IMG/VR virus record: IMGVR_UViG_3300038825_001395
DNA: 64,000 nucleotides
From: an uncultured virus (IMG/VR IMGVR_UViG_3300038825_001395)
Taxonomy: Duplodnaviria; Heunggongvirae; Uroviricota; Caudoviricetes
Direction: 5' to 3' (one strand)
This document shows, piece by piece, positions 1-64,000 of this stretch. The notes beneath the pieces are model-generated. The model made no database searches, was not told where the DNA came from, and saw only the letters and a program-made list of their open reading frames with translations. The translations under genes and the position numbers were made by a program. How positions within the stretch are numbered: the first letter of the stretch is position 1; each line of letters begins with the position of its first letter.

Positions 1-51
1 AGAAGTAAATCTTTTATTTTGAATTTTTTTTATATTATCGTATCTACTCAT
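1..51 (-). CDS. 5' start of a probable baseplate protein (runs off the window edge)
   Basis: ATG at 51-49 reads MSRYDNIKKIQNKRFTS; it overlaps a TAA (TAATG) of the upstream gene and lies after the tape measure/baseplate genes. Confidence 0.4.
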   Translation of the reverse strand, partial: MSRYDNIKKIQNKRFTS

Positions 52-1089
52 TATTTTTTCTCTTTAGGATAGGGANNNNNNNNNNNNTTTTTTACTTAAA
101 ATCTGATAAGATATGTTTATATCAAATAGTCTTGGCAATACTCTTAAAGCATCCCAATCACTTTCACCAGGCACATTATATGATATTGATTTAATAAATC
201 CAAATTGACCTTGTTTTTTATCTCCAATGTGAGCCATATAAAGTTCTGTAAATGGTGGTTTCATTCTAGTTTGACTATCTGAATTGTCGTCTAAATCATA
301 CTCAGGATAAGCTAAGCTTGTTAATTTTTTTAGCTTATCATACATCAATTTCTGTTCTGTAAAATTAGCAGGATGAATCTTTAGATTAAAACTTATATCC
401 CTATCAGCTCTTTCATACATATAGACAGGCTCACTTCTACCAATATAATTTGTAGGTGTGAATGATGGACTAACATTTTCTGTTATACCAGTTACGAATC
501 CTCTAAAGTAAAGTAAGTTATTATTTCTTAAATCCTTTATCTTTACATAAAAATCACCTTTTTTATTTGGAGCTATTTGGTCATCAACTTCAGATGTTGT
601 GACCGGCTGTGAAGAAACATAATCAATATAATTAGTTTCACCAGGTCCTCTTGATAAGTCTATGAAAGGTGTTGGTTTTCCAATAACAGGTACTTGAACT
701 GTCTCACTTAGTTCTCTAGCAGTTCGTACCTTTAAAGCACTTATTGTTTTATTAGCTTTATCAATTATAAATTGAGACACATTACCACCACTACTAGGCA
801 CATCAGGTATTTTATTAAGGGCGTCATCAACTTCTTTTTCCAATTTCTTTGGTGGATTATCCCCAAGATTTTTAAAAGGTAATCCTAATGTAGCCCTTAA
901 AGAATAATCTAAATCAATTAAAGAAGTAATATCTCCTATATCTCTATCTGTACTAGCAGCAATTATTAAATTTTCAGTTGCCTTTACCGCGTTATCAAGT
1001 GTAATATTACGTTTAACTTCACTAGCTTTCTTTTTAGCGTTATTTATACTTAAATTATTATATGCTGATTTTAAATTTTCTAATGCCAT
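51..1089 (-). CDS. Putative baseplate / tail-tube-like structural protein
   Basis: Directly follows the tape measure; C-terminal FRGFVTGITENVSPSF..IGRSEPVYMY..RDISFNLKI segment resembles myophage tube-fold baseplate proteins. 3' end crosses the N gap at 76-87; the likely true stop is TAA 53-51 (..PYPKEKK*), while the ORF track gives 64. Confidence 0.5.
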
Positions 1090-1091
1090 AA

Positions 1092-3002
1092 TTAACCTCT
1101 AGCCGAAAGTGATTCTGTTCCACTTCCATCAAATTCTACCTCTGCAAGTAATGGAATATCCCTTCCACTAATACCTCCAGTTGAAACATTAATATTCATA
1201 TTCCCACCACCAACATTCATTGAACCAGCTGGTCCAGATTGAAAATCATTTACAGATATCGGATTGGTTGTTGCCAACACAGAATCTCTTGGGTTTAAAC
1301 TAAATACACCAGCAGGTCCCATCATAGTTGTTATACCACCAGGTCCTGATTTGAAATCGTTTACACCTCTAACACCTTGTGATATGCCACTTACTAAATT
1401 ACCCAATGGAGTTAAAGCAAAATTAACAACTTTTGCTACTGCCATTAGAATAGGACCAACCGTATTAGCAAGAGCAACACCAAATATTTTTAATTCGTTC
1501 ATCGTAGCAGTTAGTTCGGACATAGCATCTTTACCGATTATATCGGCAAATGATTTTGCTGTTTCTCCAGCCAACATATTTGACTTATCTTGATTGGCAA
1601 CCATCTTTGCCATATCAGCTACACTAACACCAATAGAATCAGCAAGAGCTTTTCTTTGTATTACATTTAATTTGTTAAACTCCGCTTCACTACCTAACTG
1701 ATTAACAATGTTAGACATCGCTCCTTCTATATCATTATCAAGTGCTAATTCTCTAGCCTTTTGAAAGTTAAGTTGTTTTCCTATTAATACTGATGCTTCT
1801 ACCTCTTTATTTATAGAGTTTTCAAAATCCAATAAACCCTCTGCTATCTTTGAAGTAGTATCTAATGATAATCCTAAAGCTCTAGCTTGAACGGCCGCTT
1901 TAGCAAGATTGTCTCCACCATCTTCAGAAAACATAGCGAATGCTTCTGAAGCACCAGCCATATCTTTTAATACAGCAGACGGATTAACTCTGTTCATACC
2001 GGCTAATTGAAAAGCACCTTCTGTTAATCTTTCTGCTTGAGCTCCACTTAAACCAGAAGTTGTTTGTAGTATACCACTTAACTTAGCAGCTTCTTCATTT
2101 GATAAACCTACTGCCCTAGCAGTATCAATTACTTGAGCAGATAAATCTGCAGCTTCATCTATTGATAAACCAAACTCGGATGATAATTCATTTGTGGTTG
2201 CTATAACATCTTCTAAACTTGCACCTATTCCTATTACTGCTTCTTGTGAGCTCAGTAATTCATTTTTAAAACCATCACCCAATACATTTAAACTACCAAA
2301 TTGTTTTCCTATGGCATCAATTGAACTAGCAAACTTTTGAGCTATGGCAAAAGCAGCAGCAAAACCAGCCGTTACTCCAATAGAACCCATCTTTAATAAT
2401 TTCATTCTGGCATTAGATTTAGTTAAAGCACCAGATACATTTTTTTGTGCGTCGAATGTGCCTTCAGCTGATTTTAATATAGATTTTTTTGCATCACCTT
2501 CTACTTTTATAGCACTAATTCTTTTTCCTATCTCATCGTTTTCAGTTATTGCTCCTTCTGTTATATCTTTTGTTAAATCTTGTAATTCAACTCTCTGAGA
2601 TGCGCTTAGACCTTCTGTCGCTAGTATCTCCTTTGATGCCTCTTTAGCTTTTTTTGCTAGACTTATTTCTTTTTCTCTAAGGTCATTAGTTTTATCAAGA
2701 CCGAGAGCTTGTGAAAAATTACCCTTTACTATATTCTGTAATATACTGGAAAGTGACTTTTCCTTTTGGTCTATTAACTTTTGTTCCTTTTGAGCAAAAG
2801 CAGTAGCTTGTCTTTGAGCTTTAGAACCTAACTGAAAGTTTTTCTTGGCTAATTCATTTTGCTTTTTTTGTGCTTCAGTTTGCTTATTAAGCAAATCAAT
2901 TCTATCTTGTTCAAGACGATTTATTAATTTTCCAGTCTTATTACTTTTTTTTTGAGCTTCGAGTGCTTTTAGTCTTGCTTCATCTTCGGGTGTAAATGCC
3001 AT
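1092..3002 (-). CDS. Tail tape measure protein
   Basis: 636 aa, helical Ala/Leu/Lys-rich with hydrophobic segments; located downstream of tail tube and chaperone. Confidence 0.8.
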   Translation of the reverse strand: MAFTPEDEARLKALEAQKKSNKTGKLINRLEQDRIDLLNKQTEAQKKQNELAKKNFQLGSKAQRQATAFAQKEQKLIDQKEKSLSSILQNIVKGNFSQALGLDKTNDLREKEISLAKKAKEASKEILATEGLSASQRVELQDLTKDITEGAITENDEIGKRISAIKVEGDAKKSILKSAEGTFDAQKNVSGALTKSNARMKLLKMGSIGVTAGFAAAFAIAQKFASSIDAIGKQFGSLNVLGDGFKNELLSSQEAVIGIGASLEDVIATTNELSSEFGLSIDEAADLSAQVIDTARAVGLSNEEAAKLSGILQTTSGLSGAQAERLTEGAFQLAGMNRVNPSAVLKDMAGASEAFAMFSEDGGDNLAKAAVQARALGLSLDTTSKIAEGLLDFENSINKEVEASVLIGKQLNFQKARELALDNDIEGAMSNIVNQLGSEAEFNKLNVIQRKALADSIGVSVADMAKMVANQDKSNMLAGETAKSFADIIGKDAMSELTATMNELKIFGVALANTVGPILMAVAKVVNFALTPLGNLVSGISQGVRGVNDFKSGPGGITTMMGPAGVFSLNPRDSVLATTNPISVNDFQSGPAGSMNVGGGNMNINVSTGGISGRDIPLLAEVEFDGSGTESLSARG

Positions 3003-3047
3003 TACTATCTCAGTTAATTAATATATTAATAAATATTAAGAAGAAAG

Positions 3048-3276
3048 TTATTTAGGGTTAAATCTACGAGGAATTGTTGGTTGTTGTTTTGGTTGAGCAT
3101 TATCCATTTTGTCTTTTTCTATCTTCTTAAACTTCATAAACTCTCTTAAATAAAAGTTTTTTAGATGGACAGGCATAGTGTATACATCGTTAAATGTAAA
3201 ACCAGGCATACCATAGATTAGGTAGAAAATGGATTGATGTATATCTAATTTGCTAGATGGACTTAGGCCAAAAAAA
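3048..3276 (-). CDS. Frameshift extension of the tail assembly chaperone (gpGT / T4 gp51-like segment), not in the ORF track
   Basis: Open +1 frame from the T7 run at 3276-3270: FFGLSPSSKLDIHQSIFYLIYGMPGFTFNDVYTMPVHLKNFYLREFMKFKKIEKDKMDNAQPKQQPTIPRRFNPK*, stop TAA 3050-3048. Confidence 0.65.
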
Positions 3277-4002
3277 CTCGACTGTAAGCGGTATTGACAC
3301 GCTCACAGTTTCCTCCCCTATTTGGATTTCCGATGTCAAATCAATATCGGGAGAAATACTTTGTATGTAATTTCTCAATGCTACAGAGTCACGGGCTAAC
3401 ATATTTTGTGAAAATGATGATATGGTTTCTGCCTTATTATCACCATCTACCTCTGTAATCGTGTAACGAAGTCTTGTAGATATATCTGAATTATATCCTA
3501 CTTTTCTTGCCTGTTCTAAATCTTTTTCTATTAGTTTTTCTTCTTTACCTGTAAGAAGTCTAAACTTTACTTTGTTTTTTCCAATTGGAGTTTCAAAGTC
3601 AAAAGAATTATCTGTATAATCTATATCACTTGGTAATTCTTTAAAAGGACATTTTGTAAGGTCAAACGTATGTTCTATCTTTTGTTCAGCATTATTTGGA
3701 TTTGTTACTTCTACCGTGTACTCTGGACCATAAGCAAGAATACGAGCAGCAACTAATACAGCGTTCTTATCGCCTAATACTAAAGTTTCTTGACTTATAC
3801 CCTTTGTAACAATCAAACTATCTAGTAGTTTATCAATAACCACACCTTTCTTAATAAGGTTTTCGGACATAAGAATGTCCTCTTCTCTTGTGGTCATATA
3901 TTTAAGTTCTAATTTACCTTCAGTAAGTGGTGAGTCTTTTGGGTATACTTTACCACCAGACGGTAAATCAATAATTTCCGTAGGGAACTTATGTTCTGAC
4001 AT
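3253..4002 (-). CDS. Baseplate hub / tail assembly chaperone (T4 gp26-like)
   Basis: N-terminal FPTEIIDLPSGGKVY and MTTREEDILM motifs, C-terminal FFWP; lies between tail tube and tape measure. Confidence 0.7.
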   Translation of the reverse strand: MSEHKFPTEIIDLPSGGKVYPKDSPLTEGKLELKYMTTREEDILMSENLIKKGVVIDKLLDSLIVTKGISQETLVLGDKNAVLVAARILAYGPEYTVEVTNPNNAEQKIEHTFDLTKCPFKELPSDIDYTDNSFDFETPIGKNKVKFRLLTGKEEKLIEKDLEQARKVGYNSDISTRLRYTITEVDGDNKAETISSFSQNMLARDSVALRNYIQSISPDIDLTSEIQIGEETVSVSIPLTVEFFWPKSI

Positions 4003-4036
4003 TTATAACTCCTTGTTGTATTTAAACAACTATTTT

Positions 4037-4528
4037 TTAGAATTCAAGTACAGCGTAATCGTATCTAAGTGTCAAAGTAATTTCGACAGGATTAGAATCA
4101 CTAAAGTCCAAGTCACCAAAACTAGCGTCTGAGATGTAAGTACCATGTAGTGTCCATTTTTCAATAATGTCACCGACTGGTCCTAATACTTGAAAAGTAA
4201 CATTTTTCTTGTATGTATCTTGATAACCATCACGACCAGTAGTAGACTCATGGTGAAGTTTTATCCACTCATCTACCGCAGAAGCAGCAGATGGAACTAT
4301 CGGGTCATAAAGTGTTACCTGTAGTGTTTGCCAACGACCTTTACCTTTAACATATTTAGTTACATTCATATGCTCCAATACAACCTCATCAAAAGTTATT
4401 TGAGGTCTTTGTGCCGTTTTTATAGTATAAGCTGGGATGCCTGTATCACCAAGCTCCATGATAAAACGGTTCTTTAGTTTTGGTTCATATGGTGTATACC
4501 ATAACTGTTCTGAGTCTATTACTGCCAT
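4037..4528 (-). CDS. gp19: Tail tube protein (T4 gp19-like)
   Basis: EPKLKNRF, W..L.VTLYD, EKWTLHG..ISDASFGDLDF..ITLTLRYDY motifs; adjacent to the sheath gene. Confidence 0.9.
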   Translation of the reverse strand: MAVIDSEQLWYTPYEPKLKNRFIMELGDTGIPAYTIKTAQRPQITFDEVVLEHMNVTKYVKGKGRWQTLQVTLYDPIVPSAASAVDEWIKLHHESTTGRDGYQDTYKKNVTFQVLGPVGDIIEKWTLHGTYISDASFGDLDFSDSNPVEITLTLRYDYAVLEF

Positions 4529-4568
4529 TATTTTTCTCCTATAATAATAAATATCACTTTCCTAAAAA

Positions 4569-6785
4569 TTATTCAGGAAAAGCAGCTCCGGTTGGTTGTA
4601 CTACAAAATCTAATACGATGAATTCGGCAGTTCTTGTAGGTTGAATAAATATCTGACCTACCAACTGATTTCTATCAATCGTTTCTGGTGTGTTGTTTGA
4701 ATCATCCATCACCACTCTAAAAGCATTTATACCTTGATTTGCCTGTACACTTTCCATGTAAGGTTGAACAGTATTTATAAATTGGTTTCTTAGAGTGTTT
4801 GTATTTTGTTCAAATACAAGGTTTCTTGATGAACTTGCAACAAATGTTTTTAAGTTAATTAATAATCTTCTTACATTTACTCGGTCAAGAGCAGAAGCTT
4901 TCTTCTGTGTTGTTTTTTGTCCAAAGACAGTAACACCTTGTCCAGGAAATGTAGCAATCGGATTAACATTTGATTCATAAAGGTCATCACGATTTTTTTG
5001 TGTTAATTTTCTATATGCCTGAACAGCACTGTCAATTCCACCTCTGTTTAAACCTGCAGGAGCAAACCAAGGTTGTCCGATTACATCGTTAAAATGATAT
5101 ACCCCAGCAATTACTACTGATGGTGGAACATATCTATTGACACCCAAAGAAGCATCTTGGATTTGTACCCAAGGATAGTAAGCAGCAGCGTAACTTGAGT
5201 TACGAGCTTCTGTATTTGTTTTAGCAGTAGCTACTGAATCTGTTTTTGAAGTATTATCATAGACTAGAAAACAATCACCTCTATCTTCACAAAGTTGAAT
5301 AGCATCACCTATAACTACACTATGATTAGCAAGTTGGTCTACGACTCCAGGTAAAATTAATAAGTTAAAATTATATTCGTCTTTATTTGATAATAAACTT
5401 ATAGCAGTTTTATATCCACCAGTTCCTACAGTAGCAGAACTTACTGACATATCAATACCTTGTGAATTAGTAGCACTTATATTATCATAAAATCCAAATG
5501 GATGTATGACCTCTCCACTACCAAAATTACCAGCAGTTTGTGCAGTTCCACCAGATACATCACCAAAAGCACCACCGTAACTTCCACTACCAAGTGCTGG
5601 TAAAGAAGCAGATAAGGCATTATCGGTTAGATTACCATTTTCATCTAAATAATTTGGTGTTTTTTTGCTAAGAGTTTTTACCCTTACATACTTAGACCTA
5701 TTTGGAAATTCACCTACTGGCTGTAAGTAAGCAACTCCATCTTCGGTAGCAATTGTGTTTGTTTGATTACCAATTCTTCTTAAAATATAATCAGTAGATT
5801 CTGGATCTAATGATAAATTAGCATGTGTTTCAATTATTTTCTTTTTCTTTATGGTATCATTACCTTGTCTAAGTAAAAGGGTAAATGTACCTTTAGAATT
5901 GTTTTTATTAGATATTTCCCAACGAAAGTTATCAGCACGACCACCAAATGATCCAGCACCAAACTGGTCATTACCAGCAGAACTTGTTAGTGGTGTAAGT
6001 ATCTGATCTGTTCCAAGTGAACTTGTATTGTTAAACTGTGGTCCGTTACCTAAAGCTTCAAGTGTAAACAAAGTTTGTCCAGTTGATGAAGCTGCTGTAC
6101 CACCCCCTAATGTTAGTACATCACTAAATGTAGTTCCTGAACCACTATCTATAGTTATTGAATTACCAGAAGTACCGGCCGAAGAAGCAGTTAGTTGTAA
6201 AGCTGTTGAAGCATCTGTTGCTGTTACACCAATATTAGCAGCATTAATTTCTGCTACTAAATTGTCTAAGTATCCAGCAGTATTTGAACCAGTAGCGTGA
6301 AAAAATACATTTGAAGTATCTGCTGGAATACCACCTTCAGGATCAGCTGATACAAATCTGAATTCCGTACCACCTACGGTTATCTGTATTTCATCTTCCG
6401 CGACAGTTCCAAAAGTACTCGGTAATATAGCAACTGAACCACTAGCTTTATTTCCAGCAACTGCTGTTCCACTTGTATTTACAACAGCAGTAGCCTTATT
6501 TAAACCAGGTGTACCAACTCTTACAACCGTAAGAGGACCACCTTGTCGTAAATATTCCTTAGCAGTATGTGATGTTAAATATTGATGTTTATCCGAACCA
6601 CTTTCTATTAGTTCTCCAAATAAATTAGTATATTCACTATATGAATTAACTATGGTTGGTTCAAGGATAGGTCCCTTTACAGTAGGTCCTACAATAGCTG
6701 CCCCAACTGGACCTGGTGTTGCGGGTAAAAAAGATTGGTCTATTTCGTTAGTAAATACACCTGGACTAATAATTTTCTCAGCCAT
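4569..6785 (-). CDS. gp18: Contractile tail sheath protein (T4 gp18-like)
   Basis: SPGVFTNEIDQS N-terminus; PWFAPAGLNRG, NVNPIATFPGQG, RVNVRRLL and IFIQPTRTAEFI C-terminal sheath motifs. Confidence 0.95.
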   Translation of the reverse strand: MAEKIISPGVFTNEIDQSFLPATPGPVGAAIVGPTVKGPILEPTIVNSYSEYTNLFGELIESGSDKHQYLTSHTAKEYLRQGGPLTVVRVGTPGLNKATAVVNTSGTAVAGNKASGSVAILPSTFGTVAEDEIQITVGGTEFRFVSADPEGGIPADTSNVFFHATGSNTAGYLDNLVAEINAANIGVTATDASTALQLTASSAGTSGNSITIDSGSGTTFSDVLTLGGGTAASSTGQTLFTLEALGNGPQFNNTSSLGTDQILTPLTSSAGNDQFGAGSFGGRADNFRWEISNKNNSKGTFTLLLRQGNDTIKKKKIIETHANLSLDPESTDYILRRIGNQTNTIATEDGVAYLQPVGEFPNRSKYVRVKTLSKKTPNYLDENGNLTDNALSASLPALGSGSYGGAFGDVSGGTAQTAGNFGSGEVIHPFGFYDNISATNSQGIDMSVSSATVGTGGYKTAISLLSNKDEYNFNLLILPGVVDQLANHSVVIGDAIQLCEDRGDCFLVYDNTSKTDSVATAKTNTEARNSSYAAAYYPWVQIQDASLGVNRYVPPSVVIAGVYHFNDVIGQPWFAPAGLNRGGIDSAVQAYRKLTQKNRDDLYESNVNPIATFPGQGVTVFGQKTTQKKASALDRVNVRRLLINLKTFVASSSRNLVFEQNTNTLRNQFINTVQPYMESVQANQGINAFRVVMDDSNNTPETIDRNQLVGQIFIQPTRTAEFIVLDFVVQPTGAAFPE

Positions 6786-6881
6786 TTAAATTCTCCAAAA
6801 TTAGGTAAGATTCTATACAATTATTCATATATAAATATTACCTATTTTTGGAAAGATAGGGAAACTTATTTTTATTTTTTT

Positions 6882-7172
6882 TTATTTTGTAGGTTCTACT
6901 TCTACGGTTGGTGTGAATACACCTGTTTGAGGATCTAACTGACCAGGACCATACTTTTTAGTAATAGACTCTAGTTGTGTTTGTTCTTCTTTTTTAAGAC
7001 CTTCTAATTCCTCATGAAGTTTAAACTCTTCTTCTTCAACTGCTTCGTTTTGTTTTTCTAAGTTGATTTTAGCAATAGCCAACTGACCAAATCTGTTTGT
7101 TATAGCAGCAGATTTGTTTTGTAGTTCAGCTAATGATTTAAGTTCTTCTTCTGTAAATTTAATTTCAGACAT
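6882..7172 (-). CDS. Hypothetical coiled-coil protein
   Basis: 96 aa, GAGG SD upstream; coiled coil ending KYGPGQLDPQTGVF. Confidence 0.6.
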   Translation of the reverse strand: MSEIKFTEEELKSLAELQNKSAAITNRFGQLAIAKINLEKQNEAVEEEEFKLHEELEGLKKEEQTQLESITKKYGPGQLDPQTGVFTPTVEVEPTK

Positions 7173-7219
7173 TTAAAACCTCTTGTTTAGTTTGTTGTAA
7201 CAATTATATATATATATAA

Positions 7220-8062
7220 TTATATAATTTTTTCGGAAAAACTAACTTTTTTTGGTGTATATGCCCTACCCAATTCAGCAGTTTTACCTAATACATTATC
7301 AGTAAATTCAGGTATCATATACCCTTTAATGGTCATGGTAAATTCATTCTTTATCATTCTTTCACCTTGTGATTCCATTTCTATTTCATTTGATATATCA
7401 CCATCAAGTGATGAAAGAAAACGATAAGATGTTGGAACACCAAAGTAAGTTTCTAAGTGTTCTATCCAAAGTGAGTTTAGGTCGTTCATCTGTTCAATAT
7501 ATGATGTCATCATAACTATACTATAGCTACAAGTTACAAAGTCTGGCATACCAGTTTTAACAAACTCTTGAACTGGTTTTTGACCTGTTAAAGCAGCAAA
7601 CCTATCATACCTATTATTTTTACTCCACCCACTACTTGAACGAACTACTGATATAAACTTACCTTGAACATCATTGTCAAATGACATAGGCATAGAGTCA
7701 TCAAATCCAACTGATGTTCTTTTTATTACCATAATAGGTAAGAGTATTGATCCGTTTTTATCTCGTAAAGCACCTCTTGTTTTTATAGACTTCCATCTTT
7801 CTTCATTACCATAAAGAACAGGAACAGAAATTATCTCATTTTGTTCCTTTACCTTTGGTTTCATAATATTTCGGATATGTTTGATAACTGCTGTATCTAT
7901 TTCTTTTAAACCAATAGAGAATCCCTTACCAGCATTAGCACCACCAGGTTTCTTGATGACAACCTTAGAGTTTCCTTTCTCACTCCTTATACTAGTTTGT
8001 GATTCTCGGTTTACAGAAGATGCATTTGGAGCATTTTCATTTGTTATTGGTTTAATTGCCAC
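7220..8062 (-). CDS. Tail completion / sheath stabiliser (T4 gp15-like)
   Basis: VPVLYG..ERW and LPIMVIKRT motifs; position between neck and sheath genes. Confidence 0.6.
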   Translation of the reverse strand: MAIKPITNENAPNASSVNRESQTSIRSEKGNSKVVIKKPGGANAGKGFSIGLKEIDTAVIKHIRNIMKPKVKEQNEIISVPVLYGNEERWKSIKTRGALRDKNGSILLPIMVIKRTSVGFDDSMPMSFDNDVQGKFISVVRSSSGWSKNNRYDRFAALTGQKPVQEFVKTGMPDFVTCSYSIVMMTSYIEQMNDLNSLWIEHLETYFGVPTSYRFLSSLDGDISNEIEMESQGERMIKNEFTMTIKGYMIPEFTDNVLGKTAELGRAYTPKKVSFSEKII

Positions 8063-8393
8063 GGCGTAGTTTCCTTAGTTTATCTAATTTACTTTCAGAA
8101 TTGTTTTTATATGTTTCTGATTTTAATCCTTTGGTTGATACCTTATCAATAGCTATTTGTTTTTCAATAGGAACATCTACAACACCTAATGTGATATTAT
8201 CTTTCTCCCCATATACATTACCTTGTTTTAACAAACCTATTATCTCATCAAACTTATCAGCTCTTGGCTCTTGGTAGATATTTTCACTATCACTATCATA
8301 ATTTTTCACAATATCAAGTTGTTTTTCAGCTTTAATTACTGAAGACCTTCTTGGTTTCATCACAAGTTTTTTATCTAATAATTGTATAGCCAT
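8052..8393 (-). CDS. Hypothetical protein with a C-terminal motif shared with 14948-15262
   Basis: 113 aa, overlaps both neighbours; ends KQIAIDK..LKSE..DKLRKLRRGN. Confidence 0.6.
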   Translation of the reverse strand: MAIQLLDKKLVMKPRRSSVIKAEKQLDIVKNYDSDSENIYQEPRADKFDEIIGLLKQGNVYGEKDNITLGVVDVPIEKQIAIDKVSTKGLKSETYKNNSESKLDKLRKLRRGN

Positions 8394-8869
8394 TATCTAG
8401 GTCTTTCCTCTATGTTAATAGATGATAATCTACTACGGTGTGCTGTTGCTTTTATAGCATGATTAAATCCAGGATGACCACCGATAAGTTGTGGTTCGGT
8501 TACTCCGTTGATTTCCCAATACCAATCATTCCAATCACACACATCACCAGCTTCAGGAAAAAAGTTTAATGAACCACTAGCTAAATTATTTCTCTGAAAC
8601 ATCAAATCTATTGTAGAGTTAGAATCTGGTCCTGCTTCATTAAATTGTTCTACTTCAGGAGCATTATATCTTATTAAACAATTGACTCTAAACCCAACAT
8701 TAAAATACTTAGTAGTTGATTCACCATATATGTTAGAATTAGTATGTTCTGGTGCTACCTTGTAAATATCAACTGATTGACCGACTATCTCATCAATGAG
8801 TTCTTCATTCATATGGTCAACTAAGTTGATTTCCTTTTGGGAAATAAAAAATGGTCTTGTAGCAGACAT
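8393..8869 (-). CDS. Neck / head-closure protein (T4 gp14-like)
   Basis: Follows the gp13-like gene; NIYGES and FPEAGDVCDWNDWYWEI motifs. Confidence 0.65.
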   Translation of the reverse strand: MSATRPFFISQKEINLVDHMNEELIDEIVGQSVDIYKVAPEHTNSNIYGESTTKYFNVGFRVNCLIRYNAPEVEQFNEAGPDSNSTIDLMFQRNNLASGSLNFFPEAGDVCDWNDWYWEINGVTEPQLIGGHPGFNHAIKATAHRSRLSSINIEERPR

Positions 8870-8872
8870 GTG

Positions 8873-10054
8873 TTATCCTATGTATATGTGTAGTGGAGCT
8901 TTCCCTAACACTTCTTGTTGAGCATTTGCTTCTTCGGCTTCAGCTTTTAACTTTTCAGTTAAAGATACCGACTCTAAAAATTCTTTTAACTCTTCTAAGA
9001 GTTGTGTTTTTTCTTCTCTACCCTCTGTTTTTAAGGCTTCACCATCTAGTGTTACCTCACCATCAGGTATCGGCATAGAACTATACTTACTTCTGATAAT
9101 ACCCAATAACTCTTTAGCAAGAGCATAAGTATACTTTCTAATCCATTGACGACCAGGTTGATTGATAGAGTTATAGGTAATAAATTTATATGGCACATTA
9201 GAAGGATCTGATACCCCACCTTGTAAACCAGCATTAGCATTGTCTGTGTTTCTAATATCATCTTTAACATAATACTCAAAATATATTTTTTCTCCAGCAT
9301 CACCACTTTGTGGTCTAGGAAATATTCTTAAATTGTTATTGTGAATTTCAAAGGAGTAAGCACTTTTCCTAACTATGTCTGATGTTTCAATTGAGTTAGC
9401 TCTAGCTAAGTCATAAGATATAGGTTTAAGGATAAATGATATTGCCGGTGATACATTACCAAAACCAAAAGCGTCTAGTAATTGTCTTTGGTCAAATGAA
9501 CCAGCATAAGGATCGTAAAATCTTGATACGGCTGCTGGAGCATGATTAAATACCCTTTGAACTTCAATTCTTTTTCCACTTTCATTATCATCAGCCCATA
9601 CACTCTGTAAATCATAATCTTGTTGTGAACCAGATAAAATTATATATCCTTTTTTTAGGTCAATATTTTCACCCATATTAACGGCTTGACCATATTTGTC
9701 GGATAACCCAATAGATGCTCCTAATGTTGGAGTTATAGGATTAGCAGAACCTGTACTTAATGATCCTGATATTCTACTTTTCTCACCATATTGTTCCCAC
9801 ATCCAATTCTTTATATTGTAGTTATTTATATGTTGTGAATATTCATTTACTGCTTCTTCAAAACAAGCATAGATAGAACCACTTGGTATCTCAAGTTGTA
9901 AGACTGGAAAACCAAGTCTTTTAGCACACCACTTAGTTACTGAAATAATATCAGTTTTAAAAGTTGAATCGGCATCATATGTTCCATATGGTGTTTGTCC
10001 AGCTACAAGAGTGGAGCCTGACGGGTCTGTATAGGCATAATCTAATTTTGGCAT
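8873..10054 (-). CDS. gp13: Neck / head-tail adaptor protein (T4 gp13-like)
   Basis: RLGFPVLQLEI, WIRKYTYALAKELLG..RSKY and P.GEVTLDGEAL motifs. Confidence 0.85.
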   Translation of the reverse strand: MPKLDYAYTDPSGSTLVAGQTPYGTYDADSTFKTDIISVTKWCAKRLGFPVLQLEIPSGSIYACFEEAVNEYSQHINNYNIKNWMWEQYGEKSRISGSLSTGSANPITPTLGASIGLSDKYGQAVNMGENIDLKKGYIILSGSQQDYDLQSVWADDNESGKRIEVQRVFNHAPAAVSRFYDPYAGSFDQRQLLDAFGFGNVSPAISFILKPISYDLARANSIETSDIVRKSAYSFEIHNNNLRIFPRPQSGDAGEKIYFEYYVKDDIRNTDNANAGLQGGVSDPSNVPYKFITYNSINQPGRQWIRKYTYALAKELLGIIRSKYSSMPIPDGEVTLDGEALKTEGREEKTQLLEELKEFLESVSLTEKLKAEAEEANAQQEVLGKAPLHIYIG

Positions 10055-10089
10055 AATATAATTCTCCTATCTATAAATATAACATTTCT

Positions 10090-10124
10090 AAAAACAAAAG
10101 GGGAAAACCGAAGTCTTCCCCTTT
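10090..10124 (-). terminator. Intrinsic terminator with C(UUCG)G tetraloop
   Basis: Minus strand GGGGAAGAC-TTCG-GTTTTCCCC followed by TTTTGTTTTT, downstream of 10153-10698. Confidence 0.85.
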
Positions 10125-10152
10125 AGTATTGTTATTTAATAAGTGTTAGTTA

Positions 10153-10698
10153 TTAAGCAAGAGTTGGAACACTACCAACAGCGTCAACTACTAAGTGACC
10201 AAGAACCAACCATGTTCCATCCACAGCACATGTGAAGTCAATGTAACTTCCAATGTTTATATCGTCAACTGCGGTTATAGCAACGGTTGTGTTAGCGATT
10301 GCTACAACATCACCATCACCAGCAGCATTACCTGCAACTGTTGTGAAGATATTACCAGCAAAAGTATCACTTCCTGCTCTTGTAAATACACGGTCATTAC
10401 CAGCTTGTTCAACCGACCACACGCATCTGATGTATCTTCCAGCTTCAGCAGAAGGCATTGTTACTACTCTTGAACTAGCAGCATTGACTGCGAAATCCAC
10501 TAAAGTGTCTGTGGCAGCAATTGTGGTAGCAGCATCAGCTGTTACCCTTTGAATACCACCGTGTGGTTTTGGAATTGTGTTTTTTCCTTCAAGGACATTA
10601 GAACCTTGCTCTACTGCTTTAACAGCAGCTATTTCGATATTACCGAGATTGTGTTTATCACCTCTATCGGTTGTTATCTGTTTAATTGAATTTGCCAT
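10153..10698 (-). CDS. Putative capsid decoration / head-associated protein
   Basis: Beta-rich 181 aa protein directly after the major capsid gene, with its own promoter motif, AAGGAG SD and terminator. Confidence 0.45.
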   Translation of the reverse strand: MANSIKQITTDRGDKHNLGNIEIAAVKAVEQGSNVLEGKNTIPKPHGGIQRVTADAATTIAATDTLVDFAVNAASSRVVTMPSAEAGRYIRCVWSVEQAGNDRVFTRAGSDTFAGNIFTTVAGNAAGDGDVVAIANTTVAITAVDDINIGSYIDFTCAVDGTWLVLGHLVVDAVGSVPTLA

Positions 10699-10786
10699 TT
10701 GTTATTCTCCTTGATTTACCCAGCCTCCGAGAAATCAGTTTTGTTTGTTTAAAAAATGTCTAATAGACATTAATAAGTATCTATAT

Positions 10787-10820
10787 AAAATAAAAAGGGG
10801 AAACCTAAGTTTCCCCCTCT
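10787..10820 (-). terminator. Intrinsic terminator after the major capsid gene
   Basis: Minus strand GGGGAAAC-TTAG-GTTTCCCC followed by TTTTTATTTT. Confidence 0.85.
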
Positions 10821-10847
10821 TATTATTTATCAGGTTTATGATATAAT

Positions 10848-12464
10848 TTAAATTAAGTCAAGTGACTTACAATGAATTAAACCATAGAACTCTGGACGAA
10901 TCATCTTCTTAGCGTAACGAGTCATCACACCTTTTCTTGGAGTAAAATCTTGAGGATCGTAAACCAATGGAGTTGTAATTAACGGAACGTATGGTGAATA
11001 TACAGCACCAGTTTCTAGGAAGTTACTTCCTCTAAATCCAACCAAGATTGAATTTTCAGTCATGTAAGGATTCTTGTAGACTGTGTAACGACCAGCAGCT
11101 TGACCTATCTTAGAGATACCCATGCTGAATTGATCATTTCCACCGTCACCAGGCTGACTTACATAGCCAGGAAGTGATTCAAGGATAGTAGCAACTTTTG
11201 GAGCAACAACTACAAAGTTAGCACCACCACGAAGTGTCAAACGATGAATCTCATTTGATACTTTTTGAATCTTAGCAACTAGAGTTTGATACCATTCAAA
11301 ACGTGTACCATAAAAGGTATTCGTTACAAATGAAGTAGTAGCTGAATCATAGTCTTCACCAGCTTTTGCTGACCAGTAATCTTCTGTTTGAGCATCACTA
11401 ATTAACATATCAAGGATTTCTAAATCAATTTCCATTGAGATGTAATCACTTAACATTGATGTTAATTCAGCTTCAGCATCTACAGAATGATAAGCGTTTA
11501 AGTCTTGAGCAAGCTCAGGTGACCAAACAGCTTTCAACTTACGAGTCTTAGCAACAATTGGTAATGACCTCATTTCCAAGTTAACTTCAGGTATATTTAG
11601 TTCAACACCATCATCAGCAAGACCGACTCTATCTTCAAAATCACCTCTGCTTCCAGCACTATTTTCTACGATGTAGTCAACAGTTAATGAACCAGATGAA
11701 TTATTTAGAAGAACATCTGCAATTACTTCAATATTAGCACCATTTTCTTTGGTGTATTGAGGTAATACAGAACCAGAAGTGTTGTTTAGTGTGACATCAA
11801 ATGCCCTAAGAGCTTTCAAATCAGGATTTGTAAGTGAGGACTTAGCAAAAGTAATTTTCATAAGACTATTGGATATTGAAGCAGAATCTTCACTATTAAA
11901 GTCAATGTCTTTAAAACTAGCAGCACTTGGAGTGCCAACTACAGAAACAGAAGCTTCTGAACTTAAGTTAGTTGAATACCCATACTTACCAGCTCCGTAA
12001 AGACCATCTGAATCTGTTCCAAAAGGAGCAACTGAACCGGATGGTGAGTTAGGACCTGTTTTTCCGTGAATTGAACCACCGGAAGTGAATTTACCTTCTG
12101 TTTTTCCATACTTGAAATCAAGATAGAAAACTAGTCCAGATGGTAAGTTCATTGGTTGAACAGAAACAAGTTCCTGTGCAACGATGTTTCCAAATACTCG
12201 TCTTACTAATGGTAAAGCAACTCCTGACCATTCTTCATCACCTACACCGGCTCCGGCGTTTGGTGAAGTAGTAGAATTCTCAGATATTAACTGACGTGCC
12301 TGGTTTTCTAACAATGTAGCCATACCAGAGCGTTGCCACTCATTATCCATTCCTTCTAAAAGTCCAGATTGTTCCCACTTAGTAACGAGCTTAGCGGCCT
12401 CATCTTTCTGCTTCTTAATAGGTGAAGCTGAAGATATAAGACCTTCGTTTATATAATCGCTCAT
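10848..12464 (-). CDS. gp23: Major capsid protein (T4 gp23-like)
   Basis: LPLVRRVF, VSVQPMNLPSGLVFYL, AKTRKLKAVWSPELAQDLNAYH and YSPYVPL..FTPRKGVMTRY motifs. Confidence 0.97.
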   Translation of the reverse strand: MSDYINEGLISSASPIKKQKDEAAKLVTKWEQSGLLEGMDNEWQRSGMATLLENQARQLISENSTTSPNAGAGVGDEEWSGVALPLVRRVFGNIVAQELVSVQPMNLPSGLVFYLDFKYGKTEGKFTSGGSIHGKTGPNSPSGSVAPFGTDSDGLYGAGKYGYSTNLSSEASVSVVGTPSAASFKDIDFNSEDSASISNSLMKITFAKSSLTNPDLKALRAFDVTLNNTSGSVLPQYTKENGANIEVIADVLLNNSSGSLTVDYIVENSAGSRGDFEDRVGLADDGVELNIPEVNLEMRSLPIVAKTRKLKAVWSPELAQDLNAYHSVDAEAELTSMLSDYISMEIDLEILDMLISDAQTEDYWSAKAGEDYDSATTSFVTNTFYGTRFEWYQTLVAKIQKVSNEIHRLTLRGGANFVVVAPKVATILESLPGYVSQPGDGGNDQFSMGISKIGQAAGRYTVYKNPYMTENSILVGFRGSNFLETGAVYSPYVPLITTPLVYDPQDFTPRKGVMTRYAKKMIRPEFYGLIHCKSLDLI

Positions 12465-12488
12465 TTTATTTCTCCGAATTAAAGCGGT

Positions 12489-13547
12489 TTAAGATTTAAT
12501 TATACCAGCAAGTTTTCTGAAACGGTCTGCAACTTCAACTTCTTCACTAATGATTTTAGTTTTTGGTGCAGTTCCACCAGATTTCTTACTAGCATACGAT
12601 TCCTTAACAACTTCTTTCTTCTCATTACCGTTATCTTTATAAGATTCAGCAAGAGTTGAATATACCAACTTAATTTCACGAGATGTTTGAGCTCTGTCAA
12701 ATGTCTCTACAATTTTAAGTTTTTGGTCGTTACTTAGTACAAACTCTTTAAAAAGTTTATTTGTATAAAGTAATTTTGCATTAAGGATGTTAACTTCATG
12801 AAGCTTGTCTTTTAAAAAGACTACGGCTTCCTTATACTCTTTAAGCTCGCTTTGTAGCGTATTAACTTGCTCATGAACTTGACCTTTACCTGGATCTTCT
12901 TCATCACCGGCAGATGGTTGTGCGACTTTGTTGTCACCAGCACCTATACCAGATGATTTAGATTGTTCATCAACTTCGTCTTTATCTTCATCTTCGTCTT
13001 CATGTTCAGCTTCTGTTACGACTTCTTCATCGACTACTTCTTCTTCGTTTACAGAATCATCATCAGACTCAGTTTCGTTTAACTCTTCTTCAAGCTCTTT
13101 GATTACTGCTTCTAAATCAAGCTCTTCAGACTCATCCATCTCATCTTCTTCTTCGTCTTCGTGCTCAGCTTCAGAAACAATAGGGGCATACTTCACACCA
13201 TCAATTTCAACGATTTCAGACTCATCAACTTCTTCTTCATCATCGTCTTCTCTTCTCGGTGATTTATCAGACATTTCATCAACTTCTTCATCATCGTCTT
13301 CTCGTCTTGGTGAATCATGCATACCTTCGTCAGCACTTTCTTCATCATCTTCTTCGCGTCTAGGTGAATCGTGCTCACCCTCTTCCATTTCATCATCGTC
13401 TTCGTGCTCTTCTTCAGCTAACTTAGCAGACAACATTGATTTTAGATGTGGAGTAAAGGCTTCTTCAAGAGCCATCTTAGCGTTTTGCAGAGCAGTTTCA
13501 CGAACAGCTTTAGCATCAGCGATAGCTTCTTTTAATAAATCAGACAT
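12489..13547 (-). CDS. gp22: Prohead core scaffolding protein (T4 gp22-like)
   Basis: Very acidic and coiled-coil, directly upstream of the capsid gene; ends RFRKLAGII. Confidence 0.8.
   Translation of the reverse strand: MSDLLKEAIADAKAVRETALQNAKMALEEAFTPHLKSMLSAKLAEEEHEDDDEMEEGEHDSPRREEDDEESADEGMHDSPRREDDDEEVDEMSDKSPRREDDDEEEVDESEIVEIDGVKYAPIVSEAEHEDEEEDEMDESEELDLEAVIKELEEELNETESDDDSVNEEEVVDEEVVTEAEHEDEDEDKDEVDEQSKSSGIGAGDNKVAQPSAGDEEDPGKGQVHEQVNTLQSELKEYKEAVVFLKDKLHEVNILNAKLLYTNKLFKEFVLSNDQKLKIVETFDRAQTSREIKLVYSTLAESYKDNGNEKKEVVKESYASKKSGGTAPKTKIISEEVEVADRFRKLAGIIKS
13233..13382 (-). repeat. Three tandem acidic peptide repeats (..SPRRE(E/D)DDEE) in the scaffold
   Basis: EGEHDSPRREEDDEE / EGMHDSPRREDDDEE / EMSDKSPRREDDDEE. 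Confidence 0.8.
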
Positions 13548-13675
13548 ATTATGTCTCCCATACTATTTGTATTGGAATAAAGTTATTCTGGAACTTTAAT
13601 TAGGATTAATTTTTTAGACTCTGTAAGACCACAGAGTATTGAGGTTACATATAAGTATATAGAAAAATATAAAAA

Positions 13676-13906
13676 CTAGTCATCTAACTTAAGAGATTTT
13701 ATTTTTATTGCTCTTTGTTTTCTTTTTTCTCTTTTAACAGCAGATGGTTTTTGGTAGAACTCTCTTTCTCTAAGTTCTTTTAACATATTAGAGTTTTTAA
13801 CTTTTCTTTTAAACTCTGAAAGAGCTCTATCAATAGTTTTATTTGTAGCATCTACATATAGTAATGTAGAAACTTTTCTTTTTGTTTTCTTTTGTTTATT
13901 AAACAT
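13676..13906 (-). CDS. rpsU: Ribosomal protein bS21
   Basis: IDRALSEFKRKV..MLKELREREFYQKPSAVKREKRK matches the S21 signature; start probably ATG 13906 after AAAAGG (ORF track gives 13936). Confidence 0.9.
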   Translation of the reverse strand: MFNKQKKTKRKVSTLLYVDATNKTIDRALSEFKRKVKNSNMLKELREREFYQKPSAVKREKRKQRAIKIKSLKLDD

Positions 13907-13922
13907 ATTAAAACCTTTTTTA

Positions 13923-14945
13923 TTATTCTTCATCATCTTCTTCTATTAGTTGAGCTTCAGATAAACATCCTCTAGCAACTGCTGTATGAGCATCTTCTAT
14001 ATGAATAATTTCTGAAATAGGTATTGGAAACTCATCTTGGTCAAACTGTTCATTAAACACATCCAAGAATCCTTTAACCAATGAAGTTCCACCACCGATA
14101 ACAATAGGAACAGCATTAGGAAAATTAGGAACATTTTCAACACCTTCAAACTGAACCTTTAGGTTAGTCAAAAGATAGTTAATTAGGGCACCATAATAAG
14201 AACGGATAGCGATAAGAACATTAGCCTCATCCGTTTCTTCTTCATAAATATTTTGATAAGTAGCAGAAGATAAGTCAAGTGTAGTTGATGTTTCTTTAAT
14301 ATTAGTTACCTTAGCTTTTGATACTCCTGTATCCATAGCAACATTTTCATCAACCCAATCACCACCACGGCTTACACTAAAAGATAGGGCAGTCATCCCT
14401 TGATACATAACTGCTATGTTACACATACCAGCACCCATTGAGATGGCTACACCAGTTAGTTGAGTATCAACCAACCCTTCATATCCAATCGCAACTGCCT
14501 CCTCTATCTTTTTCACATTGTATCCGTATTGTTCTATTATCGTTCTCAATACATCTTCGTGATATGATACTTCCCTTTTAACATCAATAGGTTTAGATGG
14601 AATGCAATAAACACAAGTTTCTCCATCTTTAGCATCACCCAACAACTCTCCGATTATGGCGTTTAGAACTGGTAAGGCATCTTTCTCTGTAGGATTTAAT
14701 AGACCACTTTTCATCGGTCTTTTAAGTTCGGCTGTTGAGAATATTTGAGCATAGTTGAAAGCGTGTTGTCCAACTATATGAACTTTACCTGCTTTCTCTA
14801 CGAAAGGAATCCCTTGTCGTTTTAACATTCTCTTGACTTGGTTCACCTCCCCATCAACAGTTAAGAATGCATTTCTTTGTTTTTTTACTAGCTCTTCTGT
14901 AGCAGCAATATAGAATGATGTACCACAATCTAAACCTTTTGCCAT
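13923..14945 (-). CDS. Actin-like ATPase (MreB/ParM/FtsA superfamily)
   Basis: Phosphate-1 GLDCGTS, connect-1 IEEAVAIG, phosphate-2 ISMGAGMCNI, adenosine IVIGGGTS, connect-2 AVARGCL. Confidence 0.85.
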   Translation of the reverse strand: MAKGLDCGTSFYIAATEELVKKQRNAFLTVDGEVNQVKRMLKRQGIPFVEKAGKVHIVGQHAFNYAQIFSTAELKRPMKSGLLNPTEKDALPVLNAIIGELLGDAKDGETCVYCIPSKPIDVKREVSYHEDVLRTIIEQYGYNVKKIEEAVAIGYEGLVDTQLTGVAISMGAGMCNIAVMYQGMTALSFSVSRGGDWVDENVAMDTGVSKAKVTNIKETSTTLDLSSATYQNIYEEETDEANVLIAIRSYYGALINYLLTNLKVQFEGVENVPNFPNAVPIVIGGGTSLVKGFLDVFNEQFDQDEFPIPISEIIHIEDAHTAVARGCLSEAQLIEEDDEE

Positions 14946-14947
14946 AT

Positions 14948-15262
14948 CTAACCTCTTCTAAGTTGTTTAAGTTTTTCTTTCTGTGTCACTACTTTACCTT
15001 TTATTACCTCATCTGATTTGATAGATGACTTTGTTGGTTTTTGTAGTGCTATATTTTTTCTTGTTTTAATTTCGATGTGCCCAACTTTTTTCTGTTTTGG
15101 TAGCTCGACTTCAACAGCTTTCGGTGTTGACCTATTCGTAAAAACCTCTTTTGTCTTTTTCTTTTTATCATCTCTGTAAAATAACTTTAGTAGTATTCCT
15201 ATAATAAAACCGATTTGCCATAGTGTCAATGAGACATAAATAAATGTATTATTTATCTCCAT
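14948..15262 (-). CDS. Single-pass membrane protein, candidate actin adaptor
   Basis: N-terminal TM helix FIYVSLTLWQIGFIIGILLKLFY, basic linker, C-terminal motif shared with 8052-8393. Confidence 0.65.
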   Translation of the reverse strand: MEINNTFIYVSLTLWQIGFIIGILLKLFYRDDKKKKTKEVFTNRSTPKAVEVELPKQKKVGHIEIKTRKNIALQKPTKSSIKSDEVIKGKVVTQKEKLKQLRRG

Positions 15263-16061
15263 TCTTTACAGCTTTAGTAATAGCATCTCTACGTTTCTTT
15301 AGATACCTATCACTATCATCAGTATCACCATCGTTGTCAACATCATCATCTTCTTTACCAACTGGATCTAAAGCTTCATCAATATCATAATAGCGATTTA
15401 AAATATTTCCCATATCTTCGTAAAGAGCAGAAAGTCGTTGATTAGTGGCATTTGCCTCAACAGCAGTCTTTTTAAACTGTCCTGTCAAACCTTTAAGTTC
15501 TTTCATATTTCTCTTTACACTAACATTATCAAACCAATCATCACTTTCACCAAGAATGTGATTTTGAGCAGCTTCAGCCATCTTAACAAGTTGTTTAGCA
15601 GTTTCTAAAATATTATTGTTATGATAAATTTGTTTACCAACTGTTTGGTAAGACCTAACTGCTTCTATCACTTCATATTTATTTACTCTTGGTTTTTCAT
15701 CAGCCATAATTCCTATGTCTTCAATTAAACCCATTAACTTAATATTTTTCATTTCAACTCCCTCATTCTGAGCTAACTTGTTTGTAATTTTTTCTTTAAT
15801 ATATTTGTCTGCCAAATGTTTTTCTCTACCGTATTTGGCTTGACTCCACTTTTTCTGTAGAGACATCGGTAAATCTGTTTCACTTAAACCATTGTTGATA
15901 AATGAAGCAACTCTTCTAGCATCAACACCTGGTATTTTTCTGTAACGGAACTCCTCTAACTTTTTTAACCAAGAACGAACCTCTTTTACAGTTACTCGTT
16001 TGTTGACACTTTCATCAACCCTCTTGTATTTTTTTCCGTTAAATTTAATTTCGTCTTTCAT
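15249..16061 (-). CDS. Hypothetical head-cluster protein with an acidic EF-hand-like tail
   Basis: Likely start ATG 16061 (MKDEIKF; ORF track 16097); C-terminal LDPVGKEDDDVDNDGDTDDSDRYLKKRR. Confidence 0.6.
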   Translation of the reverse strand: MKDEIKFNGKKYKRVDESVNKRVTVKEVRSWLKKLEEFRYRKIPGVDARRVASFINNGLSETDLPMSLQKKWSQAKYGREKHLADKYIKEKITNKLAQNEGVEMKNIKLMGLIEDIGIMADEKPRVNKYEVIEAVRSYQTVGKQIYHNNNILETAKQLVKMAEAAQNHILGESDDWFDNVSVKRNMKELKGLTGQFKKTAVEANATNQRLSALYEDMGNILNRYYDIDEALDPVGKEDDDVDNDGDTDDSDRYLKKRRDAITKAVKNGDK

Positions 16062-16077
16062 ACCTATAAATATTATG

Positions 16078-16308
16078 TTATTTACTTTCCCCACCATCTT
16101 TCATATGATGAGTTAAATAGTCTTTTACTGAATTCATATAATCAGCTGACTTTGTTATTTTTGCTTCTAACCACTCAGGTAAATTCATATCATCTGTAAT
16201 CATTTCAGAAACATCTTTAGCATCACTAGCACATTCCATAGCATCGTGTTTAGCCATCTTACCTTCTTTATGACTATCTTCTTTTAATAAATCTTTTAAC
16301 TTAATCAC
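16078..16308 (-). CDS. Small protein with MIKLKDLLKE leader (putative internal head protein)
   Basis: GTG start at 16308 after GAGG; LPEWLEAKITKSADYM core. Confidence 0.65.
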   Translation of the reverse strand: MIKLKDLLKEDSHKEGKMAKHDAMECASDAKDVSEMITDDMNLPEWLEAKITKSADYMNSVKDYLTHHMKDGGESK

Positions 16309-16534
16309 GGTTTTTCCTCTCAAAGTTTTTCATCTTTACCTTAAACTCTATGATGTGTTTTTTATAAAGAGAAGCAACTTCTAAAGATTCTTTCTTTAAT
16401 CCATCTTTTCCTAAATCTTTTATAAGTTGTTTAACATTTTTTTCTAACCTATCAAGGTTGTTATTTACATTATCAAAGTATCCTCTGAAATAGTTAGGTA
16501 TTCCCTCATTTAAAAAATCTTTTAACTTAATCAT
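16301..16534 (-). CDS. Small protein with MIKLKDFLNE leader (putative internal head protein)
   Basis: 77 aa; shared N-terminal peptide. Confidence 0.65.
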   Translation of the reverse strand: MIKLKDFLNEGIPNYFRGYFDNVNNNLDRLEKNVKQLIKDLGKDGLKKESLEVASLYKKHIIEFKVKMKNFERKNRD

Positions 16535-16535
16535 T

Positions 16536-16787
16536 TTAAACCTCTATGACTTTATATCGTCTGTTTGTAGAATCAGCTGTAAACAACTCATCCATTTTTG
16601 TAGTAGCATCACTTTCAACATCATACTCATAAATATTATCACTTGAATTTAACTTAGCAACCCAAGCTTTTCCACCAGTAGAACCTATACCTGTACCTTT
16701 TGCTCCGCTAGTTGATGTTTCATTCCAAACCCATTCTGGTATATTATTAGGTCTTGGAAGTAATTCCATTACCACTCGGTATGCCAT
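16536..16787 (-). CDS. Hypothetical protein
   Basis: 83 aa, tightly packed in the operon (TAATG overlap). Confidence 0.55.
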   Translation of the reverse strand: MAYRVVMELLPRPNNIPEWVWNETSTSGAKGTGIGSTGGKAWVAKLNSSDNIYEYDVESDATTKMDELFTADSTNRRYKVIEV

Positions 16788-17200
16788 TATTTTGTTACCT
16801 TCTTAACCTTTTCTATTGAACGACCAGCAAAGTAAGCAGCATATACTGTCATCAATAGGGTTTGGTATACAGGAACATAAGCTTCACCTATTGTGAACTC
16901 ACCCATGTTTCCGTCAAATACACTTAGTATCACGAATACACCTGTTAAAAATATTAATGTAATTGGTCTAATGTTTTTACTTAACCAACTACCATGTTTT
17001 AAATCAGCTTCCCAACGAGCAGATACTTGAGCTTGAGCAGCTTGTTCTGCTTGTGCTAATATACTTGTAATTCTTTCTTTAGCAGCTGCCTTCTCTTCAC
17101 CTGATGTATGTAGGTCATCTATTATATTACCTACATCTTTTATAGCGTCACCACCTAGTAATGAACCGGCGCCTTTTGCTAATGTACTTAGTAAACCCAT
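16787..17200 (-). CDS. Holin (3TM / GTA-type)
   Basis: D.LHTS.EEK, SARWEAD..SWLSKNIRP motif, two TM helices, AYFAGRSIEK end. Confidence 0.75.
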   Translation of the reverse strand: MGLLSTLAKGAGSLLGGDAIKDVGNIIDDLHTSGEEKAAAKERITSILAQAEQAAQAQVSARWEADLKHGSWLSKNIRPITLIFLTGVFVILSVFDGNMGEFTIGEAYVPVYQTLLMTVYAAYFAGRSIEKVKKVTK

Positions 17201-17211
17201 AACTTATACTC

Positions 17212-17580
17212 CTAAATCTTATCCAAATATATTGGTTCGTCACCAAATAAATAAGGTCCAGTAACAACTTGTGTTTTACCACTATGCCAATTAATCACAG
17301 CTGAAAACTTATTGACTTCACCTGCATTAACAAACCCCATAGAATCGGGTTTAGCAATTATCTTATTGTCAAATTTGACAGATTTTATTGTACCACTTAC
17401 CTTTACTTTATTATCCCAAACTCTTACTCCAACTAATTTTTGAAGATTTTTTTCTATTTTTTTATTTGCTTTGTTGATAGCATCAGCTCTAATTTTGGCA
17501 TTTTCTTTTTTTATACCATTCCACATACTACCAATTTGCTTACCTTTACCTTCAGTAATTATGTCTTTTAACTTAATCAT
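17212..17580 (-). CDS. Protein with MIKLKDIITE leader (putative internal head protein)
   Basis: Start ATG 17580; shared N-terminal peptide. Confidence 0.6.
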   Translation of the reverse strand: MIKLKDIITEGKGKQIGSMWNGIKKENAKIRADAINKANKKIEKNLQKLVGVRVWDNKVKVSGTIKSVKFDNKIIAKPDSMGFVNAGEVNKFSAVINWHSGKTQVVTGPYLFGDEPIYLDKI

Positions 17581-17896
17581 CAGCATGCTCCAATAATTTT
17601 ACGTCATCTTCAGCGTTGTTAAACCAAAAATCTATTACTTTAGCAAATGAACCGACAAATCCACCTAACATTAATAATAATATCTCTTTCCATCCACCCA
17701 TTACATCAACACCACTACTCATAAAGTAAATCATAAGTCCTAATATTGTAGCAAATAGTGAAACAACAACAATACTAATTAACCATTTTTTGTTTTGTCT
17801 AAATTTTATTATACCAATTAACTCTGTATTAATAGAATGTTTTTGGTCTTGTATATGATAATCTACTTTATCTTCTTTTTTAGCTAATTCAGCCAT
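17573..17896 (-). CDS. Two-TM membrane protein (possible holin/antiholin)
   Basis: WLISIVVVSLFATILGLMIYFM and ILLLMLGGFVGSFAKVIDFWF helices. Confidence 0.55.
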   Translation of the reverse strand: MAELAKKEDKVDYHIQDQKHSINTELIGIIKFRQNKKWLISIVVVSLFATILGLMIYFMSSGVDVMGGWKEILLLMLGGFVGSFAKVIDFWFNNAEDDVKLLEHADD

Positions 17897-17905
17897 TATG
17901 AACTC

Positions 17906-18328
17906 CTATAAACGGGTATACAATCCTGTATGTTTTGTAAATATTTTTTGTAGTTGGTCATTGTAAACACCTGTTACTTTCTTGACCACTTTTATCTTAG
18001 TTCCTCTTATTCTAATAAATTCCATATCATATAAGTCATTAGATTTTAAATCAACTCTTACATAGTTTATACTTTTAGAGTTTTTACCAATTCTAAATCC
18101 TAAACCTTGTTTACCAAATGAAAATTGTTTAGCACCGGTCATAGCAATAAACTTATTACCACCTAACTGTTTTAAGGTTATGTCTGCTTGTTGTTTAGTC
18201 ATACCCTCATCTACAGATTTATCTTTTTTCTTTTTCTTTAATAGGTGTGGTCCTGCTGGTTCATCACCAAGCTCACCATCTAAGCCATATCCACAAGTTC
18301 CTTCTAGTATATCTTTTAATTTAATCAT
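17906..18328 (-). CDS. Protein with MIKLKDILE leader
   Basis: Leader, then VDE|G linker, then LKQLGGNKFIAMTGAK..VYNDQLQKIFTKHTGL domain. Confidence 0.65.
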   Translation of the reverse strand: MIKLKDILEGTCGYGLDGELGDEPAGPHLLKKKKKDKSVDEGMTKQQADITLKQLGGNKFIAMTGAKQFSFGKQGLGFRIGKNSKSINYVRVDLKSNDLYDMEFIRIRGTKIKVVKKVTGVYNDQLQKIFTKHTGLYTRL

Positions 18329-18330
18329 CT

Positions 18331-19803
18331 TTACTTCTTTTTTAGTTTAGCATACTTCTTTAGAGCATCTTTACTCTTCTTATTCTTCTTATTGTACTTG
18401 TCTATATTTTTCTTAAACTTATCAGCCAATCCTTCTTTCAAAGACTTAATGACATCACTATAATTACCTCTACCATTAAATGCTATTTTTTTATAAGCAT
18501 CAATTAGTTTTTTGTCGCCCTCTATTCTAATAAATGCTGGTTGACTTCTTTTACCAGTTGCTTCTCTCTTAGAACCAGAAATTATTTTAACTCCTCCGGC
18601 AGGACCTGTGCTTGGAAATATCCTTTTATAATCTTTTGCCATGGCTGTGATTGATGGATAGTTGTGTGTGTAGTTTGCTTCATTTATAGATTTTTTTACT
18701 GATTCATGAATACCTTGTTTTTTTTGACCTTCATTTACGGATTCTTTTACACCCTTACCACCCATTTTTTTATAAAGCTTTATTAGATTTTTTAGATGGT
18801 CTTCATCTCTTGCATTAGTAACTCTACCTTGTTTCTTAATCTTCTTTTGAAACATTAGTATAGCATCTTTAATTTTATTTAGTTCCATAGCAGCTTCATT
18901 TACATCTTCTTTAATTCCTAATACCTTTGGCATTTTTAAAGTCATATCAACAAGTTCATCAGAAGTATATTTTTCCATAGCTTTCTGATACTTCTTCATC
19001 TTTGGGTGATTGTAAATCTTCATAATAAGATTAGCAGTTTTACCGTTCATCTTTGTACCGGTAACATTACCATACTTATTTTGTTTAGCTAAGTTTTCAA
19101 TAGATTTTAATACTTTTGAACTTTCATTCATTTGATATTCTCCAAATACCTCGTCTAATACTTCATCTATTATTGGATTGAAGTCAGGCATATTATTTTC
19201 TTTTTTCAAACGACTTTTTTCAGCTCGTCCTCTATTTTTTGATTCTTTTTCAAATCCCACAATTTTTCCTCCCTTATGAGAAGCATCTTTACCATCACCA
19301 TTTCCATAAGTTCCTTTATCTCTATTATACTTATTTAATTCTGCTCTATACTTTTTAGACTTCGTAGAGGATTGAAATTTTTTATATTCATCTTTATAGT
19401 CTCTCTCCTTAGCCTCTCTATAAACTATCTTACCATATTTGGATTCTATACCAATCTTATGGTTTGGAAATTTTTTCTTTACATCATCCATTTCTGCTGG
19501 AATTTCTTTTAAATTCTTTACGGATACTCGTTTTACTATCTTATTATTTTTACTTATAATGATATCCCAAGGTCCTGCTGTTCCACCTTTACGAACAGCT
19601 TTCATCATGTTAGAAGTTTTACTTTCTTTTTTTATTGGTAAATCACCATGTTTGGTTTTAGCATATTTTTTCACACTACCTTTCTTCATAGACTTAGCAG
19701 CATCTTGAGCATCTTTAGAAAATTTACCGGCAGGTTGTTCACCCTTTTGGATAGACCGAACAATTCCCATGAACTTCTGTTGTTTCTTGGAAACCGATGG
19801 CAT
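18331..19803 (-). CDS. Basic modular polyprotein including an HNH-like module
   Basis: MPSVSKKQQKFMG N-module; RDYKDEY..DGKDASH..SKNRGR HNH-like module; modules separated by xxE linkers. Confidence 0.6.
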   Translation of the reverse strand: MPSVSKKQQKFMGIVRSIQKGEQPAGKFSKDAQDAAKSMKKGSVKKYAKTKHGDLPIKKESKTSNMMKAVRKGGTAGPWDIIISKNNKIVKRVSVKNLKEIPAEMDDVKKKFPNHKIGIESKYGKIVYREAKERDYKDEYKKFQSSTKSKKYRAELNKYNRDKGTYGNGDGKDASHKGGKIVGFEKESKNRGRAEKSRLKKENNMPDFNPIIDEVLDEVFGEYQMNESSKVLKSIENLAKQNKYGNVTGTKMNGKTANLIMKIYNHPKMKKYQKAMEKYTSDELVDMTLKMPKVLGIKEDVNEAAMELNKIKDAILMFQKKIKKQGRVTNARDEDHLKNLIKLYKKMGGKGVKESVNEGQKKQGIHESVKKSINEANYTHNYPSITAMAKDYKRIFPSTGPAGGVKIISGSKREATGKRSQPAFIRIEGDKKLIDAYKKIAFNGRGNYSDVIKSLKEGLADKFKKNIDKYNKKNKKSKDALKKYAKLKKK

Positions 19804-19804
19804 T

Positions 19805-20395
19805 TTATCCCCTCATTATAGAGTTAATAATAGACTCAATTTTGTTTTCTGATTTTGGTTGTTCCACACCTTCATTAACAGGTCTCATGAAAGCACCATG
19901 TGTAGATGGATTTGATACGAAATCAAATGCAATAAGTTCAAAGTCAGGTTGAACTTGAACGGTGTCTGCTTCTTTCATTGGTTCTACTGAACCTAATCCT
20001 CTTGAAGAGATACCAAGTTTTATACCTGATTTAAATAATTCTTTTAGGATGTTTCCAGCAGGTGTTGATAGAACTTCAACAGTTCCTAACAAGTCATCAC
20101 CATCCCAATGCATCTCAATAATATTATGTGAAGCATTGTTTAAATTAACAACAGAAGAATCAGGATGATCTAACTCACCTAATGCTCTTCTTTCTGTTAC
20201 TTGTTCTGATAGATACTTAGATACTTCTTTTAAAAGAACTTCTCTTGGATACACTCTACCATTTTGATTTTTGGATTCTGCTCTTTGTAAAACACCTTTT
20301 ACAATTAACCGACCATCATTTTCTTTTATAGATTCATCAATTTTATTTCTTGATATTTCAAATGGTCTTACATCTACTAATAATTTTTTATTCAT
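19805..20395 (-). CDS. gp21: Prohead core protease (T4 gp21-like)
   Basis: NQNGRVYP, ALGELDHP, GISSRGLGS and FDFVSNPS motifs. Confidence 0.95.
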   Translation of the reverse strand: MNKKLLVDVRPFEISRNKIDESIKENDGRLIVKGVLQRAESKNQNGRVYPREVLLKEVSKYLSEQVTERRALGELDHPDSSVVNLNNASHNIIEMHWDGDDLLGTVEVLSTPAGNILKELFKSGIKLGISSRGLGSVEPMKEADTVQVQPDFELIAFDFVSNPSTHGAFMRPVNEGVEQPKSENKIESIINSIMRG

Positions 20396-20399
20396 TGTT

Positions 20400-20717
20400 T
20401 TATCCTACGTTTCCTGTGTATACAAAAGTTACATCACCAGCAGCTCCACCGTTACTTGTCCAAGCAACTGGATTGATATCTAAACGAATGGGACCTCCAG
20501 CGGCGTTAGTTACTTGTGAACCACTTACATATGTTGAAAGACTTCCTGATTGATAGGCAAAAGAATAATTACCTATTTTATTAATTAAAATATAATTAGG
20601 TCTATCGTGTAAGGCTGGATATGGAGCTGGATTTGTTGATTGACCATGAGCACTCAAAGGTAATGCCTTTGGTTGTGATTTTAAGTTATTATTAGGATTT
20701 GCTTCATACCTTGACAT
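20400..20717 (-). CDS. Hypothetical protein
   Basis: 105 aa, operonic within the head cluster. Confidence 0.55.
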   Translation of the reverse strand: MSRYEANPNNNLKSQPKALPLSAHGQSTNPAPYPALHDRPNYILINKIGNYSFAYQSGSLSTYVSGSQVTNAAGGPIRLDINPVAWTSNGGAAGDVTFVYTGNVG

Positions 20718-21023
20718 TTATTTACCCCCCCAAGAGCTTCTCTTTACCCAAATATCAAAAAGAATATCAGAAACTTCTTTTCTTATTTGTTTTTTAATTT
20801 TATCTAAATCTTGTTTTGATACATCTTCATCTATAAATTTGTATCCTGTTTGTTTTTCAATATTTTTCTTTCTTTTCTTTTTCATCTTACCAAAAGCATA
20901 TGGCGTTTGGTAAGCATCAACACTAGCAGTAGTAGTTATTTCTTTTAACTTTTTTTGAAATAGCTTACTAGCTAGTTCTTTAACTAAAGAATTAAATTTT
21001 ACTGAGTTCTTTATCGAGTTCAT
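20718..21023 (-). CDS. Hypothetical basic protein
   Basis: 101 aa; LKE|ITTTASV..YQTPYAF motif. Confidence 0.55.
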   Translation of the reverse strand: MNSIKNSVKFNSLVKELASKLFQKKLKEITTTASVDAYQTPYAFGKMKKKRKKNIEKQTGYKFIDEDVSKQDLDKIKKQIRKEVSDILFDIWVKRSSWGGK

Positions 21024-21837
21024 AGTATCTCAAAAGTTGAACAACTGAATTATCATCAGTTTGTTTTGATTCATTTAAACAAAACTTATCAGTACAATTA
21101 ATTGCTTCTTGTAACTTTATTTTTAATACCTTATCCTTTACTTTCTTTACTTTGGAATTTAACTTTGTTTTAAGTTTTGGTATTTGAGTTTCTACAAATA
21201 CAGAAAAGTTGTTGGTATTAGAGATATTACTAATGTATTCTTTAAGAACTTTCTTTTGTTCATCTGAAAGGTTTGTGTATTTGTTATTAAACTTTTCTAA
21301 AAGTGTTTTATAAGAAAGGATTCTTAAATCTTTATCTTTAAACTCTTTAGGTATATAAGATTTTTCTTTAGAATGCTTTAAAGTTGTTACATTTTCTATT
21401 ATAATAAAGTAACTTTCTGTTTTCTCGTCAGCACCCATTTCATTTATACCCTCAAACAACTTATATGTAGAGGCAAATACTTTATAATTTGGAAGTTTTG
21501 AACTGAAGAGTTGATTTACATCATAAGATTCTTTTATAGAAGCAATTGTATTGTACTTCTCTCTTCTTAATGTAGCATTATTTAAAAGATTTCTCTGTTT
21601 AATAACTTCTGATAAGAAAAAATCAGCCTTCTTGTCTGATTTAAATTTTTTAGTCATCACTAAATTATACAAAGCCAATTCTTTACCCAACTCTGTGTGC
21701 TCATTAAATTGTTTTTTAATAATTTTAAGAGCCGGTGACTCCTTCTTTTTGTTTAACACATCTACTGTTACTTGTCTTAATAAGAACTCAAATAGTAGTC
21801 CTGTGTTTCTTAATTTACTATGTTTAAATTTGCTCAT
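20992..21837 (-). CDS. Hypothetical head-assembly protein
   Basis: KHSKLRNTGLLFEFL N-terminus; lies between portal and protease with its own promoter motif. Confidence 0.6.
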   Translation of the reverse strand: MSKFKHSKLRNTGLLFEFLLRQVTVDVLNKKKESPALKIIKKQFNEHTELGKELALYNLVMTKKFKSDKKADFFLSEVIKQRNLLNNATLRREKYNTIASIKESYDVNQLFSSKLPNYKVFASTYKLFEGINEMGADEKTESYFIIIENVTTLKHSKEKSYIPKEFKDKDLRILSYKTLLEKFNNKYTNLSDEQKKVLKEYISNISNTNNFSVFVETQIPKLKTKLNSKVKKVKDKVLKIKLQEAINCTDKFCLNESKQTDDNSVVQLLRYYELDKELSKI

Positions 21838-21909
21838 ATAATATTTTCCAAAGTATTTTGATACAATTATTCATATATAAATATAACAGAATTTAGATAA
21901 AGTAGGTAA

Positions 21910-23676
21910 TTACTCTTTTATTATGTTATCTTCACTCAACAAAGATGATTTTTTTTTAGGAAATTTTTCTTTGAGTCTATCTAGTATTCCCTCTCTAGCA
22001 ATTACCGTACTAGCTTTTGATGTAGCAAGTGGAGATTTACCTTTAAACTCTCTTTTCCCATAGGACCTGTCTGTATCTTTTAAACTATCATGTCCATACT
22101 TATCTTTCATAGTGTCTCTGTCTTTAAAAGAATCTTTTTTACTACCACCCCAATCACCTTTTCTGCTTACTGAAAAGTCATCATCTTCATCTTCATTATC
22201 TTCTTGTGGTGCTGGTTCTTTAGCAGGATCACTTCCTTCTGATTCTATTTGCTCTAATCTAAACTTTTGTTTTGTATCATCTACAATACCTTCATAAATG
22301 TCAATTTGTTTCTTTTCAGAAAAATCAAATATATTATCATAAATCCACTCTCTTGAAAATAACTTTGTTTCCATAGCTTTTTCAGCTGCTTCTATTTGTT
22401 GGTTTAACAACTCAAGTTTTTCTTGCTCATGAATCATAGATGGATTTTGTAACTCTAAACTAAAGTCAATTAAATCAGAATCATTAAATCCTTGTGAATA
22501 AAGATGAACAATACCAATCTTAGTTAATTCACTCACAATAATTTTTTGTAATCTTTCTATTGTTCTAGCAAATCTTACATCTTCAGCAGCCAATGTAGCT
22601 TTACCACCACTTAAACCTTCTTCATATCCTAAGAAAGCCTTTGGTATTCTTAAACTAGCCATCAACTTGTTTCTTAGATATTCTATGTCATCTATTTGGT
22701 CATTATTAGAAAGACCTTGTAATGTATCTATCTGTGTTCCACTATCTCCACCACGAACTGGCAGAAAAAAGTCTTCAGTAACAGATTCTACATTATATTT
22801 TAAGTTATATTCACCTGTTTTTTGGTCAATAACAGGAGTTTTCTTCATCTTGTTGATGATTTTTTGCATAAACTGTTCAACTTCTCTTGGTGGTATGTTT
22901 CCAACATCTATCTTGAACACTCTTTTCTCTGGTGCTCTCATGATACGGTGAATTAACATAGCATCTTCCATAAGAGTTAATTGTTTAAATATTTTTCTTC
23001 CGTTTTCTAATAAAGAACGACCATATGGTAAAAAGTTTGTATCAGATAATACACGGAAGTGTGCTATCTCATAGTTTTCTTTTATTTCTTTTTTATTATC
23101 TTCAACTTCAAACTGAATAAGTTGTGGGTTAGCAGGATCGTGGTCTTCTAATCTAGTAATATCATAAGCAGAAATAGGTTTTACATTTACTACTCCGTAT
23201 TTATCAACAATATCCAACTGAAGATAAAAGTCTCCATACTTAGTCATATTACGAATCCAACTCCATAAGTTAAATTCAATATTTATAACATCATAAAATA
23301 AATTGTGTAAAATCTTTTGAACTTGACTATTCTCACTTTTTACTTTAAGTATTTCACCCTCAATATTATCAACGGTTGATTCATCTGAATATATGTCAAG
23401 AGCAGAAGCAATAATCGGGTCTTGATCCATTAACTCATAATCTTTAAATAAGTCATGTTTTCTTATTTCATAAGCAGCTCTTCTATTTTGAGCGGTTGCA
23501 TATGGATTTGAATAATTGTTTTGTATCATCCGATTATATCGGTCAACAAAATTTGATGTCAAACTTGTTTGTGAGTAGTCTAAATCTTTTACTACCAATC
23601 TATTATCATCAGCTTTTCTGATGATAACATTAGATTGAAATAATCTACCAAGTCTTGTAAATAAATTGTCTGCCAT
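21910..23676 (-). CDS. gp20: Portal protein (T4 gp20-like)
   Basis: LMEDAMLIHRIMRAPEKRVFKIDVGN, EDFFLPVRG..GTQIDTLQG, IDDIEYLRNKL..LRIPK. Confidence 0.97.
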   Translation of the reverse strand: MADNLFTRLGRLFQSNVIIRKADDNRLVVKDLDYSQTSLTSNFVDRYNRMIQNNYSNPYATAQNRRAAYEIRKHDLFKDYELMDQDPIIASALDIYSDESTVDNIEGEILKVKSENSQVQKILHNLFYDVINIEFNLWSWIRNMTKYGDFYLQLDIVDKYGVVNVKPISAYDITRLEDHDPANPQLIQFEVEDNKKEIKENYEIAHFRVLSDTNFLPYGRSLLENGRKIFKQLTLMEDAMLIHRIMRAPEKRVFKIDVGNIPPREVEQFMQKIINKMKKTPVIDQKTGEYNLKYNVESVTEDFFLPVRGGDSGTQIDTLQGLSNNDQIDDIEYLRNKLMASLRIPKAFLGYEEGLSGGKATLAAEDVRFARTIERLQKIIVSELTKIGIVHLYSQGFNDSDLIDFSLELQNPSMIHEQEKLELLNQQIEAAEKAMETKLFSREWIYDNIFDFSEKKQIDIYEGIVDDTKQKFRLEQIESEGSDPAKEPAPQEDNEDEDDDFSVSRKGDWGGSKKDSFKDRDTMKDKYGHDSLKDTDRSYGKREFKGKSPLATSKASTVIAREGILDRLKEKFPKKKSSLLSEDNIIKE

Positions 23677-23679
23677 GTT

Positions 23680-25263
23680 TTACCCCAATAGCCAAGTTAA
23701 GTCTTCTTCTTCATTTTCATTAATTTTTATTTTATATGGATTATGTTTAGGAACATTGTTTGATGTCATTACTGCTGAGTTTCCATTTAAACTTCCAATA
23801 GAACTTACCAAACTACTTTGAAATTCGTTTCTTTCTGATTGAATACGAATCGCAGTATCCCTAATCCATAGTAAAATAGAATAAGACATAACAAGGTCAT
23901 CATTATATCCTTCTAATGCTTCGGTCTTACTATTCTTATATATAAATACAAAAAGTTCATCAATTAAACGAGTTGATTTTATCTTTACCATCTTTTCTCT
24001 GGTATATTCTTCCATCTTAGCAATAATCAATGGTTTAGACTTCATAGTTGTTGTGAAACCTGGTATCTTGTTTCTATCTATTTGTCTATATCTGTTTGTA
24101 TGTTGAACATCTTCATCTACAATAAGATGATTTTTTTCTTGATAAAAAAGATTTTCATATCCTCTATCAATAATTGTTTGTAATGTAGCCCAACCTATGT
24201 TATTGTTTTCCACAACAAGTAGGGCATCATTGTATTTTGTAGCTAACTCAATTAAAAAGTTTCCAAATTCGGTTGTTCCTAACTGACCTTTGTATTCTGC
24301 TACTTGTTCCATTTCTTCTATATCAAATACTTGAGCAGTGCTGTAATCAGTTCCATCTCCTCTAGCAACATCAGCACTAACCAAGTATTTTTTAGCATAA
24401 TCTGGATATCCCCATATCCATAAGTTTCTATCAAACCCACTCTTCTCACTTGGCTCACAACATACATTATCTTTATACCAACCCAATATAAGAGGATCAA
24501 CAACTGAACGACCAGAACTTAAAAAGTCAGCATCACATTCTTGAGCAGCTTTACTAGGTCCTAATATTTTATCTTGCTCATCTCTCCAACTCTGGTCTCT
24601 TTCAGGATGGTCTGTCCAATGAAGTTTGATTGTATTAAATTTATTTGTTCCATCTTTAGCATCCATCCAAGTTTTGTGAAACCAATTACCCACACCATTG
24701 GGTGTTGATATACCAATACATCTACCACCAGTAGCAAGTGTCTGTTGAGCGGCAGTCCAGATAATATCAATCTTATCAATGAAAGCAGCCTCATCAAGTA
24801 TTAGTAGAGACAAAGCTTCAGAACGACCAGCAGACTCATTAGAAGCAATAGCTTTTATCTGACTTCCGTTCTTAAATATAAGTGAAAGTTTGTTGTTTTC
24901 CACAATAGCAGTTTTTAACCAATTAGGTAAACCCTCATACATAATACGGACTTTTGTTACCAAGTTTTTTGCTGTATCTTTTGATGTAGCAATACATAGG
25001 ATGTTTTTATCATTGTGAAATAACATCATCCATAAAGCATAAGCAGCACTTAGGGTTGATATACCTAACTGACGAGATTTTAGTACAACATTATAGTCGT
25101 GTTTCTCAAACTCATCTAATACATCATACTGATAAGGATAAAGTTTAAACTTTATCTTACCTCTTTGTGGATGTTGGATAGTGCAAAACTCATTAATAAA
25201 GTATGATGGGTTTTTAGCACACTTTACATAGTTTTGTTTTATCGCTTGTTTTAAGTTACTCAT
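23680..25263 (-). CDS. gp17: Terminase large subunit (T4 gp17-like)
   Basis: Walker A KSRQLGIST, Walker B LLILDEAAF, coupling ISTPNG, nuclease ADVARGDG.DYS and YNDDLVMS. Confidence 0.97.
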   Translation of the reverse strand: MSNLKQAIKQNYVKCAKNPSYFINEFCTIQHPQRGKIKFKLYPYQYDVLDEFEKHDYNVVLKSRQLGISTLSAAYALWMMLFHNDKNILCIATSKDTAKNLVTKVRIMYEGLPNWLKTAIVENNKLSLIFKNGSQIKAIASNESAGRSEALSLLILDEAAFIDKIDIIWTAAQQTLATGGRCIGISTPNGVGNWFHKTWMDAKDGTNKFNTIKLHWTDHPERDQSWRDEQDKILGPSKAAQECDADFLSSGRSVVDPLILGWYKDNVCCEPSEKSGFDRNLWIWGYPDYAKKYLVSADVARGDGTDYSTAQVFDIEEMEQVAEYKGQLGTTEFGNFLIELATKYNDALLVVENNNIGWATLQTIIDRGYENLFYQEKNHLIVDEDVQHTNRYRQIDRNKIPGFTTTMKSKPLIIAKMEEYTREKMVKIKSTRLIDELFVFIYKNSKTEALEGYNDDLVMSYSILLWIRDTAIRIQSERNEFQSSLVSSIGSLNGNSAVMTSNNVPKHNPYKIKINENEEEDLTWLLG

Positions 25264-25736
25264 ATTTTATTTAAACCTTGTTCGTGGTTTCCAATAGCTT
25301 TTGCTACTGTTTCATCAAATGGACTATCTGCTTTTTTTATACCATCCATTTCAGATTCATATTCAGTAAGAACGGCTTCCCATCTTTTTTCTTCTTGTTC
25401 TTTTACCCAATCTTCCCATTTATCTTCTCTTTTTAATTTCATCTCAAAATCTATTTGACAATAATAACATCTAGCCATACGGTCAAAAGTTTGTTGGTCA
25501 ATTGTTTTAAGTATTAACTTTTCACAATCATCACATTTGTCAAATCCTCTTGGTGGTATCTTGGTAATTTGTTGTCTTTTACCATCTACTTTGGTAAACT
25601 TTCTACCACTTGCTTCTTCCCAAATCTCACCTTCTTTTCTCATTTCAATAGTTTTTCCGGTGTATCCAATCCGTGGAGTTCCTTTACCACCAACACCAGC
25701 TATTAACTTTTTTACTTTCTCTATATTTCTACCCAT
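25260..25736 (-). CDS. Hypothetical protein with two CxxC motifs
   Basis: CDDC..CYYC; ATGA overlap with the terminase gene. Confidence 0.6.
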   Translation of the reverse strand: MGRNIEKVKKLIAGVGGKGTPRIGYTGKTIEMRKEGEIWEEASGRKFTKVDGKRQQITKIPPRGFDKCDDCEKLILKTIDQQTFDRMARCYYCQIDFEMKLKREDKWEDWVKEQEEKRWEAVLTEYESEMDGIKKADSPFDETVAKAIGNHEQGLNKI

Positions 25737-25751
25737 AATATAACCTCTAAT

Positions 25752-28700
25752 TTAAAAAAACATCAATCCTGTTATTTGATTTATAGGAGCAAAAGCACCT
25801 GTAAACTTATAAATATTACCATTATATTTAAATACCAATCCTTCAGTTGGAACAATAGCATCAAACCCACCGATAGCATTTAATCTATCTAATTGTATTT
25901 TTAATTTATTTAACTTTTTTAAGTCACCACCACTTCTTATATCGGATATAGCAGCTTTAAGTTTCTTTCTCATATTCTGTACTGATTTTGCTGGATTGAC
26001 GGCTAGCCACCCATCCATATTCTTCATTATCTCAGCACCAACTTCAAAAAATAATTCTTCAAATGGTTTCATATTATCTTTTACCATTCTAGCATGGTCT
26101 AATTTTTCTGTAACTAAAGTCCATTCTAAAAACTTATTATTTTTTATTGTAGCTTTCATATCTCTTATTGAATATGATTTATCAAAGAAAGCCCATCTCA
26201 TTGTAAGTCTTTTAAGAACATTTGCTGGTATCTTATATTTAAATTGTTTAGCAGCATTAAAGATATATTCTTCCCAAAATCTTTGATGATATAATCCAAG
26301 TGTATCATTATCTTTAAGAGCATATTGACTCTGTAATTTAGATAAACGGCCATGAAATTTTTTCTTCATCTTACCAAAGTCTTGATGTTTAGGGACAGTA
26401 ACAAAGTTTGGTTTTGATATTTTATAATGTTTTTGTATATGTTGATTAACTTGTTTTATCATACCTTGTAACATTCTTGCACTATCTTTTGCTTGTCCTA
26501 TTGGTCGACCATTATCATCATATTCAATTGCACCGTGAAAAAGTAATTCTGTAATATCATAGTTGACCACATTCTCACTAGCAGGCCACATCACTTCTAA
26601 ACTCATAAACTTAGAACCATTACCAAAAATCTTATCTTGTTGTTTTTTAGAAAGAGCACCGATTGCTTTTGATAAATCTCTCATCGCATATACAAAAGCA
26701 TCTCGTATAGAACCTCTACCTTTAAATTTATTTTCTACATCTTTTATGGTTAAAGCTGTTTCACCTTTATTTTTAAGATGTCCTTTATTACGAGCAGCAA
26801 TAAGTTTTCCATCTTTGTAACTTATCATTAAGTTTTGACCATCTGTTTTTTCTGTAACATTATCTTCACGATTTAACTGACCACCCAATCCCAACTCTAT
26901 TATCTTTTTTAAATCTTTAAAAGTTAATTCTTTATCATCAAATGGATGATTCATATGTCCGTAGGCTCCGCCCATTAATAATAACTCCTTTCCGTTTCTT
27001 TCTAAATTACTTGTAAGTGAATAAACCTCTTTTACAATATCATATTCATCGTGTTGTTCGTTTCCTCTATCTTGGTCTGTATCAGTTGGTTCTTCTTTTT
27101 CTAATTGGTCTAATGTATTTTTACTATGTTTAAGAACTGACTTTCTTGATTTTTTAAGTTTGTCTGTATATTCATAATCTTGATTTTTTAAAATCATATC
27201 AATATGGTCTAACCAATGATTCCATAATTTACTTCCAACCAAATCTAAATCATTAGCAGCACTTGGAGAAGCTGCTCCAGCAGGTCCGTATGATACTGAA
27301 CCTATTGGACCATTTGGATATTTTGGAATATCAAACTCTTGACTATAGTAGTTTTCATCATCAATTATATTCTTAGCAATCTCCCAACCTAATCTACCAG
27401 CTTCTTTCTCACCCCTAAGTAAGTAAGATTTTAAACTTGATATAAAACCAGGACCATCATCAACCCCATCTGATTGAGTACCTGTGCTTTCTAATAAACC
27501 ACGATAAACCTCATATAGTTTTTTAAACTTATTGGTCATCATATTATACACACCTTTGTCGTAATATCCAAATGTTTTTTTGAAAAACTTTACTTTTTCT
27601 TTATCATCTACTTTTGGATTACCTAACATATCTCGTGTTTTAGTTCCACTTATGTTTCCGACTTGAGGAGCAGTTATAATGTATCCGTGTTCATCAAACC
27701 CTTTCATATCTTTAGTATAAGGTTTAAAATATTTACCACCTAACCTACCAGCATCTTTTCCACCAACAACATAAACTACTGCTGTAGTTTTAGGATCAAA
27801 TTTGTTTAATAAGTTTTTTGCTACATATGGTGACTTTTCCATAACGATACGATTTTTTGGAATACCAACCTTTACCATATGTCTAACTTTTTCTTTAAAG
27901 TTCATAGGATGACGAGGTGGTTTTTTTATATCGGATGTGGTTATGTAAGCCTCATCAACTTGTTTAGACAACCACTTGTATGTAGCAAGATGACCTGAAT
28001 GAAAGGGTTGAAATCTTCCACCAAATACACCAACAACTTTCTTAATGTTTTTTTCTTCCTTCAAATTGGATACACTATCCCCATTATCAACATTAGAATA
28101 TACAACACTTTCTCTATGTAAGTCAAGCGTTTTATTTATTTCTTTTATTCCTCTACCACCCCTATCAAATTTAGTAAATTTTTGTAGCTTACCAAAATGT
28201 TTCTCTTTACTCATCTTATCTTGTTTAGTCCATTTCATCTTATCAAAGACTTTCATTCTCATATGTTGTTTAACTATATAATGAATAGTATCAACATCAC
28301 CACCCATTGATTTTATCCAAGTAGCATATTTCTTTACTAATTGTGCTGAAACTTTCTCGTGTCCATAATGAGTCCAAAAACCTTTTTTCGGATGTAGTTT
28401 AGCAGTAGAGTCTTTTCCTATATCGTGGAATAATGCTGATAAAGCAAAGTCTATGTCACCGGTTTTTAATGCTCTGTTAGTTACAGCGATAGTATGTTTT
28501 AAAACATTACCTTCGGGATGAGCATCTCTTCTTTGGTCATAGTTTTTAAGATTATAAACTCTCTTTTTTAAAGCACTAGGAAGAGCATCATAGATGTCCC
28601 TAAATTTTTTAGGTTTAGGTCTAACTGCTATCTCATCTACTTTTTTATAACCACTACCATAAGGAACTGAGGTGTGTCCTTTCTTCTTCATCTTTTTTAT

Positions 28701-28805
28701 TTTAGAAAGTTTAGAGCCACCCTTGATAGTTCCATCACCAGCAACTATACCCATCTCATCTATGACGGGTTTGGTTATTTCTTCTATTAGTTTTTTTAAG
28801 CTCAT
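25752..28805 (-). CDS. Multidomain protein: HD phosphohydrolase, HxGH nucleotidyltransferase and RNA/DNA-ligase-like nucleotidyltransferase
   Basis: HPEGNVLKHT..FHDIGK..YGHE (HD, CCA-enzyme type); GGRFQPFHSGH..ISGTKTR (cytidylyltransferase fold); EKTDGQN..ARNKG..EGLVFK..K (ligase motifs I, Ia, IV, V). Confidence 0.75.
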   Translation of the reverse strand: MSLKKLIEEITKPVIDEMGIVAGDGTIKGGSKLSKIKKMKKKGHTSVPYGSGYKKVDEIAVRPKPKKFRDIYDALPSALKKRVYNLKNYDQRRDAHPEGNVLKHTIAVTNRALKTGDIDFALSALFHDIGKDSTAKLHPKKGFWTHYGHEKVSAQLVKKYATWIKSMGGDVDTIHYIVKQHMRMKVFDKMKWTKQDKMSKEKHFGKLQKFTKFDRGGRGIKEINKTLDLHRESVVYSNVDNGDSVSNLKEEKNIKKVVGVFGGRFQPFHSGHLATYKWLSKQVDEAYITTSDIKKPPRHPMNFKEKVRHMVKVGIPKNRIVMEKSPYVAKNLLNKFDPKTTAVVYVVGGKDAGRLGGKYFKPYTKDMKGFDEHGYIITAPQVGNISGTKTRDMLGNPKVDDKEKVKFFKKTFGYYDKGVYNMMTNKFKKLYEVYRGLLESTGTQSDGVDDGPGFISSLKSYLLRGEKEAGRLGWEIAKNIIDDENYYSQEFDIPKYPNGPIGSVSYGPAGAASPSAANDLDLVGSKLWNHWLDHIDMILKNQDYEYTDKLKKSRKSVLKHSKNTLDQLEKEEPTDTDQDRGNEQHDEYDIVKEVYSLTSNLERNGKELLLMGGAYGHMNHPFDDKELTFKDLKKIIELGLGGQLNREDNVTEKTDGQNLMISYKDGKLIAARNKGHLKNKGETALTIKDVENKFKGRGSIRDAFVYAMRDLSKAIGALSKKQQDKIFGNGSKFMSLEVMWPASENVVNYDITELLFHGAIEYDDNGRPIGQAKDSARMLQGMIKQVNQHIQKHYKISKPNFVTVPKHQDFGKMKKKFHGRLSKLQSQYALKDNDTLGLYHQRFWEEYIFNAAKQFKYKIPANVLKRLTMRWAFFDKSYSIRDMKATIKNNKFLEWTLVTEKLDHARMVKDNMKPFEELFFEVGAEIMKNMDGWLAVNPAKSVQNMRKKLKAAISDIRSGGDLKKLNKLKIQLDRLNAIGGFDAIVPTEGLVFKYNGNIYKFTGAFAPINQITGLMFF

Positions 28806-28853
28806 AAGTTTTGATGTTCCTTTACATCTATAAATATATAGATTTAAAAAGAA

Positions 28854-29330
28854 CTAAACTTCTAATGCTCTTCTAAACCAACCAAAGTAAAATTTCTCTA
28901 AATCAGGTTTTCTTGTGACTAAATCAGCGTAATATTTAACACGGTATGCCCTAACCCTTTGTAACTCAACTCCATCCATAGCAGCTATTGTCTTAGGTCC
29001 CATTCCACCATCTACTTTAAGTCCAGCACCTTTAGCATTAGCAGCCTGTTGTAAAATTTTAACGGCTCTTCCTCTACCTTGATTTACACACATATCAAAG
29101 TAAATATGTCTTAGTTCTTCTGAAAGAGACTCTACTTTGTTACCATCCCAATATACTTCTTTGTATATTTCTTTAGCACCATCTTTTGTAAGGTTTTTTA
29201 TATCCACATCAGGATGACTTCTTTTGGCTATACCAAAATTAGTTTCTCCACCAGGATCTTTCGGGTCATTAACGTATCCACCTTCGTGGTGTAATACTAC
29301 TTCTATTATATCGTCAAATTTAGTTAACAT
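28854..29330 (-). CDS. Endolysin, glycoside hydrolase family 108 with peptidoglycan-binding domain
   Basis: HEGGYVNDPKDPGGETNFGI catalytic motif; VDGGMGPKT and KFYFGWFRR. Confidence 0.92.
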   Translation of the reverse strand: MLTKFDDIIEVVLHHEGGYVNDPKDPGGETNFGIAKRSHPDVDIKNLTKDGAKEIYKEVYWDGNKVESLSEELRHIYFDMCVNQGRGRAVKILQQAANAKGAGLKVDGGMGPKTIAAMDGVELQRVRAYRVKYYADLVTRKPDLEKFYFGWFRRALEV

Positions 29331-29339
29331 ATGTAACTC

Positions 29340-32300
29340 CTATTGTTTTTTTAGTTTATCAATTTCTTTTTGTTGTTCTTCAACTTTCTTTGTTAGTTCT
29401 TGAACAGCTTTTATCAAAGGTGTAATCAATTCTGTTTCACCTAATTCTTGCATTCCATCAGTATTTTCTTTCCATACAGGAAAATCAGAGTGTCCTACTG
29501 AATCCATAGCTTCTTTAACTTCTTGTGCTACAAACCCATAATGTTTTCTGTTTGGATTTTTTCTTTCCGTTACTTCAGCATCATATCCATCAAACTCTGT
29601 TGGGTATTCACTTGGAGCTTTTTTCTTAAAGGTTCTTGTTTTTAGTTTGTTAATAAACTCTAAACCTAAAGTGTTATCCTCAATATCTTTTTTAATTCTC
29701 CTATCAGAAGAATGTGTCCAAGTAGCATTTTCACCGAAGTCGTTTGTGATATGGTCTGAATCAACACCTATCCGAATAGTTTCGGTTCCAGCACCTGTTA
29801 CATTTCCTTGTCCAGCCGCTATTACTATTTCATCATCCACGCCAGTAGCAGAAGCTTGAGTTCTACCAATAAATACATTGTAATCTCCGGTTTGTAAATT
29901 ACTTCCTGCCGAATTACCTAAATGAACATTACCGGTTCCAGTTGTTACTGCTTTTCCTGCTCGGTATCCATACATAGCATTTTGATCACCTTGAACATTA
30001 TATCCAGCTTCAAATCCTATAGCAATATTTTCACGACCACCATCTGAATTTTGTCCAGCAGTATATCCTAAAAATACTTGTCTTATACCACCATCTTTAT
30101 TAGTTCCACCCCCATAAAGAGCATTTATTCCAATTGCTATGTTTTCAGAACCTGATACTACTACTCCCATAGCACCACCAAGAGCAGCAAAGTTACCACC
30201 GTCATTTCCATTAAATCCAGCAGCATTACTTCCTTGTTCTAAGTTTTGTAGGGCAGAACCAAGAGCAATATTACCTGAGATATTACCAGAATCTGTTCCT
30301 TCTACACTATTCATAGCATTTGTTCCGATAGCAACATTACCAGTACCATTTTTTAAATCACCTAAGGCATTTGATCCGATAGCAACATTACCAGTCAATT
30401 CAGCACCAGTACCACTATTATCTTTATCACCTAATGCTTGATAGCCAATTGCTACGTTTTTAGATCCAGATTCCATCTGATACATAGCCTGATAACCAAG
30501 AGCTATGTTATAATCACCTTTTTCCAAAGAATATAAACTAGTTTGTCCAATGGCTATGTTATCATCTAAATCTAATCCGTTAGCACCAGCTTGATACATA
30601 GCTTGATTTCCAATAGCAATCTGATTTGCACCTGATTGCATCTGTCCATTAGAGTTACTACCTATGGCTATATTTTGTGTAAAAATATTTGAAGCAACTC
30701 CTTCTGAGCCGTTAAGAGCATAACTTCCTATGGCAATATTACTAGATCCTGAATCTGAGGAGTTGAACGCATTTGAACCTATTGCTATGTTATCATCGCC
30801 GTCTTTGAAATTAAGACCTGCTTGGTATCCTAAGAATGTATTTTTATCAGAACCATCTCCTAATCTATATCCAGCTTTATAACCAAGAGCAAGAGTGTAA
30901 TCACAGTTTGTTGCTTGGTATCCTGCTTGGTAACCAACAAAGAAGTTATAGTCACCGCCGTTAAAATTCATACTATCACCAGACATAACTTGTGTACCAA
31001 AAGCAATATTGTTACTACCAAAGTCTCGGGTACCTGTTCCAGCGTTATTAAAAGCAGCTCTGTTTCCTACTACAAAATTATCAGAACCTGTATAATAATT
31101 CTTAAAAACATCGTGACCAAGTGCTATGTTATTACTACCCTTTTTAAAGTACCTAGCAGCTTCATCACCTATAAATATATTTGTAGAATAAGCAGTATTA
31201 CTATTTGAGTTATTATCACCGCCGTTGTAAGCAGCTTGATTTCCCATTATGATATTATTTGAGCCTGATGTTAGGGAAAAACCAGCTTCCTTACCAATAA
31301 TAATACTACCTTGTTGTTTTGAGTTCCTAGCAGTACTTCTACCTATAATTACAGAATCAGTTACAGCTCTACCTACTTGTGCAGCACCATATCCTATAAC
31401 TGTATTAAATTCACCTAAAGAAGTTGTTGGATTATCTATTTGAGCTCCAGCAGCTACTCCAATATATGTATTACCTTGACCGGTGGTATTACTCTGACCT
31501 GCACCTTGGCCAACAAAAACATTACTATCACCGGTTGTTGTATTTTGTCCAGCTTGACTTCCAACTGCAGTATTATAATCAGCCTCATTAACCCTTAATG
31601 AATAATATCCGATAGCAACATTACTAGCTTGATCTCCGTTTCCATCACTACCCTTCATAGCCTCATTACCAACCACCGTATTTTGGTCACCGGTTGTTAT
31701 ATATTGACCAGAATCTGCTCCGATAATTACATTTCTTCTACTTGTAGTTAGACCACCATCTATTTGAGCAGCAAAAGTATTACTATCACCGATTATAGTA
31801 TTGTCAGAACCACCGACTCCTGTTTGTATTATTATATCTGTAAATGTAGGAGCGGCCGCTGGTATATCAGTTAATCCAGCAGCAGAACCACTAAATGTTC
31901 CGGCATATACAATAGCACCTTTATCTTCACTTAGATAAATGTCCGTTACACCATCATCACCAATTGTAACGGTATTAGCTCCTTTACCGATTGCACTTTG
32001 ACCAATCACGGTTTCATTACTAGCTCCAGCAGTACCTTTAGTATTATATCCTATATATGTCCCACTATCACCTGTTGTTTGTAAATCACCAGCTCCGCGG
32101 CCAACTGCGGTGACATTATTACCTGTTGTAAGATCATTTCCTGTTTGATAACCTAATAATACATTATAACTTCCACCATCCAAATCTTGTCCTGAAAAAT
32201 ATCCTTGAATAAAGTTATATGTACCCATATCTCCAGTACCATTGGTTCTTGAAGAGTTGTAAGCAGACCTTATCCCCAAAACCACATTATTTGAACCAGT

Positions 32301-34226
32301 TGAATATTGTTGAGCAACATCACCGCCAATAAATACATTAGAACCGCCCTTTTCAATATATTGTGCAGCTTGTGAACCAATTGATATATTACCACCGACA
32401 CTATTTAACCCATCTTGTCCAGCATATGTCATAGCATTAGTTCCGATAGCAATATTACTATCTCCGTTTTCAAGATTCTGTAAAGCAGTATATCCAATAG
32501 CAATATTTTTATCGTTTTGATTTTGGGTTGAATCACCTATATCTTTCATAGCGTCTCTACCAATTGCTATATTATATGATCCGGTTACATGATCCATCAT
32601 CGCTTGATAACCAATAGCAATATTAGCATCAGGACCTTGACTAGTATATTGTCCTTTTTCTGCATTTTTTAAAGCACTAAACCCAATAGCAATACAATTT
32701 TGAATTCTCCCCCCATCTGCCCCAGCACTTGACATAGCACCATTTCCAAGAGCAACATTGTGAGCAAGATAACCTGTTGCTGAACTAATAGCAGAATTTC
32801 CAATAGCAATATTGTTACTTGTAGTTGAGTTCTCACCGGCATCTAAAGAATAAGATCCAATTGCTATATTATCAGAACCACTATCGGTGTTTTTCATAGA
32901 ATTTACACCAATTGCTATATTTTGATCACCTACCGCAAAATTCTCTCCACTATCGTGTCCCATAAAAATATTAAAATCAGAACCAGGTCTTAAACTTTTT
33001 CCAGCTAATCGTCCTATAGCAATAGTATCGTCTGCATCACTAGCTAATGACATAGCTGAATCGCCTATTGCTACATTATAATCTCCTGTAGTTTCGGTAT
33101 GTAAAGAATCATGACCTAAAGCAATATTACTTACACCATTTGTAATCTCACCCATAGAATCAGTACCGATTGCTATATTATTATTACCACCATTGTCATC
33201 AACTCCAGCATCATGTCCAATAAAAACTGATGTATTTTCAGTTGGATGTTGTATTCTAATAGCTTTTCCATCATTAAGTACCATCTGTCCAAATGAAGCA
33301 GTTAAAGTTGTTGCTCCTTGAAAAGAACCACTTATTCCGGCTGCTGTAAATGGAGATGCTACATTTGTTAATTGACTTCCATCTCCAACAAAATTTGTTG
33401 CAATAACCCTTCCAAATGAACCGGTAGATGTTGCTGAACCACTAACTGTTCCTGTATGAAGTGTAGCTTGTGTGCCTTCTGTTATATAAAAATCTGTTGT
33501 ATCATCATTACCAATAGTTACTGTATTACTTCCCTTGCCGGTAGTAGATTTACCAATTACTATTTCGTTGTCGTTACCATTAGCAGAAGCTTTAGCAGCA
33601 TCTCCTATAAAAATACTTCTTTGATTTGTTTGTGCAGTTGCACCATCACCTAATCCAGCATTATTTCCGATTGCTACATTTTGATATCCGGTTGTGATTG
33701 TTGAACCCGCAGCGTTTCCCACAAAAGTATTTTTATATGAATTTGTGATTGCCGTTCCGGCACTTTGCCCAATCATAACATTATTACTGGTTCCTGTATT
33801 ATTTATATTAAGTCCAACACTTTCACCAATAAGAATATTATGAGAACCAAAATCATCAGCATCACTACCACCCGCAAGTCGCCCAATCGCTACATTATTA
33901 CTTCCGACAGTTCTAGCTTTTAAAGCGTTGTTACCAATGGCTACATTATGAGCACCGTTTGCTATTCCAGTAAGAACTTCAGTTCCAATTCCAACATTAT
34001 CATTTCCAGAACCATCATCTGATAAACCAGTTCCCCCATCACCCATATACATAGAACTACCGATTGTAAATAATTGTGGTGGAAAATTTCTACCATTCAT
34101 TCTTATGTGTCCAAACGAACCAGTTGAGGTTGATGAACCACTTATGTTTCCACCATAAGATGTAGCTGTGAGAGATGATAAACTGGCATCAGAGCCAGAG
34201 ACTATAAGTTTTTTCCAAGATGGCAT
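29340..34226 (-). CDS. Tail fibre / adhesin with YadA-like beta-roll repeats and C-terminal S74 intramolecular chaperone
   Basis: Dozens of N-x-A-I-G-x-x-A ~14-mer repeats; SSDRRIKKDI..GFVAQEV..LIKAVQEL. Confidence 0.85.
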   Translation of the reverse strand: MPSWKKLIVSGSDASLSSLTATSYGGNISGSSTSTGSFGHIRMNGRNFPPQLFTIGSSMYMGDGGTGLSDDGSGNDNVGIGTEVLTGIANGAHNVAIGNNALKARTVGSNNVAIGRLAGGSDADDFGSHNILIGESVGLNINNTGTSNNVMIGQSAGTAITNSYKNTFVGNAAGSTITTGYQNVAIGNNAGLGDGATAQTNQRSIFIGDAAKASANGNDNEIVIGKSTTGKGSNTVTIGNDDTTDFYITEGTQATLHTGTVSGSATSTGSFGRVIATNFVGDGSQLTNVASPFTAAGISGSFQGATTLTASFGQMVLNDGKAIRIQHPTENTSVFIGHDAGVDDNGGNNNIAIGTDSMGEITNGVSNIALGHDSLHTETTGDYNVAIGDSAMSLASDADDTIAIGRLAGKSLRPGSDFNIFMGHDSGENFAVGDQNIAIGVNSMKNTDSGSDNIAIGSYSLDAGENSTTSNNIAIGNSAISSATGYLAHNVALGNGAMSSAGADGGRIQNCIAIGFSALKNAEKGQYTSQGPDANIAIGYQAMMDHVTGSYNIAIGRDAMKDIGDSTQNQNDKNIAIGYTALQNLENGDSNIAIGTNAMTYAGQDGLNSVGGNISIGSQAAQYIEKGGSNVFIGGDVAQQYSTGSNNVVLGIRSAYNSSRTNGTGDMGTYNFIQGYFSGQDLDGGSYNVLLGYQTGNDLTTGNNVTAVGRGAGDLQTTGDSGTYIGYNTKGTAGASNETVIGQSAIGKGANTVTIGDDGVTDIYLSEDKGAIVYAGTFSGSAAGLTDIPAAAPTFTDIIIQTGVGGSDNTIIGDSNTFAAQIDGGLTTSRRNVIIGADSGQYITTGDQNTVVGNEAMKGSDGNGDQASNVAIGYYSLRVNEADYNTAVGSQAGQNTTTGDSNVFVGQGAGQSNTTGQGNTYIGVAAGAQIDNPTTSLGEFNTVIGYGAAQVGRAVTDSVIIGRSTARNSKQQGSIIIGKEAGFSLTSGSNNIIMGNQAAYNGGDNNSNSNTAYSTNIFIGDEAARYFKKGSNNIALGHDVFKNYYTGSDNFVVGNRAAFNNAGTGTRDFGSNNIAFGTQVMSGDSMNFNGGDYNFFVGYQAGYQATNCDYTLALGYKAGYRLGDGSDKNTFLGYQAGLNFKDGDDNIAIGSNAFNSSDSGSSNIAIGSYALNGSEGVASNIFTQNIAIGSNSNGQMQSGANQIAIGNQAMYQAGANGLDLDDNIAIGQTSLYSLEKGDYNIALGYQAMYQMESGSKNVAIGYQALGDKDNSGTGAELTGNVAIGSNALGDLKNGTGNVAIGTNAMNSVEGTDSGNISGNIALGSALQNLEQGSNAAGFNGNDGGNFAALGGAMGVVVSGSENIAIGINALYGGGTNKDGGIRQVFLGYTAGQNSDGGRENIAIGFEAGYNVQGDQNAMYGYRAGKAVTTGTGNVHLGNSAGSNLQTGDYNVFIGRTQASATGVDDEIVIAAGQGNVTGAGTETIRIGVDSDHITNDFGENATWTHSSDRRIKKDIEDNTLGLEFINKLKTRTFKKKAPSEYPTEFDGYDAEVTERKNPNRKHYGFVAQEVKEAMDSVGHSDFPVWKENTDGMQELGETELITPLIKAVQELTKKVEEQQKEIDKLKKQ

Positions 34227-34239
34227 ATGTACTCCTATT

Positions 34240-34297
34240 GTGGTTGGTTACTCTTATTGAGCCCACTTCCCATCGTTGCCAAACGACAGGCCAACAC
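34240..34297 (-). ncRNA. Candidate structured cis-regulatory RNA (three-way junction) in the fibre gene leader
   Basis: GC-rich intergenic island: P1 GTTGG/CCAAC, P2 CCTGTCGTT-TGGC-AACGATGGG, P3 GCTC-AATAA-GAGT, ending just before SD TAGGAG. Confidence 0.45.
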
Positions 34298-34302
34298 TAA
34301 GA

Positions 34303-34554
34303 TTATTTATTTAATAGTTGTTTATAAGTATTCTGTAACTTAACTATTAAATTGTAAGTTAATTCTATTTCTACACCCTTAAAATCAAAATGAGCAAACT
34401 TTGATAAAATAAAAGTTATCTCGTCCTTTGATAATTCAACGGGTGCTTTTAATTCTTTTGGTTGTTCAACAACCTCTTGTTCTATTTCTTTTTTCAATTC
34501 TTCCTCAGTAGTTATTTCTACTGTTTTTTTTATTTGGTCTGATATTCCAGCCAT
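34303..34554 (-). CDS. Hypothetical small helical protein (possible fibre chaperone)
   Basis: 83 aa between fibre genes, GAGG SD. Confidence 0.55.
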   Translation of the reverse strand: MAGISDQIKKTVEITTEEELKKEIEQEVVEQPKELKAPVELSKDEITFILSKFAHFDFKGVEIELTYNLIVKLQNTYKQLLNK

Positions 34555-34572
34555 TATAACCTCACTTACTTA

Positions 34573-35238
34573 TTATGAATAAATGTATATTTCTCCATCA
34601 TCATCTACATGTATTTCTCCAACTCCATATTTTGGAGAACTTCCTACTGGACTAGCTGAAGCAGTATAAACTGTAGCAACAAATCCACCCCACTTACTAT
34701 CCGGTACATTAGTAGCAGTTGATGCTATACCTTTTCCAACCGACCATCTTTCTTTTGATATATCATGATACAAAGCACTACCACTATCTATAAAAGAACC
34801 ACTCTGAACAATAATACCAGCATCAACATTTGTTCCAGCAGATCCTGTAGCAAAGAAACCAAAAGCATCTTGAACTAATATGTTACTTGTTGATATGGTT
34901 GTAGTGTCGCCGTTGATAGTTAAGTCACCACCTACAGTCACATTATTTGTTGTAGTTAAAGAACCAAATGTTACATTAGCATCTGATGATAAGTCTTGGT
35001 CAACAGTAGCATTATCTTCAACAGTTAATGTTTTTGAAGCACCACTAAAGGTTATCGTTCCATCATTTCCATCACCAACAGTCAAACTTTCATTTAATGT
35101 TAGTGTTCTACCCGCACCAACAGCATTTATCGTGACATCATTATTTTGTGTTGTAAAGTTTCCAGCAGTTGTTAGAGTTCCACCTGTAGTTACATTTCCA
35201 CCTAAAGTAAAAGTATGTGAACCGAAACTAGCAACAGT
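34573..35238 (-). CDS. C-terminal part of a tail fibre protein (5' end in the scaffold gap)
   Basis: Frame is open from the N gap (TVASFGSHTF..) to TAA 34575-34573; VGGDLTINGDTTTISTSNILVQ fibre motif. Confidence 0.6.
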   Translation of the reverse strand, partial: TVASFGSHTFTLGGNVTTGGTLTTAGNFTTQNNDVTINAVGAGRTLTLNESLTVGDGNDGTITFSGASKTLTVEDNATVDQDLSSDANVTFGSLTTTNNVTVGGDLTINGDTTTISTSNILVQDAFGFFATGSAGTNVDAGIIVQSGSFIDSGSALYHDISKERWSVGKGIASTATNVPDSKWGGFVATVYTASASPVGSSPKYGVGEIHVDDDGEIYIYS

Positions 35239-35248
35239 NNNNNNNNNN

Positions 35249-37112
35249 CTTGAACTAATATGTTACTTGTTGATATGGTTGTAGTGTCGCCGTTGATAGT
35301 TAAGTCACCACCTATTGTAACATCACCTGTAATTAAACTATTTCCAACAACATGAAGTTTTTCTGTTGCTGTTTCTATACCTACACCTAAATTACCAGCT
35401 GAACTAATCTGAACCTTATCGGAATTATTTATCTTAAAAGCAATTGGTTGGCCACTTTTAGCATTTATAATTGTTTTACCAGCGGCACTTTGAGCTAAAG
35501 CAAAATTTGCAGTAGAATCATTATCAACATGACTAAATCCAGCCATATCTGAATATCCTATGAATCCTACATGAGCTCTTCCAAATTCAAAACTAGCATC
35601 TGTGTCTCTATTTGCAAGTTGTAAATGTCCAAACGAACCTGTTGAGGTTGATGAGCCACTTATGTTTCCAGCAAAATCTTTTATACCATGAAATGTAGCA
35701 CCTGTTGAAGAACCTGAAGCAAAATAAACATCTGTTATTTGATTATCACCAAAGGTTATTGTATCCGTTCCGTGACCATTGGTTTCTGAACCTATTACTA
35801 TTTCATTATTAGAATCTGCAGCATTAGCTTTTGCACTTCTTCCTATATAAATACCATTATTAAGTGTGGTGGCTGTTATACCACTCCTACCTTGACCTGC
35901 ATAAGTTCCAATAGCAACATTATCTCTACTAACGGTAAGTGTATTGCCTGCCCTATCGCCGATAAGAACATTGGATATACTGGTTGTGCCAGCAGTTCCC
36001 GCGGTATTACCAATGAAAACATTTGCATCTGAATTTGTGCTGTTTATAGCAAGTCCTGTACTCAATCCGATGAAAACATTCTTATCACCGAAATCATCAC
36101 CATCCGTTCCACCGGCACTTGTTCCTATAGCAACATTACTATCACCACGAGTTCTTAATTTAGCCGCATTTGATCCAATATAAACATTTCCACCATAATC
36201 AGCCATAGCGGTTCCGGCATTAACACCAATTGCAATATTTATTTTATTAGCATTTCCACCAACAAAAGCACTACCAGCATTTGTTCCAAAAGCAATATTT
36301 TCACCAGGTGCATTGGTTTGTGGAAAGTGTTTTCCATTTTGCATTACTGAACCAAACGAACCAGTTGAAGTTAATGAACCGCTTATAGTGTCCCCAAGAA
36401 ATGTATGAGTATCATCCGCAGTATCACCAAATATGGTTGAACCACTTATGGATTGATATTCAATACTTGTAACAGAAGAACTTACAATAAAGTTTTGAGC
36501 AGTTATTGTTCCAAGAATATCAATATTACCTGTTCCGGTAATGTTGTTTGAATTAAGGTCTAAGTTTCCACCGAGTTGTGGAGTTGTATCGCCAGATAAA
36601 TCTGTATCTATTCCGGTTAAACTACTTCCATCTCCTAATAATTTACCGAATGAACCGGTAGATGTTGCTGAACCACTTATGTTTCCTGTAGCAAATACAT
36701 TTCCAACAACATGAAGTTTTTCTGATGCTTCGGTAAGGTTTCCGATACCCACATTTCCACTATCGTTGTTTTGTAGTATTACATCTTCAGTACCAACATC
36801 TGTTCTTATAAAAAGATGACCAGTAGATGGATTATTAAAAATAAAAGAACTTTTAGCGTTTGCTTTAAGTTCAATAGTACTATCAGAACCAGCACTTATG
36901 TTTTGAATTAATAATCTATCATTACCATCCATAACTAAATGGGCAAAATGATCTGGACTCGTAGTTCCAATTCCTAATTTATTACCTGTTACAAAACCAA
37001 ACGAACCTGTTGAGGTTGCTGAACCACTTATGTTTCCACCATAAGATGTAGCTGTTAATTGATTTAACTCGGCATTACTTCCTGATACTATAATCTTCTT
37101 CCAACTTGGCAC
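35249..37112 (-). CDS. N-terminal part of a tail fibre protein (runs into the scaffold gap)
   Basis: MPSWKKIIVSGS start, as in 29340-34226; four ISGSxTSTGSFG repeats, GIG repeats, NxAIG repeats. Confidence 0.7.
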
Positions 37113-37113
37113 G

Positions 37114-37704
37114 TTATTCTCCTGTTCCTAAATAGAACTCATTTTCATCTGTATTATAATAAAAACCACCTTCAACCACATCGGGCTCATCTGTAAAACC
37201 ACCTAAATTCATAACTCCCTTATCATTTACCTCAAAAGCAGAAAAACTACCTGACTTAACTAAGAAAAGGTCTTTCTCTACACTTGTAGGTGAAACTGAT
37301 AAGTAAGAACTAAAACTATTATCACCAACATTAAGTTGTTGAAGAGAGCCTGTTCCTTGTATTAAAAAGTTTCCTGTTCCACCAATATCTTTACTATTAA
37401 GGTCTAAGTCACCGCCGAGTTGTGGTGATGAATCTACTAATAATGGAATCTCGTCTGTTTCTAAATTTTTATTACCCCAATAAAGAACACCACTACGGCT
37501 ATGCAGTTTATTACCACTTACACCTTGACCATCTTCTATTTCTAAAAATTCACTTGTGGTAAAAGAACCGGATAACCGAAAGTCATCTAATACATTTCCA
37601 AGAGCATCATATAAAGTTTTATCATCTTCACGAATTTGTAATAGATGTTGAAATGTACTAGATATGGCGGCGCCAGTTAAATCTAAATCGGGTCTATCTG
37701 CCAT
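37114..37704 (-). CDS. Putative tail fibre-associated structural protein
   Basis: Shares PQLGGDLDLNS with the fibre genes; ends EGGFYYNTDENEFYLG. Confidence 0.55.
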   Translation of the reverse strand: MADRPDLDLTGAAISSTFQHLLQIREDDKTLYDALGNVLDDFRLSGSFTTSEFLEIEDGQGVSGNKLHSRSGVLYWGNKNLETDEIPLLVDSSPQLGGDLDLNSKDIGGTGNFLIQGTGSLQQLNVGDNSFSSYLSVSPTSVEKDLFLVKSGSFSAFEVNDKGVMNLGGFTDEPDVVEGGFYYNTDENEFYLGTGE

Positions 37705-37705
37705 T

Positions 37706-38227
37706 TTAACTTAGCCCTTGTAAAACCTTTGATAAGAATTCATTAAAACCTTCTTGAATTTGTGCTTCCTTATAATAATTATATAATACTTTAGAGAAAC
37801 GAGACTTATTTTTTAACATTACCTTTTTAGTTACTCCACTTTCTTTTAACATAGTTAGTATGTCTGTTTCTTGGGTAATCTTTTCTACAACTATCTTTGG
37901 TTTTTGCTCTTCTCTACTTAATACTTCTACGGTAACTCTTTTACTAGCAGTAACTTGAAATTCTTCTTCATAAGGTTGAAAGTAAGCATCTTCAGCAATT
38001 ACTTCTAACTCCATAGTTCCCCTTTGTCCATCTTCGGTTAAACCTTTTAACTTTGGAAAAACAATCTCACCTTTCCCACCAGATTTAATCTTACCTTCAA
38101 TCATTAAATTTTTATCTTCAAATTTTAATATAGCTCTAATCTTTGAGTCTTTTACATTAACTCCTTCTAAAGCTACATTACATTCAAATAATTCTTTTTT
38201 GTCTGTATAAAGTTTAAGCATACACAT
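37706..38227 (-). CDS. Hypothetical protein
   Basis: 173 aa operonic ORF; start probably MLKLYTDK. Confidence 0.55.
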   Translation of the reverse strand: MCMLKLYTDKKELFECNVALEGVNVKDSKIRAILKFEDKNLMIEGKIKSGGKGEIVFPKLKGLTEDGQRGTMELEVIAEDAYFQPYEEEFQVTASKRVTVEVLSREEQKPKIVVEKITQETDILTMLKESGVTKKVMLKNKSRFSKVLYNYYKEAQIQEGFNEFLSKVLQGLS

Positions 38228-38537
38228 TCACCTTTGGTTTATTTAATACTTCCTGTATTACTAAATCTATGTTTGATAAAGCAATATTAACATTGTCTGG
38301 TATTATTACATTATCTTTTATTGTTTTTCCTTTAACTTTTAGGATTAATCCAATCATCTTCTTTTTCTTTTCTTTATCCTTTTGAAAAAGATTTTCATAT
38401 TTTTTTCTACTACCTTTACCTCGTAGTAAATATAATTCATACGCCAAACTAAACTCTTCAAATGTAAATTTAGAGAGTGTAGGATCAGCAGCTAATTGTT
38501 GTGGTGATATATCGGCACCATCCCATGTAATCGGCAT
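38214..38537 (-). CDS. Hypothetical protein
   Basis: 107 aa, AGGA SD and promoter motif upstream. Confidence 0.55.
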   Translation of the reverse strand: MPITWDGADISPQQLAADPTLSKFTFEEFSLAYELYLLRGKGSRKKYENLFQKDKEKKKKMIGLILKVKGKTIKDNVIIPDNVNIALSNIDLVIQEVLNKPKVNVYA

Positions 38538-38619
38538 AAAGTTATCCTAATTATTCATATATAAATATTAATCTTATTTAATTAACAATTATTATTATGA
38601 TATTATCTCCATATTCGCA

Positions 38620-39249
38620 TCAAGCTCTTGGTGTATTTTTTGTTATCACAACTGCATCAGTTTGTCCATTACTAGTAAAAGTACAAGTTCTGTTTTGATT
38701 AGCAGCTGCAGTATGCCCTACAAGCCGAAACCTCACATATATAGTATCACTAGAACTATATGTTGGACTATATGATAATTGAGTTCCTTCTGCTACATAA
38801 CCGGTAGCACTATTAGCCGTACCACCACTTCCAGGATCACCACTTATACTTACAGATAATGACAATGTTCCAAGTTGTGGATTTGAGGTAGGTATGTCTG
38901 CAGTTAAAGCTCCAGCTCCATTAGCCAAGGTAAAAGTTTTTAAAACAGTTGTTGGAGTATAAGGACCACCAGTATCAATAGGAGCTGATATTGTAAAATC
39001 AGCAATAACACTACTGAAAGGATTAAAATCATGGTCATAACTATAAAACTCACTCATAGCATGTGGAGCACTGCCATCTGGTCTATTAGCAGAAGCATTA
39101 GACTGATTTATTGGATTTGCATCTCCAGCTCCTGTTGAGAAATCTGTTAGTGACATCGCTCCTTGAAAGGAATCTGTATCATAATCAGCATCATCAATTT
39201 CATTTATTATACCTTTTAAAGATATTGGACCACTACTAGGAACTGCCAT
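38620..39249 (-). CDS. Putative fibre-tip / receptor-binding protein
   Basis: MAVPSSGPISL..APHAMSEFYSYDH N-terminal module typical of genes directly after S74 fibres; Ig-like C-terminus. Confidence 0.55.
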   Translation of the reverse strand: MAVPSSGPISLKGIINEIDDADYDTDSFQGAMSLTDFSTGAGDANPINQSNASANRPDGSAPHAMSEFYSYDHDFNPFSSVIADFTISAPIDTGGPYTPTTVLKTFTLANGAGALTADIPTSNPQLGTLSLSVSISGDPGSGGTANSATGYVAEGTQLSYSPTYSSSDTIYVRFRLVGHTAAANQNRTCTFTSNGQTDAVVITKNTPRA

Positions 39250-42200
39250 GTTTTATCTCCTTGATTTGTAATTTTAATTCATCAATTTGTTCTTGTTGGT
39301 CTTTTATACTTTCAACTAATAAACCAACCAATCTATCATGTCTAACTCCAAGATACCCATCACCTCTTTGTTTAACCAATTGTGGTAATACCTTTTGTAC
39401 ATCTTGTGCTATGATTCCACTATCCAATGAACCGGTTGGGTATGTGTTTTGCTTTTCATTCCATTGATATTCAACTCCGCGAAGTTGTTTTATTTTTTCA
39501 ATTGGTTCTTTAATTATTTTTATATCATCTTTTAATCTTTCATCCGATGTATAAAAAGCAATCACATCACCGGAACTTCTTAATTCACTTCCTGAAATTA
39601 CTCCAGCATAAACCGTAGCTCCACTATCTTGAGCCATATAAACTGCAGTTGTATCAGCGTTTCCAAGAGTTACCGAGTTATTGGCTACACCCGTAGCATC
39701 CTTACCGATTACTACTTGGTTACTAGCAGCTGCTGTACTGAAATTGGTGTTTGAACCTATCGCTATATTATTTGAACCGTTATTAAGATTTATACCAGCG
39801 TTATATCCAATACCAACATTTTCGGTTTCAGCTCCGTCAGCAGCACCTAAAGCATTTGCTCCAACTGCAACATTATAACCGCCTGTAAGTATTCCATCTA
39901 ATGCTTTGTAACCAACTGCTGTATTTGCAACAGTTCCACTTGTTCCTGTTTGAGCAACTAGAGCTTGATATCCAATCGCAGTATTATGATCTCCGTCATC
40001 TTCAACTTTTAAAGCTTCATAACCGACTGCTGTATTACCAATTCCTGATACATTAGCATTTAATGCAAAATATCCAACACCGACACTTCCGTAAGAACTT
40101 GCATGATTTGTTCTTCTTAACGAACCTTCTCCAACTGCAACCATACCCCAAGCACCAGCGGTCAAGTCTGATAAAGCATATGAACCGATAGCAACATTAT
40201 TGTCTCCATCGGAATGAACGGATTGTGATAGAGCACCGTATCCTATGGCGATATTATCATTGATGTTATTGTTGGCAGCTGATAACAATGCATAAGTACC
40301 GATTGCTATATTTCTATTGGAAAATGTTGAAGTTCCAAGATTTGTTAATGCTTGATACCCGATAGCAATATTATCATCACCGACAGTCAAAGCATCTAAT
40401 GCCTGGTAACCGATTGCTAAATTTCTTTCACCTGAAGTTAAAGCCTGTAGGGCTGAAAATCCGATAGCAATTGTACCATCAGCACCAGCAGTCATCACAC
40501 CACTACTACCTGCATTATATCCTACAATAACAGCGTTATCTACATCTGTACTTGAATAACCACTAAATGCACCTACAAATGTATTTTTTATTCCAGTTGT
40601 AAGTTCTTTTCCACTTTCTACTCCTACAGCAGTATTGTATGAGTTTCCATTAAATGTTAATTCTTCTAATGCAAGGTATCCAACTGCTGTATTGTTTTGA
40701 GCAGTTGCAGCTGAATTAAGAGCTTGGTATCCGATTGCCGTATTATTATCAGCTGTTGTAACTGCTGATAAAGCCTCATGCCCAACTGCTGTATTATTTA
40801 CAGCACCATTCATAGCACCATCTAATGTATAATGACCAATACCTACATTGTATTGAGAAACTGCAGTTACCCAATCTCCATTACCTGAATTTACTCCCAT
40901 AAAAATATTAAATTGTGAAGAGTCAGCAGTACCATCTTTTGCACCACCTAAAGCATCACTACCGATAGCGATATTATAACTTCCTTCCACCATATCGTCA
41001 CCGGTTGTTGTACCTAAAAATGTATTATGAGCACCGGTTGTTAAAGCTTTTCCAGAGTCTTTTCCGATTGCTACATTAGCAGCACCTGATGTTAATTCTT
41101 TTAAAGCAGCTGATCCAATGGCAATTGTACCAAGAGGAGCAGTACTTTCAATTAAATTACCAAGAGTATTACGACCAATTGCTATAACATCTTTTACATT
41201 ATGAGCTGATTTTAAAGCATAAGCACCAATAGCGACATTGTTGGAGCCAGAGGCATTTGCTTGAAGTGCCTGGTATCCAAGAGCCGTATTATCATCGGCT
41301 GCTGAACCACTAGCTTTTTGACCAGCGTTAGAACCGATATAAGTATTACGGACTCCTGTTAATACCGATTCACCTGCTAAGTTACCTATAAACGTATTGT
41401 AAGTACCGGTTGTTACAGCCTTTCCAGCTCTAAACCCAACTGCTGTATTTTGACCAGCTCCATCTGATGCATTTTGTGTGGTTAATGCCTCATACCCAAC
41501 AGCAGTATTATGATCTCCGTCATTTTCAGCAGTTAAAGCTTTGAAACCAATCGCCGTATTTCCAGCACCTGAAGTTATAGCTTTTGCAGCTCTTTGTCCC
41601 ACAGCAACTGTACCAGTAGCATCGGTTGTTAATGTTCCATTTAAAGCTTCATAACCTATAGCAACACAACTATCTACATTTGCAGTAGTAAAGTTTCCAC
41701 CCATAGCATAACTACCAATAGCAACATTATAACCAGCACCAGTTGTTGCTCTGTATAAGGCTTGAGTACCTACTATAACATTATGAGTTGCTCCTACTGC
41801 AGTTAAAGCAGTTCCAGCTTGTTGCCCAATTGCTACATTAGCAGCACCTGAAGTTAAAGCTTTAAGTGATTCGTAACCAATGGCTACAGTTCCACTTGTT
41901 CCTGTTTGAGCAGTTAGGGCTTGGTATCCAATCGCAGTATTATGATCTCCGTCATTTTCTTCTTGTAATGCCTCAAATCCGACTGCGGTATTACCGATTC
42001 CTGATGTTAAATTTCCTAATGAATAACTTCCTACTGCAACCGAACCATTTGCATCAGTTGTTACACTTCCTAATCTTACCGCACTATCTCCGATGGCAAC
42101 TATATGACTTGCATCTGAGATTCCATCACCTGCTAGACTTCCTAATAAAATATTTGAACCACCTGTGGTAACACCATCACCTGTACTTGATCCAATGTAC

Positions 42201-44344
42201 ACACCATAATTACCTGTGGTTAGAGACACTCCCGCACCTGGCCCGAAAACCGTATTGTTCGTTCCCCCAACTCCTTGATTATAATTAGCTAATCTTAATA
42301 CACCGAATGAACCAGTTGAGGTTGATGAACCACTTATTTTTAGATTAGCTCTTGGAAACTCTATTGCATTTAAAGATTGTATAAATTGATCATCACCACC
42401 AGCCCTCATTGTAATTGTATCAGCAGTAAATCTAAAGTATGTATCGGTATCATCATTGTGTCTGATGTATTCATTTATTCCAATATCACCAACAACATCC
42501 AGTTCGTATGTAGGAGTTGATGTGCCGATGCCAACCCTTCCACTTTCGATTGTCATAGCCGCATCATTATCAATCGTAAATACTATCTCCCTATTGGTAT
42601 CGGAAAAAGATATATGGTCGTCATTAGAATCTATACCAGCAGTCGTTCCTATTTTTCCACCATCCGAAATGTAAAGGTCATCACCAACAATTAAATCACC
42701 TTCATATGTTGTTGAGCCTGCTATTGTTTGATTACCAGCTACAACCAATGAACCAAACGAACCAGTTGAGGTTGCTGAACCACTTATGTTTCCATCAAGA
42801 ACTTCTAAATTTCCTGAAGTATCTATTGTTACTCTACTACCACCATTAGTGATTAAATCTAAACTATGGTTAGTAGATGTTCCTATTTTACCTTTAGAAG
42901 CTTGTGATTGCATAAATATACTAGTACCACTTGTTCTTGTAAGTTCAAATTCTGCATTACCAGACGATACTATGTCTAACTGGTGATCAGGACTATCTGT
43001 GCCGATGCCTAGATTTCCACCTGTATAATATAAGTTTCCATTATTGACAGCAATCTGTTCTGTTCCACCAAGTATTATATTACCAAAATAACCAGTTCCA
43101 CTTCCACTTATCACACCCTCAACAGTTAGAGGATGTGGTGGAGCAGTGTTTCCGATGCCTACACCAGTATTATTTATTCTAACTCTTTCACTGCCACCTG
43201 TCACTAAGGTTATTAAATCACTACTTGAATGACCGTATATTCTTGTATCAGCTGAAACACCACCAAATCTAACAAAACCCCCATCTGACACTACCAAATC
43301 ATCACCCGCTATCACATCAGAAGTTGCTCTAATATCACCAGCAACATCAAGTTTGTATGTAGGACTTGTTGTGCCGATGCCTACATTTCCTGAACCTGAA
43401 ATGGTCATCCTAATAGCAGTATTTGTTTGAAAATTCATAGTATTTGTACTATGAACATAATTTATATATCCTATATCATTATCATCTACATCACCAAAGT
43501 ATATAATACTATTTGCATTATTTGGTGATAGGAATTGCATAGAAGCATGACTATTGTTTTCTATAGTAAATTGTGAATTGGTGTTTGTTGTTACTGAACC
43601 AGCACTTGCCTTATGAATATGTAAATTAGTATCAGGACTTGTGGTGCCTATGCCTACTTGTCCTGAACCAGAAACATGCATTAGGTTAGATTCAGCAGCA
43701 CTTCTAAAAAAAGCTCCGTCTTTAGTATATCTAAAAAATCCAAATGTTGTAGTATTCCCTCTCCACTCTATTTGTGGAATTTGACTACCAGCAGTAGTAT
43801 CGGTATCCTCTATTATTACAAAAGCTTCTGATGAATCACTATTGGATGATACATGTAATTTAGCAGCAGGACCTGTGTTACCAATGCCTAATCTATATCC
43901 AATATGAACTGGCATATTGTTGTGATTACTATCTCCAGTAATATTTACTGCACCACCACTACCATTTGAAGATATGTAAAACTCACCATCTGTATGCAAT
44001 CTACGCATATAATATTGTGAAGTACCATTATATGCCCAAGATAGTTTATTAGCGCCATTATTATTATCATCTAAAATTAAAGCATCACCACTTGGACTTT
44101 TTATTGTAACCGAACCACTCAATACATGTGTATCATCAGCACTATCGCCAAATATAGTTGAACCACTAAGTGAAGATAAAGATAAAGAAGTAACTGAAGA
44201 ACTAACAATATAGTTTTCAGCAATAAGGTCACCTAATACTCTAAACTCACCATCTTGTATATTTACTATCTTGGATGTTCCACGATATAAACCATAATCT
44301 GCTGATGAACTAATTATACCATTTGCTATGTTGATTTTTGCCAT
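39236..44344 (-). CDS. Tail fibre with VGIGT repeats, beta-roll repeats and S74 chaperone
   Basis: VGIGTTSP repeats, NTAVG/NIAIG repeats, TSDERLKDDI..GIIAQDV..LLVESIKD. Confidence 0.85.
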   Translation of the reverse strand: MAKINIANGIISSSADYGLYRGTSKIVNIQDGEFRVLGDLIAENYIVSSSVTSLSLSSLSGSTIFGDSADDTHVLSGSVTIKSPSGDALILDDNNNGANKLSWAYNGTSQYYMRRLHTDGEFYISSNGSGGAVNITGDSNHNNMPVHIGYRLGIGNTGPAAKLHVSSNSDSSEAFVIIEDTDTTAGSQIPQIEWRGNTTTFGFFRYTKDGAFFRSAAESNLMHVSGSGQVGIGTTSPDTNLHIHKASAGSVTTNTNSQFTIENNSHASMQFLSPNNANSIIYFGDVDDNDIGYINYVHSTNTMNFQTNTAIRMTISGSGNVGIGTTSPTYKLDVAGDIRATSDVIAGDDLVVSDGGFVRFGGVSADTRIYGHSSSDLITLVTGGSERVRINNTGVGIGNTAPPHPLTVEGVISGSGTGYFGNIILGGTEQIAVNNGNLYYTGGNLGIGTDSPDHQLDIVSSGNAEFELTRTSGTSIFMQSQASKGKIGTSTNHSLDLITNGGSRVTIDTSGNLEVLDGNISGSATSTGSFGSLVVAGNQTIAGSTTYEGDLIVGDDLYISDGGKIGTTAGIDSNDDHISFSDTNREIVFTIDNDAAMTIESGRVGIGTSTPTYELDVVGDIGINEYIRHNDDTDTYFRFTADTITMRAGGDDQFIQSLNAIEFPRANLKISGSSTSTGSFGVLRLANYNQGVGGTNNTVFGPGAGVSLTTGNYGVYIGSSTGDGVTTGGSNILLGSLAGDGISDASHIVAIGDSAVRLGSVTTDANGSVAVGSYSLGNLTSGIGNTAVGFEALQEENDGDHNTAIGYQALTAQTGTSGTVAIGYESLKALTSGAANVAIGQQAGTALTAVGATHNVIVGTQALYRATTGAGYNVAIGSYAMGGNFTTANVDSCVAIGYEALNGTLTTDATGTVAVGQRAAKAITSGAGNTAIGFKALTAENDGDHNTAVGYEALTTQNASDGAGQNTAVGFRAGKAVTTGTYNTFIGNLAGESVLTGVRNTYIGSNAGQKASGSAADDNTALGYQALQANASGSNNVAIGAYALKSAHNVKDVIAIGRNTLGNLIESTAPLGTIAIGSAALKELTSGAANVAIGKDSGKALTTGAHNTFLGTTTGDDMVEGSYNIAIGSDALGGAKDGTADSSQFNIFMGVNSGNGDWVTAVSQYNVGIGHYTLDGAMNGAVNNTAVGHEALSAVTTADNNTAIGYQALNSAATAQNNTAVGYLALEELTFNGNSYNTAVGVESGKELTTGIKNTFVGAFSGYSSTDVDNAVIVGYNAGSSGVMTAGADGTIAIGFSALQALTSGERNLAIGYQALDALTVGDDNIAIGYQALTNLGTSTFSNRNIAIGTYALLSAANNNINDNIAIGYGALSQSVHSDGDNNVAIGSYALSDLTAGAWGMVAVGEGSLRRTNHASSYGSVGVGYFALNANVSGIGNTAVGYEALKVEDDGDHNTAIGYQALVAQTGTSGTVANTAVGYKALDGILTGGYNVAVGANALGAADGAETENVGIGYNAGINLNNGSNNIAIGSNTNFSTAAASNQVVIGKDATGVANNSVTLGNADTTAVYMAQDSGATVYAGVISGSELRSSGDVIAFYTSDERLKDDIKIIKEPIEKIKQLRGVEYQWNEKQNTYPTGSLDSGIIAQDVQKVLPQLVKQRGDGYLGVRHDRLVGLLVESIKDQQEQIDELKLQIKEIKHGSS

Positions 44345-44346
44345 AC

Positions 44347-47300
44347 TTACATTTTCCTAATCATACATTTTATTAAGTTGGAATCTCCATCGCAACTTTC
44401 TAATGCTTGAGCAATAACTTTTCCAAATAAATCCTTCTTCAATAAATATCCTCTTTTAACAGATTTACCATGTCCTATTTTATCCGAGGTTACAATGTAA
44501 TCTCCGACATTTACTTTACCGGTAACTAATACAGGTTCAGCACCTAATACTATTGGTTCATCTTTTCCTTTTTTAATTACACCCATAACAAGTTCATCTT
44601 CATTTTTATCACACGGAACTAAACCATCTTCTTCCCAACTTACAATTGTTCCCGTTGGGTTGTCTCCAATCTTTTCTGTTCTTAATCCTGTCTCAAATAC
44701 ACCACCAGTTGTTGTTTGAACAGCAAAAACATCTGAAAATCTTAAAGCTGCAGTTCCTAATGTTGCTTGATTATCAACACTTGGTCTTATTAAAGTTGTA
44801 CTACTACCACCCAACTGAATAAAGGTATTGTCAGGCACAACAATTTTATTTGAGTCTCTATTACCACCACCTCTAATCTCAACACTCTTAGTATCTTTAG
44901 CAGAAATATAAGTGTTCCCATCAGATATTCCAGATATTATCATATAATCACTAGAACCCATAAATCCTGTTTTCATTCCAACATAACCTGCGAATGTTGT
45001 ATCTCCAAGTTCAAGTAATGATCCTGATCCTGCTCTCAAAGCACCAAACGAACCGGTTGAGGTTGCTGAACCACTTACATTACCTGTAACATTTACATCA
45101 TCCTCTAATGAAATCACACCACCTTCATTAACAAGTCTTAAATTACTCCCATCATAGTAAATTTGAGCATCGGAATCGGCATCAGTAACTAATCCAGTTC
45201 CAAATACAAGTTTTGTATTGTCTTGAAATTTTAATTGATCTGCTGATTGATCCCAACTTATATATCTGCCAGCAGTATCTCCGTAAAATCTAACATCAAC
45301 TCCGGTTCCACTTACACCAAATGTTGTGTTTCCATCAATCTGAACAGTTCCGTCTATATCAACATTATCTAAATTTGTTGTTCCATTAACATCAATATCA
45401 CCTTCCAAGTCTATATCACCACCAAACGTCCCATTGGAATCAATTATCAACTCACCAAACGAACCAGTTGAGGTTGCTGAACCACTTATTGTAGAAGCAG
45501 TTAAAAACTCTACATTACCTGAAGCATCTATTGACATATGAGTTGCATCACCTTCAATAAAATTTATAGAACCTCCACTTTGTCCACTTCCGATGTTTAT
45601 ATTATTTGAGCTATCTAATCCAATTACTCTTCTTTTTGTTCCTCCAGAATCTTTTCCTTCATAGTGTTGATTGTTGTCAATTAAAATTGGATTACCTACA
45701 ACATGAAGTTTTCTTTCAGGAGCAGTTGTGCCGATGCCGACCTTATCACCATCAAATGACATTATAGTAGCATTAACACCTGACCTTGCATCATTTAACC
45801 GCCTAAAATTGAGTTTATCCGCTACAGAAACAATATCAAACGCTTGACTATTAGAAGTTGCACCAGTATCTTGTAGCACTACTCTTCCTTGAGTTGAGCC
45901 TATTAATAAGATAGCCGAATCTGCACCAGTAATGTGTAGTGGATACGCTGGACTTGTTGTGCCGATGCCTAATTTATCAGCAATAAAACCATGACCAAAC
46001 GAACCAGTTGAGGCCGCTGAACCACTAATGTTCCCACTCTGAACATTTAATCCAGTTCCATTTGGTATTACCACACCAGCAGAAGTATTTAAGTTTATAT
46101 TAGCACCATAGTTATTACCTAAAGTAATTACAGCACCAGTTGTTAATGAAAATAAAGTTCTTGAGTTAGTTATATCTTTAATTGTAAATACATCACCGTG
46201 TTCTGCTAATTCATATTTTTCACGAACACGAACCGAACCAAACGAACCGGTTGAAGTTGATGAACCACTTATTATAGTTCCAGCAAATTTATGAATTGTT
46301 CCAGCTGGCTTACCATATTGTATTGAGTTATAAGAATTATCATAACCAACAGTTAATTCATCAGTACCAGGTTGTCTTCCTATAGATATAGCACCAAATA
46401 AATGAACCCTACCACCAAAGTAACCATAACCACTAGCACTAACCGTTCCTTCTACATTTATACTATCATATATACTTCCACTAATTATACCATCAACTGT
46501 TAAATTATCATTACCAGGATCAGATGTCCCACCGACATGAATTCCACCTAATGTAACTATACTAGAATTACTATTTAGTGATTTAAAAAATCTAATTTCA
46601 TCACCTAAACCATATCGAAACATCTTTGTGCTTCCGGAATAAAAGTTCATACTATCAGTACTATTATCCCAAACAATTTTAGCAGCCTCTATTTCAGTTC
46701 TATGACCAAAGTATATACTACCACTATTATCGTTTTTACTTTGAATTCCAATGTGAGAACCACCATCTATATCAGAAACAAATAATCTTGTATCCGCAAT
46801 AGGATCAGCCATTACGGTTGAATAATTATCCTCAAAAATATGAATTGGTGCTTTTGGATTTACAGTTCCTACACCTAATTTATTATCAATATATCCAGCA
46901 CCAAACGAACCAGTTGAAACGGCTGAACCACTTATTGATGTTCCCACTAATCTTAAAAGTTCAGTTCCATTTGGTGTAAAAGATAAATAATTATTTGCAC
47001 TACTTCCTAATATTTTTGTATTTGAATCACCAAACTCAAGAGCAACACCACTCCCCAATGTTACATTTCCACTACCATCTATAACAAAATGAGCATCACT
47101 TGCTCCGCCACTCCCCTCACCAATAAAAAATTCTGTTCCATCAAATCCACTAACATCACTATCGGTTAATCCAGCATACCATTTAGCAGAACCAGCAGTT
47201 AGGTATTTTACTTGAGATAAATTACCAGTTGCACCTCTATCTAATTCAATATAAGCATGGTCACTTGAATCAACTTTTATAGCAGCACCAGCTCCGACAA

Positions 47301-50300
47301 TATCTAACATTCTAACTGGACTTGTTGTGCCTATGCCTAAATTATTAGCAATAAAGCCATGAGCAAACGAACCGGTTGAGGTTGATGAACCACTTACTTG
47401 TTGAATATTTTTTATACTATTGACGGCATCAAAATCCATATCACCACCAATAATAACACCCCCACCAGAATCATTTTGTAGTCGTAAAGAACCAACACTT
47501 GTGTTAATACTATCTTGGTCAATAGTCATATAGTTAGAACTAAAACCGGATCTTTCTATTCTTATACCATCACCAGGACCACCAACACCACCAACTATAT
47601 GAAGTGTTGTTGCTGGATTTGTTGTTCTAATGCCTACTCTATCAGCAATATGAGCTTCAGCAAACGAACCGGTTGAGGATGCTGAACCACTTATTCGTGT
47701 TGTTGAAGCTCCAAATTCTGCAGTATTACCGGTTAATGTAAAACCTGGTGCTGAACTAGCAGCAGCAGTGAATGCAAATCTGTTAAGAGCATGACTGTAT
47801 TGTATCATCCCAATATTGTTATCATCAGGATCACCAAAGAAAATACCACCTATTTTATTATTAGGTGTGAGTATTGAAATACCACCATCATTATCATTTT
47901 CAGCAACTATCTCATCTGCACTTGCATGAGCAACAACTGAACCAGCAGTTGCTGTATGGGAGTGAAGTGTTCCATCAGGAGTTGATGTGCCGATGCCTAC
48001 TCTTCCTGTATTTCCTCTTATTACAAATTCTGTACCAGAAGCTATGTCAGCATTTCTTGATATAGAAAAGTTTTCAGCACTTGTTACTCCAGCATACCAA
48101 TCTTCAGAAGCATTTTTAAAATGTACTGCTGCATTTGTTGTACCACTTCTTTCTATTCTAAAGTTATTTGCAGTTGATGATGAAAGATGTAATTGTACGG
48201 CAGGACTTGTTGTGCCGATGCCGACTTTTCCACCACTAGCAACTCTTAAAACTTCACCATCAATCTGATTTCCTAAAACAAAATGTTCTTCATTTACACT
48301 TCCACCAGCTATAAATCCTAAGTAACCATCACCACCATTTTTTTCTAATCTAAAATGTATTAAATTATGTGGTTGAGTTGCACCAGTATTTGTATTTTCT
48401 AGTCTTAGCATAGCTTTACCATAAGCAGCAGTATCGTACTCATCAGATTCATTTTTAGCTATTGTTATTGGATAGTTAGTAGATGGAGTTGTCGTGCCGA
48501 TGCCGACATTTCCCGATGATAATACAGATATATTGGTAGTTGCTGCTTCAGCTGATGGACCAAAAGAGGATATACCCCCTTCAGCGACAACGTATGCCGA
48601 AGTATCATTATCCGCTACCCGTAATTTTGCTCTGTTAGTTCTTGATTGTATCTTTAGTCCAACTTCACCACCACCCTCACTATTGAATATAGCAGTTTTA
48701 GTTAAACCAGATGTAGAAACACCTAATTGTAATCCAACTGTTGGATTTGTTGTGCCGATGCCTAAATTATCAGCAATATGAGCAGTACCGAACGAACCAG
48801 TTGATGTTGATGAACCACTTATTGTATTTCCAAGAAACGTATGAGTATCGTCAGCACTATCTCCAAATATAGTTGAACCACTTAATGACTGATATTCTAT
48901 AGAAGTGACTGATGAAGATACAATAAAGTTTTGAGCAGTTATGTTTCCTACTATATCTATGTTACCTGTTCCGGTAATATCATTACTATTAAGGTCTAAG
49001 TCACCGCCTAGTTGTGGTGTTGTATCTTCTACGACATTTGATATACCACTTCCACCACTTCCACCAGCAGCTAATGAGGCTGATGTAAAGTTTCCACCAC
49101 CAACCATGAGATGACCGAATGAGCCGGTTGAGGTTGATGAGCCACTTACATTATTAAATGTTCCTAAAAAATTATGAATTACATCTGCGTCTTTTCCATA
49201 TTTTATCTCTGTCCAATAACTAGCTCCACCTAATAGTAAAGTAGTAGAGTTTGACGCTATAATATTAGAAGTTGCAGTTCCATCGTTTAATTGTGTAGTT
49301 CCTCCTAAAATAGTAATACCATCAATTTCAAGATTACCTTGAACTTTATCAGCAACAACCAATGAACCAAACGAACCGGTTGATTGGGCTGAGCCACTTA
49401 CCAATCCACCACTACTTCCAAGTAAAGTTAGTGTGTCTTGACGAACAGAAAGAGTATTATTACTACCAGTTCCAAAATGAATACCGGTAGCTTTTGTAGG
49501 ATCATTTTCGTTATAAGGATTACCAGATGAACCTGAATTTATTAATATAGATACCCATTCGTAGATACCATCACCAATTCCATTTGGTCCAAAATCATTT
49601 CTTTTGTATAGTTGATCAAAAAATCCATTGTAACCAGTAGTTAATTGTTTACCTACAAAGTGATTATTAGCAGTAGTAGGACCTATTGAATCAAAAAATG
49701 GATTAAAATTAGCATTTGAACCAGTTGTATATACATTTAAATGTTCATTTATTTTAGAACCAGCGGTTGTTAGACTATAGATAGTATTAGCACGAAAATC
49801 TGCTCGGTCATCTCTAGCATCTATTTCAAAACCAGCATTTTGACTTGAGTCTCCAGCAAACATTGAAGCAGTAGCAAATATATCAGTATTGACCACCCTT
49901 TCTGAAAATAAAGATGTTTGACCTATTTCATATCCACCGATAGTACCATCAGTAGCAGTTATTGAACCACTTAAAGTCATAGTGTTATTAGCAGGATCTA
50001 AATGAAAAAGAGAAGAACTTATTTCTATGTTTCCACTACTAGCACTTATAAATTGACTTGTCTCACTTCCAATAAAAAATTTATTTGTTCGTATATCTAA
50101 TTCACTTGGATTGGTTCTAAATCTAAAAAAACTTTCACTATTAGCAACCAATTCTAAACCAACTCCACCCAAAGAATAATCATCTGTTATATCATCTTTA
50201 ACAGAACCGGAATACATTAATATACCAGGACCCAATCCAAGAGAAGCACTTGTAAATCCTTTGTAATCTACGGTTGATAGTTCTGCTGATTTCTTACCCG

Positions 50301-51276
50301 AAAATGTAAATCCCTTTCCAACTTCTCTACCAACACTTAACGAACCGGTTAATAGGTTATCTGTTTTTTCTACAAAGAAAGGAGCAGAATCAAATGTTAT
50401 AAATGATGATGTTACCTCAACTATCTCACCTTGTCTATCTTTATCTAGGTATTGTGCTAATTGTTTTGACGGACTTAAAAATCTTAATCTAAATTTTACA
50501 GGTGTGTTTCTTCTAAATGTTTTTGGTGTCGGTATCTTTGTGGTATTTGTTATTGGGTTTAGACCAGAGGTAAGAGTTTGACTATCTGTTTCAAACGAAC
50601 CACTTGTTAATGGATATGATGTTATCACATCAAAATCATCTGTTTTAGATTTTTGTTCGTTGTATGCTAATTCTACAGATTCAATCTTTCCACCATTAGT
50701 TTCTAAATCAGAAAGAGTTACATTAATAAAACTTCTTTTATAAACTGTATCACTATCATCAAACTCAACCGTTTCACTTATACTTAAATTTGTTTGAATA
50801 TCGGATGGCTTTGCTAATACAAGTGGCGATGTATTTGGAAAATCTTTTCTTATATCATAGGTAAAAGAAGTTCTTACATTATATATTCCTTTCCAATCAT
50901 TTGGTATTTCTTCACCATCTAACTCACCCATTACATATAAGAAAGCAGGTCCGTCAGCAATCTCATCTGCTGTTCTTAATGGATCTTTCTTTATCCAAAT
51001 AAATCCATTACCAGCGCCACTTAATTCTTCTATATCTATAAGGTTAGAAAATATTACAGTTCCACGAGAGTCAACAAACTCAAAAACAATATTGGATAAG
51101 TTTTTAAGAAGTGGTTCGTCTTCAGGATCATTAAAGGTTATAGAAAAAGGATGTTTTCCATAACTTAGGGTGCTGGGTAGACCAGTTATACTAAAGTATT
51201 TGGTATCGTTATCCTGTGTTTCAAGGAATACATCTTTCTTTTTGAGGTCTAGTACCTGACTAAATAGTTCTGCCAT
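44347..51276 (-). CDS. Very long modular tail fibre / baseplate-anchored fibre (2309 aa)
   Basis: Ten SGSxxSTGSF(G/A) junction repeats, VGIGT repeats, C-terminal GDYIVTSDKIGHG..GKVIAQALE chaperone-like domain. Confidence 0.8.
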   Translation of the reverse strand: MAELFSQVLDLKKKDVFLETQDNDTKYFSITGLPSTLSYGKHPFSITFNDPEDEPLLKNLSNIVFEFVDSRGTVIFSNLIDIEELSGAGNGFIWIKKDPLRTADEIADGPAFLYVMGELDGEEIPNDWKGIYNVRTSFTYDIRKDFPNTSPLVLAKPSDIQTNLSISETVEFDDSDTVYKRSFINVTLSDLETNGGKIESVELAYNEQKSKTDDFDVITSYPLTSGSFETDSQTLTSGLNPITNTTKIPTPKTFRRNTPVKFRLRFLSPSKQLAQYLDKDRQGEIVEVTSSFITFDSAPFFVEKTDNLLTGSLSVGREVGKGFTFSGKKSAELSTVDYKGFTSASLGLGPGILMYSGSVKDDITDDYSLGGVGLELVANSESFFRFRTNPSELDIRTNKFFIGSETSQFISASSGNIEISSSLFHLDPANNTMTLSGSITATDGTIGGYEIGQTSLFSERVVNTDIFATASMFAGDSSQNAGFEIDARDDRADFRANTIYSLTTAGSKINEHLNVYTTGSNANFNPFFDSIGPTTANNHFVGKQLTTGYNGFFDQLYKRNDFGPNGIGDGIYEWVSILINSGSSGNPYNENDPTKATGIHFGTGSNNTLSVRQDTLTLLGSSGGLVSGSAQSTGSFGSLVVADKVQGNLEIDGITILGGTTQLNDGTATSNIIASNSTTLLLGGASYWTEIKYGKDADVIHNFLGTFNNVSGSSTSTGSFGHLMVGGGNFTSASLAAGGSGGSGISNVVEDTTPQLGGDLDLNSNDITGTGNIDIVGNITAQNFIVSSSVTSIEYQSLSGSTIFGDSADDTHTFLGNTISGSSTSTGSFGTAHIADNLGIGTTNPTVGLQLGVSTSGLTKTAIFNSEGGGEVGLKIQSRTNRAKLRVADNDTSAYVVAEGGISSFGPSAEAATTNISVLSSGNVGIGTTTPSTNYPITIAKNESDEYDTAAYGKAMLRLENTNTGATQPHNLIHFRLEKNGGDGYLGFIAGGSVNEEHFVLGNQIDGEVLRVASGGKVGIGTTSPAVQLHLSSSTANNFRIERSGTTNAAVHFKNASEDWYAGVTSAENFSISRNADIASGTEFVIRGNTGRVGIGTSTPDGTLHSHTATAGSVVAHASADEIVAENDNDGGISILTPNNKIGGIFFGDPDDNNIGMIQYSHALNRFAFTAAASSAPGFTLTGNTAEFGASTTRISGSASSTGSFAEAHIADRVGIRTTNPATTLHIVGGVGGPGDGIRIERSGFSSNYMTIDQDSINTSVGSLRLQNDSGGGVIIGGDMDFDAVNSIKNIQQVSGSSTSTGSFAHGFIANNLGIGTTSPVRMLDIVGAGAAIKVDSSDHAYIELDRGATGNLSQVKYLTAGSAKWYAGLTDSDVSGFDGTEFFIGEGSGGASDAHFVIDGSGNVTLGSGVALEFGDSNTKILGSSANNYLSFTPNGTELLRLVGTSISGSAVSTGSFGAGYIDNKLGVGTVNPKAPIHIFEDNYSTVMADPIADTRLFVSDIDGGSHIGIQSKNDNSGSIYFGHRTEIEAAKIVWDNSTDSMNFYSGSTKMFRYGLGDEIRFFKSLNSNSSIVTLGGIHVGGTSDPGNDNLTVDGIISGSIYDSINVEGTVSASGYGYFGGRVHLFGAISIGRQPGTDELTVGYDNSYNSIQYGKPAGTIHKFAGTIISGSSTSTGSFGSVRVREKYELAEHGDVFTIKDITNSRTLFSLTTGAVITLGNNYGANINLNTSAGVVIPNGTGLNVQSGNISGSAASTGSFGHGFIADKLGIGTTSPAYPLHITGADSAILLIGSTQGRVVLQDTGATSNSQAFDIVSVADKLNFRRLNDARSGVNATIMSFDGDKVGIGTTAPERKLHVVGNPILIDNNQHYEGKDSGGTKRRVIGLDSSNNINIGSGQSGGSINFIEGDATHMSIDASGNVEFLTASTISGSATSTGSFGELIIDSNGTFGGDIDLEGDIDVNGTTNLDNVDIDGTVQIDGNTTFGVSGTGVDVRFYGDTAGRYISWDQSADQLKFQDNTKLVFGTGLVTDADSDAQIYYDGSNLRLVNEGGVISLEDDVNVTGNVSGSATSTGSFGALRAGSGSLLELGDTTFAGYVGMKTGFMGSSDYMIISGISDGNTYISAKDTKSVEIRGGGNRDSNKIVVPDNTFIQLGGSSTTLIRPSVDNQATLGTAALRFSDVFAVQTTTGGVFETGLRTEKIGDNPTGTIVSWEEDGLVPCDKNEDELVMGVIKKGKDEPIVLGAEPVLVTGKVNVGDYIVTSDKIGHGKSVKRGYLLKKDLFGKVIAQALESCDGDSNLIKCMIRKM

Positions 51277-51346
51277 ATCAGTAATAAATATTTAATAAAT
51301 AAGTTATCGTATATATTTATAAGTATATTATATGGAGATTATCGGT

Positions 51347-51511
51347 ATGAAGAAGAAATGTTCTTTTACAATAGATGACCAGCTTATAGAATGGTTTAAG
51401 TTATATGCTAAGGAAGAAAGCACTACTATGAGTGCTGTATTAAATCAATATATTCTTAGTTTAAAACGAGGAACATCTAAACCTAAAAATGTTCTTTATA
51501 CTAACCGTTAG
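51347..51511 (+). CDS. Ribbon-helix-helix (CopG/Arc-like) DNA-binding protein, 54 aa, not in the ORF track
   Basis: MKKKCSFTIDDQLIEWFKLYAKEESTTMSAVLNQYILSLKRG..; GGAG SD at 51334-51337; ATATTTAT motif at 51313-51320. Confidence 0.75.
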   Translation: MKKKCSFTIDDQLIEWFKLYAKEESTTMSAVLNQYILSLKRGTSKPKNVLYTNR

Positions 51512-54500
51512 TTATATATAACCTTAGAAAAACCTTTATCATCTACATTTACAGGTAGTAAATAATCCATAAAGTCTTTGATTGTATCTAAGTGAGATAT
51601 GATAAAAACAGAATCAAATCTTGTTTTTAGATAATCAAAAGCACCTTTCATATTTGATAAGTTGTCCGTATCAAGTGTTCCAAATCCTTCATCTATAACA
51701 AGAAAGTTAGGACTTGGAAGATTAGATACATTAATCAAACCAACTCGGAGAGCAAGAGAAGAAACAAACTTTTCCATACCAGATGATAAACTTAACGGCC
51801 ATTCTTGGTCATCATACTTTATGTATAGGTTTATACTTTTATCTTCACTTGTTATACCTAACTGAAAACCAGCCATCATATGGTCTAATACTGTATTAAC
51901 TTCATTTTCTATTATTGGAAGAGCATCATTTATAATAAGTTGTGGTATCCCATCACGATTAACTAACCTTAAATAAATCTCATAATCCGAAACCTTTTGT
52001 TCTGCCTTTACCAAGTCTTTGATTTCTTCTCCAAGATTTTTTTGATTTGTTTGTTCTATTAAGATACTAGATTCTGTTATAGCTAAGTCTTTTTTGTTTT
52101 CATCTAATATATCACTTGCTATTCTTACTTGAGTTTCTAACTTATTTATTTTTTGTGTTAAGTTATAATTGTGAGCAATAGCAACTTCATTATCTAAAAA
52201 TATTGCTTGTTCTTCGGTAATCTTTTTTAAGGTTGATTGTGTTTGTTCTACTAAAAGTTCTAGTTCTTTTACTTTAGCATGAGTTTTATAAGCATCACCT
52301 TCAACTCTTTTTAAATCCTCAACCATACCGTCATATTTTTGTTTTGTCTTTACTATTGTTTCATCTAGCACAATACTATTTTGTTGTTCTATTAACAATT
52401 GATAACTTATTGTGGCATCACCTAAATCTTTTACTGCTGATTCTTTATCTTTGATTTGATGATCTCCATTTCTTAAACAATCTTCACAATCTTTGTTGTA
52501 ATGATACTTATCAAGTTCTGTTATTTGTTTTTCTAATAAGTCAATAGCCATTTCAACTCTTTCTATTTCTTTTTCTATATCAGAAAGATTGGTTTTTTGT
52601 TTAAGATATTCTTCATGTTTTTTGTTTAGGTCATCTTCATCATATACTTTTATCTGGTCAAATATTTGATTGTAGAGTGGTCTAAGATTTTCTCTATATT
52701 CATTTTCGGAAGCAAGAGTTGATTGTTGTTCTTCTAATTTAGTTGTAGTTTCTTCTATTAGTTTATCAAAATCCAATTCTTTTACATCACCGACATCTTT
52801 TAGTTTTGAGTTTAATTCTACTATCTCTTCTTTAAACTCTTTAATATCAGTTTCTATAGGCTTTATCTTTTGTTCTAACTCATCTTTCTTTTCACCTAAA
52901 TCAACTAAGGTTTGTTCTAACTTACCCATTTTTTGAAATACATTTTTATCTTTGATTCTTTTTAGATATCCTTTTTCATCAGATACATCTTCACGAGCAA
53001 TATCATAAAGTTTATCAAAAAGGTCAATACCCATAAATTGAGATAAAATCTTTTTTCTTTCTGCTTGTTTTTTATCAACAAAGTTTTGTCCGTTGTTTTG
53101 TAGAGAAAGTGATGTAAGAATAAAGTCATCAAATGTCCCTAAGATACTTTTTATTTCTTCATTAGTTCCACTTCCATATTGTGAATTACTACGAGCAGCT
53201 CCACTAAGGTCAATCATCTCATCATTTTCTATAACATAAAACTTAACAGATACAGGACATAGTTTTCTTACTTCGCCTGTTTTGCGACTTGTTCTAACTT
53301 TTAGTTTACCAGTTCGGTGAATAATATAATCAACACCATTTACCTCTAAGGATAGTTTTACCTCAAAGTTTTTTGACTTGTTGTTTAAGACTTCTATAGC
53401 TTTAAATGTTCTACTACAAGTATCAAATATGGTATAAGCAATAGCATCTATTAAAGCTGACTTACCACTATGGTTTGGAGCAACAACACCAACTACACCA
53501 TTTAGTTTAGTAAAATCAACTTTGTTATTTTTACCATAACTAAACATATTATCAAACTCAATATACTTTAATTTCCAATCTACATTTTTTGGTAGTTCAT
53601 TTTTCATACCAATAGATGAGTTTGTAAATTCATTAATATCAAATAATCTTTGTATAGTTTTATCATCTATGGCTGGGTTTTCTAATCTAGCCATTTTATC
53701 TATCAAATTATTTTGAACTTTTAAATCATGAATATCTTCTATTGATATTTTTGTATTAGAATTATTCATTATGTTTTCAATAGAATCTAATTTTTCAAAT
53801 GATATAGATTTAAGTTCTGAATAAGTTTTTCTTAAATCCATTTCTATCAAACGGAGTTTTTCAGCTGATGTTCCTTTATGTTTTATTTTTAAGTTACCAT
53901 ATCTAGGAACAAAGTTCATCTTACTTTTTATTTCATCATCTTCTACACGGATTGTTTTAAATCCATAATCATTTTCTACTTGAACAAACTCGGACTTTCT
54001 TTTTTCTACATCCCATAAAAGAAATCCGTGATCTGGTGCTTCAGCAAAGTTTTGTTGTATTAGTGAACCTGGATACGCAATAGTTTCATCATTATTTAAA
54101 AATTGTCTTTTGTGTATATCACCTAATAAAACTAAATCATAACCATCAAAGTCAATAACATTTACATGTTCATCACTCATAACTAAACCGGTATCAACTT
54201 GAAAGTTTCCAACACCACCATGATAAATAGCAATCTTATGGTCACCATCTATGTCTTTTGCTCTTGGTATATTTTTAGCATTTGGTTTTCCATCTTTTGT
54301 AATATCAAATACAGATAGATGACCGAATTGACAACCACCCATTTCATATACACCTGTTTTTTTCCAAAAATGTATTCTTGGATTTATCTGTTTTACTAAA
54401 TCAACAATTGGAGAAAGAACATCTTCTCTTGAAACATTATTTAAATTACAATCATGATTGCCTGGTACAACCAATAAGTCGGATATATCAGCAAGATTTA

Positions 54501-54708
54501 AAAAGAACTCTGCTACTAATCTTGTTTCTTCAGGTGAGGTGTCTAATTTTCCATGAACAATATCACCACCTATGTATATTAAGTCTGGTTTTACTTCTTT
54601 TAACTTTACATATAATCTATCAAACACATCTCTGTATTCTACAAACCTATGTAGTTTTCTAATGTGAATATCTGCTAAATGAGCAATCTTATTTATCTTC
54701 TTATCCAT
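51508..54708 (-). CDS. Fused SbcD/Mre11 nuclease and SbcC/Rad50 ATPase (T4 gp47-gp46-like)
   Basis: HLADIH, GGDIVH, PGNHD, LGDIHK, YPGS (phosphoesterase); APNHSGKS Walker A, CEDC zinc hook, SSGMEK signature, VIDEGFGTLD, ISH; start probably MDKKINK at 54708. Confidence 0.92.
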   Translation of the reverse strand: MDKKINKIAHLADIHIRKLHRFVEYRDVFDRLYVKLKEVKPDLIYIGGDIVHGKLDTSPEETRLVAEFFLNLADISDLLVVPGNHDCNLNNVSREDVLSPIVDLVKQINPRIHFWKKTGVYEMGGCQFGHLSVFDITKDGKPNAKNIPRAKDIDGDHKIAIYHGGVGNFQVDTGLVMSDEHVNVIDFDGYDLVLLGDIHKRQFLNNDETIAYPGSLIQQNFAEAPDHGFLLWDVEKRKSEFVQVENDYGFKTIRVEDDEIKSKMNFVPRYGNLKIKHKGTSAEKLRLIEMDLRKTYSELKSISFEKLDSIENIMNNSNTKISIEDIHDLKVQNNLIDKMARLENPAIDDKTIQRLFDINEFTNSSIGMKNELPKNVDWKLKYIEFDNMFSYGKNNKVDFTKLNGVVGVVAPNHSGKSALIDAIAYTIFDTCSRTFKAIEVLNNKSKNFEVKLSLEVNGVDYIIHRTGKLKVRTSRKTGEVRKLCPVSVKFYVIENDEMIDLSGAARSNSQYGSGTNEEIKSILGTFDDFILTSLSLQNNGQNFVDKKQAERKKILSQFMGIDLFDKLYDIAREDVSDEKGYLKRIKDKNVFQKMGKLEQTLVDLGEKKDELEQKIKPIETDIKEFKEEIVELNSKLKDVGDVKELDFDKLIEETTTKLEEQQSTLASENEYRENLRPLYNQIFDQIKVYDEDDLNKKHEEYLKQKTNLSDIEKEIERVEMAIDLLEKQITELDKYHYNKDCEDCLRNGDHQIKDKESAVKDLGDATISYQLLIEQQNSIVLDETIVKTKQKYDGMVEDLKRVEGDAYKTHAKVKELELLVEQTQSTLKKITEEQAIFLDNEVAIAHNYNLTQKINKLETQVRIASDILDENKKDLAITESSILIEQTNQKNLGEEIKDLVKAEQKVSDYEIYLRLVNRDGIPQLIINDALPIIENEVNTVLDHMMAGFQLGITSEDKSINLYIKYDDQEWPLSLSSGMEKFVSSLALRVGLINVSNLPSPNFLVIDEGFGTLDTDNLSNMKGAFDYLKTRFDSVFIISHLDTIKDFMDYLLPVNVDDKGFSKVIYN

Positions 54709-55615
54709 ATAACTTTGCCTGTATTGAATCACTAAAACTAGCCGATTCAGTTGAGTTTATTAATGTTGTTATTTTTTCCCAACCCAAATCATTCGGGTCT
54801 TGGTCTTTCGGTAATTTTACTACTTTACTATCTATCCCAAAATCCTTAAAGAACTCTGACATAACATAAGCATCTTTCTTTGCATCATCATCAAGAGCAA
54901 TATAAATTGTCTTAACATTTTTTTCAAAAATCTTTTGTAACAAACTTTTTGATGGTTTCTTACTTAACATCGGTATAGCGTTTGACCTAATAGACATAGC
55001 ATCAAACACACCTTCACACAATATAATTGGTTTTGACCAAGCAATATACCAATCAAATGGTATTACATCTCTTGATACATTTGGGTTTTTATACTTCATC
55101 TTTTCACCGACAAAAGAGCGACCAACAAAATAATTAAGTAATCCCATATGGTCATAACTTGGAATGATTATTCTGCCTTCATATAAACCTGAATCACAGA
55201 AACCTATTTTATATTTTTTTATATCCCAATCAGTAATACCTCTTTTATGTAAAAATGATTTTGCTTGATTACGGTAAATAGATTTACTAACTTTCCAAAG
55301 AGCTTGAAAATCTCTTGGTAAAGATACAATAACCTTTGATTCAGTTTCATCTTTTGATTTACTTGGAGTAAATACTAAATCTTTAAGCTCGGTAAAATAC
55401 CTAGTGTCAGCATTTACTTTTTTAAATAGTGAGTAAATAGAATGACCACCTTGATTACTAACCCAACAATGCCACTTCTGTGATTCTATGTTGACCTGTA
55501 ACTTAGGCTTATAGTGACTAACAAACGGAGAGTAAAACATATACTCATCTGCTTTGGTTAGGTTTTTACTTTTACTATTTAATGTTCTTTCTAATAGATA
55601 AACTAATTTATTCAT
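54701..55615 (-). CDS. dnaG: DNA primase (TOPRIM)
   Basis: FLHKRGI, GRIIIP, KYKNP, LCEGVFDA, ALDDDA, DPNDL; start probably MNKLVY at 55615. Confidence 0.88.
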   Translation of the reverse strand: MNKLVYLLERTLNSKSKNLTKADEYMFYSPFVSHYKPKLQVNIESQKWHCWVSNQGGHSIYSLFKKVNADTRYFTELKDLVFTPSKSKDETESKVIVSLPRDFQALWKVSKSIYRNQAKSFLHKRGITDWDIKKYKIGFCDSGLYEGRIIIPSYDHMGLLNYFVGRSFVGEKMKYKNPNVSRDVIPFDWYIAWSKPIILCEGVFDAMSIRSNAIPMLSKKPSKSLLQKIFEKNVKTIYIALDDDAKKDAYVMSEFFKDFGIDSKVVKLPKDQDPNDLGWEKITTLINSTESASFSDSIQAKLYG

Positions 55616-56111
55616 ATAAGGCACATACTAATGCGTCATAAGCATCCATGTTTCTTTTATCCCATAATCCTGTCTTAGTTAATTTAACATATTCTTCTAA
55701 AGAATACAAGCAATTTATTTGTTTTTTTACAAAATCTTTTGCTGATACTCCTTTTTCACGAGATTTACCAAAGAGATTTTTTCTCGCTGTCATAGGGTTA
55801 ATACCATCTACTATTTCTCCATAAGCAAACTCTAAACAATATACTAATACTGCATTAAACTTTGCTAACTTTATGATTGTTTGTTGTGATGTTCTACCAC
55901 GCATAAAACCAGACAAACTATCTTCTATATAGATTTTATCAATTTCATCAAAAGGATCTAACTTATTGACTTCATCTAATGTAAGTTTTACTTTGTCTCT
56001 TATTGTTTTTTCTTTGTTGATGGGTATGAAACCCATATCAATAACTTTTTTGTTTTCAACAAATGCATATCCAACTGTTGTGGTAGAGGCATCCAAACCT
56101 AATATTTTCAC
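55608..56111 (-). CDS. ruvC: RuvC-like Holliday junction resolvase
   Basis: ILGLDASTTTVGYA, IYIED and D..DA acidic motifs. Confidence 0.8.
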   Translation of the reverse strand: MKILGLDASTTTVGYAFVENKKVIDMGFIPINKEKTIRDKVKLTLDEVNKLDPFDEIDKIYIEDSLSGFMRGRTSQQTIIKLAKFNAVLVYCLEFAYGEIVDGINPMTARKNLFGKSREKGVSAKDFVKKQINCLYSLEEYVKLTKTGLWDKRNMDAYDALVCALYE

Positions 56112-56671
56112 TTATATATGTTTTTCCTATTAATCCTTAAATAATCTTTTGCCATTTTACGACCAAACTTTTCTGCTTTCTTTTCAAAGTAGTTATCATC
56201 GTGAAAATCACCACCCCTTTCAACAGCCTTATTCATTTCCATCTCATATCTTTGTTTATATTTTTTCTTACCAAACTTTTTAGCGTCTATAGCGTGGTCT
56301 ATTTCGTGAAAAACTGTAACTAAAAAATCTTTGAAATCTGATGTTGGTGTTATATAAATAGTATCTGTATCTACATTATAATCAGCTTTATTTCCAGCTC
56401 TTTTAGCAAATACAATCTTTGATTTTAATCCAGCTTTATTTACTATCTGTTTTGCTGTATCATGAAAATCTACTCTTTCATTTACTTCTGTCTTTGGAGC
56501 TATTCTAAAATTCACAACTTTTCTTCCGTTTATCGTTGGCATTCCGTGTTCATCTTTTCCAATAGACTTAACAACTATCTTTTTGTTCTTAAACCTACCC
56601 CCTAATATAACATCGCCAGGTTTAATATCCAAGACAATTCTTTCTAAAAGTAAATCTTTTAATTTAACCAT
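56108..56671 (-). CDS. HExxH metallopeptidase-like protein with MVKLKDLLLE leader
   Basis: VFHEIDHA plus downstream FEKKAE; start ATG 56671. Confidence 0.65.
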   Translation of the reverse strand: MVKLKDLLLERIVLDIKPGDVILGGRFKNKKIVVKSIGKDEHGMPTINGRKVVNFRIAPKTEVNERVDFHDTAKQIVNKAGLKSKIVFAKRAGNKADYNVDTDTIYITPTSDFKDFLVTVFHEIDHAIDAKKFGKKKYKQRYEMEMNKAVERGGDFHDDNYFEKKAEKFGRKMAKDYLRINRKNIYK

Positions 56672-57188
56672 AATTAACCACCCTAGCATCCATCTTAATA
56701 TTTGGGTATTTACCTTTTAGTTTTTTTACAGCACTTACATTTTTTGGTGAGTCATCAAGAAATAATATATTATCATATCCCTTTTCTATTTGACCTTGTA
56801 TCCAATCAGCTTTTTTCTTGGGATTACTATCTCCTAATGCTACAACATAAACATCATTAAACCCAACATCCTTTAAAAACTTTCTTACGGGTTTGTAAGC
56901 AGCCCTAGCAGTTAAAATGGTTAATCTTCTACTACCACTAGCTTTATAAATGTTTTTAAATACTCTGAACATAGCTTTTATTTTTTTTGGTTCTATGACT
57001 TTATCAAAATCAGAAAAGTCAAACTCATCACCAGGTTTTTTATTATAGACAGCAAACTCACCAGGCGTTAAGGTTTTCTTTTTACCTTTATTTATAACAA
57101 ACACTTTAGAATTAGATTTAACTAAGGTATCATCAAAATCAAATACCCTTAGTTTTTTTTCTAAAATTAAATCAAGAAGTTTAATCAT
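56664..57188 (-). CDS. HAD-superfamily phosphatase with MIKLLDLILE leader
   Basis: VFDFDDTL (motif I), ILTAR (II), KK (III), FLDDSPKN (IV); start ATG 57188. Confidence 0.85.
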   Translation of the reverse strand: MIKLLDLILEKKLRVFDFDDTLVKSNSKVFVINKGKKKTLTPGEFAVYNKKPGDEFDFSDFDKVIEPKKIKAMFRVFKNIYKASGSRRLTILTARAAYKPVRKFLKDVGFNDVYVVALGDSNPKKKADWIQGQIEKGYDNILFLDDSPKNVSAVKKLKGKYPNIKMDARVVNYG

Positions 57189-57603
57189 CCTTTTCGCCAA
57201 AAGCTTTCTTACCCCAAATGTAAGAAATCTTATCATCCTTTATAGGACCACCTTTAGCCCAAGTATTACAAGAACGAGCAGAATGACATTTGAAATGATG
57301 CATCCAACAATATCCCAATACACCTGAGTCATCTGATACTTCACCTGGCATACACTCTAACATTCTCGGTGATATGTCAAATGCTGTACAATTACCACAA
57401 AGAGATGTTCTGGCTGCTTCTACGGATGTGTTCCACTTATCAGCAATCTTTTCCCAATAGTCACCAGGCTCATCAGGATTAAGAGGACCATACATATGAT
57501 TTTTTACAGTTTCATCTCTGTTTCTTGTATTAAGCTCAACATCTTGAGTTGATGGTGGGCACTCTTTAAACTTTTGTTCTAATAGGTCTTGTAGTTTTAT
57601 CAT
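57181..57603 (-). CDS. Cys-rich protein with MIKLQDLLE leader
   Basis: CGNCTAF..GYCWMHHFKCHSARSCNTW. Confidence 0.65.
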   Translation of the reverse strand: MIKLQDLLEQKFKECPPSTQDVELNTRNRDETVKNHMYGPLNPDEPGDYWEKIADKWNTSVEAARTSLCGNCTAFDISPRMLECMPGEVSDDSGVLGYCWMHHFKCHSARSCNTWAKGGPIKDDKISYIWGKKAFGEKDD

Positions 57604-58346
57604 TTTATCCCCTTAAGAATAAGTTGTTTTTCTATCCACTTTTTACCTAGATAATTTTTAATTGGTTGTTTAATAAACTTATTAATACCCTTTTTCATTA
57701 ACATATCAAATTTATCTTTTGCCTTTTTTTCATCCAATGTTTTAGAATTATCAACCATAAGAAAATTAGCATTTCCAAAAAGACCTTGAAATGATATTCT
57801 ATTTTTTTGTACTTCATTCCAAGATGTTTCTACTAATTCAGGATTAAGTTTTCTAGGTCTTTCCATGTTTCTTTGTTGAGCTACATCTAAATCTGTATGA
57901 ACAAATACCATATAACAATCATAACCTATTGCTTCTAACTCTCTTTTTTGTTCTAATATCTTTCCGTATTTATGACCGGTGCCATCTATGATTAATCCCA
58001 ATCTACCATTCATATACATTTTTTTTCTTTGAGCAGTTAGTTCTTTTGCTCTACCCCTCATCCCACTATAATCATCATAATCAGGATCAGTAAGTTGTCT
58101 GAATAGTTCTTCTGGCATATCATCTAAGTCTAAACCAAAACCATATTTTTTTAACATTCTTTCTAATTCTTTATCTTGATTAACAAGTTTTAGTCCATAA
58201 GCAGATACATTAATTTTTTTTGGTATTCCAAATAACCCTTGAGCAACAAAAGATTTACCACTACCAGGTCCTCCAGCAAGAAATACTGCCTTGAGAATAC
58301 CTTTGTCCATAACACCTTCTGTAAGTATATCCTTTAACTTTACCAT
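57600..58346 (-). CDS. P-loop kinase (polynucleotide kinase / zeta-toxin-like) with MVKLKDILTE leader
   Basis: AGGPGSGKS Walker A, LIIDGTG, lid QRNMERPR; start ATG 58346. Confidence 0.82.
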   Translation of the reverse strand: MVKLKDILTEGVMDKGILKAVFLAGGPGSGKSFVAQGLFGIPKKINVSAYGLKLVNQDKELERMLKKYGFGLDLDDMPEELFRQLTDPDYDDYSGMRGRAKELTAQRKKMYMNGRLGLIIDGTGHKYGKILEQKRELEAIGYDCYMVFVHTDLDVAQQRNMERPRKLNPELVETSWNEVQKNRISFQGLFGNANFLMVDNSKTLDEKKAKDKFDMLMKKGINKFIKQPIKNYLGKKWIEKQLILKGIK

Positions 58347-59605
58347 TTTTTGCAACTCCAATATCTAGCTTTATGTCTTGGTCCTGGAGTATCACAATTA
58401 TGTCTTGCTCTAAAGTTTCTACGAGCATCAGGATTAGACTTACGGATTCTCATAGTTTTACCTTTAGCAGAACTACCACCGTGTCCAAAATTTACCTTGA
58501 CAACATTACCTTTATCATTTTTTACATATACTTTAAACTTCTTTACATCACCTTGCATTGGCTTACCAAGTTTTACTTTTCTACCTTGATATTCTGCCTC
58601 TACTAAACCTGTCATTGTGTATCCAAATGAACCATCTTCATTCCATATGTCATATGATTCTTTTTTTACACAATTAGGATACTTTTTACCAAACATAGTT
58701 TTCATACCCTTTTGTGTATATCCTTTCCAACAGGCTTCACATAAACATTGATTTTCATTTACACCTTCTTTTTTAGATTTATTACCCCAATTCTTAGCAC
58801 CGACCTTACGGCACTTTACAAGAGCACCACTTGCGTAAGCTGATGGCCAGACATCATAACGGGCTTTTACCTTATGATAACAAGCATCTTTTTTTTCATA
58901 TATCTCTTCTGTTTGTTTAGCACATTCATCATGTTGACATAGTTTCATTACATTCTCCTGCTTCTTTCGTCCAGCACAATGTGCTTTCTGACTAAACCCC
59001 TTTGGGTTATTACAATCAATACTTTTTTTATATTTATCAGACCAACCTTCATTTCTTTGTTTGGTTTTTTTCTTCATCTTATTAATAAACTTTCTATACA
59101 CAGCAGCCTGAGATGACTTACCCATCTCTCTGGCTCTTTGTTCCATAGCAACAGCTGCCTGTATTTTATGGGCATGAGACTTACCACTACCTTTTATTTT
59201 AGATACTGACTTTTCAGCATCCTTAACAGTAGCAAACTTCAATCCCTTTATTGTACCTTTTGGATTTTCATCCGTATACAAATCTGAATGACTTGGTGAG
59301 TTTCTATGTTGACCTTTCTTACGAGGTTTTCTTGGAGCTTCACCCAAAAGAGAATATCCCAAGATAGCCATAGCTTTATCTCTTGGAGAATCCCCTCTAA
59401 ATTTTTTAACTACTTTTTTGTAATTCTTCTTTATCATATCTGTAGCATCTTTAGTAGACCTTCCATATTGTGTGAGAATTTTATGTATTGTTTTTATTTC
59501 AGACTCACTTATCTTTCCAATCATACCTAATGGTCTAGGACCACATCTCTTTCTGTATTGTGCTACTGTCTCGGTATTACTTTTATGTCCACAAGGTAAA
59601 GACAT
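58340..59605 (-). CDS. Basic Cys-rich modular polyprotein
   Basis: Modules SDLYTDENPKGT, WSDKYKKSIDCNNPKGFSQKAHC, DACYHKVKARYDVWPSAYASG, CWKGY..PNCVK and AEYQGRKV..YWSCKKW, separated by xxE linkers. Confidence 0.65.
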   Translation of the reverse strand: MSLPCGHKSNTETVAQYRKRCGPRPLGMIGKISESEIKTIHKILTQYGRSTKDATDMIKKNYKKVVKKFRGDSPRDKAMAILGYSLLGEAPRKPRKKGQHRNSPSHSDLYTDENPKGTIKGLKFATVKDAEKSVSKIKGSGKSHAHKIQAAVAMEQRAREMGKSSQAAVYRKFINKMKKKTKQRNEGWSDKYKKSIDCNNPKGFSQKAHCAGRKKQENVMKLCQHDECAKQTEEIYEKKDACYHKVKARYDVWPSAYASGALVKCRKVGAKNWGNKSKKEGVNENQCLCEACWKGYTQKGMKTMFGKKYPNCVKKESYDIWNEDGSFGYTMTGLVEAEYQGRKVKLGKPMQGDVKKFKVYVKNDKGNVVKVNFGHGGSSAKGKTMRIRKSNPDARRNFRARHNCDTPGPRHKARYWSCKKW

Positions 59606-59952
59606 TACTTCTTTGGTTTGGTATTAACTCTTATTGGTTTCTTACCACCACCCTTTAAATCCGATGTTCCACCTCTACCAGCTTTATTTTGAGCTGCTCT
59701 TTTTCTACGAGTTGCTGATTGTTTTTGTTTTTTGGTCATACCAGCAGCTTTTGATTTAGGAACACATTTAGCATAGCCTCTTGTTTTACCACTAGTTCCA
59801 CAAGGGGGATGTTTACCGGATTTATCTTTCTTACCGATGTTAACCCATTTATCAGAAAACCATTTCTTTAGATTTTCATCTACAAGGTTTCCACAATGAA
59901 TACAGGTATTTTCATCAAAAATACTTTCTACTATTTTTCTTAAATGTATCAT
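59605..59952 (-). CDS. Basic protein with MIHLRKIVE leader
   Basis: LKKWFSDKWVNIG..PPCG..KCVP..RRKR module. Confidence 0.6.
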   Translation of the reverse strand: MIHLRKIVESIFDENTCIHCGNLVDENLKKWFSDKWVNIGKKDKSGKHPPCGTSGKTRGYAKCVPKSKAAGMTKKQKQSATRRKRAAQNKAGRGGTSDLKGGGKKPIRVNTKPKK

Positions 59953-59997
59953 TACATCTATAAATATAATGTAAAAAAGAAAGGTTACTAATTAGTA

Positions 59998-61062
59998 TTA
60001 TTTTAATATTGTTACTTTAGTTTTTTTGTAATTGGATACTAAAAAGTATATGCCACTTGGAACATCAGATGTATTCCAATTGTAATTTTTATTTATAATT
60101 TTTTCTTCAACTAACCTACCATTCATATCATAAATACCAATTAACCCATTAGCTATTATATTAACATTACTATTTGATGGATTAGGATAAGCAGATAATT
60201 TTGGTATTAATTTATTGAAAGTATTTTGGTCTAATACTGATTCTAAAAATGCTATAGCTTGTTGTTGATTACCACCAATCACTATCTGAACTAATCTTAT
60301 TACATCAAGAATATTCATCACACCATCGCCATTTACATTACCAGCTTCATATCCACATTGACTATCATTGTCTCCTAATATAATATCAACTAATATTAAA
60401 ATGTCTGTTAAACTTATAATTAAATCTCCATTTACATCTCCACCAGTCCATATTAAATTATTACAAGCATCACATACATCACCAATCTCATCACCATCCG
60501 TATCTACTTGATTTGGGTTATACCCATCAATACAATTATCATTATCATCAAATATACCATCGGCATCAGTATCTAAAACTAAATTTTCTATTCCTTCATT
60601 TATAGAATTTATTATCATCGTTTGATTAAAACCGGATTCGGAAAGTAATACTTCACCATCACCACCTATGACAATATTATGCGGGATATAACCTGTTCCA
60701 AATAATCCATAGATATTACTAACATCATCTAAGATAGGATATGTTAAACCAAAGGCTGTTCCCCATTCCTCACAACTATAAGGTTGATTCCATTCACTAC
60801 CTATAGCAATCACCTCTAATACTGATTCATCATAATCTTGAAATATATCTTCTGTAAGTGGAGCCTCCACTTGACAACTTGGTCACCAACTGGTAAATAG
60901 ATTTATCCAAACAACCTTATCCCTACCATCGGTATCATAATACCAAGTGCCTTCACCATTTTGACATATAGGAGCAGAGAAGTTATTTACATAATCTCCT
61001 ACTTGATATGTTTGTCCTATTAATATTTGTAATGTAAATATCAGTAATATTATTTTATTCAT
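59998..61062 (-). CDS. Exported selenocysteine-containing redoxin (UxxC) with TSP3-like repeats, dockerin and T9SS-like C-terminal domain, 354 aa
   Basis: ATG 61062 (overlaps the upstream stop), signal peptide MNKIILLIFTLQILIG, ..VWINLFTSW-TGA(60885-60883)-PSCQVEAP.. in frame with ORF 59998-60870; DTDADG..DNC, GDVNGD..DI twice, AYPNP. Confidence 0.85.
60853..60885 (-). promoter_or_regulatory. Bacterial SECIS-like hairpin 3' of the in-frame UGA
   Basis: UGA CCAAGU UGU-C-AAGUGG-AGGCU-CCACUU-ACA; G-containing apical loop begins 16 nt after the UGA. Confidence 0.75.
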
Positions 61063-61450
61063 AAGCTCTCATTTTCTTTTTTATAACTAAAATGTAATTA
61101 TCTATTACATCTGTATTGACTTTATCCTTTTCCATCTTTTCTTTTTTAGCTACCAACTTACCATAAACTTTCTGTAAATCTAAAAGAGATAATGACCTCA
61201 TAGATTTTCTGTAATATAATTTATTGAGAGCTTCATCTTCAGCTTCTGCTCCACGAACTCCAGCAACTGTTGTTACTTTTTCTATCTCATAGTCTTTAAT
61301 AGTAACTTCTTTAATTTCTTCCCACACGGTGTTTTCCCACATGGCATCTAAATCAAGTTCTTCTGTTGTGTCTTGACTAAAACTCAAGTTTAACAGGATA
61401 CTCAGCCAAAATAAAGTTAAGACTATCGTAGGTATAATACCAAATCTCAT
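61055..61450 (-). CDS. Exported / membrane-anchored hypothetical protein
   Basis: Signal peptide ending SFS-QD; VTTVAGVRGAEAE motif; start uncertain (74 nt overlap with the pilin gene). Confidence 0.55.
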   Translation of the reverse strand: MRFGIIPTIVLTLFWLSILLNLSFSQDTTEELDLDAMWENTVWEEIKEVTIKDYEIEKVTTVAGVRGAEAEDEALNKLYYRKSMRSLSLLDLQKVYGKLVAKKEKMEKDKVNTDVIDNYILVIKKKMRAYE

Positions 61451-61796
61451 TATTCATTCTCCTATGATAAATTGCTGGATTACTTAAAATTGATGTTGAA
61501 AACTTCCATTCATTATCAAATAGAGGAAGTCCTTCTGTAAGTGTTATATGATACCCACGAGTTCTTCCAACTAAAGTTAAGGGATTATATGGATATTTTT
61601 CAACTCCATTTACTTCTAATTCATACTCAGCGTATTCTTCTAAATCTTCCCAAAGTTTGTTAATAAACTTTTTTTCTAATTGTAGTAATTCAAGTTCTAA
61701 TTTTTTTTGCATTTTAGGTAATTGAATTACAGAAAGTATTCCTATTATCACAATTACCATAACTAATTCAATCATAGTAAAGCCTTTAGAATACAT
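61377..61796 (-). CDS. Type IV pilin-like protein
   Basis: Class III signal MYSKG|FTMIELVMVIVIIGILS. Confidence 0.85.
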   Translation of the reverse strand: MYSKGFTMIELVMVIVIIGILSVIQLPKMQKKLELELLQLEKKFINKLWEDLEEYAEYELEVNGVEKYPYNPLTLVGRTRGYHITLTEGLPLFDNEWKFSTSILSNPAIYHRRMNNEIWYYTYDSLNFILAEYPVKLEF

Positions 61797-62242
61797 TAAA
61801 TTTCTCCGATTACTTCTTCTTCATAAGATGGGCTATCCTCATCCTCATCAACTATAATTATCATCCGTGTTACAAATCCCGTTTCAGATGTGTCGGATTG
61901 AACATAATAATAAAATGGATTGTTATTAGAATTCATCGGAAGATCACCACTAAACAAATCATTAACCATTCTACCATCTGATAAAACTTGAGCCTTAAAC
62001 TCTAAATCCATTTGATTGTTTTCTGGTTGTGGTGGAAAGTTAGGGTTTCCTATCATATGTCCTTCTTGCCAATACATCATAAATGTTGTTTTAACAATCT
62101 CCATATTTGTGATATTAGATTGTCTTTGTGTAGCAAGAACATTAGATTGGTAGGAGGGGATAGCGAATGACATCAATATCCCCACCAACGAAATAGAAAC
62201 AACTAACTCTGCCAATGTGAAACCATCATTGGAGTTTCTCAT
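61796..62242 (-). CDS. Type IV pilin-like protein
   Basis: MRNSNDG|FTLAELVVSISLVGILMSFAIPSY. Confidence 0.88.
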   Translation of the reverse strand: MRNSNDGFTLAELVVSISLVGILMSFAIPSYQSNVLATQRQSNITNMEIVKTTFMMYWQEGHMIGNPNFPPQPENNQMDLEFKAQVLSDGRMVNDLFSGDLPMNSNNNPFYYYVQSDTSETGFVTRMIIIVDEDEDSPSYEEEVIGEI

Positions 62243-62262
62243 TGGGTTCTCCTTTTTATTTA

Positions 62263-62703
62263 TTAAAGAGCTACCCTTTCACCGATTGAACCGATAGCAG
62301 CATTATCTCCATCTTGAACACCTTTATCATAGTCCCAAGCCCAACGAGTATTATCATTTCTCTGATGGGTAATCTGTAATGTTACTAAGTTATATGTCCA
62401 TTCTCCATCTGTATCTGCATCATCTGTATCAGTAGCATCATATCCAGCAGGAGTTTCTTCTAATCCATCAAATGGATGATCTGGCCATACCTTACGACCT
62501 TCTGAAAATAGTTGTTCCATAGCATAGTTGGATAGTCCAGCTTGTATACTAGCGATTATAGCATCTTCAGCAGCTTCTTCAGCTTTTGTTACAGTTCCAA
62601 GATATCTTGGTACAGCAACTGCTGATAAAATACCTAAAATTATTGTTACCATTATTAGTTCAATTAATGTGAACCCTTTGTTGTCTTTTATTGTGTTAAA
62701 CAT
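62263..62703 (-). CDS. Type IV pilin-like protein (major-pilin-like)
   Basis: MFNTIKDNKG|FTLIELIMVTIILGILSAVAVPRY; strong AAGGAG SD. Confidence 0.92.
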   Translation of the reverse strand: MFNTIKDNKGFTLIELIMVTIILGILSAVAVPRYLGTVTKAEEAAEDAIIASIQAGLSNYAMEQLFSEGRKVWPDHPFDGLEETPAGYDATDTDDADTDGEWTYNLVTLQITHQRNDNTRWAWDYDKGVQDGDNAAIGSIGERVAL

Positions 62704-62714
62704 TTCTGTTCTCC

Positions 62715-63350
62715 TTACGGTTGTAGTTTCTTTTTAAAGTTAGCAGGTGATTCTAAATCAGCCACATAAAGTATTGGTGAATAAGAGGATTGTCCACTTC
62801 CACCACCAGCGATTACTGTGTAAATATAGTGTCCATCCTGAAAAGGTGATTTAACAGCGTTTCCACCAAATTCATTTAGGAACTCTTCAGCTCCAACGGT
62901 TTCGCTGAAAGAACCATCATCATCTGGATCTTCAGCAGTATTGACACTAGCACCCGTTGGCATTGGATTAGCAGGATTTTGTGTTCCAAATATAGAAGCC
63001 CATTTAGATGCTTCTGCACTTTCAAATGTTTGGAATACATTAAGTCCAGCTACCACAGAACTTTCATCTTGGTATCCACCACCATCAGGAACAGATTCAT
63101 TGTATTTAACTTGACCTGGAAATCTTCCACGACCTTCACTAGTTACTTTTTCATTATAAAAGTTATTAGCAGATTTTACAATCTTATCAATATCAGCTAA
63201 TGTCTTTTTTTCTTTAGCACCCTCTCCTACGCCAGAGAACTTAGGTGCAGCAGTAGTAGCGAGTGTCGCCATCATCGCTGTTGTTACAGCGAATTCAGCG
63301 AGTGACTGACCACTTCTACCTTTTAATTTTTTTCTTAGCTTTTGAAACAT
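62715..63350 (-). CDS. Type IV pilin-like protein with an atypical G|QSLAEF site
   Basis: Basic leader MFQKLRKKLKGRSG|QSLAEFAVTTAMMATLATTAAPKF; Glu at +5 and Pro at +22 as in pilins. Confidence 0.75.
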   Translation of the reverse strand: MFQKLRKKLKGRSGQSLAEFAVTTAMMATLATTAAPKFSGVGEGAKEKKTLADIDKIVKSANNFYNEKVTSEGRGRFPGQVKYNESVPDGGGYQDESSVVAGLNVFQTFESAEASKWASIFGTQNPANPMPTGASVNTAEDPDDDGSFSETVGAEEFLNEFGGNAVKSPFQDGHYIYTVIAGGGSGQSSYSPILYVADLESPANFKKKLQP

Positions 63351-63387
63351 TTTGTTTCTCCTATGTTAGTTGTTCTACACTATATAA

Positions 63388-63422
63388 TACAAAAACTATA
63401 CCAAAGTACCTGTTTTTTACAA
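63388..63422 (-). promoter_or_regulatory. Candidate sigma54 (-24/-12) promoter overlapping a sigma70-like promoter for the pilin cluster
   Basis: TGGTATAGTTTTTGTA (GG-N10-GT) at 63403-63388; also TTGTAA-N16-TATAGT with a TGn extension. Confidence 0.5.
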
Positions 63423-63476
63423 GTTTTTTTTAATTATTTTTTTAGTATTGATATTGTTGAGGTTAGGGGTATAAAT

Positions 63477-63505
63477 AAAAAAACCCCACTATGTGTGAGG
63501 TTTTT
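63477..63505 (-). terminator. Intrinsic terminator
   Basis: Minus strand AAAAACCTCAC-ACATA-GTGGGGTTTTTTT downstream of 63548-63922. Confidence 0.7.
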
Positions 63506-63547
63506 AAAATGATACAACTGTATTTATTTGTTACAAATTATGTATCA

Positions 63548-63922
63548 TTAAAATACATCTTCTGCTAATACATCATCTATAGCACTTTTTATTTCTTTAT
63601 TACTGGCATCTATCTCACCATCCATATCACCTTTCCAAGTTTCTTTCTTAGAACCATCATAGAAAAGAGCCATAGATGGAAAGTTTCTAAATCTAAGTTT
63701 CTTTATTACTTTTGGTGCTTCTTCACTTTTAACATAAAGTATTTTACAATCTTGATATCCCTTTACACCCTTTATAAGTGATTCATCAAAATCAGCGTCT
63801 TGCCATTCTGATGTAAATATGGCTACGACTATACCACCATTAATTTTTTCTTTAAAGTTCTTATCATTTATTTGTCCGTATGACACAGACAAAAATAATA
63901 ATAAAGTAAATATAAATCTCAT
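63548..63922 (-). CDS. Exported thioredoxin-like protein lacking CxxC
   Basis: Signal peptide; INDKNFKEKI..VVAIFTSEW (Trx N-motif), then QDAD instead of CxxC; RFRNFPSMALFYDG cis-Pro loop. Confidence 0.65.
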   Translation of the reverse strand: MRFIFTLLLFLSVSYGQINDKNFKEKINGGIVVAIFTSEWQDADFDESLIKGVKGYQDCKILYVKSEEAPKVIKKLRFRNFPSMALFYDGSKKETWKGDMDGEIDASNKEIKSAIDDVLAEDVF

Positions 63923-63931
63923 AAGTAACTC

Positions 63932-64000
63932 CTATTTGTCTTTCTTCCTTCGTTCTAGGTCTTTAATATCCGATCTTAATTCTTTTATAAGTTCTTCATA
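63932..64000 (-). CDS. 3' end of a coiled-coil protein (runs off the window edge)
   Basis: ..YEELIKELRSDIKDLERRKKDK* with TAG 63934-63932. Confidence 0.45.
   Translation of the reverse strand, partial: YEELIKELRSDIKDLERRKKDK

Follow-up and report, generated by a model that had tools for sequence, protein, structure and literature searches.

UGA recoding in Escherichia coli fdhF is SelB-dependent, and the hairpin involved lies within the open reading frame (ORF), directly 3′ of the UGA codon. The thioredoxin-fold proteins ResA, TlpA and CcmG (DsbE; PDB 4nmu, 1st9, 2b1k), which carry the motif F-x-x-W-C-x-x-C-x-x-E-x-P, are cysteine-based and membrane-anchored or periplasmic, and serve the maturation of cytochrome c or of copper proteins. 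The Global Ocean Sampling (GOS) selenoproteome contains the UxxC selenoprotein families ‘Prx-like 1’ (pfam00578) and ‘Trx-like’ (Zhang & Gladyshev 2008, PMC2398784), i.e., marine thioredoxin-fold proteins with selenocysteine (Sec) in the first position of UxxC, Cys homologues and an in-ORF bacterial SECIS; in that catalogue they count as bacterial. As for viruses, the known cases are few and come from eukaryotic viruses: the two viral selenoproteins given in a 2021 recoding review are glutathione peroxidases of poxviruses (molluscum contagiosum virus and fowlpox virus; PMC8310308), whose genes are host-derived, rely on the host Sec machinery and, in fowlpox virus, have the SECIS in the coding region. 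Our literature search found no published phage selenoprotein. The word ‘phage’ is absent from the main texts of the 2008 marine catalogue (zero occurrences), of a 2025 prediction tool and of a 2026 database of bacterial selenoproteins, and a 2021 marine survey that does mention phages has few or no viral sequences in its selenoprotein families (PMC9402790).

The gene considered here is located in a 64,000-nucleotide stretch of DNA from an uncultured virus (hereafter the window, meaning the whole stretch that was analysed), and its in-frame TGA (60885–60883) almost certainly encodes Sec, as judged from sequence comparisons. The product resembles ResA, TlpA and CcmG in fold and motif, and differs from them by the predicted Sec, a type IX secretion system (T9SS) sorting domain, additional surface-type domains and its phage-borne gene. 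With the two GOS families (PMC2398784), it has the features listed above in common, to which it adds thrombospondin type-3 repeat (TSP3)-like, dockerin-like and T9SS-tail domains. The poxvirus cases (PMC8310308) concern eukaryotic viruses, a eukaryotic SECIS/SBP2 system and another enzyme family, whereas the present one concerns a bacteriophage and a candidate bacterial SelB-type element.

Gene and protein architecture

When TGA is read as U, the minus-strand frame runs from an ATG at 61062 to a TAA at 59998 and comprises 354 codons plus the stop, with U60 as the sole non-standard codon of the 354-residue read-through (context VVWINLFTSW-U-PSCQVEAP). A preliminary description of this DNA had proposed that the frame starting at 60870 extends to this ATG, with the TGA at codon 60 as its only interruption, and had placed this TGA on the first Cys of F-x-x-W-C-x-x-C. 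Re-reading the frame confirmed the former, and the alignment with ResA 4nmu (E = 1.3e−11) bore out the latter, as U60 is matched to the leading Cys of the CxxC in ResA (NLFTSW-U-PSCQVEAP vs. NFWGTWCKPCEKEMP). The ORF list made with translation table 11 divides the gene into a 290-aa ORF with a GTG start at 60870 and a 59-aa ORF (60883–61062) in the same frame. The coordinates of all features are collected in Table 1.

Pfam matches on the read-through protein were AhpC-TSA (41.8 bits, cut-off 26), Redoxin (28.1 bits, cut-off 26.6), Por_Secre_tail (42 bits, cut-off 27) and Dockerin_1, the last of these borderline (23.0 bits, cut-off 22.9). The precomputed annotation of relatives contains PF02412, and TSP_3 was matched in one related locus (L030, E = 1.6e−4); the Asp-rich stretch probably binds calcium. 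In the AF2 model, the site W59-U60-P-S-C63 places U60 at the start of a helix (residues 61–75), a beta-sandwich extends over residues 290–352, the N-terminal helix (residues 2–13) is modelled at low confidence, and pLDDT is low in the Asp-rich stretch. The top Foldseek matches of this model were ResA, CcmG and DsbE, with target TM-scores of 0.77–0.83 for ResA/CcmG. Profile scores above the cut-offs, the fold and the W-C-x-x-C-type site together identify the protein as a TlpA/ResA/CcmG-like thioredoxin-fold oxidoreductase. Peroxiredoxins proper (AhpC/Prx) have a PxxxTxxC motif around the peroxidatic Cys; this assignment was ruled out, as the site N-L-F-T-S-W-U-P-S-C is of the CxxC type and the best solved matches were ResA/CcmG and not Prx. 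No family in PHROGs matched the redoxin protein.

Table 1. Positions of the gene, its predicted domains and associated elements in the window
Feature	Position	Strand	Remarks
Predicted selenoprotein gene, full length	59998..61062	-	Split into 59-aa and 290-aa ORFs in public gene calls
In-frame UGA, codon 60, first position of U-P-S-C	60883..60885	-	Counterpart of the leading CxxC Cys in ResA
Hydrophobic N-terminus, residues 1–17, presumed Sec signal peptide	61012..61062	-	Judged by eye from the sequence
Thioredoxin-fold redoxin domain, residues 21–138, TlpA/ResA/CcmG-like	60649..61002	-	Pfam, ResA 4nmu, Foldseek
SECIS-like hairpin	60853..60876	-	Covariation and codon freeze
Asp-rich stretch, thrombospondin type-3 repeat-like, residues ~163–200	60463..60576	-	PF02412/TSP_3 in relatives
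Dockerin type I-like domain, residues 208–257	60292..60441	-	Dockerin_1, borderline
Type IX secretion C-terminal sorting domain, residues 292–350	60013..60189	-	Por_Secre_tail
Limits of the present/absent cassette	59999..61070	.	Exact stretch missing from a near-identical phage contig and at read joints

Conservation of the UGA codon and of the hairpin downstream

TGA was found in all 100 motif instances (the window and 98 of the 102 related loci, 39–91% identity), with TGT, TGC or TGG in none, and likewise in the locus L102. These TGA instances comprised 68 distinct 48-nt versions, and neither another stop nor a frameshift was seen among relatives down to 39% identity. Conserved coding residues flank the UGA on both sides, the invariant ones upstream being Q17, Y19, G22, D23, V25, F28, C33, N35, W40, G46, F56 and W59. 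For the Sec/Cys comparison, 34 of the 150 listed distant representatives were aligned, namely those with a match spanning the site: 26 had Cys, five had lost the motif and three had a ‘W’, which we attribute to gene calling under code 4, with TGA translated. Cys also occupies the position of U60 in the solved ResA structures. The pattern of TGA in relatives and Cys in more distant homologues is the one that the preliminary description had looked for.

The hairpin reported there is present in the form described, with a lower stem (UGU/ACA), a bulged C, an upper stem (AAGUGG/CCACUU) and the loop AGGCU (60862–60866), which begins 16 nt past the UGA; the upper stem begins ~11 nt past the codon. 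Its core GGAGGCUCC is located at 60860–60868, and the window has a single copy of the 9-mer GGAGGCTCC (0.05 occurrences expected). The likeness to the fdhF SECIS that had been suggested holds for the geometry, to which the comparison is limited: both hairpins follow immediately on the 3′ side of the UGA, inside the ORF, with the upper stem ~11 nt after the codon and a G in the loop, but the phage hairpin is much shorter, has the loop AGGCU (GGC if the A-U pair closes) and shows no evident bulged U, which makes it a candidate SelB site. The covariation score was 0.335, compared with 0.159 in shuffles (0 of 500 reached the observed value) and at most 0.091 in slid controls, and 79.4% of the cells paired under the named structure vs. 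68.9% in shuffles (again 0 of 500). The covarying pair 17–27 was CG in 45, UA in 10 and AU in nine cases, and six pair types were recorded for pair 16–28. Synonymous sites within the hairpin are frozen: among distinct coding sequences (CDS), E66 was GAG in 88/92 and A67 was GCT in 88/92, whereas E71 was GAA in 85/89; P68 was CCG in 56/92, a codon that is rare at other Pro positions. The folding energy was unremarkable (−12.5 kcal/mol, z = −0.43; 65 of 200 shuffles folded equally well), and the hairpins of relatives were similarly no more stable than shuffles. The case for the hairpin thus comes from covariation and the codon freeze, and not from stability. RNAalifold gave no consensus structure on a 69-sequence alignment, and no Rfam family was matched apart from chance-level snoRNA/miRNA matches. 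The core GGAGGCUCC was present in the inspected and aligned members of 16 standard-motif genome loci (L083–L098); it was absent in four of the 92 distinct CDS (the L026/L028/L068/L072 group) and in the incomplete L047, where only a weak alternative hairpin was seen and TGA was kept.

Stop-codon-recoded phages exist, and a standard amino acid such as Trp or Cys might be inserted at the UGA by a phage or host suppressor tRNA or through a code-4/25-like reassignment, without SelB. We consider this unlikely, even though W stands at the site in some database translations and a suppressor tRNA could be encoded in the phage genome beyond the window. Several of these ‘W’ entries overrun a true TGA stop into junk (e.g., ‘...KWLTTKS’), and a Trp in place of the nucleophile would inactivate the CxxC site. 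The stops of the 55 window ORFs are TAA (42), TAG (9) and TGA (4), the last at 25260, 38620, 56108 and 57600, where normal termination had already been noted, and TGA is also the stop of 32 among the 96 complete genes of the family. There is a single in-frame internal TGA in ~20,300 window codons, with no other long frame interrupted in this way (60885 is the sole minus-strand TGA of the window with at least 50 open codons on each side), and it falls on the catalytic Cys. These counts exclude a stop-codon-recoded phage of the code 4/25 type. ARAGORN detected no tRNA in the window, and the same codon and hairpin recur in chromosomal genes of Marinimicrobia whose genomes possess a complete Sec system.

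It is very improbable that the TGA is a true stop, i.e., that the locus is a decaying pseudogene or a pair of ORFs with a single product, the 290-residue one that begins at GTG 60870 and is devoid of the active site. Such a reading fits the 268–298 aa proteins that gene callers give in most database entries, the viability of the phage without the gene and the thermodynamically unexceptional hairpin, but it leaves unexplained why the codons upstream of the TGA are conserved at the protein level, why the Pfam redoxin domain straddles it, why all 100 relatives keep it with the rest of the frame intact, and why covariation and codon freeze are found directly 3′ of it.

Phage context and cellular relatives

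The window belongs to a T4-like myovirus, with Pfam matches, all in genes on one strand, to Gp23 (E = 5e−75), Portal_T4 (Gp20; E = 6e−74), Peptidase_S77 (prohead protease), Terminase_6N (TerL), and sheath, gp19 tube and baseplate families. Its capsid protein has 50–51% identity with the capsid proteins of Microcystis and Flavobacterium myophages. To the left of the redoxin gene lie 60 kb of co-linear T4-like genes; to the right (upstream), a pilin cluster is common to 12 independent contigs (L001–L012), and two of these (L003 and L004) have both the upstream and the downstream neighbours in common with the window. All 12 more distant loci scanned had PHROG matches (e.g., ThyX, PhoH, PNK, MazG, HNH); as these divergent loci were scanned against PHROGs only, cellular neighbours there would go unflagged. 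A tblastn search of the GenBank phage collection, from which the window's own genome records may have been left out, gave no match at E ≤ 1e−5.

Contigs from two DNA runs of different studies showed zero and five differences from the window, all five outside the gene, and the junctions were bridged by one contig of 4.6 kb (run X12) and one of 1.15 kb (run X1). Exact words of the stretch were found in 14 DNA runs from six studies. Parts of the gene are also represented in RNA-library contigs (runs X15 and X16), one of which, from X15, spans 60650–60985; this is no proof of transcription or read-through. A form without the gene also exists: the contig L106 is 99.4% identical to the window over 63950–61071 and resumes at 60017–59323, and a joint from 59998 to 61071, with eight letters between, was present in runs X1 and X15. 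The absence of precisely this gene from a 99%-identical phage contig shows it to be dispensable. An artefact of assembly or binning that placed Marinimicrobia DNA beside phage DNA is extremely improbable in spite of the cellular homologues, the gene-less form and the position close to the window end, given that the neighbourhood of the gene recurs in independent contigs (on both sides in L003/L004, upstream in L001–L012), that contigs of runs X12 and X1 bridge the junctions and 14 DNA runs contain the exact words, that the cellular copies have a different length and synteny, and that the phage copies form their own clade. The phage reading of the locus, for which the preliminary description had wanted read support and contiguity with phage genes, is consistent with all of this.

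The cellular homologues were found in metagenome-assembled genomes (MAGs) of Marinimicrobia. These copies are ~490 aa long and have a distinct, conserved synteny (Gln/Glu-tRNA synthetase, a Cys-redoxin and DUF6029). In the five Marinimicrobia MAGs with a chromosomal homologue, sel genes, which the preliminary description had wanted looked for in the predicted host, were present throughout: selB and selA exceeded the cut-off in 5/5, selD, which itself has an in-frame TGA, in 4/5, and tRNA-Sec in 3/5; SprA_N (T9SS) was found in 4/5 of these candidate-host MAGs. The selD hairpins have a short GC stem and a G in the loop in common with the redoxin SECIS, but add no support for it because the GGAGGCUCC core is not shared. 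On the phage side, a Pfam scan of the 55 window ORFs (≥ 90 aa) yielded no sel genes, in agreement with what had been stated before; tRNA-Sec had no match in the 13-kb record of the relative L001, and the nearest record (G001, a 23.7-kb fragment) matched neither the redoxin protein nor tRNA-Sec.

In a quick maximum-likelihood (ML) tree of 89 rows, all 72 metagenome/viral rows formed one clade (SH-aLRT 99), sister to the cellular rows L084, L087, L088 and L089; as the search was quick and the root was placed at the midpoint, the direction of transfer is not proven by this tree. A single capture from a Marinimicrobia chromosome probably lies at the origin of the phage gene, which then diversified among the members of a marine T4-like phage clade, sampled here by at least 72 distinct gene versions. 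Judging by homology, the phage most likely has a Marinimicrobia (Fidelibacterota) bacterium as its host.

Proposed decoding, export and meaning

As the explanation of the locus, we regard it as highly probable that this is a host-derived accessory gene, decoded by the host Sec machinery and exported via Sec and the T9SS. The Sec insertion, host, export route, substrate and benefit to the phage that we infer from the sequences are as follows. The product would be a 354-residue exported thiol-disulfide oxidoreductase with Sec as the nucleophilic residue of its active site (U60-P-S-C63). During infection, host SelB with Sec-tRNA(Sec) would bind the small GC-clamped hairpin 3′ of the UGA (core GGAGGCUCC), so that Sec would be inserted and termination avoided; the phage would contribute only the mRNA, with SelA, SelB, SelD and tRNA-Sec provided by the host. 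The protein would then pass the inner membrane by means of its putative signal peptide and the outer membrane through the type IX secretion system of the host, by way of the C-terminal sorting domain, and, at the surface of the cell or outside it, would reduce or exchange disulfides in a Sec-dependent manner. The preliminary reading, in which the phage uses the host Sec machinery to make an exported redox enzyme, is supported by the present analysis, and none of its four refuting checks (homologues, read and assembly support, contiguity with phage genes, sel genes in the predicted host) spoke against it. Together with the neighbouring cluster of pilin-like phage genes, such an enzyme may change the redox conditions on the surface of infected cells.

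It appears likely that uncultured marine T4-like phages of an entire clade have a selenoprotein gene that goes back to one capture from Marinimicrobia, and that it is the first such gene in prokaryotic viruses. This would be a new kind of accessory gene, by which phages carry, and depend on, host recoding signals. If this is true, the host Sec-decoding machinery would be required for the expression of a phage gene and could serve as a host-range marker; we know of no cultured phage-host system for Marinimicrobia, and the gene provides a host clue that points to this group. Standard phage annotation would systematically conceal such genes, a blind spot seen in the databases, where the family is listed as truncated proteins of 268–298 aa or as code-4 ‘W’ artefacts. 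Selenium would be a trace element used by phages in the course of infection, and its availability would be tied to viral infection in the ocean as a testable link.

The TGA-interrupted redoxin gene and its hairpin

The preliminary description interpreted a gene interrupted only by TGA at codon 60 as a phage selenoprotein, a UxxC redoxin with a SECIS hairpin, and this interpretation is supported, the feature being real. A table-11 ORF listing divides the frame into a 59-aa ORF (60883–61062) and a 290-aa ORF from GTG 60870; translation with TGA as U gives 354 residues with U60 as the sole non-standard codon (VVWINLFTSW-U-PSCQVEAP), so that the frame is broken nowhere else, as described. TGA works as an ordinary stop in the window, where 55 ORFs end in TAA (42), TAG (9) or TGA (4, the same ones named earlier), and on the minus strand no TGA but that at 60885 is flanked on both sides by 50 or more open codons. 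A Pfam scan of the ORFs found no sel genes in the window, which also holds no tRNA.

Features of the redoxin gene, its predicted protein and the decoding and export genes of five Marinimicrobia MAGs
Feature	Location	Strand	Basis
Sec-redoxin gene	ATG 61062 to TAA 59998	minus	one single frame
SECIS-like hairpin, UGU-C-AAGUGG-AGGCU-CCACUU-ACA	loop 16 nt after UGA	minus	read from sequence
AhpC-TSA	residues 21–138 of read-through protein		Pfam 41.8 bits, cut-off 26
Redoxin	residues 20–145 of read-through protein		Pfam 28.1 bits, cut-off 26.6
Dockerin_1	residues 208–257 of read-through protein		Pfam 23.0 bits, cut-off 22.9; borderline
Por_Secre_tail (T9SS sorting domain)	residues 292–350 of read-through protein		Pfam 42 bits, cut-off 27
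selB	Marinimicrobia MAGs		over cut-off in 5/5
selA (adjoins selB)	Marinimicrobia MAGs		over cut-off in 5/5
selD	Marinimicrobia MAGs		over cut-off in 4/5
tRNA-Sec	Marinimicrobia MAGs		over cut-off in 3/5
SprA_N (T9SS translocon)	Marinimicrobia MAGs		over cut-off in 4/5

The closest solved relatives are ResA-type thiol-disulfide oxidoreductases (4nmu, E = 1.3e−11), with U60 aligned to the first Cys of their CxxC. In the AlphaFold2 model (mean pLDDT 76; 85–93 across most of the redoxin domain) helix 61–75 begins at U60, and the top Foldseek matches were ResA, CcmG and DsbE (target TM-scores 0.77–0.83). The active site is of the CxxC type and does not show the peroxiredoxin motif.

The hairpin described 3' of the UGA is present at the distance claimed. 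In a gap-free alignment of 69 sequences (68 distinct; 48 nt from the TGA onward), the window's structure reached 79.4% for pairing cells vs. 68.9% in shuffled alignments and 38.9–48.5% in slid controls, and a covariation score of 0.335 vs. 0.159 and ≤ 0.091, respectively, with 0 of 500 shuffles attaining either value. The two G-C pairs that close the loop vary hardly or not at all (68/68 and 65/68 rows with GC), pair 17–27 alternates between C-G (45), U-A (10) and A-U (9), column 27 falling on the synonymous third base of a Pro codon, and pair 16–28 takes six pair types. Codon usage is frozen at E66 (GAG in 88 of 92 distinct CDS, against GAA in 85/89 at the conserved E71 close by) and at A67 (GCT in 88/92; entropy 0.26 bits, other conserved four-fold codons having mostly 1.1–1.7 bits), which confirms RNA-level selection on the hairpin. 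The folding energy of the window hairpin is unremarkable (z = −0.43, relatives similar), RNAalifold gave no consensus structure, and Rfam no match to the hairpin. One subgroup (L026, L028, L047, L068, L072; 4/92 distinct CDS and one incomplete gene) keeps the TGA with the GAG-GCU-CCN core replaced by GAA-GCA-CCU; it has a GGAGGCA motif 15 nt further 3'. The alternative hairpin predicted for this subgroup is weak.

Conservation of the TGA codon across the family

The family comprises 279 database proteins (E ≤ 1e−3), 80 metagenome relatives kept out of 330 stretches found, two IMG/VR contigs, and 20 loci from species-representative genomes, whose titles are mostly Marinimicrobia, Neomarinimicrobiota or Fidelibacterota (several lack a phylum name, and one is a Flammeovirgaceae bin). 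At the DNA level, TGA occupied the site in 100 of 100 motif instances (the window plus 98 of 102 loci, L098 counted twice), with TGT, TGC and TGG at zero. Among the loci without the standard motif, L102 reads W-M-U-G-A-C and keeps the TGA, and L099–L101 have lost the redox motif. These last three, together with P0152, P0163, P0166 and P0167, retain the same overall architecture but have lost the two redox residues (e.g., DADNFTSRTEAP) and are probably non-catalytic paralogues. Since 32 of 96 complete family genes end in TGA, the codon would be read in two ways inside one gene. A wider search, across 1.84 billion representatives, yielded 5,069 matches (E ≤ 1e−3); in the 34 of 150 listed representatives whose match covers the site, the residue was Cys in 26 and 'W' in three, and five had lost the motif. 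The residue pattern among relatives is the classical Sec/Cys one.

The database proteins take two forms, either 268–298 aa called downstream of the TGA or full-length with position 60 given as 'W', and several 'W' entries run beyond the true gene end as '...KW...', the signature of gene calls made under code 4. Eight public TGA=W calls (P0011, P0039, P0041, P0047, P0051, P0054, P0056, P0062) read 'WW' at the active site and extend spuriously at the C-terminus beyond the real TGA stop.

Phage context and a gene-less form

The T4-type major capsid protein, portal, prohead protease, large terminase, sheath, tube, baseplate, primase and Mre11/Rad50-like proteins all lie on one strand of the window, and the capsid protein shares 50–51% identity with its counterparts in Microcystis and Flavobacterium myophages and 39% with that of Rhodothermus phage RM378. 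The upstream gene cluster is common to 12 contigs (L001–L012), two of which (L003, L004) also share the downstream genes, and all 12 more divergent loci scanned, against PHROGs only, gave hits (e.g., ThyX, PhoH, polynucleotide kinase, MazG, HNH). Directly upstream of the redoxin lies a pilin-like cluster (61377–63350, minus; conserved in L001–L012), in which three genes carry N-methylation motifs of type IV pilins and 62715–63350 is a fourth candidate. Beyond it, a 124-aa protein (63548–63922, minus) with a hydrophobic N-terminus, a weak thioredoxin match (E = 8e−4) and no visible CxxC may represent another exported phage protein with a Trx fold. Elsewhere on the minus strand, a 340-aa actin-fold protein (13923–14945) within the structural gene block has an end-to-end match to Pfam Volactin (E = 4e−72) and a weak one to MreB; a 1,074-aa single chain (51508–54732) joins Mre11-like phosphoesterase and Rad50/SMC-like ATPase domains, and a 1,017-aa protein (25752–28805) combines HD and cytidylyltransferase-like domains.

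The window assembly at the redoxin gene is sound: a 1,152-nt contig from run X1 has no differences to it, a 4.6-kb contig from run X12 has five, every one outside the gene, and all sampled window words occur in 14 DNA runs of six studies, any of which may be the source sample. The IMG/VR contig L106 aligns to window 63950–61071 (99.4% identity) and resumes at 60017–59323 (98.3%), and thus lacks exactly the redoxin gene; at its joint (L106:2869–2890) eight other letters replace window 59999–61070. The joint of 59998 to 61071, with eight letters between, also occurs in contigs of DNA run X1 and RNA-library run X15, with sides of only 30–40 letters; depth in X1 was 17.7 for the gene-less form and 7.69 for the gene-bearing contig. 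As L106 and these joints skip the gene and only 2 of the 40 viral loci in which the upstream gene has a homologue carry it, the redoxin is a dispensable accessory cassette.

Cellular copies, and proposed decoding and role

Cellular copies are about 490 aa long, with about 130 additional residues ahead of the T9SS tail, and lie in a conserved neighbourhood of Marinimicrobia chromosomes (L083–L098, e.g., L093:1–6479) in the order Gln/Glu-tRNA synthetase, unknown ~436-aa protein, 171-aa Cys-redoxin, DUF6029 and Sec-redoxin with T9SS tail; L098 additionally encodes a shorter paralogue of the Sec-redoxin. In a quick, midpoint-rooted ML tree of 89 distinct rows (93 complete genes less four duplicates; seven incomplete genes were also excluded), all 72 metagenome or viral rows formed one clade (SH-aLRT 99), with the cellular rows L084, L087, L088 and L089 as its sister group. 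This topology is compatible with a single capture, the midpoint root leaving the direction of transfer unproven.

Five Marinimicrobia MAGs carrying a chromosomal homologue were searched for Sec and T9SS genes (see table). SelD of this candidate host clade is itself a selenoprotein: its gene is TGA-interrupted (SHGAG-U-ACKIGP; L103, L104 and L105, from MAGs G003, G002 and G005), with a separate GC-rich hairpin lying 3' of that UGA. The hairpin core GGAGGCUCC is common to the phage element and the cellular copies, and the phage element would therefore be expected to suit the SelB of the host. Host SelB with Sec-tRNA very likely recodes UGA-60 of the phage mRNA, and the resulting full-length Sec enzyme would reach the cell surface by export through Sec and T9SS. 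There, or outside the cell, it could reduce or exchange disulfides and so maintain or alter the envelope redox state during infection, and may do so jointly with the neighbouring pilin-like genes of the phage.

A full-text literature search of open journals' main texts, exact phrases included, found no phage selenoproteins, and the main texts of BSepDB and deep-Sep mention neither phage nor virus. In the part consulted, a recoding review names only two poxviruses as carriers of viral selenoproteins (PMC8310308), and a passage on GOS reports that viral sequences are scarce or absent outside the RNR II, plastocyanin and Cu-Zn SOD families (PMC9402790). The marine selenoproteins listed in PMC2398784 include the GOS UxxC 'Prx-like 1' (pfam00578), likewise UxxC and of the same Pfam family as the window redoxin; its text does not mention phage. 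The redoxin is very probably a known kind of selenoprotein with a new carrier, a bacteriophage, and belongs to a family that is wide, conserved and systematically mis-annotated.

Follow-up and report, generated by a model that had tools for sequence, protein, structure and literature searches.

The window, i.e. the whole analysed stretch of 64,000 nucleotides, carries on its minus strand (61055-63403) one gene run composed of a sigma54-type promoter element, four prepilin-like genes (A, B, C, and D) and a gene for an exported protein, E. Together with its neighbours, the run is arranged as follows:

59998..61062, minus strand: gene of a selenocysteine-containing redoxin, an optional insert; 354 aa with U60 encoded by the TGA at 60883-60885
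60853..60877, minus strand: SECIS-like hairpin, starting about 11 nt after the UGA
61055..61450, minus strand: exported protein E, 131 aa, no known family
61377..61796, minus strand: pilin D, 139 aa, G|FTMIE
61796..62242, minus strand: pilin C, 148 aa, G|FTLAE
62263..62703, minus strand: pilin B, 146 aa, G|FTLIE
62715..63350, minus strand: pilin A, 211 aa, class-III-type leader G|QSLAEF
63389..63403, minus strand: sigma54-type element TGGTAT-N5-TTGT, 53 nt upstream of the A start codon
63479..63505, minus strand: terminator-like hairpin and T run; 11 pairs, 4 of them GC, then TTATTTATAC
63548..63922, minus strand: exported thioredoxin-fold-like protein, 124 aa, no CxxC, just upstream of the pilin operon
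63932..64000, minus strand: last 22 codons and stop of the membrane protein P0002 (223 aa), whose full length was read from the related viral contig L001

At the gene junctions, TAATG is common to C and D, and the overlaps amount to 74 nt between D and E and 8 nt between E and the redoxin gene; the terminator-like hairpin separates the upstream gene from the pilin operon. The original prediction of four consecutive genes with class III signal peptides, linked through overlapping junctions to an exported protein and a redoxin, corresponds exactly to these minus-strand ORFs. Its statement that prepilin peptidase, PilB, PilC, and integrase are lacking also holds, as none of the A24 peptidase, T2SSE, T2SSF, and integrase families was matched by the 55 window ORFs of at least 90 aa (PHROGs and Pfam). 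Five related records (78-126 kb, 42-68% complete) gave no T2SSE above the cut-off and no A24 at all; the window and these partial viral records together yielded neither a prepilin peptidase nor a motor ATPase or platform protein. The prediction was silent on the Marinimicrobia origin of the genes, the sigma54-type promoter, the nature of D as a copy of B, and the MshEN-like gene, all considered below.

The window belongs to a large, distant T4-like myovirus from the ocean. Its PHROG matches include sheath, tube, capsid, portal, terminase, prohead protease, endolysin, primase, and an SbcC-like protein, and its capsid protein is 50-51% identical to the counterparts in Microcystis phage Mel-JY01 and Flavobacterium phage immuto. 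The T4-like structural and replication genes agree with the lytic type assumed for this phage, and no lysogeny genes were seen in the window. Within the window tRNA genes are absent, and blastn of 59900-64000 against GenBank phages returned no match.

Close cellular homologs of the pilin-run genes exist in MAGs, which could suggest a cellular fragment or a chimeric assembly rather than phage DNA; this explanation is refuted by several observations. The module lies inside 33 distinct related IMG/VR contigs in the same phage-flanked arrangement, the flanks being homologs of the window primase, RuvC-like, and SbcC-like genes; these viral contigs reach 125.6 kb, and two of them carry the capsid gene together with the pilin module. 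A 4591-nt contig from an independent seawater run covers 58985-63575 with 10 differences and crosses every junction, the base composition is even over the whole window, and at least 94% of the sampled words of the stretch are present in 14 DNA runs. The independent bridging contig, the viral contigs, and the co-occurrence with capsid therefore demonstrate that the run is truly phage-borne, and the check for a chimera or a host flank recommended with the original prediction came out in favour of viral origin. Contig L001, with 100% protein identity to the window through A-D, was used to read beyond position 64000, and it also informs on the presence or absence of the redoxin.

A class III signal peptide consists of a short basic leader ending in Gly, with Glu at +5 and about 20 hydrophobic residues, and all four proteins A-D have this structure (NKG|FTLIEL in B, NDG|FTLAEL in C, and SKG|FTMIEL in D). 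B, C, and D exceed the 21.2-bit cut-off of Pfam N_methyl (E values of 1.2e-7, 6.2e-6, and 6.3e-6, respectively) and also pass NCBIfam TIGR02532. They match PHROG 3433 “pilin” (moron / host takeover), as well as PHROGs 27437, 11596, 13280, and 11263, through the N-terminal methylation helix, the matches being confined to the first ~25-60 residues. A tblastn search with B in 50,697 deposited phage genomes found only two Vibrio phages, over 31 residues. The nearest relatives are cellular: B is 54-64% identical to pilins of Marinimicrobia MAGs, and the phage B orthologs (n = 28) form in the tree a single group nested among the MAG sequences. The phage C profile matches the host pilin located downstream of B (E from 1e-29 to 8e-45), and the phage D profile finds its best match in host B-type pilins, nearly over the full length (E 1e-30). 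Since D and B of the window are 30% identical over 122 aa (E 7e-16), D is, as judged from these similarities, a diverged copy of the B type.

Pilin A represents a class that matches no family of Pfam (including PF07963), NCBIfam (including TIGR02532) or PHROG. Its leader, KGRSG|QSLAEFAVTTAMMATLATTAAP, has Gln at +1 instead of Phe or Met, and Gly-1, Glu+5, and Pro+22 are invariant in all 37 aligned sequences. The protein is composed of a conserved N-terminal part (~85 aa), a hypervariable middle, and a conserved C-terminal part (~60 aa). In its model (pLDDT 73), a helix occupies residues 18-72 and is followed by C-terminal strands; 27 of the 30 top VIA-align neighbours are pilins or pseudopilins, but with Z not exceeding 5.2, and Foldseek against PDB gave nothing at E ≤ 0.001. 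A is homologous to the 3-4 tandem paralogs located downstream of pilC in host pilus loci and groups in the tree with the last of them, the copy adjoining B (SH-aLRT 99). Paralogy, the invariant residues, and the model thus indicate that A is pilin-like, and its promoters and paralogy make it a candidate for the major pilus subunit. The class comprises at least 4680 proteins for which no Pfam model exists, and tblastn with A found no match among the 50,697 deposited phage genomes.

Genome loci matched by the phage genes (n = 17) include five titled Marinimicrobia or Neomarinimicrobiota and three with other names (Balneolaceae, Nitrospinaceae). The host locus begins with genes for an A24 peptidase, T2SSE with MshEN, a sigma54 activator, and T2SSF, followed by four A paralogs, B, C, and further pilins; in the MAGs this appears as pilD-pilB-activator-pilC and then the A-type paralogs with canonical TGGCAC-N5-TTGC promoters, B, and C. 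Fucosidase, GH109, and sugar-transporter genes are located nearby, and the locus looks like that of a type IVa/MSHA-like pilus. This Marinimicrobia pilus supercluster (L052/L064/L066, i.e. G007 contig C5; G011 contig C33) is the evident source of the phage cassette: identity to the phage proteins is 55-72% for A, 54-64% for B, 32-43% for C, and 53% for E, and both the A-B-C order and the promoter element are homologous. Gene order and similarity demonstrate that the phage holds the contiguous front end of the host pilin string, namely the promoter, the last A paralog, B, and C. The phage is devoid of the Marinimicrobia peptidase, ATPase, activator, platform, secretin, the other three pilins, and a ~630-aa lectin-domain protein, whereas D is added and E is placed directly behind the pilins. 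Two checks proposed earlier, synteny between related phages and host pilin loci and the pilin phylogeny, were thereby answered: the A-B-C order is common to both, and phage A and B branch, as described above, with the last host paralog and inside the MAG sequences.

Exported protein E retains its signal peptide in relatives and has a conserved core motif, VAGVRGAEAEDEAL..LYYR. No family in Pfam, NCBIfam or PHROG and no usable match in the ESM Atlas was obtained for it, its AF2 model is helical with low confidence (pLDDT 65), and its 164 representative relatives, all of 443 aa or less, show no informative fusions. The E profile matches four of the five host MAGs (E ~1e-47; 53% identity over 97 aa), where the gene terminates a string encoding AAA_22, DUF2914, a T2SSB-like protein, a secretin, cyclases, FG-GAP, TPR, and E. 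Judging by this homology, E is the counterpart of the last gene in the host secretin string, which is adjacent to the pilin string.

Two further proteins are encoded upstream of the operon. The minus strand of the window starts with YEELIKELRSDIKDLERRKKDK*, identical to the end of P0002, which is built of an N-terminal MshEN-type domain, a proline-rich linker, one TM helix, and a coiled coil. Its N-terminal 66 residues, used as a profile against PDB sequences, matched PilF 6f8l (1e-9), PilB 5zfr (5.6e-7), PilB 6olj/5tsg (E 5.8e-6), and the MshE N-domain 5htl (3e-3); hhalign of P0002 with the N-terminus of host PilB gave a probability of 61% (E 7.9e-5), and Pfam MshEN did not match the single P0002 sequence even at E ≤ 10. 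At the profile level, the P0002 N-terminus thus matches the N-domains of type IV pilus extension ATPases. The 124-aa thioredoxin-like protein (Pfam Thioredoxin E 7.9e-4, below the cut-off) has homologs upstream of A in many related loci; used as queries, neither it nor the 430-aa protein P0003 was found in the five host MAGs.

The redoxin gene reads through a single TGA (60883-60885) within W-U-P-S-C, and the product combines an AhpC/TSA-redoxin domain, a dockerin-like part, and a T9SS C-terminal sorting domain. The W-U-x-x-C motif with TGA is kept in the window, three other phage rows, and four host homologs. The SECIS-like hairpin has a GGAGGCUCC core, with pairing-preserving changes of the stem in the three other phage rows (two of the same sequence) and the four host homologs; its energy is unexceptional taken alone (z -0.29), and Rfam on 59900-64000 gave no SECIS family, only three sub-threshold chance matches. 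Host homologs share 46-52% identity with the redoxin, and in four of five MAGs they contain the in-frame TGA; SelB exceeds the cut-off in all five, and each host MAG contains 45-90 T9SS sorting domains. These comparisons show that the redoxin is a real bacterial selenoprotein derived from the host.

Since two independent gene captures, of the pilins and of a selenoprotein that needs the Sec and T9SS machinery of its host, point to the same bacteria, the phage probably infects SAR406 (Marinimicrobia). This is a strong assignment, obtained from sequence, for a T4-like phage group; SAR406 ranks among the main uncultured lineages of ocean bacteria, the phage group is abundant and lytic-type, and the A class is the probable major pilus subunit of these bacteria.

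The place of the redoxin in the operon should be reconsidered. The prediction that the pilins form one gene run with the selenoprotein is correct for this window but not for the module generally, as, among 33 related contigs, the redoxin adjoins E in just two and is located elsewhere in one more. In one sample, a redoxin-less form (depth ~223; joint 59998>61071) occurs alongside the redoxin-bearing form (~45). Absent from most relatives, and with both forms present in one sample, the redoxin cannot be retained as a part of the module.

The original prediction also allowed for T2SS pseudopili, in which case A-D would be pseudopilins of a piston exporting phage proteins such as E or the redoxin. 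GspG is indeed the best named NCBIfam match of B and C, a host pilin matches GspH, and the host string includes a T2SSB-like protein. However, the scores are 41.3, 31.1, and 27.1 bits for the GspG model (cut-off 88.85) and 23 bits or less for the GspH model (cut-off 80). The T9SS sorting domain indicates that the redoxin uses another export route, each MAG possesses a PilT-sized ATPase, and the host locus resembles type IV pili in its several A paralogs preceded by promoters, its sigma54 activator, and its large lectin-domain protein. We therefore regard the pseudopilin explanation as extremely improbable.

The canonical sigma54 promoter (TGGCAC-N5-TTGC) is defined by GG at -24, GC at -12, and a constant distance between them. 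Among 29 phage rows, 27 have TGGTA[CT]-N5-TTGT 42-84 nt upstream of A, and host A-type genes have TGGCA/TGGTA-N5-TTGC/T in the same relative place (22 of 23 rows). The element is thus homologous to host promoters occupying the same position upstream of orthologous genes. Spacing, GG, and TTG are kept in the phages, but the -12 GC is replaced by GT in all 27 copies, which departs from the strict consensus, whereas TTGC is present in 21 of 22 host copies; accordingly, the phage promoters are all TGGTA..TTGT in contrast to the usual Marinimicrobia form, TGGCA..TTGC. RpoN occurs in all five host MAGs, a Sigma54_activat protein is encoded inside the host locus, and no RpoN was found in the five related viral records. 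Expression of the pilin operon via host sigma54 is therefore probable, while the GT at -12 and the fact that TGGTATAGT is also readable as an extended -10 box count against a firm assignment. Due to T instead of C at -12 in every phage copy, control of the phage promoter may differ from that in the host, and this uniform C>T change offers a testable case of a phage re-tuning an enhancer-dependent host promoter.

By itself, the motif is not significant in the window, where TGGYAY-N5-TTGY has two matches against 1.2 expected; the second (48023-48037) is inside a gene, its count fits chance, and it was rejected. TATATAG was also rejected as a general phage promoter, as only two of its six minus-strand sites are upstream of genes.

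The module varies among relatives. Complete A-B-C-D-E is present in 14 of the 20 related viral contigs with an uncut module, and in 16 of them five genes are found when the A-B-B'-D-E form is counted; reduced modules consist of A-B-C only (two contigs), A-B-C-E (one), and A alone (one). This varying content implies that the parts may not act as one unit. Purifying selection acts on all five genes, the median dN/dS being 0.25 for A, 0.15 for B, 0.24 for C, 0.22 for D, and 0.33 for E.

We consider it rather probable that the run is a host-derived cassette of pilus subunits in a T4-like Marinimicrobia phage, and that the pili of infected cells are built with phage-made subunits. The phage prepilins would be cut by the host A24 peptidase in the infected cell and polymerised by the host PilB/MshE-PilC-secretin machine, so that pili would come to hold phage-specified subunits and have a changed surface. 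This change depends on the host peptidase and motor assembling the phage-made pilins. In A, marked divergence from the host version is confined to the variable, probably exposed middle, the helix and C-terminal assembly surfaces being nearly identical. By analogy with P-FimU, for which this was demonstrated by experiment, the most likely payoff would be that rival pilus-binding phages, or copies of the same phage, are blocked from adsorbing; sustained pili and adhesion while host transcription fails would be nearly as plausible a benefit.

Lytic marine phages commonly carry host genes that sustain a short-lived host function. The pilin genes may likewise serve for maintenance: fresh pilins would keep pili until lysis for particle attachment, polysaccharide foraging or DNA uptake, with no competition between phages involved. 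The almost identical assembly surfaces of A, from which its products should act as normal subunits, are in line with this explanation, as are the retained host-type promoter and the fucosidase, GH109, and sugar-transporter neighbours, which fit a particle- or glycan-associated lifestyle. However, pilins are usually stable, and maintenance leaves unexplained the extra diverged pilin D, the variable exposed region of A that is unlike the nearest host copies, and the nearby PilB-N-terminal-like membrane protein. We give this explanation a modest chance of being the principal one.

Alternatively, the phage pilins, assisted by E and the MshEN-domain protein, could block the host machine by jamming or capping it, leading to loss of pili, abolition of the receptor, and release of resources. 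Over-expression of a single minor pilin can disrupt assembly (PMC12952977), D is a diverged, shorter pilin of the B type, and the upstream protein, possessing only the regulatory N-domain of an extension ATPase, could titrate partners or ligand. But A, B, and C are strongly host-like across the assembly helix and C-terminus and evolve under purifying selection as in functional subunits; moreover, four genes exceed what a block needs, the known inhibitors being single small proteins. We hold poisoning of the machine to be very unlikely. The original prediction that the phage swaps or poisons host pili is thus narrowed to its first half, since replacement or remodelling via the host machine is still the best reading and poisoning is ranked as its rival.

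The same genes may also be viewed as a filament kit, including a major-type pilin of a class not described before, three more pilins, a periplasmic accessory protein, and a membrane-anchored version of the regulatory N-domain of the extension ATPase, which would specify a phage pilus with a new function. Under a sigma54-derived promoter, the -12 C>T change may loosen dependence on the host activator. This is quite unlikely in our opinion; if true, infected SAR406 cells could, until they lyse, be kept attached to particles or close to new hosts, or could capture DNA or nutrients, and receptor masking would not be the whole story.

The preferred reading, replacement of pilus subunits, has parallels among known systems. 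P-FimU of the F10-like prophages of Pseudomonas aeruginosa enters the pilus and blocks adsorption of phages that bind the pilus tip (Sztanko et al., Cell Rep 2026, PMC12952977), and the P-FimU promoter region is conserved among phages. It resembles the present case as a phage-borne homolog of a type IV pilus subunit relying on the host assembly machine. However, P-FimU is one minor pilin of temperate phages with a cultured host and a demonstrated function, whereas here four pilins, an accessory protein, and a host-type promoter belong to a T4-like phage of an uncultured host and have a predicted function. P-PilA-like proteins, described in the same publication for Xylella prophages and four groups of non-temperate phages, were proposed to alter the pilus receptor (PMC12952977); they are similar in being phage-encoded homologs of major pilins, virulent phages included, but are single canonical PilA-type genes, as opposed to the unannotated G|QSLAEF class with three more pilins. 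As is typical of P-FimU and P-PilA, the pilin genes of the cassette have homologs among the pilins of the phage's own host.

Aqs1, Tip, Zip, and PlzR are likewise phage proteins that alter host pili, which is understood as superinfection exclusion. They are small proteins binding the motor or its chaperone, in contrast to the module here, which supplies structural subunits. In view of P-FimU and P-PilA (PMC12952977), the generalisation that phages mostly inhibit the motor rather than supply pilins is outdated. Single phage-encoded pilins are already known and were shown to be functional only recently, as single genes in Pseudomonas prophages; what is added here is a multi-gene operon, i.e. a whole set of pilins with a host-type promoter element in a SAR406 phage group. 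This suggests that replacement of surface filaments is a broad phage strategy in nature rather than a peculiarity of Pseudomonas. In a literature search of limited coverage, we found no paper on pilin operons carried by marine or Marinimicrobia phages.

Contigs from RNA libraries, which can also contain DNA, overlap 60870-61053, 61326-61547, 61767-62246, and 62932-63612. One RNA-library piece of 681 nt runs across the terminator and the promoter.

PHROGs profiles matched a tail sheath, tail tube, baseplate hub, major head protein, portal, large terminase and prohead protease in the window, together with a holin, an endolysin, tail-fibre-like giants, a primase, a RuvC-like resolvase and an SbcC-like nuclease, and Pfam added T4 baseplate and gp15-like domains; every scanned ORF of at least 90 aa (n = 55) lies on the minus strand. 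The capsid protein shares 50-51% identity with Microcystis phage Mel-JY01 and Flavobacterium phage immuto, and 39% with Rhodothermus phage RM378. This gene content and the capsid likeness indicate that the window is part of a distant T4-like myovirus. As stated in the original prediction, it contains four consecutive genes with class III leaders, all of them seen in ORFs, while no prepilin peptidase, PilB/PilC-type, T2SSE, T2SSF or integrase family was matched among the window ORFs in Pfam or PHROGs. The four prepilin-like genes (A-D) and the gene E for an exported protein, together termed the module, have the following neighbourhood:

L001:6748-7419 (3' end = window 63932-64000), minus strand in the window: P0002, 223 aa, one TM helix, PilB/MshE-type N-domain profile match
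63479-63505, minus strand: terminator-like hairpin preceding the promoter element upstream of A
63389-63403, minus strand: sigma54-type promoter element TGGTATAGTTTTTGT, 53 nt upstream of A
62715-63350, minus strand: A, class-III-type leader G|QSLAEF
62263-62703, minus strand: B, class-III-type leader G|FTLIE, passes Pfam N_methyl and TIGR02532
61796-62242, minus strand: C, class-III-type leader G|FTLAE, passes Pfam N_methyl and TIGR02532
61377-61796, minus strand: D, class-III-type leader G|FTMIE, passes Pfam N_methyl and TIGR02532
61055-61450, minus strand: E, 74-nt overlap with D, signal peptide kept in relatives
59998-61062, minus strand: selenocysteine (Sec) redoxin, 8-nt overlap with E

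No library model in Pfam, NCBIfam or PHROG matched A, which belongs to an unannotated class of at least 4680 members having no Pfam domain. Across 37 aligned relatives from phages and hosts, Gly-1, Glu+5 and Pro+22 never vary; conservation covers the N-terminal ~85 and C-terminal ~60 residues, and the stretch between them is hypervariable, with indels. The AF2 model (pLDDT 73) has a helix at residues 18-72 followed by a C-terminal sheet; Foldseek returned nothing for it at E <= 0.001, and type IV pilins or pseudopilins make up 27 of the top 30 entries from VIA-align, with weak scores (Z <= 5.2). The invariant residues, the helix-then-sheet model and the pilin-dominated structural neighbours suggest that A is pilin-like, the structural scores themselves being weak.

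The possibility that the pilin run is an assembly chimera or a host flank, raised in the original prediction as the outcome that would overturn it, was not borne out. Queries with A and B yielded 38 loci on 33 distinct IMG/VR contigs, in which the module is flanked on one side by a homolog of the window's thioredoxin-like gene and on the other by homologs of its replication genes (primase, RuvC-like, SbcC-like and a giant 2309-aa protein). It is internal to some long viral contigs (for example, 46-63 kb of a 125.6-kb contig), and two related records hold both the module and a capsid homolog (55% identity). G+C is even along the window (0.28-0.39), with no break at the pilin region. Fourteen DNA runs from about six studies each contain at least 94% of the words sampled from 60000-63500. 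In one of them, an independent run not flagged as a possible source, a single 4591-nt contig covers 58985-63575 with 10 differences, spanning every queried junction, including 59950-60000. Past base 64000 the window continues as in the viral locus L001, where the gene whose end forms the window's first 22 codons is complete. Several independent lines of sequence evidence thus show that the run is genuine phage DNA, and a chimera is extremely improbable.

Host counterparts were sought with B as the query, using one genome per species. Among the 17 loci found, 5 are titled Marinimicrobia/Neomarinimicrobiota, 9 "uncultured bacterium" or "bacterium", and 3 carry other names. Three MAG loci (L044, L046 and L055), on contigs titled Balneolaceae and Nitrospinaceae, hold a Marinimicrobia-type pilin locus; two of these contigs are only 1.1-1.6 kb long, and the titles are probably binning errors in public records. 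The best-preserved host locus (L052), a 71.5-kb contig of the Marinimicrobia MAG G007, begins with an A24 prepilin peptidase (L052:1142-1942), a T2SSE ATPase that includes an MshEN domain, a sigma54 activator and T2SSF; after these come four paralogs of the A type, one homolog each of B and C, another three pilins and a protein with a lectin domain. The order A-B-C is homologous in phage and host. Phage and host copies are 55-72% identical in A, 54-64% in B and 32-43% in C.

In the A tree, every phage sequence groups with the last host paralog, the one adjoining B (SH-aLRT 99), and within this group phage and MAG rows interleave (three label changes are needed, of which the starred branches force only one). 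In the B tree, MAG sequences surround a single cluster (support 87) of the 28 phage orthologs. D was considered as the counterpart of the later host pilins and this was ruled out, its profile matching the host B-type over near full length (E 1e-30); within the window, D and B are 30% identical.

E has no homolog in the host pilin loci; searched against five entire host MAGs, its profile matches four (E about 1e-47), the proteins being 53% identical across 97 residues. The G007 copy closes a minus-strand string that starts with an AAA_22 protein, a DUF2914 protein, a T2SSB-like protein and a secretin, continues with a CHASE2-cyclase, a cyclase, an FG-GAP giant and a TPR protein, and stops about 3 kb from a divergently oriented pilD-pilB string. 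E, secretin and pilB are spaced likewise in a second Marinimicrobia MAG, G011. Since E comes from the secretin string and A-C from the pilin locus, the module is a composite of two parts of the host pilus supercluster.

The promoter element points to the same source. TGG[CT]A.-N5-TTG[CT] lies 29-75 nt upstream of 22 of the 23 host A-type genes (TTGC in 21/22), and the sole row without it has only 6 nt of upstream sequence. In the phage rows, TGGTA[CT]-N5-TTGT occurs 42-84 nt upstream in 27/29, the two exceptions being one contig seen twice. This shared position upstream of A shows that the element was inherited from the host; RpoN was detected in all five host MAGs and was not found in five related viral records. 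The C of the -12 GC is gone in every phage copy that has the element. In a review (PMC5095919), the -12 element is presented as the regulatory centre holding the closed complex, and DNA determinants that bypass the enhancer requirement are cited; given this role, the phage change could alter control. Alternatively, TGGTATAGT can be read as an extended -10 box.

Gene content was compared in the 20 of 33 related contigs in which the module is uncut by a contig end.

Gene content of the module in related viral contigs
A-B-C-D-E: 14 of 20
A-B-B'-D-E: 2 of 20
A-B-C-E: 1 of 20
A-B-C only: 2 of 20
A alone: 1 of 20

Among phage copies, pairwise dN/dS has a median of 0.25 for A, 0.15 for B, 0.24 for C, 0.22 for D and 0.33 for E, which shows that selection maintains all five genes. 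In one phage subgroup (L035:8434-8907 and L035:9352-9777, likewise L036-L038), a second, very diverged B-like pilin (B') replaces C, an extra 141-aa membrane protein stands between D and E, and TonB_C and VanZ-like proteins come next. L013, an 18.8-kb contig labelled GVMAG (giant-virus bin), has a single A-type homolog that is 72% identical over 197 aa, differs at the N-terminus and is surrounded by unrelated genes; this may be a mis-binned or recombinant fragment.

The pilins had also been placed in one gene run with a selenoprotein. This is true of the window and fails in most relatives: among the 33 related contigs, only 2 have the redoxin behind E, and 1 has it at another place. It is absent from L001, though L001 is protein-identical to the window through A-D. 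In sequencing run X8, a contig joining 59998 to 61071 with 8 other letters has a depth of about 223, compared with about 45 for the gene-containing contigs. The redoxin is an optional part, not fixed in the module. Its presence/absence is polymorphic within natural phage populations, and the insert alters the last codons of E (window vs L001).

Read with TGA as U, the redoxin gene encodes W-U-P-S-C in an AhpC/TSA-redoxin domain, after which come a dockerin-like segment and a T9SS sorting domain. In the redox motif the TGA takes the place of the first Cys, and a hairpin whose core is GGAGGCUCC begins about 11 nt further on. Motif, TGA and hairpin recur in three other phage rows (two with the same sequence) and four host homologs, the stem changes keeping the pairing. 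Homologs with an in-frame TGA (46-52% identity) are present in four of five host MAGs, SelB scores above cut-off in all five, and each of the five has 45-90 T9SS sorting domains versus none in 14 control genomes. These features mark it as a genuine selenoprotein gene, and it adds a further line of evidence, independent of the pilins, for a Marinimicrobia host.

The phage thus carries host-derived, selected, promoter-equipped pilin genes. Pilus machine genes were found neither in the window nor in five relatives that are 42-68% complete; the hosts carry a peptidase, two long T2SSE ATPases, one PilT-sized ATPase, a platform protein and 2-3 secretins. Host PilD would cleave the phage prepilins, and the host motor would assemble them into pili with a phage-specified exposed surface. 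Such remodelling of the pilus through the host machine is the explanation to which we lean, and within it, keeping rival phages out is rated somewhat more likely than simply keeping the cell piliated. PMC12952977 reports that pili can still function after P-FimU replacement and yet block the phages that bind them, and that PilA-like genes occur in non-temperate phages. Poisoning of the host machine by the phage products is improbable, and a pseudopilus serving secretion is more improbable still.

The principle of phage-encoded pilins is already known; what is new is scale and setting. Here a lytic-type phage of an ocean lineage that is uncultured combines four pilins, of which the first belongs to an unannotated class, with an accessory protein and a promoter element of host type. 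A was found in none of 50,697 deposited phage genomes. Our literature search met no description of a pilin operon in a marine or Marinimicrobia phage, Table S3 of PMC12952977 being a place where related cases might be listed, and pili are not mentioned in the passages considered from an early single-cell study of Marinimicrobia viruses (PMC4611503).

P0002, two genes upstream of the pilin operon, is kept in 14 distinct related contigs (17 rows, three contigs twice). Its first 66 residues gave N-domain profile matches to PilF (1e-9), PilB (5.6e-7 and 5.8e-6) and MshE (3e-3), and hhalign aligned it to the host PilB N-terminus (61% probability, E 7.9e-5). A putative role as a decoy, either for the partners or for the ligand of the extension ATPase, is offered here as a lead.

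Further upstream, beyond the window end, P0003 (L001:5156-6448) is a 430-aa exported aromatic-rich protein kept in relatives; it has no family match, was not found in five host MAGs, and could be an outer-membrane protein. The exported thioredoxin-fold-like protein at 63548-63922 (minus strand) lacks a cysteine pair where the neighbouring redoxin has U-x-x-C, and may be a redox-inactive relative. The 2309-aa ORF at 44347-51276 (minus strand), whose homolog stands beside the SbcC-like gene in relatives, has no Pfam or PHROG match. A 1017-aa protein (25752-28805, minus strand) combines an HD domain with a cytidylyltransferase-like domain and weakly matches a PHROG tRNA nucleotidyltransferase. 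Finally, a 340-aa protein (13923-14945, minus strand) matches Volactin (Pfam PF25216, E 4e-72) and, weakly, MreB_Mbl, which gives this T4-like phage an actin-like gene, located between its capsid region and its lysis genes.
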